From Vermamoeba vermiformis (taxonomy: Eukaryota), in contig JBEWZL010000202.1 of assembly GCA_045837725.1 (NCBI GenBank), forward strand, positions 310,001 to 374,000: a stretch of DNA of 64,000 nucleotides, read 5' to 3'. Below the pieces are notes generated by a model that was not told the origin of the DNA, made no database searches, and was given only the letters and a program-made list of their open reading frames with translations. Both the position numbers and the translations under genes were made by a program. Shown here piece after piece: positions 1 through 64,000 of this stretch; within the stretch, counting starts at the first letter, position 1, and each line of letters starts with the position of its first letter.

Positions 1-2420
1 CTTGACTTTGGCATCGCCACCGAGACCGACCTTGATATCAGCCTTGGGCTCGTGAACCTTGACGTCAGTGTCAGCCTTGACCTTGGCGTCGCCACCCAAG
101 CCAACCTTGACATCAGCCTTGGGCTCTTTGACTTTCACATCAGCATCGGCCTTGACCTTGGCATCACCACCGAGACCGATCTTAGCATCTCCGCTAGCCT
201 TGACATTAGTGTCACCACCAGCCTTGATCTTGGCATCACCACTGAGGCCAACCTTGACGTCAGCTTTGGGTTCTTTGATTTTCAAGTCAGCATCGGCCTT
301 GATCTTAGCATCGCCATCGGCCTTGACTTTAACATCAGCGTCAGCTTTGATCTTGACGTCGCCTTCAGCCTTGGGTTTCTTGCCACCAATCTTGGGAAGC
401 TTGAACTTCTTCTTGTCTTTGTCTCCACTCGAAGAAGACGATGAAGAGGATGAAGATGATGACGAATCATCGAGGCCGCCACCAATCTTGGGACCCTTAA
501 CTTTGATATCGCCACCAGCCTTGACTTTGGCATCGCCACCGAGCCCAACTTTAACATCAGCCTTGGGTTCGTGAACCTTGACATCAGCATCGGCCTTGAC
601 CTTGACGTCGGCGTCGGTCTTGATCTTGGCATCGCCACCAAGACCAACTTTGACGTCAGCTTTGGGCTCTTTGACTTTCACATCAGCATCGGCCTTGACC
701 TTGGCATCACCACCGAGACCAACCTTGATGTCGGCCTTGGGTTCCTTGACCTTGACGTCGGCATCAGTCTTGACCTTGATGTCAGCATCGGCCTTGACTT
801 TAACGTCAGCGTCGGCTTTGATCTTGACTTCGCCTTCAGCTTTGGGTTTCTTGCCACCAATCTTGGGAAGCTTGAACTTCTTCTTATCTTTGTCTCCACT
901 CGAAGAAGACGATGAGGACGAAGATGATGATGAGGAGTCGTCGAGACCACCAATCTTGGGACCCTTGACTTTGAGGCTGCCATCTCCCTTGATCTTGGCA
1001 TCGCCACCCAAACCAACCTTGACGTCAGCTTTGGGTTCTTTGACTTTCACATCAGCATCGGCCTTGACCTTGGCATCGCCACCGAGACCAACCCTGATGT
1101 CGGCCTTGGGTTCCTTGACCTTGATGTCGGCGTCGGCCTTGACTTTTACGTCAGCGTCAGCTTTGACCTTAGCGTCGCCACCCAAGCCAACTTTAATGTC
1201 AGCTTTAGGTTCCTTGACCTTGACGTCGGCATCGGCCTTGACCTTGGCATCACCACCCAAACCAACCTTGACGTCAGCCTTGGGTTCGTGAACCTTGACG
1301 TCAGCATCGGCCTTGACTTTGGCATCGCCGCCTAAGCCAACCTTGATGTCGCCACCGGCCTTGATCTTGGCGTCGCCACCCAAGCCAACCTTGACGTCGG
1401 CTTTGGGCTCTTTGACTTTCACATCAGCGTCAGCCTTGACCTTAGCATCGCCACCCAAGCCAACCTTGACGTCTGCTTTGGGCTCTTTGACTTTCACGTC
1501 GCCACCAAGACCAACCTTAACGTCAGCCTTGGGCTCTTTGACCTTGACGTCGGCATCGGCCTTGACCTTGGCATCGCCGCCTAAGCCAACCTTGATGTCG
1601 CCACCGGCCTTGATCTTGGCATCGCCTGAAGCTTTGGCTTTCTTGTCTTTGTCGCTTGATGAAGACGATGAGGAAGAGGATGAGGAAGATGATGAAGACG
1701 AAGAGTCCGAACGATCACGACCACCTCCAAGACCAACTTTTACTTTAGGGGCCTTTACTTTGACGTCAGCGTCAGCTTTGACCTTGGCATCACCACCGAG
1801 ACCGACCTTGACATCGGCTTTAGGCTCGTGAACCTTGACGTCAGCATCGGCCTTGACTTTGGCATCGCCACCGAGACCAACCTTGATGTCGCCGCCAGTC
1901 TTGATCTTGGCATCGCCACCAAGACCGACCTTAATGTCAGCCTTGGGCTCGTGAACCTTGACGTCAGCATCGGCCTTGACCTTGGCATCACCACCCAAAC
2001 CAACCTTACTGTCAGCCTTGGGTTCGTGAACCTTGACGTCAGCGTCGGCCTTGACTTTGGCATCGCCACCGAGACCAACTTTGACGTCGCCGCCAGTCTT
2101 GATGTTTGCATCTCCACCCAAACCAACTTTAACGTCAGCCTTGGGTTCGTGAACTTTAACTTCGGCAGTAGCGTTGACCTTAGCATCGCCACCCAAGCCA
2201 GCATGTACGTTAGCGTCTGTCTTGGCTTTAACATCGGCATTGACATTGATGTCGCCACCGGCTTTAATTTTGGCATCGCCGCCTAAGCCAACCTTGACGT
2301 CTGCTTTGGGCTCTTTGACCTTGACGTCAGCATCGGCCTTGACTTTGGCATCGCCGCCTAAGCCAACCTTGATGTCGCCACCGGCCTTGATCTTGGCATC
2401 GCCTGAAGCTTTGGCTTTTT
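1..2420. repeat. Coding tandem repeat: 75-bp (25 aa) and 48-bp (16 aa) units with higher-order duplications
   Basis: Units of the type cttgacgtcagcatcggccttgac recur throughout. The block tgccaccaatcttgggaagcttgaacttc occurs at 381 and 852; the block atcgcctgaagctttggc occurs at 1621 and 2398. Confidence 0.95.
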
Positions 2421-2625
2421 TGCCTTTGCTGTCGCTTGATGAAGACGATGATGAAGAGGACGAGGAAGATGATGAAGATGAAGAATCTGAACGATCACGA
2501 CCACCTCCAAGACCAATCTTTACGTTCGCATCCGCATCGGCTTTCATGTCTGTTTTAATTGAAGTGTTGGCGTGTACTTGGGCATTAGTGTTGGCATCGG
2601 CGTGGATTTTAGCATCGACGTCAAC
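1..2625 (-). CDS. Giant low-complexity repeat protein (large exon, runs off window start); AHNAK/periaxin-like composition
   Basis: The minus-strand frame after the acceptor TTCTAG (intron ends 2626) reads VDVDAKIHADAN...GGDAKVKADADVKVKEPKADVKVGL repeats with poly-Ser blocks, and the same frame is seen at base 1. It is absent from the ORF track, presumably because there is no stop in the window. Smaller upstream exons lie at about 2680-3310; the start was not resolved. Confidence 0.85.
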
Positions 2626-4738
2626 CTAGAAGGGACAATTATTACCAAGCTTCTAGAGAAGACCGAAGAGTTGGCTTACCTTGGCTGATTCGGTCAGACT
2701 TGACTTTGTCAAAAACTGAAACGCTCAAGCCTTTGCTGGCGCCAACGGATGCCTACGAAGACGTTAATATTGAGCAACAGAGTAAGCTTGAGCAAAAGAT
2801 CTACCTTTGTGTTTGTATCTGCTGCGACGGATGCGTTTACGTTAACTGATGCAGAAGTGCCACGAGGACTGTTGAGTCCCGTGCTGTTTGCCTTAAGTAC
2901 ATTCTGTCCAGCAGGTTTGTGTGTGTTACTGAAGAAAAAAAAAGATTAATCTCCGCTACCAGATTTGATCGTACTGAATCTCCGGATCGAGGAACCAAGT
3001 CTTACCAGTAGTACTTTTCATTAAGAGCAACAAAGCTTGTTTTTGTAAGAGTCACCTTGCAGGTGTCGCACTTGAAGCAACTAAAAGCAGTAGGGTTATT
3101 GAATTGTTTCCGGATCTGGATACCCAACAATTAACTTACGCCTTGTGGAAGCTCTTGTTATCAACTGCGAGCTTTTCTGTGGCCTGCATAAGTTGTTAGT
3201 CGAGTCACTTGTTAAGGAACAAGATGCAGTTACATACATATACAGTCTTCTTGCAGATAGGGCACTTTTCGCCTCCTCCGAACTTAAGGTTAAGAGAAGC
3301 CATCTAAGAGACAAGGATCGTTAGCAACAGGTACGCAGGAATTGTTTGTTTGAAGTTGGCATCTCGATGAGATTCAGCAGATCATAATATTTTTGTAAGG
3401 AATCCTAATTGCGCGATCGTCTCAGTCGAGCAACGAACACTAGAGCTTGGTCGCGCTCAAGACTAAGATGCGATCGGAAAACGAATTGTACTGACTAGAT
3501 CTGCAGGGTACAAAAAATGCTAAAAGACATACCTGTAGATAATTATATACAAAACGACTGTTTGGACCTTTGAGAGGTGTTGTAAACAGGCGAGAAATGC
3601 CGAGGGCGAATGAAAAAAACTAAAAACCAAACTTTTCTGGCCTGAAGGAGTTCACCCGAATCTTGGGCCAATTAAATTGCGAGGACTGTTTAAGGCAAAA
3701 GGAGATTAAAAATCTGAGGAGTAATTACTTAATTAAGTCAACGGCAAGAATTTTCACGCGTTACAATTTCCTTTTTAAGGCAGATTTTTCTTGCGGTTAA
3801 TTAAGTGCCGAGTAACAAAGCAGAAAATAAATTGAAAGTCTTTTCTATATCAGTTTTTGTGGAATCTTTTAAGTTACGCTGGCTTGGCTTACCTTTTAGC
3901 AATCATTGGCAATCCAAATCAATCATGTTCGGTATTTTGTCGGCAGAATTAATGAAGCCTAAGACGGCGCTTGGAAGGGATGCCTTCCTGAAGTCAAGCG
4001 CAACGGATTCGCCATGGAGGACGAGACAAATGCTTCTAGACGGTTATCCGACCAGGGAAGCAGGCGATCTTTTTGATCTGGGATCCAAAAAGTAGCGCGA
4101 GTACTCGAGATTTTTCCGGAGAATGGGCTATTCCGGTACTCGAGCTTTGTTGCGAAGTGGTACTGACAATAAGATGGTATTAAGGCTGGATCATCGTGCG
4201 CTATCTTTGAACCAAGGTTGACCTCGACCTCTTCTTCGCCCTTTCATTTTAGCATCGTTTCATTGTTCTAAGAGCTCATAGTTTTCTTGGTTAAAGTCAT
4301 TTTGGACTAAAGTTAGCCAATATCTCGTTTTGATCTGGTCGATCGGATGATGCAAAATTGGATGCGCGAGATTATTGCAGATATTTTTAGTGTCTGTACG
4401 AAGAAACAATTAGTACACAAATCAAATATTGCCTAATTAATAAATAAATAATCCAGTGGATTTTTCTAAAATGGATCCCACGATCCCTACCTACTTTAAG
4501 ACTTAACTTGGACATGTACTGGAATCTGTGGTGCTAGGCATCGTTTTGTATCAAAGTGATGCTCAAACAAATTTTTTGCCCCGTCAAATGTCAGAAGAAA
4601 TGTCAAATCTGCTCATTGGTGACCACATATCCTTACGTTTATTCGACTAAACTACTAGTACGATACTTCGTGCAGATAAAAATGTTTGCCTTTGATATCG
4701 CAGTCGGCTTTTTGCGAAACTAAGGTAAATCCTAGCAA

Positions 4739-6198
4739 TTAAATGCCGCATTTCAAAACCACCCCCAAACCAATAAAGCGGCTATTTTCAGTAACATAGA
4801 ATCTTGACAAATCTGAGCTCTCGCTAAGCGTCATGACGTAGATGAGCTGCTGGTCACGAGGAGTTATCTTTACAAGGCCCAGAACGCCGCGATCCAAAGT
4901 CTTGCGAAGAAATGTGTAACTTGAGAAATAATACTTCTCCGGCGGGTTCGCCATTTCTTTCAATTCGTACTGTCGCTGAGAGGATTCAAGCATCTTTTCA
5001 ACTTCAATCTTGCATCTGGCCTTGCCGCCGAAAAAATGAATCATGGTAATCAATCCATTCCGCATTCCTTTGCGGTAGAACCATCGTCTGATAAGTACTT
5101 TGGCGAATATTTCTTTGACTGGTTTAATTCCAAGCCCGATCAAGCCGAACTTTTTTAGCGACGGATCTGGTACTCTGCTTGGTGGTTCAACTTCAATTTC
5201 GAGTTCTAAGCCAGGATAGGCTCTTTTTATATTCTTTCCGTTGATTTTAATTGATTTGACTGTTTTCCGCCCCAGGAGTGTATCGACTTTGTCATTGACT
5301 CGTAATCTTCCATGGCGCAGTATTCCGACGCAGCGCGTAGCCGATATTGGTTTAGTTACGATAAACCTCGCAGTGTTGAATGTATTGAAGCTGACTTTCT
5401 TAACTTTTGCTAAGGCCGTTGCCAGATCTGGTCCATCATACCAAGGAACGTAACTATTGAACTCTTCATGCGCAATGCCGTTGATGAATGGAATGACAGT
5501 AACGCCGAAATGTGACGAATGGACTTGGTTGACATATTTGTGCACGATAGCTACTTGCTCCTTGAAGCTCTCTTCGGTGAGCAGAGTATCTTTGTCAGTT
5601 GAGATGGCAATAATGATTGGAGCGTTCCTTAATAGACAGTCTCGTAGCATGCCCCATTCAAGGCCCCATTTTCTTACGTGATCGCGGATATTAGGTGTAA
5701 ATAATAAACACGCGTCGAACTGAAGAAATGAAATTAATCTCCTATTAGTATCGAGGTTAAGGCAGAAGTAATCCGATCTGTACCTTAAGGGTAAGTGGAT
5801 AATGTGATTGGTAGTAGTTTTCTACGAGCTGGTGCAGAACTAATTCGGTGTCCATTACGGAGTAGAGTTTGGACTCGATCTTCCTGACATCTTCTTGGTA
5901 CGAACCTCCGTTATAATCACCGCGAAAATACTGCTTTAAATATGTTTGATGAAAGTAGGTCAGTGAGCAATTATGGCTCAACACAGCGATTTCGCCTACG
6001 TGAGAGATCCGGTTATTTTATCTTCTTCCAAAAAATCTTCTTTTTAAAGTACGTACAGGGACGAGGTCTGCGTAGTTTGTTACATAAGACGCTATAAAAA
6101 TCACGGCAAACAAAAACGGCTGATAGGACGTGCTCAAAGTTCTGAATGTATGAACAGATCTTCGTCCAAATTTCTACTGGAAGCTCGCGACAGGCCAT
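4739..6198 (-). CDS. F-box protein fused to a degenerate EF1A/eRF3/HBS1-like translational GTPase fold (3 exons)
   Basis: N-terminal F-box LPVEIWTKICSYI...VCRDFY. Downstream IAVLSH (degenerate G1 strand), IPFINGI...VPWYDGPDLATAL, GILRHGRLRVNDKV, VKSIKING...AYPG, GVLGLVKITP, and the C-terminal SRFYVTENSRFIGLGVV resemble EF1A domains I-III. Confidence 0.7.
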
Positions 6199-6741
6199 GA
6201 CGTTGTTTTAGGATGAGGGGTTTTGTATTATTGGCTCTAAAGGCAGTTCTACAACTTTATTTTTTCGATCGATCTGCCAGAACGATTAGAAATTATTAGA
6301 ACCCGTGGGAAAACTCTGGTGTACACTTACCTTGTAAGCCAATTGAGAAAACAGAAGATTATACACCGATAAGAATTTACATAATAAGTGTTTCAGATTC
6401 ACGCGCCAAACGTTAGCTAGCTTGCCTAAGAATATTGCTATAACGTGACCGATTTGCTATTTTTTTTTTCCTTTGTTGTGCTTTCTTTGAAAGATGGAAT
6501 ATCAATGCCGTAACTTTTCCTTTTAAAAGTTTGTTGTTCATGGCGCCAACAACACAAATCCTGACAGCCAGTAATTTGTCTTCTCGCAAATATGATCATA
6601 ATAGCGTGAAAGTACTTTCATCTGGTAAGCAACGAAATTGATTTCGGCGATGTTTCAATTTTTCTAAAGCCTTTAGGACGAATAATTTACAATTTTAAAT
6701 TGTAAAAATACATAATATTATGGGCAAAAATAGCCGCAATT

Positions 6742-7851
6742 TTAAGCAGAAGAACTCGAGTCAGAAGTCTCGGCTGAATCCTTTTTCGGTTGAGGAGATC
6801 GAGCTTCCTCCATTTGCTTGCTGTTCTTCTCGCCAATATCATTGCCTTTTCTTTTGGAAAATCGAATCATCCTTAATATAAACGCTATAATCGATGCAGC
6901 GCCAGTCACGCAGGCTAGAACGATTGATGTGATCCAGACCTGTTCGACGTTCTTGTGCTCCGCAGCGAGGCAAGCAAGACCCCAAACAGCGACCAATCCG
7001 AATGCAGGGTCTCGGCAATAAAGTGTTGCAAAGAGTACGATGGCGATCAAAAACACTTGGCAGAATACAGACCATTGCCAATCAGCTGCTCCGGTCCACC
7101 CGCCGTACTGCAAAACTTGCGTCAAAAGCACCATGAATGAGAAACCAACCATGCAGCCGTACATAGTAAAAGGTAATTGAACAAACCAGAAGTAAAATAA
7201 CTTCTCTGTTGAAGCCGAGATCTTCCATTTCTAAAAAAGGAAAGTCAGGATCCGATGGAATTTACACGTAAATTACGCTTCGCTTACACCCCAACCCGTT
7301 GGAATTTCGCTAGTATTAGCAGCTTCGCAGGCCATAGTTGGTCTTTTACGGAAAGTAAGTTGAACGAACATCAGTACGCAAGTCGGTGCGCTAATGCAGT
7401 AGAAAGCGAAGACGGCAGGATAATAACCAAAAGCATAGAGATTCATAGTAAAGCCACATGCAATACAATTAATGGGCCAAAGGAAGTTCAAACGTTGCAA
7501 GAAACCGTTGCGAATCCGGTGCATTGGCATCCATTGATAGATGGTGAAGCAGAGTTGCAAAACCCAGATCGGAAACCAAATGTAGAATCCGAAGCGAGCA
7601 GGCATCATGCTGAAGCGGAATAGCGTAAGCACAAAGATTGTTTTTCCGAAGCGACATCTGGTGATCCGCTTCAGGTCTACTTACGAGTTATAGAATGTAG
7701 TGTAGCCTTGCGTTTGCGTAGTGTTGCCGTTGTACTTGGCTCCAGCAGAGTTAACTACACCACTAACAATAGCGTAGCCCCAAGTAATGGTGTTGAGGAT
7801 CTGTAGCAGCAAGTACGACCTTTGACCGAGCTTATACTTAGGGCAACCCAT
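6742..7851 (-). CDS. Multi-pass membrane protein, TspO/MBR-related (tryptophan-rich sensory protein-like)
   Basis: Spliced ORFs contain PARFGFYIWFPIWVLQLCFTIYQ, QLPFTMYGCMV and DPAFGLVAVWGL, resembling the family motifs PAxxAFxIWxxIY, PFxxYxGW and DxxxxLVxxWAL. Confidence 0.55.
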
Positions 7852-8529
7852 ATGGTTTGTATATATAAATACTTTTCGTTTGATTTGTGGTGTTCGTTTC
7901 GAGTAAATTGTGTAAATTGTCAGTTGTACGCCTTTTATCTTGGCCGTTCGGGAGACTCCCATGGAAAATCTCGCCGACCAATCTGTAACAACCAGCACTG
8001 ATTCGGAGCTTTGATTTGGCATCGCTAATTTCAGAAATAGCAATCGGAGATTTACACCTCGATCGTTAAAATTACTTTAAAATCTACTAAAAATAGGTTT
8101 TATCATTGTATACACTGTAACTGAAGAAATTCTAATAATTGCTTCCTTCGCCGGCCAAATAAAGACTCAAATTGCAAGCGAGAATGTTAAAATTTAACTT
8201 CGTCATGATATACTGTTCAGTGAACGATAATTTACGTAACGACTGATACCCGTTTAAGCGCGTATCGCGAGACTGGCTCATTTTCTACTCAACTGACTTA
8301 CAACAGGCTTCAAACGGTAGAAAATCGAGATCCGATCCACTGGTACAAAATTGATCTGCAGATTTATCCTATATTTAACCTCCAGATAGCGAGAGATTAC
8401 CAATTAAATTATATTTTTCTGTGCACAAAGCCAATACTACCCGATAATTCATAAACTACCATAGTGTTGTTTGAAACACGTTACAACAGCGGATATGGTC
8501 CATTTGTTAAAGGAATCTCTATGGCACAT

Positions 8530-11500
8530 TTATTTCGTCATAGCATTAGTGAACCTTGCCTTCAGATCCCAATAGCTTAACTGCACTTTGTCTTCGAGAT
8601 CAGCTAGTTCAGCCACGATCGGCCTCAAGAACTCCAGGTGTGCCTTAGTCACAGCTTCATTGCCTCCGTCTTTCTTCTGTCCATATGTTCGGCCCTTTTG
8701 ATCTTCAGGCAGCTGGAAGTTTTCGTTCAGTCGTGTCACCGGATGTCCTAACAGTTTTTCAATGTCCTGTCGAGCGGATGCGATTAGTAAGTGATACTTA
8801 TAACTACCTATGATGCATGACGCATTATATATATCTTGTACTTACTTGCAAGTACTGTGATTCATCATACCACAACGCACATCCGCCTTGTTCGACGAGT
8901 TTGGTGTTGTGACAATTTTGTCCTCGGTCTTTGCATTGGTGGTACCAAACCTAAACATAATCATTAATATTATAACTCGATAATATAGCGTAATATTGTA
9001 CCTTTTCTTTCTCTTTGGCAACAATTGAGATTGCAAGACCAATCGCATCCGCTCGACCGACACGACCAATTCGGTGGATGTAATCCGCTGGCTTTGGCGG
9101 CAAAGTATAATCTAAATAGTAGGTGTTGGATATGATGCCAATGTTATAATGATTAATAGACTTACTAATTACATAAGGCAGTTCTTTGATGTCAATACCA
9201 CGTGCCGCAACATCAGTGCAAATTAAAAATCGAACTTCACCGTTCTTGAATTTGGTCAAATTTGCACGTCGCTCATTTTGGGACCTGTCGCTATGCAACA
9301 CTACGCAAGAATAAGCTCCCTCAACCATAGCTTTGGTTTTGACGCCAGGCACAGCATCAATGTTCTTAAGGTATCTTTCCACGTGATCGGCATCGAGTTT
9401 TGTTCGAACAAAAATGAGCGCTGAATCCATTTTGTGCGTGTCAATGATTTTCCGCAGTAATTCCGCTTTCAACAATTTTGTGGCTTCTGAAAGTGACGCT
9501 GGATTTGCACTTGGATTCTGCTTGTCGATATTTTCTTTTGCGTGGATACCATCTGTTTGAATTCTTTTGCCAGGTCCTTGCCACGACTTATCTGCCACTG
9601 GATCTGCTATCACGACCGCATGATCAACAGTCTGACAGTACCGATTAGACATCGTTCCTATTAATGATGAGTTACTTACCTCAGGCACTGTATCTTTGCC
9701 TTTCAAATCGATCCACTGCGGGAATTTGCAAATGATGTCAGCCATGTCTTTGATCAGTGGATCGTGCAACGTGGCAGAAAACATTAAAACCTGTAAAGGA
9801 TTGTTAGAGCGAGATTAAGGACGGGTATATTATGACTTACTTGCAATGGTTTAGATGATTTTGGTATCTTGCCGAATAATTTCTTAATCAAATTGAAGTT
9901 CTCTGTTTCGCTGATAAGGTGATCCGCCTCATCCAGCACGAAGAATCGAATATCAGATAAGTTCAGCTTTTCAGTACTAATCAATGCTATAATAATAAAA
10001 ATATTAGTTAGCTTGCTTATATACGCATTGAAATAGTGGGATCTTAAGACTGATCTGATCCGATCGGATCTGCTACGTACATTCAATTTTGCCCAATGTG
10101 CCAGTAACGATATCAACTCCTTCAGTCAATTGATCCACTTGTGCGTTGTTATTGCCACCGCCAGACAATAAACAGCATTCAACTGCTGGGCCGTACAAAT
10201 ATTTGCTGAATTGAACGAATGCAGTGTGCGTTTGCTCAGCTAATTCACGCGATGGCTCCAGCACTAGTGCTAACGGGTTGCGTCTGCAAATTTCATTAAT
10301 TACTATACTAGGCAAGTACATTAAATTATTGCAAAGTTACCCTTTAGTAGCCTTCACTGTGCTGCCTGTCGAGGTGTCAGATTGCGGTGCGGACGTTAAT
10401 CCTTGAAAGTTGGCTGGTGGAAATTTGAATGGTTTGGCGCCAAAATTGAACTCGACTTGTGCATTCTTCAAGCAAATCGCAGGGAAAAATGATCGGTTCG
10501 TTAACGAAGGCGGAATTTCATACGCGTTAGGGAACTCAGTACCTTGACAAAAAAATTAGATCCAGTCCTTAAAAGCAATGTGTTAACCGTACCATTGACC
10601 GAGAAGTGAATAGAGGCATTGTCCATATCGAGAAAACAACCAATCACATCGCCCTTGCCATAAGCTTTGCCGTAATTTTCAAACGAATTTGCATTGGCCT
10701 TCTTGCCAGTACCTCCAAATCCAAATCCCTAACAAAAAGATAAATTGAGAAAATTGCCTTATTAGGAAATAAGTCAAAAAAATAAAAAGAGAGGGGGACC
10801 AATTACGGCCTGTTGTACAATGCACGTCTGATCCGTTCGCAAGTCAAGTTCAAATTAGCGAGCCAATCTGAACTCAAACTCACGCCGCGACCCTCTAAGA
10901 ATAAATTGTTCAATCATCGATGCACAGCGCGGTGGCTGGCAGGCTTAGAGATTAAACTAAGCAGAACAGATACTACACTTCGATCGGAGCCAAGGCTCGG
11001 AGAAGGTACTTCTAAGTTGTCTGCTTAGACTTAATATAGGCCCACTTTGACCTTCGTAATTTGTCTTATGGGAACGACCAAAAAAATTGGTTTGTCGAAA
11101 AGTGTTAGAAGATGCGGATTCATTTCTCTAAGAATTCTCAGATAGCCGAAAACTTCATTGAGAGGAAGCTATAGATATTTTTATATTAAAGTCTTACCTG
11201 TTTATCTTTGCCCAAGTCGAGGTTAGCAGCTGAAGTGGCCCATCCGACTCGGCACAAGCCCTCATCTGCGACTGTAATTTCATAATAATATTTGCCCTTT
11301 TGAACACCAACACTAGCACGTCCCCCTGCCCATGCCTTCTCTAGTCTCGCTTGGCATACTAATCCTGATTCGTCGATCGCAAATGCAGCGTCTCTATCGT
11401 CAGGAGACAACTTCCAATCCGCAACTACAAAAACAAATCTGGTGTTAATTCGCCCTTAAAGCCATAATTAATTGATACTATCATACCTGAATTATTTTGT

Positions 11501-12056
11501 TGTATTTTTCCTTCGGCGAGTCCGCGGAGAGTCTCATGGACTACTTGAACGATCGGCAGGGCGAACGCTCCTGTCTTACCAGATCCCGTTTCCGCAGCCT
11601 AGAATGACGTTAATATTACTAAATTCCAGAGATGTATATTGATGGCTAGCGAGAAGTCTTGGTGCACTTCAATAATTCTCTGATTTTTCTTCAGATCCAC
11701 AAAATAAGGCAACTTACAGCTAATACATCACCGCCACCCAATATTAATGGAATAGCTTCTGCTTGGATATCTCGGGGTAATCTAATATCATTTTAATTGT
11801 CAGCCACACGCAGATCCACAACAAAAAAAATTCTCAAAAATCATAATTAAATCCCAGGCACCTCAACTTGATTAAACACTGCATATAATATTTCTAAAAT
11901 GCTATAATTTTAATAAATTAATACTATGAACGTACTCCCAGCCCATATCTTCGACAGCTTTAATTAGCTCGGGCATTACTCCGTAATCTTCAAATGCTGC
12001 AGCCTAATGGATACATATTATTATTTGATCACACTCGTATATTTAATTTTTACCAT
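8530..12056 (-). CDS. DDX1: DEAD-box RNA helicase DDX1 (with SPRY insertion), multi-exon
   Basis: Motifs [28 protein letters not shown] segment ([10 protein letters not shown]...CRVGWAT), [30 protein letters not shown] and [11 protein letters not shown]. The first exon is the ATG alone (12054-12056). Confidence 0.95.
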
Positions 12057-12198
12057 TGTGGGTTGGTTTGTTTGTCTGATCTTGAAATAAAATGAACGAG
12101 ACAAAAAATTCAATTTATGCTCCACAATTTGATTGAATGCAAATGAAGCTATAATCCTTCAGTTAAAATTATAGTATTTTATTTGCATAACAGTCACC

Positions 12199-15098
12199 AT
12201 GATGAACATGAACGAGAAAACGCAGATGTTCAATCTGCCTCGGATTGACGTGTTTATTCCAGACAAGTCAGAGGAATCGGTAGAAAAACAGGATTTTGCT
12301 AAATCTAGAAATTATGTGATTCAAGGTATGGCATTTATAATATAGAATGTTTTGCTGCACGAGAAATGGCATCTGTAACCGAAAAAAATTACCCAAAAAA
12401 TTCCGTATTGCTTATTTACGCATAATTATAACATCCGTATTTCGTTTTATTTATTTAGCAATTTATTTAATTAAATTTTTGCATTTTAGGTGAATTGCTC
12501 AAATTTTATTTGATTGTGCGTACATCCGAGTTATTAGCCGATTGGGAAAAGAGAGAAAACTTGCCGCAAGAAAAACTAGACGAAAAGACACGTGCTCAAC
12601 GAGAAGAAGCTGAAAAAATGATGTGGAAAGTGACAGCGCCAACTCAAAAGTCGATCTTGGCAAATCTGGAACGAATGATTGGTATCAAAGAGCTCAAAAA
12701 GCGCTTATTCAGCATGTTCTTAAAATTGAAATTACGCGTGCAATTTTATCCCGGAAATAAGCCACCAACGGACGCAGAAATGTTGAAAGGAAAAAGACCC
12801 GTTCATATGCTCAAAGTCAAGGTAAAATTTTTATTTGCAAAACGATATTATTTCCTTATTAGGAATATTAAACATTAATTTGCGTTTGCAAGCCTAAAAT
12901 AACATTATTTTTTGTAGCCGCAAAAACACATTTGGACACAGTTCGAGTACAAATTGGACGAGAACAAAAACAAAATACTCGTGCCTAATAACGCCAATAA
13001 TATCAATATTAATAACAACCCGCCAACTATTATCGACCCACCTCCAAGCCAAGACCAGATCTCGTCACCATCAACGGATCCAGCGGCATCAAATCCCACT
13101 CCTCCACCACCCGACGGCACCAACAAAGCCACGGGTCCGACGAGAAAACTATCGCAAGGCACTGGCATGAAACACCCCGCAAAGGACGAGAAACCAGTTG
13201 TGAAAGAAGTGCCCTTCGTGGCAAAAGACAGATTTTGGGAGAAATTTCCCACGACTGATAATTGCTTCGTGCTGCCGAACGGAGATATTGTGTATACTTT
13301 AGAGTCCGTCATTGGTACGTATAATATGCAATAATGATATATTCATATGACTAACATTAAGTCTCCCAGCCATTAAGGAAAAATATTTGAATTCATTGTT
13401 TACGTTCAATGTTACAGCACTGCCAATCGATGAGATTGATGAAACAGGTACGAATATTTCCTAATTAGGCAATGGATAGTTGTACTAATGAATGCGATAG
13501 AAATCGATAAAATCGTGGATCCGAACTACAAATCAAGCGTGTCGATGCCGCGAAATATCAATGTGTGCATTAAACTGGTCGAGCCAATATGGGTCGAATT
13601 TGATCCGAAGCAAGCGGACAGCACGCACCACATTGCATGTTCAGTCACAAATTTGCATTCAGAACCAATTACGTTACACAGCTTGCAACTGCGTGTCAAA
13701 GGAGCGCATTTGAAGGACACTATTGCCGCTGAATTTGAGAAGTACTATCGCGTCGAAATGGAAGAGGTACGTGTGACACGTGTCATCGGAGACACCTCCT
13801 AACAGTACCCTAATGTTCTATATTTAGATTCACTATCCTATTCGATTGGAGACCGGTGAAAAGTACATGTTTGCAGTGTCAATTACACCGTTACCGTTAC
13901 CAGCGAGTTCATCGAGCACGACAACAACCAATCAAGAAGAAGATTTCCATCCCGTAGTCATACTTTATTGGACGTGAGTAGACCTCCTTAATGATCTATT
14001 TTTAGCACCGACTGAAAATTTTTGCAAAGGTTCCCATCCATGATTCGTGAAGCCAAGACCCCGACTGGTTTCACTAAGTACTACATGACGTCAAAGTATG
14101 AAATGCCCCTGCCAGATCCGTGCAAAAAGAATTTGATCGTCACTTTCAACACGTACAATAACCCGATCAAAAAGAATTCCTTGTTCCCTATTCGCGTCAC
14201 AATCTCAAACTTGGCGAGCTACGAAAGGTACGTCGGCTGTAAGTACTATCACCTTATATGGTATTAATAAGGATCAATAGGGACTTGGTGATGGAAGTGC
14301 CTTTGTACGAGCTCGATGACTTGGATAATTATCAGTACATCAAAAAGCCTGAGAAGCCAAAAGTCAAGCCATCACGTGACGATTCTGACGACAGTAAGCT
14401 GCAAATATTCATTCGTACTTCCTTATTAGGCATCCTAACTTCATCTTTTTACAGGCGATGACGACGACATTAAAATACCAAGACCGTTACCAAGTGGTTT
14501 TGGTCCACCAGGGTCAACTGATGGCTCGGCATACAACAGCTTGTTGAACACGCCTAACACATCATTTTCGAATGCCAACAGCGCGGCTCAAACACCCGCT
14601 AATACTCCGAAATCTCCGAGTTTGAGCAGTGTCAATCGCAAACGTAGCAGTCGGTTCAAAGAAATGGGCCATGTGCGAGCTCCCAGCTTGCCGGAGAAAC
14701 TTTTGTCGTCATCAGCCGACGCGCTATTATTAGGCCCGTCATCTGAAGTGCGAGAGAGGTATGTCCTTATTTGGAAATAATGCGCGCAAGTGGATGGACC
14801 TAACTGGTGTTTTTTAGCATGATTGAAGCTTACAGAGAAATCGATAAGAAAAAGGCATCAATTTTGTGCTTGGATAAAGTCGTTGATATTGGGTACGTAT
14901 TAATATTAAACAAGAATATTGTAATACATTACTGATTTGCTTTTTAGCAAAATGGATCCGCGAAGTGAGATCTCGATCGACTTACAATGCATAGCGCTGC
15001 AAGAAGGTCTGTTTAAGATTAGAGACATCAAAATATTCGATAGATTTTCCAAGTATTTGTACAAAGTCGAGCAAGCATGCGAAGTGTATGTAATCTAA
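12199..15098 (+). CDS. TRAPP-II Trs65/TRAPPC14-like protein, multi-exon
   Basis: N-terminal RNYVIQGELLKFYLIV resembles the TRAPPC14-type N-terminal motif. Ig-like segments (CSVTNLHSEPITLHSLQL; FPIRVTISNL) follow, with the C-terminus LCLDKVVDIG...LQCIALQEGLFKIRDIKIFD. Confidence 0.55.
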
Positions 15099-15330
15099 GT
15101 TAAAGCAGATCCCTTTATGAAATCATAGAACGTTAGATGACACCATATGTAAAACTCTTCTATTTTTGCCATCGGCGGCGAATATCTTTAAGAACCTTAT
15201 TCATTCGCTACACTCTGGATGGCCTTGATCTAAAAGTGTTATTCGGTAAAAAAAAATATTACTTTTTAAAGTAATGAGTTGCTGCCAAAATAGAATTGTA
15301 TGAAATTTAGGTGGCGATTCAATTATTTTA

Positions 15331-15585
15331 TACGAACTCAACGTAACTGCATGCCGCTTGAACGGCAGTGCTAGCGCTCCCCGTTGGGCAGCTCTGGGGG
15401 TACCTCGAAAGTAGCTCCAACTTGGATGCAACTTGAAGCAACTCTCGCAGGTGTCCGTCGGAGCTGGGAAGAGCAGGGTGCAGTGTTTTCGCTTGCACTA
15501 AACAACTTCCCGCTGCTTCCAACTGCGTAGCGGTGCGTGTTACGTCGGGCAAGCAACTTGGGGACAAGTTGCTTACAAGTTCGTA
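15331..15585. mobile_element. Candidate 255-bp MITE-like or structured GC-rich element
   Basis: Bounded by inverted TACGAACT (15331-15338) / AGTTCGTA (15578-15585) in AT-rich intergenic DNA. Contains a perfect internal hairpin AAGCAACTTG-GGGA-CAAGTTGCTT (15551-15574). Confidence 0.4.
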
Positions 15586-15755
15586 AAAAAGTAAATTTTT
15601 TTAATTTATCGAATAACGCTTTTCTACTTTTTCGCTTTTGACCGACTTGGCTTGCCTTTAGCTACGAAAGTTAGAAAATCACTGTTGATGCTTAGAAATA
15701 CGTACCTGGAGCCTTTTCCGACGATGACTTGGCTTTCTCTGAACATATAATTAGA

Positions 15756-16181
15756 TCAAAGTGAGTGATGATCTGCAAGCCGCAGTCGGATCCAATTACC
15801 TTCATCTTGTAGCAAAGACTTGGCGTTCATCTCGGCGTACTTCTCTCGGTATATATTTAACTCTCTGATGATAGGACAGAACTCTTTACCATCAGCAGTC
15901 TCGCAACGGAAGAAAAGTTGGTAATTTTTCTCTGCGATCTGACCAATGGTAACAGTACTCTGCTCTTCTAGACTAAGAGTAGGCACGCCAAAATTGATCC
16001 TCTCGTCGGGCTTAAGCTCAATCCCGCATAGGTCTTTGAAGAGCTGCTTGATGGATGCAACGACCAGTTTACCAACCTTTGGATCTTGCAAGCGTAAGTC
16101 AGGGCTCGAAAATGCATATACGCGCAGCTTGCATGAGAACGGAGAATAATGAAGCGATATTAGGCCATTTGGATCACTCAT
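15756..16181 (-). CDS. Hypothetical protein (~141 aa, single exon)
   Basis: Clean ORF MSDPNGLISLHYSPFSCKLRVYAF... with globular composition; no family recognised. Confidence 0.55.
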   Translation of the reverse strand: MSDPNGLISLHYSPFSCKLRVYAFSSPDLRLQDPKVGKLVVASIKQLFKDLCGIELKPDERINFGVPTLSLEEQSTVTIGQIAEKNYQLFFRCETADGKEFCPIIRELNIYREKYAEMNAKSLLQDEGNWIRLRLADHHSL

Positions 16182-16547
16182 TATGTCGTTCTCTGAGGAC
16201 GGAGAAAAAAAGGGAATGCAAAACATATTTTTTTTTCTTTTTATCCGTTGGATTTCTGCCCTAATTCTGAATATTGATATTGTGAGGCAAGTTATGCCTA
16301 GTTCGCCTGTATGCAGCTTGGATCAACTGTTTTGCTTTGGTTTGCCTGTTTTCGTTAATTATAGTATCGTAATGAATCGAGTGCATGTTACCCCGAGATT
16401 TCTTAGGGCCATCGAATTAATCTACATTTACTTACTTTCAACAATATCTATATAATACAATGAACTATCTACTTCTACATCAGGCTGCAGTTCGAATCGT
16501 TAGTCTACATCCGGTACAAAAATGTTTTTGAGGCCTACCTGTTCATA

Positions 16548-17964
16548 TTAAGCTGTTATTCCGTGAGTCGCGCAAAATGAAGCATAAGAGACCGTCTTAA
16601 ATATCAATTGAGATGCATCATCGAGGGATCCGAGCGCTGCTTTCTTTTCTAACTCTTTGGCGAAGAATAACATGCCTCTAATAGTGTCTATTTTAGTCCC
16701 TCGTGCAAATTTGAACTTTTTCAAATGTCCAAACGACGTTTTCTCGAAGATCTGTGGCGCACTCAAAATCAGATCCTCATCTGCAAACAAAGTAAGCCAT
16801 CGATCGAACCAAATACTGAATTGTATACTTGCCTAAGAATAAATGCGTCCATGCGTTGATTTTAGTGGTATTTTCAAGCTCTTTTTCCTGAAAAAACAGA
16901 TCGAGCAAAGCTGCAGGCGTTGTAGCAAACTTATTCGACAATTTGAATTGAACTGAGCTGTTAAATTCACCTATTTTATCGTTAATATATGCTCTGTGAG
17001 GACACTAGTGTATCTCTACTGACCCCATTCAGCGGCCGCTTCATGTTTCGATCGCCGAATTTGTAAAGCGATCACCTCTTTCATACCACTTTTCCTTAAG
17101 AAATCGAACAAATCTTGAGGAGTACTTTCTAATCGAACTCTATGAAACGATTCATATAAGTGCCAAATACTATAATAGCTATAACTATGTATGCATACTT
17201 TTTCCTGGATCCGCCTTCATCAGAGTCATCCAGCTTTCGCTTCTTTGACAGCGCTGCTGTTGCCGCTGCGCCATTAGCTGCTGCTGCTGCCAACTCCGGG
17301 CTATCGTACATAATTGTGGCTTCATCAGCTGCTGCTGCCGGTCTAACTTCAACCGCATCCTTTGGCTTCTCGGTCTTAACAGCGGCCACTGGGGTTGTAG
17401 TACCATTATTACTCTTCTTAAGGGCTGTTTTTTCAGGCACGGCGAACTTTCCGGGCATTTCAAACTTGTTAAGGAAATCATCTTCTTCTTTGGCCTTCGT
17501 CTTCTCTGTTTGAGGTACGGATTCTTCAGGCTGAGATGGAAATCTGCCGTTTGCATCTGTAATCTTCTTTGTAGGTTCTGTTGTCACTTTTGGAGCCTCA
17601 GTATTCGTTGTTGTCGTTGAGCATTTATTCGCGGGAGTGGATCCGATCTTCTCTTTGTTGATCGCTAGCTGTTGTTTCTGGCGTAACAAATACTTGACGA
17701 GTTCCATGATAATCGGTGCCTCAGCTTCATATCGATCTGCACTCGATATAGACAGATGTGTCAGAGTTGTGTGAAGTTGTTGAATGACATTGTCTAAAAC
17801 CAACCGATTAATCACAAATTTTAATATCTTAATAATAATATTAATGGAATAATACCGTGCTTCGATTAATAACCATTAAATACCGAAGCGGCTCGTTTCG
17901 AAAAGTATTTTTTCGATATTTCCTTACCAAATACGGTTTCCAAGGGTGCCGGTGGATTATTCAT
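16548..17964 (-). CDS. Hypothetical protein, multi-exon, with low-complexity linker and KKRK basic motif
   Basis: Consecutive minus-strand ORFs (17129-17815, 16548-16790) separated by GT-AG introns; probable ATG at 17964. Confidence 0.55.
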
Positions 17965-18207
17965 CGTTGAGGTATTAACTTTATAACTTTAATAATTAGC
18001 GATTCAAATTATTCTATTCTCTTGCGAAGATCGTAATCTGCTTGTTCGCGAGGAGGCCAACTTTTAGGTATTGATTCTTTGCTACGATTAAATGGCTTAT
18101 ATAAGAGTATCTGAGCTCTTTCTATTGTGCTGATCTTCAACGGAGGTAAACGGACAAGATCTTAACAAAACGCGCCAAAAAATTTAAATTCGTCCGTGAT
18201 ATATAGT

Positions 18208-19919
18208 ATGAACACAATGATAGAGACCGTGCCAACTCAAGAATACGAATTGTTGTCCCCACCCACGGACGGTATCTCCACAGTCAAATTCGCGCCAAAT
18301 GAAAATTTATTGTTAGCATCTTCGTGGGATACGGTAAGCGCCTAAATAATAATTAGAAAAATTCTAAAATTTATTTTAATAGTCCGTACGGCTATATGAC
18401 CCTATCAGAAACGAGCCAAGAGCAAAATATAATCACAAAGCAAGTGTATTATCTTGCTGCTTTTCAGATTCAGCTCACGCTTTCAGTGGAGGCATTGACC
18501 GCTCTTTTAAAATGTAAATAACGATGCAAAAATAATTTTAATATCAATTCTAATGTTAAACAACAAGGTACGAGATAAATGTTGGCACAGAAACTGCTCT
18601 CGGTGAGCATGACATGACGATCAGCTCCGTGGCTTTCTCACCCTCTTCAAGTACGTATATAATATTATTACTACCCTCACTGCACTTAAATTCTACGACC
18701 CGTCTTTCCGTCGAATATTTTTCTGAACTTTTCTATGCAAGATCTGCTCGTGACTGGAAGCTGGGACAAAACAGTGCGCTTGTGGGACACTCGTACGCGC
18801 GACAAATGCATTGCCTCACTGACACAGCCTGAGCGAGTATACACAATGGACGTTAGTGGCAACAGAATTATTGTTGGTACTGCTAAAAGGTACACCGTTA
18901 AGACTGACTAGATCCGACTCAATAAGACTCTTATAATATATGCAAATAACAATAATGCGCTATTAATACTAACTAGCGTATATACGAGGTCTATAAGACA
19001 TCTAGATATAATGCTAGTAGATCCGAAATTTTGTAGTTGCAATATGGCAGCTTCGTTGGTTTAGATTACTAACTTTTTCATTACTATACTAGACACGTAT
19101 GGATTTGGGACATTAGGAATCACTCAGAACCCGAACAACAACGCGAGTCCTCGCTAAAATACCAAACTCGATGCATTCGTGCCTTTATCGACGGTGCAGG
19201 CTATTCATTAAGTTCGGTCGAAGGACGTGTTGCGATTGAATATTTTGATCCCTCACCGGAAATTCAAGAGAAAAAATACGCGTTCAAGTGTCACAGAACC
19301 AATGTTAACGGCATTGACCAAGTCTATCCTGTGAACACTATGGCGTATCATGGCATGTAAGTAACACTACTACTCGACATCCATAACTACAGTAATTGTT
19401 ACTATAATCCCAAAATTACTAGCTTAACCTCATATTCGAAAAGTGAGGGATCCGCGTTTATACAATTTTCAAAAAACAATTCTTACAATATCTCTAATCT
19501 GTGTTTTATTAGTTATGGTACATTTGCCACAGGTGGTTGTGATGGTATGGTGAATATTTGGGACGGCGCAAATAAGAAGCGATTGTGTCAATTCCACCGA
19601 TACCCCACGAGCATTTCTTCCATGGACTTCAATCACGACGGCACCTTGTTGGCCATTGCATCCTCTTATACTTATGAAGAAGGCGAGAAGGAGTAAGTAC
19701 CATATCAATACTAAATTAGTCTATCGTTCTGGGATAGACATTTGCCTCGCAAATTGAGCGGATCCAACCACAAAATCGACAACCTACAACCTTAGTTAAT
19801 TATTTGCTCTTACTAATTACTCATATATTAACGTCGTTCTTTCTCATAGTCACCCACCAGATGCTATTTTCGTCCGTTACATTCATGATATGGAAGTTAG
19901 ACCTAAACCACGCGTCTAA
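18208..19919 (+). CDS. BUB3: Mitotic checkpoint WD40 protein Bub3
   Basis: [13 protein letters not shown]...[73 protein letters not shown] and [12 protein letters not shown] across 7 exons. Confidence 0.93.
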
Positions 19920-19994
19920 AGCCTTGTTGATAGTAATTGTTATGATAATTGTACACAAGATAAAACAAACTTAAATACAATCGCATGATACAAT

Positions 19995-20889
19995 TTATTT
20001 TACAAGGGTTACAAGCTGTTGCACTTGTTTGTCGATCAGGACTTGATCTTTTTGCTCGATGAGGATCATGAAGACCAGCTTGACTCTGTGAGTCTCTAGA
20101 TCAACACACGCTACCCAACCTGAGTGTGGTATACCATCGTCACTCTTGCCTAAGATGAACTTGGCCATGTCTGAGCCAAACTGCCATTCAGGTTCCAGTA
20201 CGAATCCATCCACTTCAATTGACTCGCCGTCCGTGTGCACGTGCTGCCAAACATATAGTTAGTACCTCAACTTTAACTGTGGTTGCTAACAGCACGTACT
20301 TGATCAGCCGGAGCTAGACAGTTCAAGCCAATCCAAGCGGGATCTTGATCTTGCTTGACTTCAATTCCCTGGCTTGAGTAGATTCCTATTAACGGCCACT
20401 TTGATGCTCCTAGGGCCTCGGGGTTCTCTTGTAAGTGTTCCTCGAACAACCATCCTTGAAACATCGCGTTGTAAGTCTGTCTCGTAGGAATGAATCCAGA
20501 TGCAACCAAGTCGATCGAGAAACTGAACTTGTCTAGCGAGTCTGGCAGAGTCTTAGGCAGTCTAACTATAGCCTCATTCGGGTGTATGGCGCTATAGTGA
20601 GTCCATTGCGCATTGATGTCGTTCCACAGAGTAGTCTTCCAATTATTCCAACCAAGAGGCAACGAATCTGGCAAGTCCTTTACAAAAGTACTGGGTCAGT
20701 CCTCTATTGTCACACGTCGAGTGATGTGAACACAGTAGGTGTACTTACACGTGCACTAATGTTACTAACGATTCTAGAAGCTGAGTACCGCTGAGCAAGT
20801 CGCATCTCGTCACCGCCTCCATAACTGGCGATGAACAACGAGTCTGGCATCTGTAACTTCGTGCATTGAGGCACCGCTGATGTAGTCAT
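19995..20889 (-). CDS. Hypothetical protein (3 exons)
   Basis: ATG at 20889; ORFs 20273-20674 and 19995-20240 are joined by GT-AG introns; no family recognised. Confidence 0.6.
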
Positions 20890-22184
20890 ATTATCGGTCC
20901 TGTTGATTTATCCCTCGTTGTTTTGCTGTTCGTAGACAATCTCGGATTAGTTTTTGTTTTCGAAGGCAGATTGACGTTGTAAGGCTTAGGAGACTTTTCA
21001 GAGATATAATTTCAATACATTACAATGCAACTCCTATTGTACTAGCGATATTAAATGGTGGTAAAACCTTATTGATTCAGGTAAGGTCTGAATTGATTAG
21101 CTCGTAACTTGGATGGGGATTGTTTAATTTGACTTTAGTATTTGTTAGAATTTGACAATAATTGAGTGGCATGATGTCATTATATATGTGGTATTTTTGA
21201 AAGGATAATAAAAAGTAAATACGATAGGGAAAGCTCAGTATTATTTTTGAAGCAGATTTGAGTTACACCGACAAACAAGCCCATTAAAAAATATGGAAAT
21301 GCTATTTCATACGCGACTAATATGCGGAAAATACAGGTTGCAATTGATTTGATTAGGATAAGCCAGCTATCGAAAATTGAGTTTAAAGTGCTCGATGGGT
21401 TTTCAGGACTTACTTCTCGCTACAGATTGATTCCAACTATGTGTGCAATATATGAATCATAATATATCGAGGACACGTACTTTTGTGGTACGCAAGGCAC
21501 GTTGTTCGGCAAAAGTGACGAAGAGAAAACAAGCGGACAAATTTTAAATTTCTTTTAGATCTTTTGTATTTGTAGTGGAAAAGAGGATATATTAATAGCT
21601 ATCTTGAGGTAAGTAGAAACAAGCAAAATTACTTAAACACAACACATCCGTTATTATATTCAATTGAAATGGGAGATCGAAGTTCTCTTAATGAGAGTAT
21701 ACAATCCTTTAGTCTTAAAAAGCTCAAAAAAGCACAAACAAATGATCGCAGCGCCCCATTAGTTGCAAACAACACTAGAGACCGTAAGTAAATAATTTCA
21801 AACATAATACCATACATTGAAAAGACCGTTAATTAACTGAATGCCTTTTAATCATATCATATCATATTATTTGATATTTTAGCTATTTTTAATATTTGTA
21901 ATCATGACTTGGCGTTCGTATTTACGCAAATTTACGGGCGAAATCTGGTCACTTTAAACAATTAAATTAAAACGTGCTTTACTGCTTATGTCAATTAATT
22001 ATAGGCACCGTATGCAATTTATATGCAATTCTGCCAATCGGAAGCCATAGTCATGCGAATCTGCTTCTATTTTTATAGTTCCCGTTGAAAATTACATTTA
22101 ATTTACTTACATTTCATTCTTATCGGTACCAATTCGAATCATTAAATACTCAAGTATATTGGGCTTATAAAAGAATATTAATAG

Positions 22185-24303
22185 GCTCAAGCTCGGAACC
22201 GTCAGTGCAGATCCCATCTGGAAGACCAAAGCTTACCACACGTGTCTCGGGTCCAATATCACCCACAAACCGGGCCAATGCACCACAGACGGCACCTGCA
22301 AATGAAAAAGGTGTCCCTCAGATGGGGTTTAGATTACCTATGCAATTGCCGGATCGCTCAACCCTCCGTCATGTGGATGTGAGCCACAAAATCAAAACTG
22401 AAGAAAAATCACCTCCCTGGGTTCGGAATAACACGAATGCCGACGGAAATAAGCCCGAATTACACCCGCGCACCGCTTCGAACGAAACATTGCTCGTGCC
22501 AGCTGTCAAGTCGCTCCGAAACTTGCCCAAGACTCCGCCGCCCAGTCCTGTCAGTCGTCAAGTTTCTCCGCCGCCTCCACCGCCTCCGCCAGTCCGAGCA
22601 CGTGGTCACCAGGGCTCGGTGGTCAAAATTCCAGTCCCGCAGAATCCAAACGTAATGCTCGGAACACCAACATCACCACCAGTCATGGAAAGCACTGCCA
22701 CTGAGACTTATAACCCGCAATTGTCGCATCCCACCACCACCTGTCCCACGACGAATACCACAAGGCCAACCGAAGCCTGTCCACGTAATCGAGGCTCAAG
22801 CACCCTCCTCACCTGAAGTGTCACGTGCGTCGAAACACGCCAACGCGCCCGTGGACCATTCAAACGCGATTACTTCTCCGTCACCGACACAACAACCCGT
22901 CATTGTGCACCACGTGACTGTTCATTCGCCGCCCTTCTCTCACGATCCGATGATGCGACGATTGGGCTATGGACAAGAGAAACAAGAGGCACCGAAGACT
23001 GTTGCTGCACCCGGACCTGCGATAATGGAATTACCTCCAAACACTTCCCGCGTGTACCAAGTCAATTGGCGCGTGCAGCCTGATTACAACGCGAGTCAAG
23101 AACATCGGCAAGTGTCCCGTCCATTGCCTTTGCCGAGGAAAATGTCATTGGAAGATGTCAAAGTCAGTCAGCCGAGTGTGACATCACAGTCCGCTAGTGT
23201 TCGTGATCGTAGCGCTACTTTGCCGCGATTTCGAGCACCAATGAATACTCCGCAAACTATTCGTTAGTATATTCCAATACTATGCGAATTGTTAATTTTT
23301 TTCTGTGGTTAATTTCACAGAAGAAAATTATCCGTTGAGTTTTCGTTTAACTTCGATCTCCCATACTTTTGTTAATTTTCCTATATTTAACGGATGAAAT
23401 TGTACAATTTTATTTGTTTCTGATCGTACTCACGGTGTTATTTCATAGCCACTATAAATATACAGCCGAGCAATCCCATGTCAGATTACGAGAGTCGGTG
23501 GAATTTTCATCACGTGGAGGAGTTTCCCGCACCTCCAGCCTTCAGAGGCGTACAGAAAATTTATCCTAGTGGCAGTCAGGTCGGAAATTCATACCCAGCC
23601 CCGCCACTGCAACACGACGACACAGTAGCACGACACTCCACTTCACCCGTCGTACCCACAGTCACCAGCAATCCTACACTGCCCACAAGTCCTTCAACAG
23701 GTGGCCTTAAAAAGGCACCGCCTCCACGACCGCCTAAGGTACATACACTCGACAAAACAATTTTTGCAAAGAATACGACACGTGTCAAGTGTCATTTTTG
23801 ACGATCGAAAACTGACCTGTATTGTGTTATAGAAAGGAACGGGTAGCTTAACACTATCGCAAGTGCCGTCTAATGATGGCGCAGAACAGCCATTAGTCTC
23901 GCCTGTGTCACCTGGCGAGAGGAAGTCATTGCCAGCTGTGCCTGGAACTGAAAAGAAATTACCCCCGCCTTTACCAAAGAAACAACCCAATATGGTATTC
24001 CATCCTCCTAATAACCCGCCTCCTAACCCTGGCGGTCCTAAAAAGGTTCGTATAGCGATATTACATTTCCTTATTTAGTCAACTAACGTCCAGCTCTAGG
24101 TCGCGGTGCCAGTTACTGCGCCTCCGAAGAAGGTTGGAACAGCGCCAGTGCCGCCTAAGAAAATGGTGACTGGCTCACAGCCCCCGCCACCACCACCTCC
24201 TAAAAAGGGTAAGTCGTTGTGCTATTGCCGTATTAGGAAGTAACTAACTTTATGTTGATCAGCTGGTGCCCCTCCACCATTACCTCCTAAAAAAACTGTA
24301 TAA
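22185..24303 (+). CDS. Proline-rich WIP/verprolin-like actin-regulatory protein (start not resolved)
   Basis: SDYESRWNFHHVEEFPAPPAFRGVQKIYPSG matches the WIP/verprolin WASP-binding motif (xFESRFxFHxxxxxPxPxxxxxxxKxYPS). Many PPPxPxK SH3-ligand motifs; LPDRSTLRHV is a WH2-like segment. Confidence 0.7.
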
Positions 24304-24410
24304 TTAGCATTATAATAAACTTTCTCATATATAGCCACAGCGTTCTTGCCTAACATTTATTTACAATCAAAATTTTATGTACAAGGTGGATGTAGCAACA
24401 TCAGATCTCT

Positions 24411-25585
24411 TTACACGCTTAGTGTGTCCGAGTCGTGATCGTACAACAGGTTCTGTATAACCGCATCGATGTCGTTCATGACATACGATGTTATTTGCTC
24501 GTGGTACTTTCGTAGTAATCGCAAAGTATTCGCTACAAGTATAGCGCATCCGAGTTCAGTGATAAGGAAATACGCGACCCAACCTAGTGTAAACATTTGA
24601 AGATCTACTCCTTCGCCACTATATGCTATATTAAGGGCAGTCATGGCCATGGTATAGCCTTCGTGTAGCATGTACACAACAACAATGTAGATCAATGAAA
24701 GAGATATCTGTCAAAAGCGATCAAAATTAATCATGATACTCCGTATTAATAGATATAATTAATGGTACTTACGGGATTAGCAACAGGTATTGGTTGCCTT
24801 CCATAGCTCGTCAAATAGCAGATGCCAAGAATTGTGAACCAGATGCCATACACACCACGCACCACGGCTGCGGAAAAGTTAGTGATCGTTGTAGAAATAT
24901 TATAAATGTACAGTATTTACCTTGCACGACGTAATAAGGCAATGTCGCTTCGTGGATTACAGAGGCAACAGTAATACTAGCAGCAGCAATCAGAGCTGCG
25001 CTAGTGCCAATGGCAACAGTCACTATTTTCTTTGCCTTTTGAGTGTTTGCTTCAGGGTAGAAGTGGAGCCTAATGTAATAAAGTCGCGCGATTAGCAAAG
25101 TGAGATCTCGATCGCGGCTATTCAAAATCGACAGTACCAATAGAGCAGATAAGTGAGATATGAAGCGAAGAAGAAGTATTCGACCATGAGGTCGATAAAG
25201 AGGCTGAGCCAAAGCGCTTTGTGTTCCATGCGGATCGTCCACGCCGGAGGAATTAAAAAACTGACAGATCGAGCTGAATATAATTGTTAGTAGGCAATTA
25301 TAAGTATATAGAGGTGTTACTAAAATCTGATAATGCTTGTAGTGATTTTAAATCTTAATCTGTTTCGCAGGATTGACAGAAAAAAAACATAAAATTTGAA
25401 ATCTTACCTATAAGCCCTATACATAATAAAAATACACTAATGACCATAAATCGATCATTTTTAGATAATTTTTTGCTTTTTTTGCGCCATAGAATCGTGT
25501 AGTAAATCAAAAAGCCGAAGACAATCAAGTACAACGGTGTTAATAAATAACCAGGATAAACCAAATCGAAATTCGGAAATATCAT
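24411..25585 (-). CDS. Multi-pass (probably 7TM) membrane protein
   Basis: A series of hydrophobic helices across spliced exons (YLLTPLYLIVFGFLIYY; LLRFISHLSALLVLSI; LGWVAYFLITELG). Confidence 0.6.
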
Positions 25586-25789
25586 GTGTGGCGCTTGATA
25601 TTGTTCTCTAAAACATTAGTTGATCCGGTCGCGAAAGCATAACCGCTAAAAAGTACGAAAATTCACAATTTTAACCGCAAATAAAATTCATAAAGTGCAT
25701 TTGGTGACAATTACTTCAATAGAGTAAATTAATGCACGACAACAATGAGAAAATAAGATATTAAGCATTTCAAACGTATTTCAAACGAG

Positions 25790-28700
25790 ATGGAAGACTT
25801 CAGCGGATTGGATCGGGCTTATTTCGACCTTCTGCCCAACGAAATTATTGTAAATATATTCTCTTACATTATATTGGAAGATTTATGTGCCTTTTCAGCC
25901 ACGGAGAGGAGGCTAGCTAAGTTGGTAGCCGAATCCATGCAGAAATATTGGAACAATTTTATTACGCGACGATTCATGGGCACAGGTGTGTAATAACAAT
26001 TAATCAATGCATAACTATTGATTTTCGGTGCTAAATATTTAATTAATAATTCACAAATAGATTTTCAACAAATCATGCGGACAATCAATTCTGTTAGCAA
26101 GGTTAATACCAATTATAGTAAATTTGGGTACTTTATAGAAGAGATATTATCAAGTATGGATATTTCAGACCGTGGTAAGTCGGATCCACCGAGAATCATT
26201 TTTCGTATTGATTAATTTTCTTTTCTATTGAAGAAACAGCTCTGAGCAAAGTAACCGAATCAAAATTATGGAGAAATATAGAGATTGAGAGTATCGATGG
26301 CGAAGTTCTAAACAACAGAAACGGATCTGCATTGAAAGTAACAATTGGGCGAGATCTACTGGTCAACCGATTCCTTCTCAGTTGGATATTCAATAATATG
26401 GATACCAATAACATAAAAAAACTAAGCATACGATGGGAACATCTTACAGACAACGAGCTTGAATTTGTAAGTCAAACATCGGATCTGAGGCCTCAAACCA
26501 ATCCACCAAACCCAGAATTCTTAACAATAATACATACATATATATATATAGCATATTAAATCAATATAATAATAATATTTCCGTTGAGCATACAGAGTTC
26601 TTACGAACTTTTTTATTACCAGATCTTGGAACGCTGTACTCATCTGGAAGAGCTCAACATCTCCGAATCAAGCAAATTAGCTGCTTTCGTAACTGATAAA
26701 GGTGCGTGCTTACAGTTCAATCAGCGGCAAAGTAAAACTAATGTCCTGCTTAATCTAGTTATTCCGGTCTTGACAGCAAATTGTCAACAGCTCAAGAGTC
26801 TTGGAGCATTTTTTCCTATTACTGATGTCGGAATAGGTACCTTATAATGCACAATACAAAACGGATTACTAATTTGTCCGCAACAGATCTGTTGACCCGC
26901 GAGCTGACTGGTTTAGTGCAGTTGAAATTCAAAGCCTCGAAGAAAATTACCGACAGATCTTTGGCCAGTATTACAGCTAGGCAAGTACTATATTAGGGTA
27001 TACTATTAATGACTTGTAATAATATACAACGTAGATGCAAATCGTTAAAGTCATTCGAGTTCACTGGTGAATCTGAGACGATTACCTCGCAAGCATTTCA
27101 AAATCTTATTCAAGGCTTGCCTTCTTTAGAAAACTTAAAATTAGGATCGATATCGAATATCAAAAGCGAAGGTAATAGCTTGCCGTACTATCTTTTCGAC
27201 CAATCGCAATGGACTAACTTTCAGTCTTAGTGTTTTCACTTATAGCTCAATATTGCACGGGATTTCAATCATTTTCATTACTAAGCTACGAGAAGAGTGG
27301 AAAGAATAAGACATATCAAGATGATTTCTTGAAGAGACTGCAGAATATGAGGCTAAAGGTAAGTGTCTCGAGTGATATTTTTTCGATTGCAAAAACTGAC
27401 CCTACGATCTCCAATAGCGCCTATTTATACAAAGTGTTCGTTTATTGCGCGACGATCAAGCTTTTTCACCGGCATTTTGTGCACCGCTAGGTACGTTGCA
27501 GATCCAACTAGTACTTAGACTCAAGTATTAATTGGTAATAATAGAGGAGCTTAGGCTAATGAACCACGATTCTCGATGTCAAATAGTGATATCACAGCTA
27601 TTTACTATTGTCAAGAACGCACCAAACTTGACAAAGATCTACGTGTCCGAACTGACGCAGGACAACGAAGAAAAGTTTTGGGAGCCAGATCAACGAACTA
27701 TAGTTAAATTATTTGGTTTGTTAGGCCATACTCATTTAAGCAAGCTACATGAGCTCAACTTGCACTTTGGATCAACTCCGGAGTACCTCGGTAAACCATC
27801 TACTTTGCATTTCCTTTTATGGCAATTTAGCACAAGGAACTAACGGCCATTCTAACGAAGGTGTCGTGCTCAACTCGACAAGCATTACTACACTCAAGCT
27901 ATCGTCATCAAGCTTTACTATTGGCCATATACCCGCGCCAAAGTTCGACATCCACATTAACTGTCCGAACTTGACGGACTGCTCACTGTTATTGCAATGT
28001 ACTGAGCACGCATTTGCATCATTGAACGAGAACTCTAGGTAACATTGTTGAGAGAATCTTATTATTGAAGACCTCTGTAAGTTATCATTATGTGTTTAGG
28101 TCCCTGGAGAGTTTGAGCATGTCCTCGCATCAGCTGCTAAGTGACCGTATCAAACACTTGTTAAGCACGGGATTTAAGAACCTGAAGATATTTTCAGGTG
28201 ATATCGCTACACCAATAGGTAATATCGCTAATTTTCGGGTGGTGCCGTATCTGACATTCATTTCAGTCACTGAGAGTCATCCGGATGTGTTGATTCGACC
28301 ATTCAATCCTAGCTTTGAAGCGTCTTCATGGCAAGGCAATGCACTGAAAAATTATCAGCCAATCACTGGCATCAATATTTTCGTCACACCTAGTCGAGGC
28401 AAGTTCATTTTCATAGAGTTTGTCGGGACTAATATGTTCCTTGACAGATCCGTTACAAAACTATTTGTCCGTGCTGAACTTTGGTTCAATTGTTACATTG
28501 GGCTTGATGGGCGATGTGTCTAACGTGTTAACGATAACGACGCAAGATCTATATGAGCTCTCTAAGAGCATGAAGTACTTGCGCAAACTTCGGTTACGCT
28601 ACATTGACTTGCTCGAATTGAAGTTACACAGTGCGACCTTAGAGTTTTTGCGATTAGAGTACACGAGCTCGTTACAAACAATCGACTTGGATTGTCCCAA

Positions 28701-29505
28701 ATTGATCGAGTTTGTGACTGACAGAACAGGTGACGCATCATTGCCACTCCGCCTAATCAATCAACTGAAGACGAGTTCGTGCCCTCAACTCAACACGTTG
28801 CGTATTGTCGGCAAGATCAAGGAGTCAGATACGCAAGAAATTTCAAGCAAAGAGCCCAGAGGGTTCATTTGCGAGTCAGATTCAATTCACACATTAGGCA
28901 AGTTTTCTTTCATTTTGAACCGGTCTTTTTGCCACTTTTTCTGAGGCCATATTTGACATATACAGATGATATTAATATGATTTATAGGGCTCGTCAGTGA
29001 CACTAGAATCCAATCGTGTCACGTTCGAATGTCAAATCTAGTCACGCTTAACCTCCACAACATTCGGCACCTGCGCCAGATCTCAATTAACGCATGTCAT
29101 TCGCTGACTTATTTGACGATTTCTTTCTGCAAGAATTTAGAGACCTTCTCATGCGATGCACATAATCTTCGCTCCATGGGCTTTGGATTCAATGGATTTC
29201 TCTCCAGCGTCAAGATCAAGGCACCGAAATTGCAAAAGTTAAGTTTGGAGTACTGCGGTGATTATCTACTGCAATTATTACTGTCTATATTGCATAGTTG
29301 CGGTAATGTCTCCAAGCTTACTATCAAAAAAGAGTCGTTCTCGCCATTCATTAGTCCGAATGATGAGAACCCGATCTTCGAGACTTTAGGATTTATGGCA
29401 CCAAAGCTCGAAACGATTACTATATTTGGACAATGGTTTACCCCGAGGTCATTTAATAACTTGATCGAGCGCCTTGGCTTAATTCAGCTCGTTAAGGTAA
29501 ACTAA
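25790..29505 (+). CDS. F-box / leucine-rich-repeat protein, many exons
   Basis: F-box FDLLPNEIIVNIFSYI followed by LRR-like units (CTHLEELNIS, CKSLKSFEF, CPNLTDCSL, CPKLIEF, CKNLETF). Confidence 0.85.
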
Positions 29506-29729
29506 ATTTCCATTGATGCAGGATCTGATCTGGTTTCTATTTCAGTCGAAGCCGAAATTGCCAGGAGAAGCATTGAGCTACTTAAGATCGCGAAATATAA
29601 CCTATTTCGAGAAGTTGTAGGACCATAAAATGTCTTCAAATGCGAGATTTCCTTGTGGAGGAGTACCACAAGTTTTGTAGGGTTGATCTTGGTCAGAAAC
29701 ATTACTCCGAAATTAACTAATCATTTATT

Positions 29730-29843
29730 GACCGTGGTAGCTCAATAATAGAGCACTCGTCTGACCCTTCGGGGTCATCCTCCTTGCAAAATTTGTCCGG
29801 TTGGTAACGCGAGTGGATGCGGGTGTAATTCCCGCCTGCGGTC
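29730..29843 (+). ncRNA. tRNA-like RNA with non-canonical elbow and a ~41-nt structured insert in the anticodon loop
   Basis: Acceptor ACCGTGG/CTGCGGT (plus a G-1:C73 pair), TA, D arm GCTC-AATAATA-GAGC, anticodon stem CTCGT/GCGAG, variable region TGGAT, T arm GCGGG-TGTAATT-CCCGC. Followed by T-runs. Confidence 0.7.
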
Positions 29844-29844
29844 G

Positions 29845-29860
29845 TTTCTTTTTGTTTTTT
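29845..29860 (+). terminator. Pol III-type oligo-T terminator candidate
   Basis: TTTCTTTTTGTTTTTT lies immediately after the tRNA-like fold. Confidence 0.5.
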
Positions 29861-30374
29861 CGGACGTCAATTAATGAAACAGATTAATCTTTGTCTGCTT
29901 CGTTGATCTGAGGGCGGATTTGCAGAGCCCAACCGAGAAAAAGTAAATTTGAAGGTTTAGTTTCTCATATTATTGTCACTCATTGTAGCGCACAGACAAC
30001 ATTATGTCACTGACCTGAACCTCGATCTGTTGTTCTTTTGAAATTTTTTTTTCGCGTCAAATTTGACGACGTGTTTGTTGCTAGCGATCCAAGGACCGGT
30101 ACGCGATTGAAAATTACGAAAACGGAAATGTACGCAGTTGAACACGCAATGTTGAAGAACACAAACCTACTGGACTGGAAGGAAGAAAACTTCGAAAATA
30201 CGTAACGTTCATTTAAATGAGCAATTTCCAAATAAAAATAGATATTTTCTGTGCGAAAACGTGTCAACAACACTTCAAAACAAAAAAAGCAGCCGATTTT
30301 TCCATTGTTTTATTCGTGATTTCTATCAGCGTCATATAACCACAACACTCTATAGTCAAGTAGTGCAGTCAAAC

Positions 30375-30766
30375 ATGCGCTCTATCGTCTCTTTCCTCTC
30401 TGTCGTCCTTATCTTCTCCGTCATTGCGGTATGCTTATAGATCTGACCCAATTCGCTTTTATCGGATGTCAAACTAATAGTTATAATGCTATTATATAGG
30501 TAGTCGTAGCTGACAATGCATCGTGCACGTGCTACTGCCAAGTTGGCGCTGGTGGCAACAACGGAACGACATCCCAAGTCATTGAGCTTGGCGATTCAGA
30601 CACGACTAGCTGCTCTACTTGCACTAGCGATGTCTGCTCGCAGAATTATGCATCGCAATGCCAGGGCTCCATCTATGCTCAATGCGACCACACTGGATCT
30701 CCTGCCTCATCCCTCGCCGTTTCGGCTGCAGTCATGGCTTTCGTTGGCTTGCTTTATATTATGTAG
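30375..30766 (+). CDS. Small secreted cysteine-rich protein, probably GPI-anchored (2 exons)
   Basis: Signal peptide MRSIVSFLSVVLIFSVIA, intron 30429-30499, mature region with 8 Cys (CTCYC...CSTC...C...C...C) and a hydrophobic C-terminal tail SAAVMAFVGLLYIM. Confidence 0.8.
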
Positions 30767-30873
30767 GTCTTACATACCGCGGTCTATTCTAAATAAAAAA
30801 ACAAGATTTTTCTTGTGAACTACGGGCGGATCATGTCCGCGTACCAATTCTTTTTTTCTGATTTTATTTGATT

Positions 30874-36187
<5,314 letters not shown>

Positions 36188-36391
36188 TTTAAATTAACAT
36201 TATCGAGAGCATATATTACGTATGTGGCTATTGTTCGATGCTACTGGGCGGAAGGAAAACTGAACTTTCCGCGGGATCCGTTCGTGCTCCGGTTTTTGGT
36301 CCGAATAAAAAAAAAACAGGCTGAACAATTTTTCTTTCGTTCCCTTTCGTTACACTACAAGCCCACAAATTCATATTTGTAGATATTATAA

Positions 36392-37768
36392 ATGGTCTCT
36401 CGTTCACTTTTCTTCGTTTTGGCGGAGATCGCCTTAGGTATTTGGGGCATCTATTCATTTATCTCCGTCGTCAACGGCAATCAAAAAGGTATGTGATAAT
36501 CAGTTATAATGCGCCGTAAACGGAATTAAATTTATACGGGGTTAGAACATCCAAAGCCTGATGATTAAAAACTTTCTTCCTGTGCGCAAAAACTGGAGAC
36601 TGAACGCGAAAAAATACTAATATTATTTGCAGCTTTTGGAGAGATGGTTAAAGAAGCTTCAAGCCCTGAATACAAAACAAAAGAATCTTTGGATCTTCCT
36701 TATTTTGACAGCAACGTTTTGATGCTCATTCGCTTTTTCGATCTCGGTGGCAATAGTACTGCAGATGGGTCATGAACAATTTTATGTCCACTGCTTGGGC
36801 TCTCGCACTGGTGAGTTCCACATTTGTCAATCAGATTCTCTGAAACTATTCTCTGAAACTAACGCTCAATCAGCCTTTGTTCTATGTAGATGTCTCCCGT
36901 CTGGCTCGTCCTAACAAGTGGTATTTCCACGCATTTCTTTTGCCGATGATTGGCCAGTTCTACGGCATCAGCATTTCTCATCCCTTTTCGTTGGCTTACT
37001 TGATTTGGATCGCAAACAGAAAAGGTACCAATTCGCACCTAAACAGCGTATAGATAACGCTTAATACTATGAAAATCACGTACTAACACTTTTTCGTAGC
37101 GAATGAGTCCCACAAAAATTTCAAAGGCACTAAGCCCAGCTTGATTGCAGCGTTGTTCATGACGACTCTCGTTTACTTTTTGATTCAAACTGCACTTATC
37201 AACACTAGCAAGGGACCTGCTTGGAGAGACATCACATACTATTTCTTGTGGTGGCCAATGGTCGCGCCTTTGTTGATCGTTGGTCTTCCTTTAATCTTAG
37301 GACTCTTTGGTAAGTCTTATATAATACTAGTACTATGTGTATGTATATATACGAGTTATTAATAGTAATCTAGGTGAGCGATTTAGAACTGGAGACTTCT
37401 CGAAGATCACTTTGTCAATCTTTTATGGCGTTGTTGCTGGCGTCTGCTTGGCAACATTCTTACAAAGCTCAGTAGCTGTATATAGCACATATAAGGGTCT
37501 CGGTTTAGGAGCAGGGCTCGCCAAGATCGGATCGGATTTCGTTGGCAACTTCGCAGAGCGATTTTTGTTCTTTGACTACATAATCTTTACTCTATCATTG
37601 TTGTTCTACGTATGGGAAAGATCTGGTCTGTATGTTGTGCTCTCTGTCACACTCTTTTCGCTGCTTCTTAGTCCTGGATTTGCCATCGCTATTTACGCCT
37701 TGGTTCGAGAGTTCGGAAGCAACGAAGAGCAACCCAAACCCAAGTACACTGAACTGAAGCAAAACTGA
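36392..37768 (+). CDS. Multi-pass membrane protein, multi-exon (distant resemblance to fungal CtvD-type membrane proteins)
   Basis: Hydrophobic exons; GQFYGISISHPF and the C-terminal FLFFDY...LLLSPGFAIAIYALVRE. The family call is tentative. Confidence 0.6.
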
Positions 37769-37992
37769 CCTGTAGAATCGTAATAATAAATGAGATTTCG
37801 GCTCGAGAATCCTAAAATAGTTATCGGGTTTTTCAAGCTTGTAACTACATGGCTTGGCAACCTAGTAGGTAGATAACTCCGAGATTGTCATAGTTACTTT
37901 AAAAACCGAGGTTCCGGGTCTTCAATTTGGACGCTCACAATATTTTATTTTTTTGCCATCATTATTATTTTTAAACTTGCCATCTGTTCAAC

Positions 37993-39071
37993 ATGCGAGG
38001 TCGGTCGCCAATATCAACCCGCCTTGTTGGTGGTGTTATTGTTGGAGTGGTTCTGTTGTTTATTTATTCGCAGATGCTGTCTGATCAGTTGCCTCCAACG
38101 GCAAACTCACCTACTAATAATTTCGTTGGTAATAATAGTAGAATAGTAGTCTCCAAGGGAACATGACTAATAATCTTCTCGTACTTTAGATAAACCCATG
38201 CCGGAGTCAGAAACTAAATCTGAAGATTGCGAAGGACGACGTACCCAATTACCAATGGCTATTCAAATTAAAAATTTTTGGGGCAATAACAACGTGAATA
38301 AGCCAAAGCCAAGCTCACCAACCAGAGAGATTCTCATCAAAAAGCTCCATCACGGCGTTGATCCGTTTACAAACTTTCCGGTCGAGGATAACCCATTTAA
38401 AACACCTACTATGCCTACACATTTCTCAACCGAGGAGGTCAAGCGGATTTTAAATCTTTACAATCTTACCCCAAAATTTATTGTTGAAGTCGGCAGTTAT
38501 GTGGGCGGATCTGCTATTAGAATCGTGAAGGCTTTGAAAGATCTATCATTAAACGACGTGCCTGTTTTATGCGTTGGTAAGTAAATCATGAATCGTGTAA
38601 TTTTTAAATTTAATGTTTTTTTGGATGTGATCAGATACTTGGCTCGGAACTGCTACTCAATGGCTATGGAAAGATCCCAATTTCGATTTAGAATATGGCC
38701 GCCCAAGTCTTTATAACCAATTTATGGTCAACGTTATCAATAACAAAGCCCATAGTCACATTTTGCCGTTGGTTGCTACCGGCGCTACTGGAGCACATCT
38801 GCTCAAAGCGCAACAATGGCAAGTCGATTTCCTCTACCTAGATGCCGCTCATGAAGCTATCGAAACATTCCGAGAGGTGTGCCTGTATTTTGAAGTATTG
38901 GCCGTGAACGGAGTTATGGCTGGAGACGATTACAATTCATTCCCTGCAGTGAAGCACGACGTGGATCTGTTTGTGCGACTATCTGGTGCTGAGCTCCAAG
39001 TTAATGGCGCGACGTGGCACATCGTCAAAACACCCGCGATTAAGGACTTTACTTGTTGGGACTGGATTTAG
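37993..39071 (+). CDS. Type II membrane class I SAM-dependent methyltransferase (Methyltransf_24-like)
   Basis: N-terminal TM segment; IVEVGSYVGGSA, LCVDTWLG (spliced), VDFLYLDAAH and GVMAGDDY. Confidence 0.85.
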
Positions 39072-39144
39072 ATCCACTGAAAGTTCCTTACCCAACCTGT
39101 AAATAACAATAACTAATAAGCTACTGTAGAGTATGTAAACAATA

Positions 39145-40368
39145 TTAAATATTAACTGGCAGTTGCTCCAAACATAATGCGGATGCAATCCACGGATCTT
39201 TTTTGCTCTCGTACTGGATGCACTTTTTCATTCCAGCGGTGTTGTAGACAGGTGGCATAGCCATACCTAGTCCGTTAAATACATTGCCATGGCTATCTGC
39301 GGCCATTTTAAGCTCCTTAATAGCTGCATCCAGACAAAGTTCTCGATCCCATGTGCACCCGTGTTCGTGGGCGTAAGAGAGGATGCTGTGACTTCCATAT
39401 TGACATGCTATCGTGCAAGTATTGTTCGTCCATTGAGCACCATGTTCGTGAGCATATACGAGGCATTTGAATTCATTTTTTTCAGCGCAGATGTCGGTTA
39501 TGTCAGGTAACCATTCTAAGCCATACTTGTGCGTTAACTCGAACGCTAACATATTACCAAGAACGTAGTGATATCGCATTTCTTCGGGTACGGGCCGTAA
39601 TCCAGCATTAAGCAAGAATTCTAACAGATCTGGATCGCAGCGGTTCGAATCTAAAGTCCAAGGCGGTAATGTCGTAACAACGCCTCGTCCCACAATATAC
39701 TTCACGCATTCTATTTGCTTATGCTGCAAAGCCAAGTCTAAGTCCACTGCGCTCACTGGTGCGTAGTGCAGATCGATGTATTCCAAACACTTTACAAATC
39801 CTTTCTTGACAGCACTCTCGCGCATTTGATAATTGTATGCACAACCATTGGATAGAGCATATTCAAGTACTTCATGGTGTCCGTAGTCGGTTGCTGCAAG
39901 TCCAACAGAACTGTTCCAAGGGCATCCAGTTTCATGAGCAAATTTCAAGCACGATAACAATCCATTCTTTGCAAAATATGTCGAGATCATTATAGCCTTG
40001 CCATAGTCTATTATTTGCGTTGATTTCCATATTGTTTCTTTGAACGACTGGCAGACGGAGTGAAGTGACTTGTTGACTTGCGATAAAATCACCACGTTAA
40101 TCTTTTTTAGGAGGAAGTCTTTATCAAAGGATGGTGCATATAAATCTCGTAAAATGTAGGTCCATATTTCGATTGGCAAATCCTAAATGCCGCGAGACAG
40201 ATTAATTGAACGTTGTGAAATCCGGAAATAAAATTAAAATGATTAGCTAGGTCAAAAAGGCCTCCATTTAATTAAATAAATAATGCTCAATTTCATATTG
40301 TAAAATATATTTATCTTTATTTAGTAACTTTTAATGAAACGTTGGGCCTGAGCTTTGGGCCTTACCAT
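39145..40368 (-). CDS. F-box + ankyrin-repeat protein of the giant-virus/amoebal type
   Basis: An ATG-only exon (40366-40368) splices to DLPIEIWTYIL...SQVNKSLH (F-box). Repeats LKFAHETGCPWN, LEYALSNGCAY, LVYAHEHGAQWT and LSYAHEHGCTWD follow. Confidence 0.8.
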
Positions 40369-40529
40369 ATCACTTTTCAGCGAGGATTATAGCCGGTTTT
40401 TATGTCGCTTTATTTTCGCGCGTTTGTTGTGCAAACGGAGCGGACTGTTGACAAAATTGTGCTGAAATCAGCCTGCAGAAGTTAGATCGCGCACTTAATT
40501 GATGAACACACCATAGTGCTTAATTCAAT

Positions 40530-42942
40530 ATGTCTTGGACTTCACTCAATACATTGCTAACGAATGCTTTGCCGTCCACCGCGGCCTATGCATTCTTTTC
40601 GCCGGATGGACGTTCAGCGTTTGGAAATCCGATCGGGACGTTAGCAGTGCCTTCTTCACTAATTAATGTACGTTAAATATAATATAAATCAGTATAAACT
40701 ATATGATACGATTCCGGTCATTAATATTTGATTTTATTCATGAATAGGACGAATCTAACCCGAATGCTGAATCTAAGAAGGTGCATCACTTAGATTTTAA
40801 CAACAATAAGAACATATTCCAAAATAAGAAGACAAGCGAATTACTATTTCAATATATGATATTAAAAATGTGCTCAATTGGCTTGCTCGTCGATCACGGT
40901 CCAGCTATGCTCAGAACGCTTGAAAAAGTTCATCTTTCAGGTAATATATTTAATTTAATTTTATAAAACCAATTATATGGTCCTTATTGGCGTTGCAAAA
41001 TCATTTAATAAGCGTCAAGGGGTGTCCGTTGGTTAAATAGTGAAAATAGAGTATCTTTAGTGAAATTTGCAGGATAAAAAATTAAGACATAAATTTCAAA
41101 ATAATTTGCACGATCAAGTATGTACCTTGAAGCAAATTAACCTCATGCGAGATCGCATGACTTTTCAGATTTCATAACGACTTTTACTTATCTTCTTTAA
41201 TTAAATAAATAACGCATGTTATTATATTTGCTTTATTATCGTATGCTTACAATATTTTAATTAAAATTTATTTTTCAGCACCTGCTTATTGGTTCATCAA
41301 GAAGACGTTTTTCAAGCACTTTTGCGCGGGTGAAGATATCGACGAGGCAGTTGAAGCAGCAAAAAAATTACGCAAGCAAGGCGTACGAACTATTCTAGAT
41401 TACAGCGTTGAAGCTGATGAAGAAGGCTCACACAATTTTGATCAAGTAGTTGATGTTCTCGTGAAGACTATGGTCGCTAGTGCCGAGAACCCTGATGCAA
41501 TTTCATACTCGTGCTTTAAGGTAATATTAGGTCCGGCACCTATTAATTGAATATGATATATAGAGGTCTTAATATTAACTACGTGTTTGTGTGTAGATGA
41601 CGGGATTGACCAACCCAACGTTGTTGGAAAAAATGACCAGAACCATTTCACACATTGAAGAAGAGACCAAAAAAGGAACCAAAGTTGAGCGGCCCTTGTG
41701 GTACACCGAGCTACTGAACTACAGTACGTTAAAAAAAATTCACGTGCCACGTCAACTTTCATACCCTCGTACTACGTTACATGATAATAATTTTAACTGC
41801 TATTCCGTGTTTTAATCATTGCCACCAAATACTAATGATATTATACTTAATAGAGGATTACAATCAATTTATGACTAAGATCAAGAGTCAACCAATCGCA
41901 TCCAACAAAAAAGATTCGGATCTGCTGTACAACTTGGACGAGACGGAATTTAACCAATTATCAGGTACTTATAATACATAAGTATTGTATCATACCAATA
42001 CTCATGATACACATCAGATCTGCTATCAAGATTGGATCGGCTAATGTCGGTGGCTTCGCAGCACAAAGTCCCCGTACTGATCGATGCGGAACAAACTTAC
42101 TATCAAAAGGCTATTGATTTCTTTGCGCTATCGCTCAGCAAACGATACAACACGAAAGATCCGATCGTGTACAACACTTATCAGTTGTACTTGAAAGACG
42201 GTCTGACCCGGTTACAGCGCGACATGAAACAGGCCGAGAGCGACAAGTGGTACTTTGCAGCTAAGGTACGTCGATTGAGATGACTTGCGACACGTGACCT
42301 TGACATGTTCTGACACGTGCTTGTCTTTCACTAGCTCGTGCGTGGTGCGTACATGGACTCTGAGCGCGCCCGTGCCAAGCAACTCGGCTATGATGACCCT
42401 ATTAACAAAACTATTGACGACACGCACAGCAACTACAACAACGCTATTTCGTTGATTGTTGAAGCCATGGCGAAGAAGAAACGAGTGGCTGCGTTAGTGG
42501 CCTCCCACAATGAAAAGTCAGTTGATTGGGCTTGGTCCAACCTGCAAAAGAACGGATTTACTACGCCTCAAGGAGTACGTATTATATTTAGGCAGATCGA
42601 GATCCGCTAGTTGATGAGTTGGGACGAATAACCAAAAAAAATATAGCAAATATATTATATATCCAATGTGCTAATAATCCTTGATTTTAGCAATTGAAGA
42701 CGGAACCAGAGCCCGCCATCCACTTTGCGCAATTGTACGGCATGAGCGATCACATCTCGCTAACATTAGCGCAACAAAACCTTCATGTAGCCAAGTACGT
42801 GCCTTTCGGGCCAGTTAGAGCTGTGATGCCGTACTTGATTCGAAGAATGCAAGAGAACAGAGGATTCGTTGGCAAAACGGGTCATGAACGAGAACTGATC
42901 GGCAGAGAACTGAAGCGAAGAATACTGCGAAGAGATGATTAA
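40530..42942 (+). CDS. PRODH: Proline dehydrogenase (mitochondrial), multi-exon
   Basis: [68 protein letters not shown] and KYVPFGPV...PYLIRR. Confidence 0.95.
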
Positions 42943-43072
42943 GAAGCATATAGCATCTAACAATATTCAATTTTGTATCCGCGACGAATAATAAATTGCA
43001 TTCAGATGGAGTTGGAAATTTATTTTTGGGGTCCGGTACAAAAACCAACTCCTAATTGGGACAAGCAAGGAC

Positions 43073-43228
43073 TTAAAAGGTCAGTTGACCACCGATAGGG
43101 CTTGAGTGGTATTCCACTTCAGGAGCGCCATATCCAGTGACGTACATGATTGTGTGGGTGCCGACGAATTGTCCGGCAGCGTTGTAGTCGTAGATAGTGC
43201 CCATCATGCTAACAGAAGGAGTGTCCAT
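43073..43228 (-). CDS. Small ORF, 51 aa (below the ORF-track cutoff)
   Basis: MDTPSVSMMGTIYDYNAAGQFVGTHTIMYVTGYGAPEVEYHSSPIGGQLTF*. Strong C-ending codon bias (ATC, TAC, GAC, AAC, TTC, GTC), CACCATG start context and an upstream ATATAAA. Confidence 0.6.
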   Translation of the reverse strand: MDTPSVSMMGTIYDYNAAGQFVGTHTIMYVTGYGAPEVEYHSSPIGGQLTF

Positions 43229-43895
43229 GGTGATGATGTGAAGTAGAGTGTAGGGTTTTGAGTTTTAAAAATACTCGGCCGAGTTACCGTTTTATATTTG
43301 TTTTAATCTTACATTTTTCTGATATCAAACATTTCCGAATCCAGTCAATTCAGAATTTATACAGCGGGATACGCGCAATATCAAGAAAAAAATAGGATTA
43401 TGAACGAGAGAGAATCTCTTAGTGGTTAAGCAACCCAAGATGAGTTCCTACTTGTACCGTAAAAAGTTTGTACTGCTGGCAGATCTAAGTAATTTTAGAA
43501 TCCTTTTACATTCATATTACGCAGCAATCTCATCTGAATTAGATTTCGGAAAGTTCTTTTTGACTCCAACATTGCACGTTGAAATTCATTCACGCCGGTT
43601 GAACAACCTCGGATTGTGCACTCACAAATTGTGTGAAAGTGAGGCTACGACAACGCATGAAAAAATAGTTCTCGGGGTATATTAATACACTGCGTAAGTC
43701 GATAAAGGTTTCTAAAGCATGGTGGCGTTTGCAAACTCTGGCGCAATCAAGATGTCGACCCAAATCACTTATTTCAAATAATACATGTATTAAAAATAAT
43801 ATATAGATATTAGTAATTCGGTGTTTGATCATTTTGGGCTTGCCTTTATTAAAATTCCAAATTTAATAAAATTAATATTTTTATTTCAAGACCAA

Positions 43896-45041
43896 ATGGG
43901 AGACGAAGAAGTAATGATTATGATGGACATTGGCTCCAGAAATATTAAAGCTGGATTTTGTGGCGATGATGCACCTAAGACCGTCTTTTCCAACATTATC
44001 AGCGAACCATTATCAAAGACTAGTATGCCAAATGTGGCGGGAAAAGATCGTTATGTCGGATCTGAAGCGCAAGAAAAACGTGGATTGTTAGCATTAAGAT
44101 ACCCGATCCAACGAGGCGAAGTTACAGATTGGGACGATCTCTCTGCAGTCTTACACCATGCGACATATAATGAACTGCGAGTTAGTAACCCATTTGGCTT
44201 TGTGTTTCCAGAGCCTGTTTTCAGCTCAAGAGTTTACCGAGAAAAGCTGGCCCAGATTTGCTTTGAAGAATTCGATGCACTTAATTTTTATGTCAGCCCC
44301 GTTGGTATATTGAGTATGATGGCATCTGGAAGAACATCCGGAATCGTATTGGATATTGGCGAAGGATTAACTCAAGTGTTTTCAATGATGGACGGATTCA
44401 TTCTTCGATCTGGATGTGCTCGAGTCAATAACGTGGCTGGAGCGGATCTCAACGAGTACTTGTTGAAGTTGATATCAGTATATGGCAACGAGCATAAGAT
44501 GATCAATGCTGAAAATCGCGATCTCGCACGGGAGATTAAAGAGAAAATGTGTTACGTAGCCGCGTCAAGTGATGAAGTCGCGCAACTCAACAAGCAAGCC
44601 TTGGAACAAAAAATGCACAAAAGCTATGATTTATCGGATGGGTCGTCGGTCTCACTAGTCAACGAGCAATGGCTATGTGCTGAAGCGTTATTCAATCCTA
44701 AAAAATACCTCGAAAGAGACGTGCCTGGCGTGCATCAACTGATCGTCAACGCGATTGAATCATGCGCTATTGACAACAGAAAATGGCTGTATCAAAATAT
44801 AATATTAGCTGGTGGCACAACACTCTTGCCTAACTTCTCAACACGACTTCAAAGCGAAATTGAAAAGTTAGCGCCGCATGCACCAGTCAAAGTTGTAGTT
44901 CCACCTGAACGATTTTTACTTCCGTGGATTGGCGGCTCTATTGTAGGATCAATGGGTCATAATCGGTATTTCATGACTAAGCGTAGTTACGATGAACATG
45001 GACCTTCTGCGGTACATCCGACGGTTTACGAAACAATTTAA
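43896..45041 (+). CDS. Divergent actin / actin-related protein, intronless
   Basis: DIGSRNIKAGFCGDDAP, YVGSEAQEKRG, YPIQRG, ASGRTSGIVLDIGEG, REIKEKMCYVA, NIILAGGTT and PPER...WIGGSI. Confidence 0.9.
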   Translation: MGDEEVMIMMDIGSRNIKAGFCGDDAPKTVFSNIISEPLSKTSMPNVAGKDRYVGSEAQEKRGLLALRYPIQRGEVTDWDDLSAVLHHATYNELRVSNPFGFVFPEPVFSSRVYREKLAQICFEEFDALNFYVSPVGILSMMASGRTSGIVLDIGEGLTQVFSMMDGFILRSGCARVNNVAGADLNEYLLKLISVYGNEHKMINAENRDLAREIKEKMCYVAASSDEVAQLNKQALEQKMHKSYDLSDGSSVSLVNEQWLCAEALFNPKKYLERDVPGVHQLIVNAIESCAIDNRKWLYQNIILAGGTTLLPNFSTRLQSEIEKLAPHAPVKVVVPPERFLLPWIGGSIVGSMGHNRYFMTKRSYDEHGPSAVHPTVYETI

Positions 45042-45138
45042 ATTGTATAATTAATTTCAAAATAAATCTGTATAATAGGTGATATTAATATTAATTTAAT
45101 TAGCTATTTACAAGATATTAAGAGAATTTTTAAAGCAC

Positions 45139-46204
45139 TTAACAAGAACAGTACGAGGCATCCGCTGTCGTCGTTTCTTCTTCCTCTTTAACGTGAATAG
45201 TAGGCTGATCGGTCTTAGTAGTACCTATCTTAGTCGGTCGTCTATCATTTTCAACTATTTTTGATAGCAGAGCTGTAAACGCATCCGCAATTCCGGCACC
45301 AGTTTTCGAACTGCACTCAGCAAATAACATATTATGCTTGGTTGCAAATTCTTTAGCCTCCTAATATGACATATAATTAGATTAATAGTTTGTGAGATTA
45401 ATTAAGCGTACTGTTTGGCTGATTGCTCGTTGATCTCGATCGGCTTTGTTGCCAATAATCATTTTAGTAATTGCGCCTGTTGCGTGCAGTTCCGCTTCTT
45501 CCATCCATATTTCTTTTATATTTTCAAATGATTGCCGCGTGCCGATATCGTAAACTGAACAAACAGGAGTCAATCCGGAAATTGAAAAATTGAAATTCGC
45601 TTGTGTAGCCAATTAAATATTTGCTTTTACGTTTTATTATTTAATTACGTAATTGCTTACCAAAAATTATTCCTGATGCGCCTCGATAATATGATGAAGT
45701 CAAACTGCGGAATTTTTCCTGTCCAGCTAAAGAAAAAACATTAGTACAGAGTATGGGAGGCTATATATCTGTATATTATAGGATTCGTACAACTGTAATA
45801 ATATGCACGAAGTAATTTATGTCAGACATTTACCTGTATCCCAAATTGTAATTTGCAATACGACTCCGTTGATCTGAATTGTTTCTATTTTGAAATCGAC
45901 ACCTAATAATATTATTACTAACGAGTAGCGCTATTTGCATAATTTTTCATCGTAATAGAAGCAAAATTAAAGCGAAAATAATTATCAAATAAATTCAAAA
46001 AATTTCTTTTTATTCAGCTTCGTTACCTATCGTCGGCTGCACATCACTAGAGAACCTTTTATCCGTATACTGTAATAATAAACTAGATTTACCGACGCCA
46101 CTATCGCCAACAAGCAACAACTAGACATCCGTCAGATTGGCAATTACGAAACGACACAATTTGCAACGTACCTTGTAGGCCAAGTCATATGTAGGTAATG
46201 CCAT
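45139..46204 (-). CDS. RAB18: Rab GTPase, Rab18/RabC-like (6 exons)
   Basis: [66 protein letters not shown] and a C-terminal CSC prenylation motif. Confidence 0.8.
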
Positions 46205-46365
46205 TGTTCTTTAGTTGTGGTAGTTAAAAATAATGTTTAGTGTTAAAAGCAAACAGAGAACAACAGCTGACGTCGCGAAAAATAACAAAAATTCACTGAA
46301 AATTATTCGAACGATAGTTGGAGCCTTTACTTTGCGACAGTCTATTATTCTAATTTTATGTCTAT

Positions 46366-46431
46366 TGCATGTGCAGTTCGGCAGCAAAGCCCGACAACTG
46401 CATGTGCAGTTCGGCAGCAAAGCCCGACAAC
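46366..46431. repeat. 33-bp perfect tandem duplication
   Basis: TGCATGTGCAGTTCGGCAGCAAAGCCCGACAAC occurs twice, followed by a partial TGCAG. Confidence 0.9.
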
Positions 46432-46516
46432 TGCAGCCGGTTGCAACATCGTGGATGTAATTTTTTTATATTCCGCAAGCTATGATACAAGTATTTACAA
46501 AAAAATAATACACTAT

Positions 46517-48322
46517 TTACACTGCCGAGGCTGCAGCATCGGCGACTGCATTGACAGTAGCATCGCCACTGCTATCCTGCGAGGTATTTGAAGTCTGAGG
46601 CGGATGCGCTTGGACCGATCTCTTGGTTCTGTTGGAACTGCCGCTGGAGCCACCCTGAGGCACGACAAACGCCAAAATATTCATAATAGAGGCGCAATTC
46701 ATGACCGTGTAGAGCAAGTACCAACCTATTAACAGACCCCACGGGAAGAAGATCACATCCACTGCAAACAACAGCGCGATGCAGCAATAAAGGAAGATGA
46801 AGCCGATGCTAACCATTATTCTGATAGTACTCTGTAATAGGACAGAAGTGAGTTAGAGCTGATCCGATGGATTTGTAACGGACTAGCCTTTCTGAGGTTC
46901 ATAGCTCTACGACCACTCTTCTTACTCTCCTTCAGTGTCTTAAGTACCTTCGTGCCAGTAATCACGTAGAAGATGACTAAGGCGATATTCACACTGGCCC
47001 AAATAGCAGCTGAAGGTGGATTCGATTAGTCAACATGTAATCGAGCATGTAAGCATGAGTCTCATTACTTACACATGACAAAATTGAGACTCGGTATGAC
47101 AGTGTAAGCACGCAAGAAGTTCCTAATGATCGATAAAGCAATCAAAGAGGATGAGATCACGAAGAACGGGATGCGCATCTTGACGATGAAAGGATGCACG
47201 ATAACTGAGCTCGTCGTCATCATCTCATGCCAATATAGGGTAAAGAGCATCATGGAAGAGATGACGAACGGGAAGGACTGTTCCGTGAAAGCGAATGCGA
47301 CTTGCTCCGGGTAAATCTGGTTTGCTCCGAAGAGATCGATGAGACCAACCAAGCGAACTATATTATAGGTATACTTAGTATATATTGCGGCAAATTGAGC
47401 GGAGAAATGGTGGTCCGGTCGTTAACTACTTACGCAGATTTGAAATAATTTCGAGAAAGAGAACGAAGAACGCCATTGAGACATTGATGCCTCCGTAGAA
47501 GTCCGCGAACAGCTTAATCTTCCAAATGGCCAGGGCGATATTAGTGGCATTAAAGGCCATTAACAAAACTAGATTTGGGTCAGTACAAACGGAACAATTT
47601 GTTCGGAGATAGTGGAGTAACTTACCCGTCCAAATATAGTATCCTACGGAAGGATAAACGGCGTCCCATGGATTACCGTCGTCTAAAGGCATAACGTTCA
47701 GTAAAATTCAATTCGGAACGCGAGATCGATCTCCGAGATAAATTTGCAATACTTACCTGGTAATAATGTAATGCTATCGACGTTGCCTTCTTCTAAGAGG
47801 TTCCATAACGTTACACCAGAAGTCTTGGTTGTCTCAAACAATGGTATTTCTATTTGAGCAATCGCATCCCAGTCGTTCCATCTGAACCTCATTAATCCAG
47901 GTACGTCTAGCGCAATGATAATTAGTCATGTTGCTAAATAGACCGATTACTTACTTAATACGGCACTTAAGACGATGACGGCGAGCGCGTTATTTCCCTG
48001 CAACTTCAAGATCTCTTTCTCGTTGAACGGCCCGTTCTTCATGACGAATATTTTGCCAGAAATATTATCCAGCTTATTGGTCGCTTCTAATGTAATCGGT
48101 TCTATGATAGGCTCATTTGTACTCCCTAAACAACATTATAAATCAATAAAACGTTATTTTTATTAGCGTTGCCTACTTACTTAAGTATATAATCTCCCTA
48201 GACGCCAATTGTATTGTTGTTCCGTTTTTTGTATGAACAATAATATCTGCTGTTGCAGAACCGAGGATCGCCAGCAGTACAAATAGCCACATCCATTTCA
48301 AAACTGTGCAATTGTTGTGCAT
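46517..48322 (-). CDS. Signal peptide + extracellular domain + 7TM-like membrane receptor
   Basis: Signal peptide MWLFVLLAILGSATA, extracellular exons, then hydrophobic helices (FFVLFLEIISNL, SFPFVISSMMLFTLYWHE, IIMVSIGFIFLY) and an S/T-rich tail. Confidence 0.7.
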
Positions 48323-49439
48323 GATGAGTCGTTGTAATGCAATCACTTAATATTTGTGGACGAAAAGACGAGCGCGACCAAAATTTTAAATAGCTAAGCA
48401 GGGAGGGAGATCCACACGTTACTTCCAGCTAAAAATGGAAAGGTTACTAAATTAAGCTAATATTTCAATTTAATATTCTTGAATTAGATGGATACTAACT
48501 CGCGACTTGTGACACTCCATAAAGTGCCAATAAATCTTCAGACTGTTGAAACGATCAGATCTTAGGCCTTTGCTAGCGCCTGTCTTAAACAAATAGGCTA
48601 TATCTGAATGTCCATATAGCGCTCCCCGAGAGCAGTTGCTTTCGAAGCAGCTCTTCAACGGATCTAGTTCTATTTTAAGAACGAGCGTAGCGAATAATTT
48701 TGCAGCTGCAACTATTTTTTGTATGAACAGATGAAGCTTCGTAAGGTTATACTTAGGTGTCTTTAACGTTGCTCTTTCGTTGGCGAAGGGGGGGGGGTAA
48801 TGGGCCTAAATCGGCCACCATTTGCCAAAATACCAAAGATTGAGGCTATTTTTATCTTTTCGTTAGCTGATGATTTGAGGGCTATTCTTAGTTCGTAACG
48901 GGCCAACTCGCCAAACGAAAAGAACCAGAGTTCAGAGATGTGAACCGTGCTTACCTGAAACCATCTTAGCCGAGATTCAGCATTCTTCCGACAAAGTAGA
49001 TGGCAAAATGATATTGGTGCAAAGGGGTTTGGTGGCTTTAATCGCGAGCTTCAGTTGCGAGATAATTTTCAACTTAGCTTAATTTACGGAGATAACGCAA
49101 ACCTGGATTAAAAGCGCATAAAATTAGAGTTAATAATTATATTACGAACATACGAGAAAATTGCAAAAAAGCAAGGATGTCAAAAAAAGTAAGGTAAAAT
49201 TTTTAATTCATCGCTTGCCAGTCATTAGTAAAATTTGAAAAAAATCGGAAGTAAATTAGGAGTATTATTTGTTGCGACTTACATAGTTGGAAAAAGTCTT
49301 CTTGGATGTCAATCCACGACACAAGACACACTTCAATTGCTAAATGTAGAAGATCTACCTATTCAAAAAGTTGATTTTATTGGTTGTTGCCATGTGTTAA
49401 TCAAGTTCTGACTTTTTGAAAAATGGCGCATGTTTACAT

Positions 49440-50646
49440 TTAATCGTACAACGGATTCTGAAGCTCAATACTAGCTCCGATCCACGAATCAATGTGAACG
49501 TGCAAAGGAATATGTTGAATGTTTGCTGCCATCTCTATTTGATAATACCCTTGACCAGGTGGTTCGATCATTTCGCATCTGATGTCTTCTTTCGCTTTGT
49601 AGTAATATGGCTGCAATGGTATAGCCTCGGGTGCTGCAAAATATCCGAGGAACTTTGATTCTGGGAACATTCCGCCTGATTTGTAATAGACTACCAACAA
49701 ACCAGGATTCAGATTCGAAAACGTAACGGCAAACGTTCCTCGCTGTTCAGTCGGCAGCCTTTGCATTATATACATCTCATCGATCTTGAAATATCTAAAC
49801 ATTATGGACTTAGTATTGAGCATGTTAAGGTAACGTTGAATTATGTCTTACGGTTTAGCCATTAAAGCAAGTGCATTTCGGAGTTGTGCGTAGGACTTGA
49901 ACACATTCAAAAACTTTTTTTCTTTCACCAAATCGACGTAGCCGTCGGCACCTACATGAAGTGAATTAGTGCCGGTCAAAGCGATCATTACTAAGCCCTT
50001 TGTTACGTACCAAACAGCAGCGTGTCAACGAGTTGGATTTCATCAGGATAGAATTGGATTCCCAATGCAGTCGTCAAATCGGCTAAATTACGATTGAATT
50101 GCAATGCGAGAGGTGACGTTGTAGCAGTAGACTTGATAGTCTCGTAAATGTGCATCACGTTCGATTTCAGATCGTCGTTGGTAATGATATTGTGGCAGAA
50201 CAATACTCCAGAGTACATTGGATTCATAATGTTGAACGTGAGGAATAATTTGAACGGTACTTTTGAAGGCGGTTTCAAGTACTTGATCTCCCACGGGTTT
50301 TGACCAATAGTGAACGGGACTGGATTCGTTTTGAAGACAGTCTGGTGATCCACAATATCACGTGACACGTTCCATAATAAGATGTTGCCAATGAATCCTG
50401 CAGTATTGAGCCGGATCTGTATCGCGATCTCTTTGACACTCGGATCCACGACAACACTGAATTGACCTTGACGCGAGTTTGCTACAATTAACTCTCCTAC
50501 AGGCGACTCTTCAAGTCTGATGGAAATATCCGATTAGTTAGCACGTGGCGATACCACTATTTAAAAGGCGGCAAAATGCCGAGTTTTTCGATTGATTCAT
50601 ACCTTGCATTTGTAAGCGGGATTCTTGTGCTTTGATAATGCTCCAT
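49440..50646 (-). CDS. Protein with a C-terminal degenerate SH2-like domain (STAT linker-SH2-like), 4 coding exons
   Basis: Splicing gives ...LMAKPYFKIDEMYIMQRLPTEQRGTFAVTFSNLNPGLLVVYYK, which parallels the SH2 pattern PWF...LL...GTFLxRFS...PG.FxxxY but lacks the key Arg. It is preceded by a helical segment. Confidence 0.55.
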
Positions 50647-50832
50647 AGTTCTACCCTATTAAACAGAGGTAAGTACGAACGTTTGTTTTAGAATTTAGAT
50701 CCGGCATGAATCAATTGAATATGGCTATTAAATACTCTTACTCACTTTTGCTTCTTAGCGGTGGTTAATGCATCTATTACATAGTTCAAATGATACGCCT
50801 ATTAATTTTTACATGCGCAACGCTTGCTGGAA

Positions 50833-50869
50833 TCACAGAGCAAAATTCAATCGATTCACAAAGTTACTC
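50833..50869 (-). promoter_or_regulatory. Shared upstream element, copy A
   Basis: On the + strand: TCACA (50833) - N18 - TCACAAAGTTACTC (50856). Confidence 0.55.
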
Positions 50870-50955
50870 TGTCGTAAAATCTCAGCCAGATCGAGCACTA
50901 AAGAATGTCAGAATTAGTACTTGGCGGCATATATAGATATTGACCTACGAAAGCT

Positions 50956-52432
50956 TTAATTTAGAGATCTGTCGATCACTGGACTGGTTTCTCTTCCGGA
51001 TATTCGGTCATATTGGTCGTGAGTGTTGCACCTCACAGCTAACGTCTTAATAAAGTTCACTAATTTCGTCTTTGCGTCTCCTCCCTTTGGCCGTTTGTCT
51101 TGCTCGCCTATCACCTTTAAACAAAACTTGGCCACAAATTTCTTCTTGTCGTCTGATTGCATGTTCGTAGCAATTTCCTCGATCTTTTCTTTGAATTCAT
51201 CCATATTTAGATCCATATTCCGTAGCAGTATTTGTCCACAAACAACGCCAAAGCTAAACAGATCGGTCGAGATCGAGTACTTTTTCTCTGTTACGACTTC
51301 GTGTGGCGTCCAAATGTTAGGATGAATTACTTTGTCGCTTGTATCATATGCGTATCCGTCTTCTTTATCGAGCAATTTCGCCAAACCAAAATCTCCGAGC
51401 TTCAAGATCGTTTTCGCATCTTGTTTTAGCAGTAGTATGTTTTGCGGCTTAATGTCGCAATGTAATACCAATGGTTTTTGGTTCGAGGTATCAAATAGAT
51501 ACGCAAGTGCGCTGCCTAGTTGCAAAATATAATCGTAAACTTCTGCATCTGATAGTGGACTGCTTGCATCTTTTAGTTTAGCTGCTAACGCTATAAAAAA
51601 TATGTCAAAAATCGAATATATCTTGTGCCTATCACTTACGGCAATCACATAGCTCAAGAGGCAATCCCGCGGATTTGCTTTCCGCATTTAGGTACGGCGA
51701 GCTTACAACTTTCAAAATATTGATGTGATTTAATTGAGTCAATATTCTTAATTCTTCTCTCGCATCTGCGCTGTTAGAAGTCATCTTAAGCGCCCACTTC
51801 TTCTGTCCATTTTGCTTCACAACTACAACCACGGAGCCTGAACCACGTCCAAGCACATCAGTCTCGTTAATATCATCGTAATCTTTCTGCAACAGAGTTT
51901 GTTGCTCTTCGGGCCTTTTAGCAAGCGAATCTGTCACGTTGCGCTTTTTGATGGTTGCGAAGATAATTAATCCAATTGCCAAAAAAGCTACAATTACACC
52001 GCCTAACACATAATATAGTATATTATTGTTTTCAGTAGGAGGAGCAGCTGACGGATTTCTCTTTGCTATTGGTGAAGCTGTTGGATTCGGGTTTTCTACC
52101 ACGGGGGCGTTGCATAAATCTTCTTTGCAACATAAAGGATTATTGTACGTTGGAGGAGTCAATTTTGTACAGAGAGAGGCCTGTAAAACAGTGTAGGCTG
52201 TTACGTAAGTCAAATTTTTGGGATTAATCTGCTTGCAAACGGGATCAATGTTGCCGGGCCAGCAAGGAAAGTCGTATCGTGCACAAACTTGGTCTCCTCC
52301 TGGAGGTACTTCTGCTTCCCGAACTCCAAAAGCTTGGCTGTCTCCGGTGTAACATTTCAAAGCCAAGCTGTATTGCGAAGCCAGTAGTAATAATAAATAG
52401 AATACTATCGGCACTTGCAATGCGGATTTCAT
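50956..52432 (-). CDS. Receptor-like protein kinase with LU/three-finger-like ectodomain, non-RD kinase (2 exons)
   Basis: Signal peptide; LKCY...CCKEDLCN ectodomain; TM ILYYVLGGVIVAFLAIGLIIFATI; kinase motifs GRGSGS, ALK, HCDIKPQN, DFG, WTPHE and DLFSFG. Intron 51591-51639. Confidence 0.85.
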
Positions 52433-52494
52433 TTAAAGTTGTGCTTTCTACCTTCTCGGGTGCAAAATACAAAATACTTTTTGACACCTCAGAA

Positions 52495-54205
52495 ATGACC
52501 ACAAGCCAAAAGATTTTGTTGCTAATTATTTTGGCACTGTCAATCGCTACAGTATGCAGTCAACGTTGTAAGAATAGGATCATTGTATTAAATCCTCTAT
52601 TGGAATCCTCTATTGCAATACTCAATTAATTCTTTTTTATCAGATGCCGCAATCTATTTTAGCTCGAAACTAGACTGCAGAAACAAGGCGGATAGATTTT
52701 TAATTGAAGCAACCGATGAAAATTGCAAAAATTTTGCCTGTAAGCTTAATGGCCCTCTTCAAAATGTTTCTTCATCCGAGCAATATATCAGCTGGGCTTG
52801 CAACGCGAGCCTCGCAGATTTTGACCAAATGCTGCTAGAACAGGGATCTGGAAGAAATATTTCAATTACATGGTACTACACTACTTACACGACTTGTGGC
52901 GACGGATGGACTTACCACATTGACGCTACTGCCGTGGATTCGTGCGAAGGCATTGAAGAATTTACGTGTAAAGATAACAAATCGACAAGGAAGTGCATAT
53001 ACGTTGATCCTAATAGCCCTAAGTCAGAAATTCCGTCAAGTCAACCAGATCAGATTCAAACACCTGAATCAGCCATTATACATGATGATAACCAATTGAC
53101 TACGTTTGAAAAAATTATGATTGGAATTTCAATTGGTGGATGGGCTACAGCAGTTTTATTTATTGCGTTGTTCATTCGGGGTCGGAATAATCGCAGTCGC
53201 GGGTATGACCCGTTAGAACAAGAAGAAGAAGCAAAACATAGCCAAAACGAACATACATTGATACTGGACGATCACAATAATATGAAACAGCCAGAAAACG
53301 TTGCAGCAAATGCAAAAATATTTAGAATTTCTGAAACCGAGGTCACAATCACCGCAAAGCGACTTGGCACGGGACAATGTTCCGAAGTATTTGAAGGAGT
53401 ATGGCGCCAAAGGCCGGTCGCAGTGAAAAAACCCAAAGCTATGGACTCGGCATTACTATCTGAATTGGCAATTCATCGCGAGATAGATCAGCATCCGAAT
53501 ATTGTAGAAATATATGGCTATTTTAAAAAAGATGGCCGCATTTATCTAGTAGTGGAGTTGTGCGACAGTCAAAGTAAGAAAACCGAATCTGGATCAGCAA
53601 ATTTTAACCTAAGTTCAGACTTGGAAAGCACAATACTGCGAGGAGATCTGTCGGCAGCGGAAAAATTCAGTGTTGTCGCGGGTATCGCAGAGGGCATGGC
53701 CCATCTCCATAGGAAGTCAATAGTCCACCGAGATCTGAAGCCAAACAACATTTTACTTACGAAGAAAGGCCTATTTATGGTCCCTAAAATAGCTGACTTT
53801 GACTACTCTCGCTTCCTCGCCTCGCAAACTAGTGCTCAAAGCTTTTCAACTCCTCAAATTAGTTACGCTGCACCAGAGGCTATCACGCAAGGAGAATTCA
53901 GCTTCCAATCAGATGTTTGGTCGTACGGTGCAACAATCTTCTTTTTGCTCACAAAACAACCTCCGTTTGGTCAGCCAACTGGCTTGCAGAAAAAACGAAT
54001 GCAGAAGCAAGCTAAAATTAACTTTGAATTGCTAGAAAAGCTCCCTAAAGATCCGTTCACTCAGCTGCTAGTCGAGATTGTTATGAAGTGCTTGAAAGAC
54101 GAGCCTAACGAGAGACCGAATTTTGATCAGATCTGCTCTCAGTACAAAAAGTTCTTTAATGACTTCTTGCCATGGAATAACAATCAAAATAATAATAACT
54201 TGTAA
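52495..54205 (+). CDS. Receptor-like (TKL-type) protein kinase with Cys-rich ectodomain (2 exons)
   Basis: Signal peptide MTTSQKILLLIILALSIATVCS; Cys-rich ectodomain; TM IMIGISIGGWATAVLFIALFI; kinase motifs GTGQCSEV, VAVK, HRDLKPNN, DFD, YAAPE and SDVWSYG. Confidence 0.9.
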
Positions 54206-54270
54206 AATATACTAATAAAGATCATTTTTAATTAAAACCGAGTTGTACATCTCTTGATCACCAAAAATTT

Positions 54271-57200
54271 CTAATCTTCTATAAGCATCTGGTGCGACTC
54301 AACTACTCTCGATCTCTTGCGCTTTCGTCCGTACAGATCATCGTCGTCAGGAAAGACGCAATTATCAATCTCCACAGTTTTGTTGGCCACGTAGCCAGTC
54401 TTGAGGTCAGGGAAACATGCAGCGAGGGCTACTAACGGCACTTGACAAGCTTCAGGTGCGTCTTTAGGATAGAACGGATCTTCGCCCTTGCCTCGGAAAT
54501 AGGGATGTAAGAAGTAGATTAGCAAGAGTAGGGGGGCAGTTCTACCACGACGATCAGGCTGGACATCTTCAACTTCAGTGTTTTCAGTGTCTTTCGTCAC
54601 AATCCAATCAGGCAATGGCGTGTTCTTATCAGCAATAGCATCAATGTACTGGTGCTTGTCACGACTGGATTGTTGAGACTTGGCACCGAGAAGTTGATCG
54701 AACTCAGTATCGATGACGGGATTTCTTCTTCGTCTATGAAGACCTAGTCTATTTTGAAGGATAAAGCGGCTATTCTCGTCGTTGAACTCTTCTATTTCTT
54801 CATAAGGAGCTTCGCTACGCGTTGGAATGCCCACATTCACTTTCAGGTCCAAGTTTTGCTCTTCGCAAATGAGCTGATAGATCTTCAATTGTCGGAGCAA
54901 GTCACCAGTGTTGGGTGTGCCAATTAACTCGATGGTCTTCAAGTATTCGATGACTCTGTCAAATGGCACGTCCATCACAACATCGCCGGCACGATGGTGT
55001 TGTACTAAGGCCGAGAATTCCTTCCAAAAGTTCACTGTAGCTTCGAGCACGTCACGTGACGCGTCGTGTTCCATTGCAGGAGTCTTGAGCTCGAAGAATC
55101 GGTTGACTTTGACTTCCTCCACATTATTCTTGACTTTGTTTGTCAGCACTCCGGTCGACGGCTCTTGAAGCACAGCTGAACGATGACCAGGTCTCCAATT
55201 ATTCAGCGCCATTTGTCTGAATACGTTACGGAGTTTGTGTTCACTTTGCACAGCCTCAGTGAACACTTGAAGTTGTCGCTCTTGCATGAACACTCGCACC
55301 AAGTCGATGTATCCGTTACGCCATCCGAACCATCTATCGCACATTAGAACACGTTGCCATATTACAGGCTATGATGTATGACTTACCGTTGATGTTGAAT
55401 GGTAGTGTCAGCAACTGATTTCCTCGAAGCACGAGTGTACCATGAGACAGTCAGACCTTCAACTGTCAGGCCACGAGAAAGCATATTGCCACCAATGACG
55501 ATCAAGAAGCGAGGCACTGGCTTGCTTTTAGCTTTACGATCCCCTTCCACTGCTGAGTAGTCGAATGTGCGCATGTTTGTGATGGACTCGCCTCCGCGGC
55601 ACATGGCCGTCTTGATGTGAGTTTCAGTCAGAACTTTCTTGATCTCGTGCAATGAATCTGCCATTGGCGCATCAGGCGAAAGATCGCGCCACACTTCATT
55701 GAGATACTCTGCGTTGTTGACGGCGTTTAAGTGGTTGTTGATGTCCACTACTATGATCGACCAAGCGACAGTCACAACGGCGTGCATGAGCTCAATGAAG
55801 TCTTGATTGAGAGACGAGTGCACCATGCCACTGTGGAACAGAGGCTTTGATGGCGGTGCTTCTTCAAGGGCCTTGGAGAGCTTGTAGAACTTGCCCTTGT
55901 AGTGCAGAATGTGGACGTTCTCGTTCGTGTTGCCAGTCTCGCTCGTGACCGTGTTGAACTTGCCGTTATCAAGAGCGATGTAGAGAACAATACGGTAAGC
56001 AATGAGTTCTTCGATCTTGGCGAGAATGATGGGCTGCTTGAAGTTTGGCTTGTACAACATCTCGGCGTAGTTCGTGTTGAAGTTGTTGAACAGGTTGCGA
56101 AGCTCTTTAGGACTGAGCGAGTAATAGGACTCTTTGCTGTTGTCGAGTTTGTCTTGAAGTCCGTCACGCAAGTCATTCAATGCCTCTTCGTTCTGAGCAA
56201 AAAAACTTAACGGATCGCGAGTGCCTTCTTGTCCCGCAACGATTGCCTATAAAAAGACAAGTCAGCAACGAACTTCCGCGTTCAAATTAAGCAACTAATT
56301 TCTTACATCAAGGTCGTGAGTCTTGCGAGTTCGTTGCAATCGAATGGCTCCAGTGAACACATAGTACGCCAAAAACTTCTTCATGGACTCCGTGGCAGCC
56401 CTTTCATTGACCAACTCTTCCAAAAACTCTCGTTGGAGGCGCGTCAGGCCACTTTTTAGTTCACCAGGTTGGATGTAGTTCTTCAGATCCAAGTTCGGAT
56501 AATCTTCAAACGGGATCAACTTGATGATTCTATTCTTCAATGCTTCGTTCAAGTACATTTGTGAGCCGAGGTAAAGTCCTTTTTGCGTCGAAAGTTCCCA
56601 GAAGAAGTGAGGGAAGAACTCATCGTTGGAGTTGTTCAACACATTCGCTTGAGGAGTGGCAGAGTAACCGACGTAGTGACAGACATCGAGACCGCTCTTG
56701 GACCACAAATGACGAAGACGACGCATGCGCTCTGGGATACCTCTCTTCTCTTCTAACTGGCGCTGAGTGGCAGCAACAGAAGCGTCGTCACATTCGTCGT
56801 CGATGATGAGTGCAGGGCCTGCTAAGAACTCAGCGAGCTTTTCCTTGATCTCGTGTCTGCGTTGAAAGATCTCCGAGTTGTTCTTGCTCGCTCTGTTCCA
56901 AGGAGAGTTTTCAAAGTCGCCTTCAATGAACGAGACGAAGCTTTCAAGTGACTTGGGAACCTTCTTGAGCACGGCAAAGAGCTTGTTCGACTGCAGAAGC
57001 TCATCCACGTCAATGTTCTTGATGTTCTGCACGTCTTCGTCACCCTTCGTGAGCCAGAACATGTAATCGTTGGGCTCCATGTCACCGTTCAAGTCAATGA
57101 GAGTCTCGCCCAGGTCGGACCAAGCACTTTCAGCGTACTCTTCTTCGTTGTCAGTCTCGTAGCTTTCGTCGGTCGAGTCATCACACGTAGAAACACGCTT

Positions 57201-57848
57201 TCTCTTGCGACTAAACAAACGGTGAGTACTATACCACTATTAGAATCGTAGAGGACTTACTCAGGAGTGACGTTTCTGCTCGTTGATGGTGAAGTATTGA
57301 GTCTGTTATTAAGGTTATTAGAGTTAATGGTTGTGTTAAATAGTGGCACTTACTCATCACCGTGCATGGATTCTTGAGTACGAGCCTGGGTCTGGTTGCG
57401 CAGAATGTTGATGCGACCACTCAGTGACATCACCGTCTTGAAGCCCAAGTCGAAGGCAAGAGCTGTGAGCACGGTCATTGACGTGGTTTTGCCGGACTGG
57501 ACCTCGCCGTAGACAAGTCCGTTCGTTGCTTTTGTAGGTGCACACCGCGCGAGGATGTTGAGGGCATTGATAGTAACCAATTGGAACTGATCTGCGGTCA
57601 GAGAAGTACTTCTGGACTTGACACGTTCGAAGTAGGTCCAGTTTGATTTGCGAGCCTTGCACAACAGATCCCGATTCTCTCGCACGCGCTTCAGGAGCAA
57701 AGCCCAATCAAGGTTATCCCACTTTGCAGCAAATGTTTCAATAGGGGCATGAAAGATTTCGTTGATGGTTTCGTTCTGAATGGCTGCGCAAAACGTTAGA
57801 TGTGATCGGGTCACTATCAATATCGAAGGACTTACTTTCGATTTGCAT
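54271..57848 (-). CDS. SF2 helicase-Z1 domain protein, copy 1 (6 exons)
   Basis: GLVYGEVQSGKT, LSGRINILRNQTQ, LIIDDECDDASV, YVGYSATPQAN, YLG and VIGGNMLSRGLTVEGLTVSWYTR...DTTIQHQRWFGWR. Introns 57784-57835, 57303-57353, 57211-57260, 56247-56306 and 55334-55386 all splice in frame. Confidence 0.88.
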
Positions 57849-57933
57849 TGTTATTTGTCGTGTTATTCTTGTCGATTCTAATGCAAATGAAGAGTTTCTA
57901 TTCGCTTTTATGACAAAACCGCGATATTTTGGA

Positions 57934-57970
57934 TCACAAAGTAGAAACTGAGCGAATCACAAAGTTGCTC
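57934..57970 (-). promoter_or_regulatory. Shared upstream element, copy B
   Basis: On the + strand: TCACA (57934) - N18 - TCACAAAGTTGCTC (57957). A TATA-like CATAAAAG lies on the minus strand at ~57905-57912. Confidence 0.6.
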
Positions 57971-58497
57971 CTGCCTGAAAATAGGAACGAGCATCACTTC
58001 GCAGATACCAACGAAGCATGGTACCCTCTGTATTACATTAATTTTCGCTGTGTAAGCAAAAGAATCAGAAAAACCGATCGAGGTGCAGATCTGTGACCCG
58101 AGGCACCTAAAATTAAATTAATCAATAAATATAATAATAACCACTGGTTAATTATAAATAAATGTTCTGCTCGCTTTGTATTAATTTAATAGAAAGCCAG
58201 GGTAAAATTTATTTAATTAAATGGCCTATGAAATCGACTTTATTGGGGATGCACTATCTAAATTTAATATCACAGTACTATTCTACATCGGAAGGACCAA
58301 AGTTACCTCGCACTTTTGGATGCGCAGCAGAGTTTACACGAGTTTCGACTCTCGGATAAGTTACTTAATCGCGAATTCAAATACACGTCATAATATGTGG
58401 TCCATTGCATTGTCTTTATAATCGAAACGTAAAACAAAATCAAATTTATTCGGATCAAGGCAAAATATTTTGACAAAACACAAGCACTGTTGCCATT

Positions 58498-61400
58498 TTA
58501 AGCCGAGTAATCTACATCCATCGATTCTTCTTGATTGCCCTCAGTCTTGGCTCGTTTTCGCTGTCGTTCTTCTGCGTCTCCGTCATTATTCGTGGGATAG
58601 ATGTAGTCGCTACTGCGCACAGTTTTGTTGGCCACGTAACCAGTCTTGATGTTAGGGAAGCAGCCAGCGAGGGCTACTAAAGGAAACTTGCCCGCTTCAG
58701 GTGCGTCCTTGTCGTAGTAATCCTCGCCTTTGGCTTGGAAGCGAGGATGCAAGAAGTAAATTAGCACTAGCGCTGGGGCATCTGAGCCACGATAAGCAGG
58801 TTGTTTGCCATTGGTGTCCTTTGTAATTATCCAATCAGGCAGCGAGCTCTTCTCATCGACTACAGCATCGATGTACTGGTGCTTGTCACGGGCTGACGCT
58901 TGGGACTTGCCACCAAGCAGCTGTTTGAACTCGCTAGTAATGACTGGATTTCGCTTTCTTTTGTGCAAGCCGAGTCTATTCTCCAATATGAATCGACTGT
59001 TTACGTCGGTGAACTCATCCAAGTCCTCTTGCGGAATTCTGTCGCCAAGCGTTGGGACTGCTATGTTCACGATCGGCTCCACGTTCTTTTTTTCGCAAAG
59101 GTGCATGAAGACTTTGATTTGTTTGAGCAAGTCCAAAACATCGGGCATGCCAACTAAGGCGACTTGTTCTAAGAACGTGATGACTTCGTCTATCGGCACG
59201 TTCTTGACTACCTTGCCAGCTCTGTGTTGCACGGGGCTAGACAATTTCCTCCAAAATCCCAATGTTGCTTCGAGCACAGCACGTGAGGCCTCTACTTCTA
59301 GCGCAGGTGTTCTGAGCTCCAATGTGCTGAGTCTAACATCCTCAACGTTGTTCTTGCCTTTGTTCGTCAGCACTCCTTTCGAAGGCTCTTGAAGCACGGC
59401 TGAACGGCGATCAGGTCTCCAATTATGTAGCGCTGTCTGTCTGAATATATCACGGAGGCTTTGCTCACTTTTAACTGCGTCAGTGAACACCTGCACGTGT
59501 CGCTTTTGCATGAACACGCGTACGAGGTCAAAGTAACCATTGCGCCATCCGAACCATCTATCACACATTAGAACACGTTGCCATATTATAGGCTATAATG
59601 TATGACTTACCGTTGGTGCTGGAGGGTAGTATCAGCAACTATCTTTTTTGCCGCACGAGTGTACCATGACACAGTCAGACCTTCAATCGTAAGGCCACGA
59701 GAGAGCATGTTGCCACCAATGACGATCAAGAAGCGAGGCACTGGCTTGCTTTTAGATTTACTACCTCCTTCAACTGCAGAGTAATCAAAGGTTCGCATGT
59801 TCATTATCGACTCTCCTCCACGACACATGGCTGTCTTAATCTTCGTCTCCGCCAACACCTTCTCGATGTCAAGTTTTGAGTTAGCCATCGGGTCCTCCGA
59901 AAGATCGCGCCACACTTCGTCAAGGTACTCGTAAGTGCTGACTCCGCTCAACTGATTTTTGATGTCTTCTTCAACTTTGAACCATGCAATACGAACTGCT
60001 TCGTAAAGGTATTCGATAAAGTCTTGCAAGTGAGACACGTGCACCATTGCGCTGTGGTACAGAGGCCTTGTGGGTTTGGGTTCGTCAAGAGGGCCATTCA
60101 ATCGATAGAACTTGCCCTTGTAGTGCAGAATGTAGGCGTTCTCCTTTGTGTTGCCAGTCTCGCTCGTGACAGTGTTGAACTTGCCGTTATCAAGAGCAAT
60201 GTAGAGAACAACACGATAAGCAATGAGTTCTTCAAGCTTCGCTAGGACGATTCGCTGCTTGAAACTTGGTTCGCTGAACAACTTGGGGTAATTCGTGCTG
60301 AAATTGGTCATAAATTCTACCAATTGATCGAAATTCAGTGAATGATAGTACTCGTGGCTTTTGGTCAGTACTTGTCGAAACACGTTTCGTAGGTTATTTA
60401 ACTCGTCTTCATTGTTTGCGAAGAAGCTTAACGGCTCCCGATCGCCGTCCTGTCCAGCAATAATCGCCTGCAAGGCACGTGAGAAATGGTCGTGCAATGG
60501 ATTAGCACTTACGTCAATGTCATGTGTCGGGCTCGTACGTTGAATCCTAATCGCCCCCGTGAACACATAGTACGCCAAAAACTTGCGCATCGACGGTGTG
60601 GTTTTGTCATCACTATTCAGTGATTGCAAGAACTCCCTTTGAATGGCATTCTGGCTCTTCTTGTCCCCTCCAGCATGCCCCGTTATGACATCGGACTCAT
60701 CCAAGTTCGGATAATCTTCGTACGGGATCAACTTGATGACACGATTCTTCAATTCTTCGTCCAAGTACATTTGTGAACCGAGATAAAGTCCTTTTTGCGT
60801 CGATAGTTCCCAGAAGAAGTGCGGGAAGAACTCGTCGTTGGAGTTGTTCAACACATTCGCTTGAGGAGTAGCGGAGTAACCGACGTAGTGACAGACATTG
60901 GTCCCATTCTTTGGCCATATATTGCGGATACGGCACATTCGTTTTGGGATGCCCTTGGCATTTTCCAACTGACGTGGAGTGGCAGCAACAGAAGCGTCAT
61001 CACACTCGTCGTCGATGATGAGTGCAGGGCCTGACAGGAACTCAGCAAGTTTCTTCTTAATCTCTCTTCTGCGTTGATAGATCTCCGGATTGCTCTTGCA
61101 CGCCCTCTTCCACGGTGAATTCTTGAAGTCTCCCTCGATGAACGAGACGAAGCTTTCGAGTGACTTGGGAACCTTCTTGAGCACAGCGAAGAGCTTCGTT
61201 GAGTGCAAAAGCTCATCCACGTCAATGTCTTTGACATTCTGCACGTCTTTGTCATCCGCAGTCAGCCAATACATGTGATCGTCAGAATCCAGACTTTCAT
61301 TCAAGTCAACGAAAGTCTCGCCAAGATCAGGCCAAGTGCTGTCCGGGTACCCTTCTTCTTCGCTCTCCGTTTCGTCGCTGAAGTAGATTAAATCTTCCGA

Positions 61401-62045
61401 CGATGACCGCTTTCTCTTGCGTCTAAATGGTATTGGTTAAAGAAACCAAGTCAAATAAACCACTTTTTGACTTACGTAGGAGTGACATTTCTGCTCGTCG
61501 GTGGCGAAAAGGGTCTATTGTGACATTAGTTAAAGAATTATGGCTCTAAACAGCGCTTACTCTTCAGCCATAGATTGTTGGGAGCGGTACTGGGTCTGGT
61601 TACGCAGAATGTTGATGCGACCGCTGACTAGCACAACAGTCTTGAAGCCCAAGTCGAAGGCAAGAGCTGCCAACACGATCATTGACGTGGTTTTGCCGGA
61701 CTGGACCTCGCCATATACAAGACCGTTCGTGGCGGATTCAGGAACGAAACGCGCGAGAATGTTGAGGGCGTTGATCGTAACCAATTGGAACTGGTCTGCA
61801 GTCAGAGACGTGTTTCGTGCTTTTACTCGCTCAAAGTAGGTCCACTTGGATTTGACGAACTGATCCGTCTTCCTCTCTCGCACATGTCTGAGATATAAAT
61901 TCCAGTCGTGCGGATCCTGGTCCCACTTGGCAGCGAGGTTTTCAATAGGAGCGTGAAAGATCTCGTTTATCATTTCATTTTGGATTTCTGCAATTTAAAG
62001 TGTCAGATCGAGCTTCGCCCAAGAATGCCATAACTTACTCTCCAT
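58498..62045 (-). CDS. SF2 helicase-Z1 domain protein, copy 2 (6 exons)
   Basis: Same motif series as copy 1. Introns at homologous positions: 61988-62038, 61515-61560, 61423-61475, 60468-60512 and 59558-59610. Confidence 0.88.
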
Positions 62046-62136
62046 TTCTTGAGACTTATTGTGCTTCTATCTCGTCGGCATTGGATAAATAGACGATTTT
62101 GTCGGCACTTTTATGCCAAAAAAACTATTCTTTGCT

Positions 62137-62173
62137 TCACACCGAAAGAATAGGATGAATCACAAGGTTCCTC
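62137..62173 (-). promoter_or_regulatory. Shared upstream element, copy C
   Basis: On the + strand: TCACA (62137) - N18 - TCACAAGGTTCCTC (62160). A TATA-like CATAAAAG lies on the minus strand at ~62108-62115. Confidence 0.6.
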
Positions 62174-62878
62174 TTCCAGGAACAAGGCCACACGTGACGA
62201 CTGACCAATCAAAACAGAGTGCCTCCCGCCCAATTCTGAAGTTTGGAAAAGGAGCTGGCTGACGGCCCCACGATGTCCTCAAACTTGACAATAAGATAGA
62301 TATCTTTGCCTCTGTTGCGCACATTTCATAAAATGCCTGTAACAGTTCAAATCAGCATAATGATAAATGGATTGCCTCGAAGAATGAGAAGCAAAGAGCA
62401 CAAGCAAAGAGCAACTAAAATCATTAAAAAATAAATATTATGAATGTTTATTTATGATTTATTATTATTAATAATACATTATCGACGATAATATCTTTGA
62501 TATAATTATTAATTTAGAAGCATCTATTTCGTGGCTGAGCGTGTGGTAAACGAAAAATCCGTCCGTTGTCCATTATTAATTAAATCATAATAATAATACG
62601 CCTAAATATTCTGCTTACCTCTGTTAAATTACTTGTAATATTTACAACGCAGCATTGTAGTCATCGGCAGCACTTTTTCGATCACAAATCTGAAAATACA
62701 AGAACCCTATTTTTGAGAGAAGAAGGATATGCGTTCTGTGATATTTCTTAATTTATGGGACTAGCATCGGGACGAAATATAAATTGAAAAAGCCTCGTTG
62801 TCATTTTATTTTTTAAGACATGCAACAAGTAGGCAGCAAACCAACTAACGAAGAATATAAGTACAAGTCAGCCTTAAG

Positions 62879-63700
62879 ATGAACCGCGATACTGTTTTGT
62901 ATATGATCAAGAACTTTGTAGACATCAAATCACTTGTTACGGGTTGGATGTCAACGTGCAAGAAATTACGGCGAAAGCTTTTAGAACCAAGCTTCTACAT
63001 CAATGAAAAATTCGTCGAATTAAGAAAAAAATATCCTGTCGTTGATCTATATTTAAAAAGAGACAAAACAAAGCAACTCATCTTCAACCATCCGTTTAAA
63101 TTTTTGTTGGAATGCGAAGAGCTGGAAACAAACACCATTAACAACGCGTGCGAAATGTTAAGACGATTATTTCCGGCCTATGAACATGGCAGCTTGGCAG
63201 GAGTCGACTATTTGCTTCAGACCGCAGAAAGCCAAAAGTTCAAAATGGATGTCAGCGACAACTATGGCCTATTAGTTCCACCTCAATACGCGCAATTTTT
63301 CAGCTTATGTCGCGAATCAAACATCCATCAAGGCGGCCTCCAGTTCATCTTCCCCTCATTTCAACCCTATTGCTGGCGCTACCAAGTATGCGAAGGCCTA
63401 ATGAAATTCGCTAACTGGTCCGATTGCGGATCTGACGGTGCATCGTACTTCTTCTTAATATGCGATATTCATAGCCCTTGGTACGGTCGTCTCATCTACT
63501 ATACGTACCGCCGCGACGGCAATTTCCACGTGCTACCACAACACTGGTCGTTCAATGACTTTTTGCAGCTCCTCGTTGACAACGAACAAGCCACGAAAAT
63601 GCACGTGTTTGGCGCGGTGAAGGTAGAGACCGGCGATGATACTCGAGACATTATTCAACAACCAATCGGACACTTTTGGGAAGAACCATGGCACTTTTAA
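62879..63700 (+). CDS. F-box-like + SMI1/KNR4 (SUKH)-like protein, single exon
   Basis: N-terminal DTVLYMIKNFVDIKSLV...TCKKLR is F-box-like. YGLLVPPQYAQFF, DGASYFFLICD...YGRLIYY and SFNDFL resemble SUKH motifs. Confidence 0.6.
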   Translation: MNRDTVLYMIKNFVDIKSLVTGWMSTCKKLRRKLLEPSFYINEKFVELRKKYPVVDLYLKRDKTKQLIFNHPFKFLLECEELETNTINNACEMLRRLFPAYEHGSLAGVDYLLQTAESQKFKMDVSDNYGLLVPPQYAQFFSLCRESNIHQGGLQFIFPSFQPYCWRYQVCEGLMKFANWSDCGSDGASYFFLICDIHSPWYGRLIYYTYRRDGNFHVLPQHWSFNDFLQLLVDNEQATKMHVFGAVKVETGDDTRDIIQQPIGHFWEEPWHF

Positions 63701-64000
63701 TCACGGCTACTACATGGTAGTGAGATCGTTATTAAAATTAAATAAAAACTTCCTTTAAAATTCGACTATTTAACGCACGTTTTTTAAATCTTACTCGTCT
63801 CTATCATTTGCAAATAATTCACTAAGTGACTCGACTTTTTCAACTCCGAATATATCATAGCTATTAACGTCGAATTTGAACGGCTTACTGCCAAAGTTGA
63901 ACTCGATGACTGCAATAATACAACGTCAGTCACTATGAAGTCTAATCAGCAAAGTTATTATTACAACGCACCTGCTTCTTGTCGTGCGGCAACGACCGGA

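What the first reader, a model, noticed from the sequence alone, without database searches (positions are those of the whole stretch)
29730..29860. tRNA-shaped RNA with a compensatorily rewired elbow and a structured insert instead of a normal anticodon loop
Seen: all four cloverleaf stems pair and T-runs follow. The canonical tertiary contacts U8-A14, A15-U48 and U54-A58 are kept. However, the near-universal G18G19 / U55C56 is replaced on both sides at once by A18A19 / G55U56, so that A19-U56 stands in for G19-C56. An extra G-1:C73 pair is present. The anticodon loop holds 48 nt, including the hairpin TGACCC-TTCG-GGGTCA with a C(UUCG)G tetraloop. Removing 41 nt after CTG would give CT-GTA-AC (Tyr anticodon), but at a non-canonical intron position and with non-Tyr acceptor identity. 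Inference: coordinated covariation indicates selection on structure rather than pseudogene decay, so this may be an undescribed tRNA-mimic ncRNA.
Basis: partly seen in the sequence, partly recalled or inferred. Interest (0 to 1): 0.8.

Follow-up and report, generated by a model that had tools for sequence, protein, structure and literature searches.

The report
Odd-elbowed, interrupted tRNA gene family member
This is a real tRNA-shaped gene from a small multi-copy family in a eukaryote, probably an amoeba; its corner contact is rebuilt in the style of riboswitch loops, and a 41-base insert sits where the anticodon loop should be and varies between copies like an intron.

Summary
Window 29731-29843 (+) matches the Rfam tRNA model at 42.4 bits (threshold 29, E 1e-5). 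All four stems pair, T-runs follow, and the anticodon loop holds 48 nt, including a C(UUCG)G hairpin.

The window is eukaryotic: it has a U2 snRNA and GT..AG introns of 48-71 nt. DDX1 similarity suggests an amoebozoan.

New result: contigs of a DNA run pile up about 7-fold on exactly this 115-nt bin, and they carry several other flanks. So this is one of several loci, perhaps 7-10. The copies share the tRNA body. They differ by indels in the 3' part of the insert, and some have a different insert altogether. The insert therefore behaves like an intron, not like the working part of a new RNA.

The T-loop UGUAAUU equals the functional consensus (UGHAA)UU of riboswitch T-loops, which take an intercalating adenosine. 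This supports a selected, rebuilt elbow.

Unresolved:
- Removal at the canonical 37/38 site gives CUGACCC (C37, anticodon GAC).
- Only a non-canonical cut gives a normal tyrosine loop.
- There is no bulge-helix-bulge motif.
- No spliced RNA was seen, and no relatives could be fetched.

Best reading: an intron-bearing tRNA-derived gene. Rivals: an unspliced tRNA mimic, or a pseudogene family.

The parts
29730..29730 (+). G-1, can pair with C73 (29843); included in the unit shared with other genomic copies
   Evidence: Sequence. Loose ends of other-flank contigs and reads lie before 29728/29730 (table 7). ARAGORN draws an 8-bp acceptor stem.
29731..29737 (+). acceptor stem, 5' strand (A1-G7), pairs with 29836-29842
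   Evidence: Rfam alignment; sequence.
29740..29754 (+). D arm: stem GCTC/GAGC, 7-nt loop AATAATA (A14 A15 U16 A18 A19 U20 A21; no G18G19)
29756..29760 (+). anticodon stem, 5' strand CTCGT
29761..29808 (+). 48-nt 'anticodon loop': 7 loop positions plus a 41-nt insert whose exact borders are undetermined
   Evidence: (44 positions inserted against the model).
29762..29777 (+). hairpin TGACCC-TTCG-GGGTCA, which sequesters positions 33-37
   Evidence: -9.9 kcal/mol alone. Pair probability 0.99-1.0 for five of its six pairs and 0.63 for the outermost. No variant of the copies is listed inside it; the listed variants start at 29779.
29779..29804 (+). weak irregular second hairpin; the part of the insert that varies between copies
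   Evidence: Variants +AA behind 29779, C>A at 29783, +G behind 29784, -1 at 29788 and +C behind 29791 (tables 3-4).
29809..29813 (+). anticodon stem, 3' strand GCGAG; similarity of the more diverged copies begins here
   Evidence: Loose ends before 29809 and 29810 (table 7).
29814..29818 (+). variable loop TGGAT (U48 opposite A15)
29819..29835 (+). T arm: stem GCGGG/CCCGC, loop TGTAATT (U54 G55 U56 A57 A58 U59 U60), riboswitch-type T-loop
   Evidence: Consensus (UGHAA)UU in passages read.
29836..29843 (+). acceptor stem 3' strand CTGCGGT plus C73
29845..29860 (+). T3-C-T5-G-T6 runs, RNA polymerase III terminator-like; other copies match up to 29853 or 29860
   Evidence: Sequence. Loose ends behind 29853 and 29860. 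That T-runs terminate Pol III is established knowledge.

Best explanation
This is one locus of a small nuclear family of tRNA-derived, polymerase-III-type genes, with at least about four loci shown by other flanks and perhaps 7-10 by depth. The organism is a eukaryote that is probably an amoebozoan.

The tRNA body is what is maintained: acceptor, D, anticodon-stem and T arms. Its elbow has been rebuilt from the universal G18G19/U55C56 type into the riboswitch type. That means a UGUAAUU T-loop, with A18 as the intercalating base and an A19-U56 pair.

The roughly 41 nt in the anticodon loop are an intervening sequence under little constraint beyond its first hairpin.

Inferred, not shown:
- The transcript is made by Pol III and ends in the T-runs.
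- It is trimmed by RNase P and RNase Z.
- The insert is cut out by the tRNA splicing endonuclease and the halves are joined by an RtcB-type ligase, leaving a 73-74-nt tRNA.
- Its decoding identity is open. A cut at 33/34 or 34/35 gives a normal tyrosine loop, CUGUAAC. The canonical 37/38 cut gives CUGACCC, with anticodon GAC and a pyrimidine at position 37.
For: 1. It is a real tRNA fold: Rfam 42.4 bits against a threshold of 29, E 1.2e-5. Every stem is intact, with only G.U wobbles.

2. It is a gene family.
- In DNA run X2 the summed contig depth in the bin 29730-29844 is 3717.6. The 29 other bins have a mean of 520, and the neighbouring bins are 415.5 and 467.4.
- Contigs with other flanks stop matching at 29728/29730 (3 contigs) and at 29853/29860 (3 contigs). 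These are the borders of the transcription unit.

3. The body is better kept than the insert.
- Depth is 2292 at 29779 and 1292 at 29783-29791, against a bin mean of 3717.6. By my arithmetic this puts the two flanking body parts near 4900.
- All six variant rows listed inside the unit (five places, 29779-29791; C>A at 29783 is in both variants) lie in the insert and none in the 74 body positions.
- Two contigs match only from 29809/29810 on and carry a different but alignable insert end.

4. After in-silico excision leaving a loop with a purine at 37 (5'-side shares k=2-5), ARAGORN accepts the 74-nt product at its default threshold.

5. The T-loop equals the riboswitch functional consensus (UGHAA)UU, and adenosine is the almost exclusive intercalator there.

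6. An alternative fold pairs positions 32-37 with 29799-29804 and leaves UAAC as a 3' bulge. This is the general shape of eukaryotic pre-tRNAs. It costs only 4.2 kcal/mol more than the hairpin fold (-12.0 against -16.2).

7. The window encodes DDX1. From recall, DDX1 is a subunit of the RtcB tRNA-ligase complex.

8. RNA reads of a diverged lineage cover the unit (mean depth 1.6 and 1.4) while both neighbouring bins are at about 0.
Against: - No spliced read or joint over the insert was seen. The libraries are ordinary cDNA RNA-Seq with only a few reads here.
- 3 reads in X21 carry the unspliced 5' part together with a median of 85 nt of another upstream flank. That fits read-through or DNA carry-over rather than a Pol III start.
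- In the minimum-energy fold, both the canonical and the Tyr-type 5' cut sites lie inside a hairpin with pair probability about 1.0.
- No bulge-helix-bulge motif fits either pair of sites (read by hand).
- Canonical excision gives C37 and anticodon GAC. From recalled rules, eukaryotes do not use this.
- Eukaryotic introns outside 37/38 are reported only from nucleomorphs and Cyanidioschyzon (passages of PMC4090602).
- A1-U72 and C73 fit no eukaryotic Tyr identity rule (recalled).
- The B-box region lacks T55 and C56, and the A-box lacks GG. From recall, these matter for TFIIIC.
- The two diverged copies read GAAAT and GCAAT where this copy reads GTAAC. The Tyr anticodon is therefore not kept in all copies.
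- The tool warns that summed contig depth is not a copy number, and 115 variant rows were not shown.
Confidence: 0.4

Rival explanations
1. It is an unspliced tRNA-mimic non-coding RNA. The roughly 115-nt RNA keeps its insert, folds into an L-shape with a three-way junction in place of the anticodon loop, and acts by being recognised as a tRNA (by processing enzymes, exportin, or a tRNA-binding protein or nuclease) without decoding.
For: - No excision gives both a canonical site and a normal loop.
- The cut sites are buried in a very stable C(UUCG)G hairpin.
- No listed variant lies inside the hairpin, and more contig depth reaches 29779, just behind it, than covers 29783-29791: 2292 against 1292.
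- The elbow is rebuilt to a type used by non-tRNA structured RNAs.
- The acceptor end is unusual, G-1:C73, and G-1 lies inside the shared unit.
- Only unspliced reads were seen.
Against: - The rest of the insert varies by indels, and in some copies it is replaced. It is therefore not a conserved functional module.
- Its second hairpin is broken by those variants.
- No Rfam family other than tRNA matches the unit. The weak gyrA and rpsB hits, at 17 bits and E 0.2-0.5, lie wholly or mostly downstream of it.
- The unspliced reads come with 85 nt of upstream flank and may be read-through or DNA.
Confidence: 0.22
2. It is a family of inactive tRNA pseudogenes, or retro-copied Pol III transcripts of a former intron-containing tRNA gene. 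The copies have no present function and look similar because they are young.
For: - The shared unit runs from about the expected start to the T-run, as copies of a primary transcript would.
- The internal promoter boxes deviate at positions that are critical in yeast (recalled).
- The loop, discriminator and first base pair fit no isotype.
- Diverged copies exist.
- The review read says that eukaryotic tRNA genes with odd insertions are mostly taken to be pseudogenes.
- ARAGORN at default settings rejects the gene.
Against: - None of 21 stem pairs is broken.
- The four elbow changes jointly reproduce a known working T-loop/receptor combination.
- All six listed variant rows fall in the 41-nt insert and none in the 74 body positions. 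If placement were random over 115 nt, this has a chance of about 0.002 (my arithmetic, with the caveat that some rows were not shown).
- Terminator runs are retained in several copies.
- The copy number is far below that of SINE-like families.
Confidence: 0.28
3. It is a 3'-end processing signal of the upstream protein-coding transcript, in the manner of mascRNA. RNase P would cut at the tRNA-like fold to form the mRNA end.
For: - The unit lies 110 nt downstream of the stop codon (29618-29620) of the leucine-rich-repeat gene, on the same strand.
- In another copy, RNA reads join the unit to an A-rich upstream tract (table 7).
Against: - RNA depth is about 0 in the bin between the gene and the unit (29615-29729).
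- Other copies have unrelated flanks that are not A-rich.
- The unit has its own T-run terminator.
- A full cloverleaf with an insert is not needed for such a signal.
Confidence: 0.05

Closest known systems
Eukaryotic nuclear intron-containing tRNA genes, especially tRNA-Tyr(GUA)
   Same: Multi-copy family, with exons kept and the intervening sequence variable between copies. The insert lies in the anticodon loop and pairs with the anticodon region. Insert length (41 nt) is inside the reported 6-133 nt range (PMC4090602). T-run terminator. A Tyr loop CUGUAAC can be produced.
   Different: The normal loop needs a cut at 33/34 or 34/35, not 37/38. The canonical cut gives C37. A1-U72 and C73 replace the recalled C1-G72 and A73. 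There is no G18G19 or U55C56.
Non-canonical tRNA introns of Cyanidioschyzon merolae and of cryptophyte/chlorarachniophyte nucleomorphs (PMC3728597, search listing and abstract only; PMC4090602, passages)
   Same: Eukaryotic tRNA genes interrupted at places other than 37/38, including elsewhere in the anticodon stem-loop.
   Different: Those introns rely on bulge-helix-bulge motifs (C. merolae) or are very short (nucleomorphs). No such motif fits here, and the organism is not an alga by the DDX1 similarity.
T-loop / T-loop-receptor modules of FMN and cobalamin riboswitches (bioRxiv 10.1101/2022.12.26.521914, passages)
   Same: The 7-nt loop UGUAAUU fits (YGNRA)NY and the best-performing (UGHAA)UU. 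The partner loop offers adenosines for intercalation and for pairing with loop position 3.
   Different: Here the module sits at the elbow of a tRNA cloverleaf, where tRNAs use UUCRA with G18G19.
Archaeal (DPANN) tRNAs with an A18/G55 swap, and crAss-like phage tRNA genes with a hairpin insert and an A19-U56 pair
   Same: The same kind of compensated elbow change. In the phage case there is also a hairpin insert in the anticodon loop.
   Different: Those are archaeal or viral, have inserts at 37/38, and the archaeal ones have recognisable splicing motifs. This one is eukaryotic and nuclear, and it changes both 18/55 and 19/56.
tRNA-like Pol III or processed RNAs (vault RNA, mascRNA)
   Same: About 60-140 nt, tRNA-derived promoter or fold, paired ends, T-run or RNase P processing (recalled).
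   Different: The Rfam search of 29600-30000 at E up to 1 listed only tRNA on the unit; two weak chance hits lie wholly or mostly downstream. A complete four-arm cloverleaf is kept here.

Membership tests
tRNA (Rfam RF00005) | Cloverleaf sequence/structure profile at or above the gathering score | tested here: met
   42.4 bits against 29, model positions 1-71 of 71, not truncated.
tRNA (functional, decoding) | 7-nt anticodon loop with U33 and a purine at 37 | tested here: inconclusive
   The gene has a 48-nt loop. Excision with 5'-side shares k=2-5 gives such loops. The canonical k=6 gives CUGACCC with C37. Which cut happens, if any, is unknown.
tRNA (functional, decoding) | G18G19 in the D-loop contacting U55C56 in the T-loop | tested here: not met
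   A18A19 and G55U56. They are replaced by a combination matching riboswitch T-loops.
Eukaryotic canonical tRNA intron | [quoted passage not shown] | tested here: not met
   The 37/38 cut gives an abnormal loop. The 5' site is paired with probability about 1.0 in the MFE ensemble. C32 could pair with G29804, which is position -4 rather than -3, in a fold 4.2 kcal/mol above the MFE.
Archaeal-type / Cyanidioschyzon-type intron | Bulge-helix-bulge motif (3-nt bulge, 4-bp helix, 3-nt bulge) at the splice sites | tested here: not met
   Checked by hand on the sequence for the 37/38 and 33/34-34/35 site pairs. Only a relaxed form exists, a 4-bp helix 32-35 with 29801-29804, a 4-nt 3' bulge and no 5' bulge.
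Eukaryotic tRNA-Tyr(GUA) | Anticodon GUA; C1-G72 and A73 identity (recalled rule); intron present | tested here: inconclusive
   GUA arises only with a non-canonical cut. A1-U72 and C73 were observed. An insert is present. Two diverged copies read GAAAT and GCAAT at the same place.
tRNA-His-like G-1:C73 architecture | Encoded G-1 opposite C73 plus anticodon GUG | tested here: not met
   G-1:C73 is present, but no excision gives GUG.
tRNA-derived SINE | Hundreds or more dispersed copies; tRNA-unrelated body and A-rich or LINE-like tail | tested here: not met
   About 7-fold depth only. The unit ends in the T-run directly after the acceptor stem. There is no second copy in the 64-kb window.
Pol III type-2 (tRNA) gene | Internal A and B boxes and a downstream T-run | tested here: inconclusive
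   T-runs are present. Against the recalled consensus, the A-box region lacks GG and the B-box region lacks T55, C56 and G57. Transcription was not measurable with the data at hand.
Metazoan/mammalian mitochondrial-type tRNA (nuclear copy of mtDNA) | Detected by mitochondrial tRNA models | tested here: not met
   ARAGORN -mt and -mtmam find nothing. The unit is multi-copy and has Pol III-type T-runs.

The most novel reading that the evidence does not exclude
A eukaryote outside the algae maintains, in several nuclear copies, a working tRNA with two unusual features. Its universal elbow (G18G19/U55C56) has been replaced by a riboswitch-type T-loop and adenosine receptor. Its intron also has to be removed at a non-canonical site (33/34 or 34/35) without a bulge-helix-bulge motif to give tRNA-Tyr(GUA). 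That would mean a splicing endonuclease specificity, and a tolerance of TFIIIC, RNase P, RNase Z, the CCA-adding enzyme and the ribosome, that have not been described for nuclear tRNAs.
Probability: 0.15. Interest if true: 0.8.

Novelty: new variant of a known kind. Interest (0 to 1): 0.5.

Why it matters
G18G19 and U55C56 are among the most conserved nucleotides in biology. In eukaryotes they also form part of the internal polymerase III promoter.

A nuclear gene family that keeps a perfect cloverleaf while swapping both elbow contacts for the combination used by riboswitch T-loops would show two things. The tRNA elbow would be one solution among interchangeable ones, even in a eukaryote. The enzymes that read the elbow (TFIIIC, RNase P, RNase Z, the CCA-adding enzyme, modification enzymes) would either tolerate the change or be bypassed.

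If the insert is spliced, its position would widen the known substrate range of eukaryotic tRNA splicing. If it is not spliced, the family is a tRNA mimic with an unknown partner. If the copies are dead, the finding is only a curiosity of one genome.

Tried and rejected
- Own genome: none is held, so the family members could not be read directly.
- Metagenome scan with a 22-nt T-arm word: 1 hit (L001). It lies inside a GC-rich coding-like stretch and the locus has no Rfam match, so it is chance.
- Viral contig scans with both arms and a gap: 0 and 0 hits. With the D-arm 20-mer: 0 hits.
- Viral contig scan with the 18-nt T-arm word: 7 loci. All are plain hairpins or coding sequence. ARAGORN finds no tRNA at any of the 7 matches, and the only tRNA gene in the 7 loci (L005) lies about 9.5 kb from its match.
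- Prokaryote genome contigs: 0 and 0 hits.
- Earlier notes of this scan: none for this genome or for look-alike sequence.
- Full-text search for the two arm motifs as DNA and as RNA: 0 papers.
- Literature searches on amoebozoan tRNA introns gave nothing specific. I read passages of the giant-virus tRNA paper PMC11946776 and they were not relevant. PMC7912444 had no passage on A18, G55 or U56.
- Protein-database search with the 52-aa reverse-frame ORF over the unit, hoping for spurious ORFs on paralogous contigs: no candidate.
- Second T-arm-like match at 22453-22469 (-), 2 mismatches: it lies in a GC-rich coding-like region with no tRNA signal, so it is chance.
- Weak Rfam hits to gyrA RNA and rpsB sRNA just downstream (17 bits, E 0.18-0.46): chance.
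- ARAGORN at default thresholds, with introns, and in the two mitochondrial modes: nothing.
- Protein-atlas look-up of the actin-like gene for taxonomy: uninformative.
- Sequencing-run index: no RNA holder listed.
- Small shares held by runs of other organism labels were laid for one run only (X4). It carries spliced transcripts of the two neighbouring genes and nothing on the unit.
- The mascRNA-like reading and the SINE reading were considered and given low weight, as set out under rivals and the membership test.

Full report
**What is there.**
Window 29731-29843 (+) is a complete tRNA cloverleaf. Rfam's tRNA model matches end to end at 42.4 bits (gathering score 29, E 1.2e-5 for the 64-kb window). 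It is the only tRNA hit in the window; the only other family found is a U2 snRNA at 10789-11007 (-).

Read from the sequence:
- Acceptor stem: 7 bp, with an optional eighth pair G29730:C29843.
- D arm: stem GCTC/GAGC, loop AATAATA.
- Anticodon stem: CTCGT/GCGAG, enclosing 48 nt (29761-29808).
- Variable loop: 5 nt, TGGAT.
- T arm: stem GCGGG/CCCGC, loop TGTAATT.
- T3, T5 and T6 runs directly follow.

The 115-mer folds at -45.1 kcal/mol, z -3.42; 1 of 200 shuffles folds as well. With the cloverleaf enforced, the hairpin TGACCC-TTCG-GGGTCA (29762-29777, -9.9 kcal/mol on its own) forms with pair probabilities of 0.99-1.0 for five of its six pairs and 0.63 for the outermost. A weak irregular second hairpin covers 29779-29804. 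UAAC (29805-29808) stays single-stranded.

**Detectors.**
ARAGORN finds nothing at default settings, with or without introns, or in its mitochondrial modes. At -ps80 it calls tRNA-Tyr(GTA) with a 41-nt intron at 34/35. At -ps85 with introns it makes 55 calls in this window, so that call has no weight alone.

After in-silico excision the 74-nt product passes ARAGORN's default threshold when 2-5 loop letters are kept from the 5' side:
- k=2 or 3: loop CTGTAAC, Tyr.
- k=4: loop CTGAAAC, Phe.
- k=5: loop CTGACAC, Val.
- k=6, the canonical 37/38 position: loop CTGACCC, rejected at default.

**Setting.**
The window is eukaryotic nuclear DNA. It has a U2 snRNA. GT..AG introns of 48-71 nt are seen as joints in transcript contigs and reads.

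A DDX1 exon has as best named relatives Physarum (55 %) and Balamuthia (51 %), with unnamed relatives at 78 % and 61 %. The organism is thus probably an amoebozoan; this rests on one gene. No whole genome is held.

The unit lies 110 nt downstream of the stop codon (29618-29620) of a leucine-rich-repeat gene on the same strand. The last intron of that gene (29495-29543) is confirmed by 8 RNA reads, 4 in each run.

**It is a gene family.**
I laid contigs of a DNA run of the same organism label (X2) on 27545-30994 in 115-nt bins.
- Summed depth is 3717.6 in the bin 29730-29844.
- The 29 other bins have a mean of 520, and the two neighbouring bins are 415.5 and 467.4.
- The tool warns that summed depth is not a copy number.
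- However, the same call lists contigs whose match to the window stops at the borders of the unit and runs on into other sequence. Before 29728 there is 1 contig, before 29730 there are 2, behind 29853 there are 2, and behind 29860 there is 1. Several other loci therefore exist.
- 3 further loose-end rows and 56 contig pieces were not shown.
- No second copy lies in the window itself.
- Roughly 7-fold depth is the size of an ordinary tRNA gene family, not of a SINE.

**Body against insert.**
- Inside the unit, depth is 2292 at 29779 and 1292 at 29783-29791. Given the bin mean, the two body parts must average near 4900 (my arithmetic).
- The listed differences within the unit are +AA behind 29779, C>A at 29783, +G behind 29784, one base missing at 29788, and +C behind 29791. 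They belong to two variant forms, with depths of 455 and 530.
- All lie in the second half of the insert and hit pairs of the predicted second hairpin. None is listed in the 74 body positions, although 115 rows were not shown.
- Two further contigs match only from 29809/29810, the first bases of the 3' strand of the anticodon stem. Before that point their letters align only loosely with the window's insert end. The last five letters are GTAAC here, GCAAT in one contig and GAAAT in the other.
- So the body is kept, the first hairpin is kept in part of the copies, and the rest of the insert drifts or is replaced. This is the pattern of intron-containing tRNA gene families. It argues against the insert being the functional module of a new RNA.

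**The elbow.**
G18G19 is replaced by AA, and U55C56 by GU. The resulting 7-nt loop UGUAAUU fits the consensus (YGNRA)NY and the best-performing form (UGHAA)UU, reported for FMN/cobalamin riboswitch T-loops. The same passages state that adenosine is used almost exclusively as the base that intercalates between loop positions 4 and 5 (bioRxiv 10.1101/2022.12.26.521914, passages only).

In tRNA numbering, A18 would be that intercalator and A19-U56 the Watson-Crick contact. Four changes that together reproduce a known working module, with no broken stem pair, point to selection on the L-shape at least in the family's ancestor.

Earlier unchecked notes of this scan report A18/G55 swaps in DPANN archaeal tRNAs. 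They also report a hairpin insert with an A19-U56 pair in crAss-like phage tRNA genes. I did not verify those.

**Can the insert be spliced?**
According to passages of PMC4090602:
- Eukaryotic tRNA introns sit at 37/38 and are 6-133 nt long.
- They are found by a ruler mechanism, with splice sites mostly single-stranded.
- Other positions are known only from nucleomorphs and Cyanidioschyzon.
- Odd insertions elsewhere are usually taken as pseudogenes.

Here:
- The 37/38 cut gives anticodon GAC with C37. From recalled rules this is not a eukaryotic decoding tRNA.
- The only normal eukaryote-like loop (Tyr) needs a cut at 33/34 or 34/35.
- Both 5' sites are inside the stable hairpin in the minimum-energy fold.
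- No bulge-helix-bulge motif fits either pair of sites.
- A fold that pairs 32-37 with 29799-29804 and leaves a 4-nt 3' bulge resembles ordinary pre-tRNA architecture. It is only 4.2 kcal/mol less stable, but its position-32 pair is one place off the canonical -3.
- The diverged copies keep G..AAY before the 3' stem strand but vary the letter that would be position 35 in the Tyr reading.

The identity of any mature product is therefore open.

**Expression.**
Two raw-read RNA runs with the same species label were laid.
- Most of their reads are only 88-95 % like the window, with differences at third codon positions. They come from a diverged lineage.
- They give a mean depth of 1.6 and 1.4 on the unit and about 0 in both neighbouring bins. 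No joint across the insert was seen.
- 3 reads in X21 carry the unit's first roughly 66 nt joined to a median of 85 nt of an A-rich other flank.
- This shows that the unit is conserved in that lineage and present, unspliced, in the libraries. It cannot tell Pol III transcripts from read-through or DNA carry-over, and such libraries rarely capture mature tRNA.

**Verdict.**
The best reading, at about 0.4, is that this is a member of a maintained family of intron-bearing tRNA-derived genes with a rebuilt elbow. Splicing and decoding identity are unproven. The rivals:
- An unspliced tRNA mimic, about 0.2.
- A young family of dead copies, about 0.3.
- A 3'-end processing signal, about 0.05.

No homologue could be fetched from the metagenome, viral or prokaryote collections, and no paper holds the arm motifs. 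Covariation across species therefore could not be tested.

Noticed in passing
window 10789-11007 (-): U2 spliceosomal RNA gene, Rfam 57.3 bits (gathering score 46). It shows the window is eukaryotic nuclear DNA.
   Followed up: partly
window 8951-9814 (-): An exon of DDX1 helicase. The best named relatives are Physarum (55 %) and Balamuthia (51 %). From recall, DDX1 is a subunit of the RtcB tRNA-ligase complex, which is relevant to how tRNA halves would be joined here.
   Followed up: partly
window 54271-57236 (-) and 58498-61436 (-): Two tandem paralogous gene sets, each of several long reading frames. One carries a Pfam Z1 domain (PF10593, 65 bits), which is mostly known from bacteria. This may be a horizontally acquired or mobile gene that was then duplicated.
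   Followed up: no
window 50956-52432 (-) and 52592-54205 (+): Two neighbouring genes, read divergently, for membrane-spanning protein kinases. One has a signal peptide and a cysteine-rich ectodomain ending in CCKEDLCN, which resembles the Ly6/uPAR or receptor-kinase ectodomain pattern (recalled).
   Followed up: no
window 43896-45038 (+): Single-exon, divergent actin-family gene (Pfam Actin, 272 bits). The nearest database relatives are only 70-71 % identical and unnamed.
   Followed up: partly
window 27545-30994: The DNA run holds two versions of the flanks, for example two 362-nt contigs with 0 and 23 differences. The RNA runs filed under the same species label are mostly only 88-95 % alike, differing at third codon positions. 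There are thus two haplotypes or strains, and a diverged lineage under one name.
   Followed up: no
window 27946-28776, 29115-29382 and 30342-30775: A run filed under another organism label (X4) holds spliced transcripts, 95-99 % alike, of the two genes flanking the tRNA-like unit, with introns of 48-71 nt. The window's organism is therefore present in samples labelled as something else.
   Followed up: no
window 575-1291 (+), within the GC-rich first 2 kb: A long low-complexity reading frame of repeated TLTSASAL-like units in a stretch of 53 % GC, against about 40 % elsewhere.
   Followed up: no

What the first reader, a model, noticed from the sequence alone, without database searches (positions are those of the whole stretch)
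54271..62045. Two intron-containing, apparently domesticated copies of a bacterial SF2-helicase/Z1 defence protein in a eukaryote
Seen: both genes carry the full motif series GxVQSGKT, LRxQTQ, IIDDE, YVGYxATP and GGNxLSRGLTxEGLxVS...DTxxQxxRWFG. Both are interrupted by five spliceosomal introns at identical positions that restore the frame, so they are not bacterial contamination. Established: this signature defines Z1-domain (PF10593) SF2 helicase-like proteins, which in prokaryotes sit in restriction-like operons with MORC/MutL ATPase, PD-(D/E)xK and AIPR proteins (the mza anti-phage system). Inference: a horizontally acquired anti-viral DNA translocase was retained, duplicated and kept intact without its operon partners, possibly against giant viruses. 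I am not aware of characterised eukaryotic members.
Basis: partly seen in the sequence, partly recalled or inferred. Interest (0 to 1): 0.9.

Follow-up and report, generated by a model that had tools for sequence, protein, structure and literature searches.

The report
Bacterial restriction-type DNA motor genes in a eukaryote
Two neighbouring, intron-containing and spliced genes in a eukaryotic genome encode intact copies of a DNA-motor protein otherwise known from bacterial restriction and anti-phage systems, so a bacterial defence part seems to have been captured, kept and multiplied by a eukaryote.

Summary
On the minus strand lie two tandem genes, A (57848-54271, 1103 aa) and B (62045-58498, 1099 aa). 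Each has six exons and five GT-AG introns of 45-60 nt at the same positions and phases. Contigs of one public run skip exactly 6 of the 10 predicted introns. A third, 65-68% identical relative exists as uninterrupted 1113-1115-aa reading frames.

Both proteins are DEAD-Z1 SF2 motors: Pfam Z1 is above threshold and 41 of 41 near-invariant family residues are kept. The copies are 67% identical with dN/dS 0.22. Neighbouring genes are eukaryotic.

In trees the window clade groups with two Protosteliida (Amoebozoa) proteins. That group is sister to aquatic Bacteroidota/Marinimicrobia-type Z1 proteins. These sit in C5-methylase, MutH-like nuclease, Z1, DUF4420, CSD/DndB-like operons.

None of those partners is in the window. 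The eukaryotic proteins add RKRKR clusters and a ~137-aa insert. My reading is a horizontally acquired, probably nuclear, ATP-driven DNA translocase. The link to the Mza system and the antiviral role are not shown.

The parts
54271..57848 (-). Copy A gene. Exons: 57848-57836, 57783-57354, 57302-57261, 57210-56307, 56246-55387, 55333-54271. Product 1103 aa, stop TAG.
   Evidence: Gene model. X5 contigs skip introns 1, 3 and 4. Pfam Z1 hits.
58498..62045 (-). Copy B gene. Exons: 62045-62039, 61987-61561, 61514-61476, 61422-60513, 60467-59611, 59557-58498. Product 1099 aa, stop TAA.
   Evidence: Gene model. X5 contigs skip introns 1, 4 and 5. Pfam Z1 hits.
57485..57508 (-). Copy A Walker A motif GEVQSGKT. 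The B equivalent is at 61689-61712.
   Evidence: The G, Q, S, G, K and T columns are near-invariant in the 100-row family alignment.
56784..56807 (-). Copy A Walker B motif IIDDECDD. The B equivalent is at 60996-61019.
55318..55409 (-). Copy A Z1 signature and motif VI, DTTIQHQR|WFGWR, split by intron 5. The B equivalent is at 59542-59633.
   Evidence: It fits the DThhQXuRhFG motif quoted in passages of PMC2292703.
55334..55386 (-). Intron 5 of copy A, 53 nt. The B equivalent is at 59558-59610. The two are 50 of 53 identical.
   Evidence: Introns 1-4 are 55-67% identical and the five exons longer than 13 nt 73-79% (the 13/7-nt exon 1: 46%).
57195..57209 (-). RKRKR basic cluster at the start of exon 4 of copy A, after the 42-nt micro-exon 3. 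The B equivalent is at 61407-61421. A second RKRKR in A lies at 54313-54327.
   Evidence: It lies in a segment of the model of relative P0159 with pLDDT below 50. Reading it as a nuclear-import signal is inference.
55845..56315 (-). Insert of about 137 aa before the H/H motif in copy A, residues 461-597; the span includes intron 4. The B equivalent is at 60066-60521.
   Evidence: The spacing from TGAIR to the H/H motif is 152 aa in the window clade and 175 aa in P0164, against 17-47 aa in three relatives without the insert (P0179 of the bacterial clade; P0009 and P0012 of unknown host). No family was found.
60468..60512 (-). Intron 4 of copy B: 45 nt, phase 0, no stop codon. Unspliced DNA therefore shows one 609-aa ORF.
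   Evidence: It is spliced out in an X5 contig. It is retained in the ORF-style database entry P0001.

Best explanation
Both genes are expressed, spliced eukaryotic genes. They descend from a bacterial restriction-type DEAD-Z1 SF2 motor acquired by horizontal transfer. The gene later gained spliceosomal introns, basic nuclear-import-like clusters, an acidic loop and an insert of about 137 aa, and was duplicated.

Each product most likely still works as an ATP-driven double-stranded-DNA translocase. It has two RecA-like halves: the DEAD half with Walker A and B, and the Z1 half with the H/H motif, motif V and motif VI. These are followed by the long C-terminal domain shared with the bacterial relatives. 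It probably acts in the nucleus, without the bacterial methylase and nuclease partners encoded next to it.

Shown: gene structure, splicing, family membership, retention of conserved residues, purifying selection, and tree position.

Inferred: ATPase and translocase activity, by analogy with the H subunit of CglI; nuclear location; the direction of transfer and that it happened once.

Unknown: the partner proteins and the biological role.
For: Gene structure and expression:
- Intact models with 5+5 GT-AG introns.
- 6 of 10 introns are absent from contigs of run X5 at the exact predicted borders.
- The relative P0159 exists as full-length frames of 1113-1115 aa. It also exists as exon-sized ORFs on contigs up to 595 kb, ending at the same exon borders.
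- Neighbouring genes are eukaryotic: an actin-family gene, PEX6, kinases and ankyrin repeats.

Family membership and constraint:
- Z1 is above the Pfam cut-off.
- 41 of 41 near-invariant family residues are kept in both A and B.
- A and B are 67.2% identical over 1087 aligned residues, with dS about 1.03 and dN/dS 0.217. All eleven windows of about 100 codons (the last shorter) have dN/dS of 0.41 or less.

Family range:
- 1494 representatives match at E<=1e-3, but only 2 at E<=1e-30. Both of those are exon-sized pieces of close relatives.
- The ESM Atlas look-alike clusters shown are 75-100% bacterial among members with a taxon record.

Tree position:
- In the IQ-TREE LG+C20 tree of 64 rows, the window clade plus the two Protosteliida proteins form a clade with SH-aLRT 99.
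- That clade is sister, also at 99, to 30 rows that include the Flavobacteriales, Aquirufa and Marinimicrobia loci.
- Each eukaryotic group alone attaches at the same node, with support 97.

Mechanism and location:
- CglI's H subunit is a DEAD-Z1 dsDNA translocase whose Z1 and C-terminal domains bind DNA (abstract and passages of PMC5861437).
- Basic clusters occur in 5 of 5 eukaryotic proteins, in 0 of 2 proteins of the P0009/P0012 groups, and as one KRPKK in the 1 bacterial-clade protein checked.
Against: - No biochemical or localisation data exist; activity is inferred from conserved motifs only.
- The basic clusters were found with a simple pattern, not with a validated predictor.
- The tree is unrooted and the eukaryotic branches are long (stem lengths 1.38 and 0.72). 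Their union and common attachment point could be long-branch attraction.
- The inserts of the two eukaryotic groups are not detectably homologous (hhalign probability 1.4%, best BLASTP E 0.047). They therefore give no independent support for a single acquisition.
- The source organisms of the P0009 and P0012 groups are unknown.
- Three raw RNA runs labelled as the same species laid no reads. The tool rates this as no test.
- X5 is only guessed to be RNA. The intron-less contigs are what indicate transcripts.
- Partner genes could lie elsewhere in the genome, which could not be searched.
Confidence: 0.7

Rival explanations
1. The defence role is retained. The motors act as nuclear or cytoplasmic sensors and effectors against foreign DNA such as giant viruses, virophages, plasmids or transposons. 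They would work together with a eukaryotic nuclease or a MORC-type ATPase encoded elsewhere.
For: - The ancestry lies in restriction-like operons (passages of PMC2292703).
- The family has expanded into at least three lineages that are 65-68% identical (A, B and the P0159 type), plus a piece, P0008, that is about 51-53% identical. Such expansion is common in immune gene families, which is general knowledge and not tested here.
- The best structural look-alikes in the PDB are RIG-I, MDA5 and Dicer helicases. The scores are low, with E 2.7e-7 and TM 0.22/0.34.
Against: - No partner gene lies in the window.
- dN/dS is uniformly low, at 0.09-0.41 per window of about 100 codons, with no sign of an arms-race region.
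- No induction or infection data exist.
- No viral relatives were found. Only 6 weak phage-record matches were found, each covering at most 33% of the query.
- The RIG-I-like resemblance is the generic SF2 fold with an insertion.
Confidence: 0.3
2. The motor has been repurposed for a housekeeping nuclear job, such as chromatin remodelling, DNA repair or recombination. It would no longer be linked to defence.
For: - Strong, even purifying selection, and all catalytic residues are kept.
- The added features are eukaryote-specific: an acidic loop, basic clusters and an insert whose core is highly conserved between the paralogues.
- The bacterial partners are absent from the window.
Against: - The distribution is very patchy. 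It comprises the window lineage, two Protosteliida and one unplaced fragment, P0010, among 1.84 billion representatives. A core housekeeping factor would usually be widespread.
- Several diverged paralogues are maintained.
Confidence: 0.3
3. The pair is cargo of a mobile element or an integrated virus rather than a resident host gene family.
For: - G+C is 0.45-0.47 across 54-62 kb, against mostly 0.35-0.43 elsewhere in the window.
- Restriction-type genes are mobile in bacteria (passages of PMC2292703).
Against: - There are no inverted repeats and no flanking direct repeats other than the two gene copies themselves in 50-64 kb.
- No integrase-like or capsid-like family appears among the 26 ORFs of 140 aa or more that were scanned.
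- No relatives appear in five scans of viral contigs.
- dS of about 1 between the copies indicates long residence.
- The higher G+C fits long coding exons.
Confidence: 0.05
4. The region is bacterial contamination, a mis-assembly or a pair of decaying pseudogenes.
For: - Prokaryote-style gene calls of single exons exist in public collections (P0001, P0007, P0008).
Against: - The introns have canonical borders and are removed in transcript-like contigs.
- Eukaryotic genes lie on the same 64-kb stretch.
- The frames are intact, dN/dS is 0.22, and 41 of 41 conserved residues are kept.
Confidence: 0.01

Closest known systems
[quoted passage not shown]
   Same: - The core is the same: an N-core RecA half with GxxQSGKT and DDExD, and a Z1 half as C-core with an H/H motif and a Q..RWFG-type motif VI.
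- The PADLOC profile 'Helicase_II' matches P0159 at 109.5 bits.
- The modelled C-terminal part has 6F1S as its second-ranked PDB match, with the highest TM-score (0.53 of the target) among the matches printed.
   Different: - H.CglI is 632 aa; these proteins are about 1100 aa. They have an N-terminal helical extension, an acidic loop with basic clusters, an insert of about 137 aa and a C-terminal part about twice as long.
- No PLD/B3 nuclease partner is encoded nearby.
- No sequence-level match to any PDB chain was found.
- The 6F1S match is not significant (E 0.46).
- These genes are eukaryotic and contain introns.
Z1 proteins of about 1000 aa from aquatic Bacteroidota and Marinimicrobia (loci L001 Flavobacteriales MAG, L002 Aquirufa avitistagni, L003 Marinimicrobia SAG)
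   Same: - They are the nearest clade in the trees.
- The overall layout is the same: N-terminal extension, DEAD half, Z1 half and long C-terminal domain with the shared 'PxLxxFYxL' and 'P...GG/GY' blocks.
   Different: - The only near relatives whose identity was measured, P0009 and P0012 (groups of unknown host), are about 29% identical; the named Bacteroidota/Marinimicrobia clade was not measured.
- The bacterial genes sit in an operon of C5 methylase, MutH-like type II nuclease, a 130-aa protein, Z1, DUF4420 and a CSD/DndB-like protein of about 815 aa.
- They have no introns. The one member checked, P0179, has no long insert (47 aa spacing) and a single KRPKK cluster.
Planoprotostelium fungivorum PRP75576.1 ('endonuclease, partial') and Protostelium nocturnum EP01117_P010467
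   Same: - Both are eukaryotic (Amoebozoa) Z1 proteins of 1099 and 1122 aa.
- They form a clade with the window proteins at SH-aLRT 99.
- They keep 40 of 41 family residues.
- They have a long insert at the same place and basic clusters.
   Different: - They are only about 29-31% identical to A, B and P0159.
- Homology of the inserts is not detectable.
- The intron positions of their genes could not be examined.
- I found no published description of them.
MzaC of the Mza anti-phage system (PADLOC PDLC02205)
   Same: It is a Z1-containing SF2 protein. Partial profile matches reach 87.3 bits for P0159 and 24.9-34.3 bits for single exons.
   Different: - The matches cover only parts of the 952-position profile. 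They are weaker than the Helicase_II matches on all three eukaryotic full-length proteins.
- The MutL/MORC-type and AIPR partners that define the system (a composition I recall, not taken from any call) were seen neither in the window nor in the 2 sister-clade loci whose neighbours were scanned.
RIG-I-like receptors and the Dicer helicase domain
   Same: They are the top Foldseek matches of the full-length model: dual RecA folds with an inserted domain, E 2.7e-7 to 1e-4.
   Different: TM-scores are 0.19-0.24 of the query and identity is 9-12%. The model has a mean pLDDT of 68.9. This is a resemblance at SF2-fold level only, with no family membership.

Membership tests
Pfam Z1 (PF10593) / DEAD-Z1 SF2 helicase-like motors | Z1 profile match above the gathering score | tested here: met
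   The four exon ORFs score 65.5, 37.5, 62.9 and 40.4 bits against a cut-off of 25. The full-length relative P0159 scores 117.2 bits.
Pfam Z1 (PF10593) / DEAD-Z1 SF2 helicase-like motors | A P-loop N-core with Walker A and Walker B directly preceding Z1 | tested here: met
   GEVQSGKT and IIDDECDD are present in both copies. 41 of 41 near-invariant columns of a 100-row alignment are kept.
Pfam Z1 (PF10593) / DEAD-Z1 SF2 helicase-like motors | The DThhQXuRhFG signature (passages of PMC2292703) | tested here: met
   DTTIQHQRWFG in A and DTTLQHQRWFG in B, formed only after intron 5 is removed.
Pfam Z1 (PF10593) / DEAD-Z1 SF2 helicase-like motors | The H/H motif at the start of the helical insertion of the C-core (PMC5861437) | tested here: met
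   FHSGMVH in A and YHSAMVH in B align with the family consensus HxMMxH.
Pfam Z1 (PF10593) / DEAD-Z1 SF2 helicase-like motors | A C-terminal DNA-binding domain with the H.CglI fold (6F1S) | tested here: inconclusive
   6F1S ranks second for the C-terminal model, with TM 0.53 of the target but E 0.46 and probability 0.38. The profile search of the PDB gave no hit.
Pfam Z1 (PF10593) / DEAD-Z1 SF2 helicase-like motors | DNA-stimulated ATPase and dsDNA translocation | not testable with these tools
   This needs purified protein.
Mza anti-phage system (MzaC) | Full-length match to the MzaC profile as the best defence-profile hit | tested here: not met
   The matches are partial, in two stretches. 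On P0159, P0011 and P0164 they are weaker than the Helicase_II matches.
Mza anti-phage system (MzaC) | Neighbouring MutL/MORC-type ATPase, PD-(D/E)xK (DUF4420) and AIPR genes (system composition recalled, not from a call) | tested here: not met
   HMMs built from the sister operon (DUF4420, MutH-like, methylase, the 130-aa protein, CSD/DndB-like) gave no hit at E<=10 in the six-frame window. None of these families appears among the 26 ORFs of 140 aa or more that I scanned of 34 outside the two genes' sense strand. The rest of the genome could not be searched.
Horizontally acquired gene of bacterial origin | The eukaryotic sequences are nested within a predominantly bacterial family and have a narrow eukaryotic range | tested here: met
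   Trees; family range. The root is not inferred and the branches are long.

The most novel reading that the evidence does not exclude
A lineage of amoeboid or other free-living eukaryotes captured the translocase of a bacterial methylation-dependent restriction system once. It fitted the protein with nuclear-import signals and a new insert domain and expanded it into a multigene family. That family now serves as a nuclear genome-defence motor. On foreign or unmodified DNA, such as giant-virus, virophage or transposon DNA, the motor would load, translocate and hand the DNA to a host nuclease or a MORC-type ATPase. This would be a eukaryotic analogue of ATP-dependent restriction.
Probability: 0.2. 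Interest if true: 0.85.

Novelty: new variant of a known kind. Interest (0 to 1): 0.62.

Why it matters
Several eukaryotic immune parts, such as cGAS-STING, viperin, gasdermins and MORC ATPases, trace back to bacterial defence systems. A restriction-type DEAD-Z1 motor has not been described in a eukaryote in the papers I could search.

Here the case is unusually clean. The genes have introns confirmed by spliced contigs and are intact under purifying selection. A bacterial sister clade with a defined operon is identified. Eukaryote-specific additions are visible.

The finding offers a testable example of what happens to the motor of a multi-subunit restriction system once it is cut loose from its methylase and nuclease. 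It also flags a small eukaryotic family that includes Protosteliida proteins now annotated only as 'endonuclease'.

Tried and rejected
Genome-wide partner and paralogue searches were therefore impossible.
- Two scans of metagenome contigs, with the B exon ORF and with P0159, returned no locus. I could not read the genomic context or introns of the P0159-type gene.
- Five scans of viral contigs (P0009, P0012, alignment A2, P0159, P0164) found no relative.
- tblastn of P0159 against phage records gave 6 weak partial matches covering at most 33% of the query.
- I tried to place the organism with the actin-family ORF. The closest hits, at 70-71% identity, are unnamed, and named hits are all 34-44% identical. 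The lineage of the window remains unknown to me.
- PDB sequence searches with two exon ORFs and with the family profile gave nothing significant.
- The insert has no Pfam match (best E 0.014, below cut-off) and no ESM Atlas look-alike above 0.76.
- Homology between the inserts of the two eukaryotic groups was not detectable.
- Hairpin idea for the conserved intron 5: z-score -2.1 in B but +0.3 in A, and the three differences are not compensatory. I left it unexplained.
- Raw RNA runs X19-X21 laid 0 reads, which is no test.
- The literature search for 'MzaC' returned only unrelated papers.
- The MANTIS preprint merely cites the CglI paper in its reference list.
- Supplementary files of PMC5861437, including its alignment of 807 homologues, were not seen and could list eukaryotic members.


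Full report
**What is there**

Stop-to-stop ORFs on the minus strand of 54271-62045 fall into two parallel series. One has 166, 313, 287 and 365 aa; the other has 145, 609 and 364 aa. Reading the DNA and locating the borders gave two six-exon models.
- Copy A: exons 57848-57836, 57783-57354, 57302-57261, 57210-56307, 56246-55387 and 55333-54271. The product is 1103 aa.
- Copy B: exons 62045-62039, 61987-61561, 61514-61476, 61422-60513, 60467-59611 and 59557-58498. The product is 1099 aa.

Each copy has five GT..AG introns of 45-60 nt in phases 1, 2, 2, 0, 2 at homologous codons, including a 39-42-nt micro-exon. Intron 4 of B is 45 nt, in frame and free of stops. That is why B shows one 609-aa ORF.

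**Are the genes real and expressed?**

Contigs of run X5 are 95-100% identical to the window. This run carries a different organism code from the best DNA holders. Its contigs lack A introns 1, 3 and 4 and B introns 1, 4 and 5, with joints at exactly the predicted bases and CT..AC ends on the plus strand. That is 6 of 10 introns.

The run is only guessed to be RNA, but intron-less contigs are what transcripts give.

The remaining four junctions are supported by homology. P0159 and its cluster mates are 1113-1115 aa and 65-68% identical to A and B. They read uninterrupted through all five junctions. Other members of the same 90% cluster are exon-sized ORFs of 147, 317 and 354 aa on contigs up to 595 kb, and they end at the same borders.

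Three raw RNA runs labelled with the species of the best DNA holder gave no reads. The tool rates this as no test.

The rest of the window is eukaryotic. It holds an actin-family gene, a PEX6 domain, three kinase-domain ORFs, ankyrin repeats and a Helicase_C ORF. There are no tRNAs.

**What family is it?**

Pfam Z1 (PF10593) is matched above threshold on both copies, and the match breaks at intron 5. The full-length relative P0159 scores 117 bits.

The PADLOC profiles Helicase_II and MzaC match partially, and Helicase_II is the stronger on the eukaryotic proteins.

In a 100-row family alignment, 41 columns are at least 90% conserved. A and B keep 41 of 41; the two Protosteliida proteins keep 40 of 41.

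The motifs correspond to those described for the DEAD-Z1 motor of CglI (abstract and passages of PMC5861437). They also fit the DThhQXuRhFG signature of the 'third type' of MORC-associated helicase (passages of PMC2292703).

**Selection and age**

A and B are 67.2% identical over 1087 aligned residues. dS is about 1.03, which is near saturation, dN is 0.224 and dN/dS is 0.217. All eleven windows of about 100 codons (the last shorter) lie between 0.09 and 0.41.

The duplication is old and both copies are constrained. P0159 is about equally distant from both. P0008 is an exon-5-sized piece only 51-53% identical, and P0007 is 81% identical to P0159. These show more lineages of the family in related organisms or in the same genome.

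**Relatives and origin**

HMMER was run against 1.84 billion representatives with the B 609-aa ORF. It found 1494 proteins at E<=1e-3, 22 at E<=1e-10 and only 2 at E<=1e-30. Both of the last are exon-sized pieces of close relatives.

Among the next hits is PRP75576.1 of Planoprotostelium fungivorum. A profile search added a Protostelium nocturnum transcript from EukProt.

I built two kinds of tree.
- A FastTree of 261 rows. These were all 259 of the 311 fetched Z1-family proteins with at least 750 aa, plus A and B.
- An IQ-TREE LG+C20 (PMSF, quick search) tree of 64 rows. The rows were A, B, 10 named relatives, 3 locus translations, 20 rows picked from the nearest bacterial clade and 29 outgroup rows. 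I left out 12 rows that one search flagged as long branches and six near-duplicates.

In both trees the window clade and the two Protosteliida proteins form one clade, with support 99. In the IQ-TREE tree it is sister to a 30-row clade, and eukaryotes plus that clade are joined at 99. In the FastTree it is sister to the corresponding 67 rows, joined at 96. That clade consists of the P0009 group, the P0012 group and a Bacteroidota/Marinimicrobia-type group.

With either eukaryotic group left out (LG+G4), the other attaches at the same node with support 97.

The bacterial identity of the large group comes from a scan of genome contigs. It found a Flavobacteriales MAG (72% identical to the query), Aquirufa avitistagni (52%), and Marinimicrobia and Bacteroidetes single-cell genomes (37%), among 11 loci.

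Caveats:
- The trees are unrooted.
- The eukaryotic stems are long.
- The hosts of the P0009 and P0012 groups are unknown.
- The taxon sample came from my own searches.

**The bacterial context**

In L001, L002 and L003 the Z1 gene lies in a conserved block:
- a C5 cytosine methylase;
- a MutH-like type II nuclease;
- a protein of about 130 aa;
- the Z1 gene;
- a DUF4420 PD-(D/E)xK protein;
- a protein of about 815 aa with a cold-shock domain and a weak DndB-like match.

The ORF layout was seen in all three loci. Families were assigned in L001 and L003. No MORC or AIPR was seen there.

HMMs built from these five partners find nothing in the six-frame window, even at E<=10. Pfam scans covered 26 of the 34 ORFs of 140 aa or more that lie outside the sense strand of the two genes. 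They show none of these families, nor MORC or AIPR. The genome beyond the window could not be searched.

**What the eukaryotic proteins add**

- An RKRKR cluster at the start of exon 4, right after the micro-exon, in A, B and P0159. A has a further one near its C-terminus, and B and the Protosteliida proteins have other basic clusters. There are none in P0009 and P0012.
- An acidic segment around the first cluster, which is disordered in the model (pLDDT below 50 at residues 148-198).
- An insert of about 137 aa before the H/H motif. The spacing is 152 aa in the window clade and 175 aa in P. nocturnum, against 17-47 aa in three relatives without the insert (P0179 of the bacterial clade; P0009 and P0012 of unknown host).

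The core of the insert is among the best conserved stretches between A and B. However, it has no recognisable family, is modelled with low confidence, and is not detectably homologous between the two eukaryotic groups.

**Structure**

The AlphaFold2 model of P0159 has a mean pLDDT of 68.9 and a pTM of 0.67. It shows two confident RecA-like halves.

Foldseek against the PDB lists RIG-I, MDA5, LGP2, Dicer and DRH-1 helicases first, then Chd1 and HsdR of EcoR124I. E-values are 2.7e-7 to 1e-4 and TM-scores are about 0.22 of the query. This is the generic SF2 fold with an inserted domain.

A separate model of the B C-terminal exon has a pLDDT of 72.1. It has no significant PDB match. The C-terminal domain of H.CglI (6F1S) ranks second, with the highest TM-score among the matches printed (0.53 of the target) but E 0.46. 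I treat this as a lead only.

**How it most likely works**

With all catalytic and DNA-contact motifs intact and under selection, each protein most likely binds DNA through its Z1 and C-terminal parts. It would then use ATP to move along double-stranded DNA, as shown for H.CglI (PMC5861437).

The basic clusters suggest that it does so in the nucleus.

What it activates or displaces there is unknown. A retained defence role and a repurposed chromatin or repair role are about equally likely on present evidence.

**Comparison with what is known, and novelty**

It is a member of the DEAD-Z1 family. It is not shown to be an Mza component.

I found no paper describing a eukaryotic Z1 protein. My full-text searches were:
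- 'Z1 domain' with helicase and eukaryot (5 papers);
- PF10593 (2 papers);
- 'Z1 domain' with horizontal gene transfer (4 papers);
- DEAD-Z1 (5 papers);
- Planoprotostelium with horizontal gene transfer and restriction (0 papers).

I saw the listings and abstracts, and passages of PMC5861437, PMC2292703 and the MANTIS preprint. I saw no supplements.

Database entries exist but are uncharacterised. I rate the finding a new variant of a known kind.

**Verdict**

The horizontal-transfer, domestication and duplication reading is well supported. The specific Mza link and the antiviral role are not. Interest 0.62.

Noticed in passing
window 55334-55386 and 59558-59610 (minus strand): Intron 5 is 50 of 53 nt identical between the two paralogues, although introns 1-4 are only 55-67% identical and the five exons longer than 13 nt 73-79%. 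Flanking codons differ at synonymous sites, so a long conversion tract is unlikely. If the intron were retained, a TAA stop would follow directly after ...QHQR, and an in-frame ATG inside the intron would precede WFGWR. A hairpin joining the splice sites is weakly supported in B (z -2.1) and not in A (z +0.3).
   Followed up: partly
window 60468-60512: The 45-nt, phase-0, stop-free intron 4 of copy B is read through by prokaryote-style gene calls. The public entry P0001 is 594 aa and 96-98% identical to B, and it carries the 15 intron-encoded residues.
   Followed up: yes
window 43800-45041 (+): A single-exon actin-family ORF of 413 aa is only 34-44% identical to named actins. Its closest relatives, at 70-71% identity, are unnamed environmental proteins. 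It is a divergent actin-like gene and did not reveal the organism's lineage.
   Followed up: partly
window 50956-54205: Three ORFs with protein-kinase domains lie next to copy A: 50956-51687 (-), 51632-52432 (-) and 52592-54205 (+). The last is a 537-aa single ORF with an N-terminal non-kinase part and an asparagine-rich tail.
   Followed up: no
window 1-2625 (-): A long open frame of more than 875 aa runs off the window end. It is proline/glutamine-rich and repeat-like (Cornifin and SR-25 profile matches with no single significant stretch). It lies in the only 2-kb bin with 53% G+C.
   Followed up: no
window 62861-63700 (+): A 279-aa ORF lies about 815 nt from the start of copy B and is transcribed divergently from it. 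It has no Pfam family even at E<=10.
   Followed up: partly
window 38631-39071 (+): There is a weak, sub-threshold match to the class I methyltransferase family Methyltransf_24 (E 4e-4, 21.7 bits against a cut-off of 26.3). It is not a DNA-methylase family match.
   Followed up: no
protein P0010 (JGI metagenome contig of 6576 nt): A 176-aa fragment is 36-39% identical to the window proteins over the Walker B to motif III region. It shares blocks with both the window clade and the Protosteliida proteins. An 11-residue interruption inside the YVGY..TATPQ motif could be a retained intron. It may come from a further eukaryotic lineage carrying the family.
   Followed up: partly
loci L001 6033-6422, L002 9595-9990, L003 9594-9989: A conserved protein of about 130 aa with no Pfam or PADLOC family lies immediately upstream of the Z1 gene, overlapping or abutting it, in all three sister-clade bacterial operons.
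   Followed up: no
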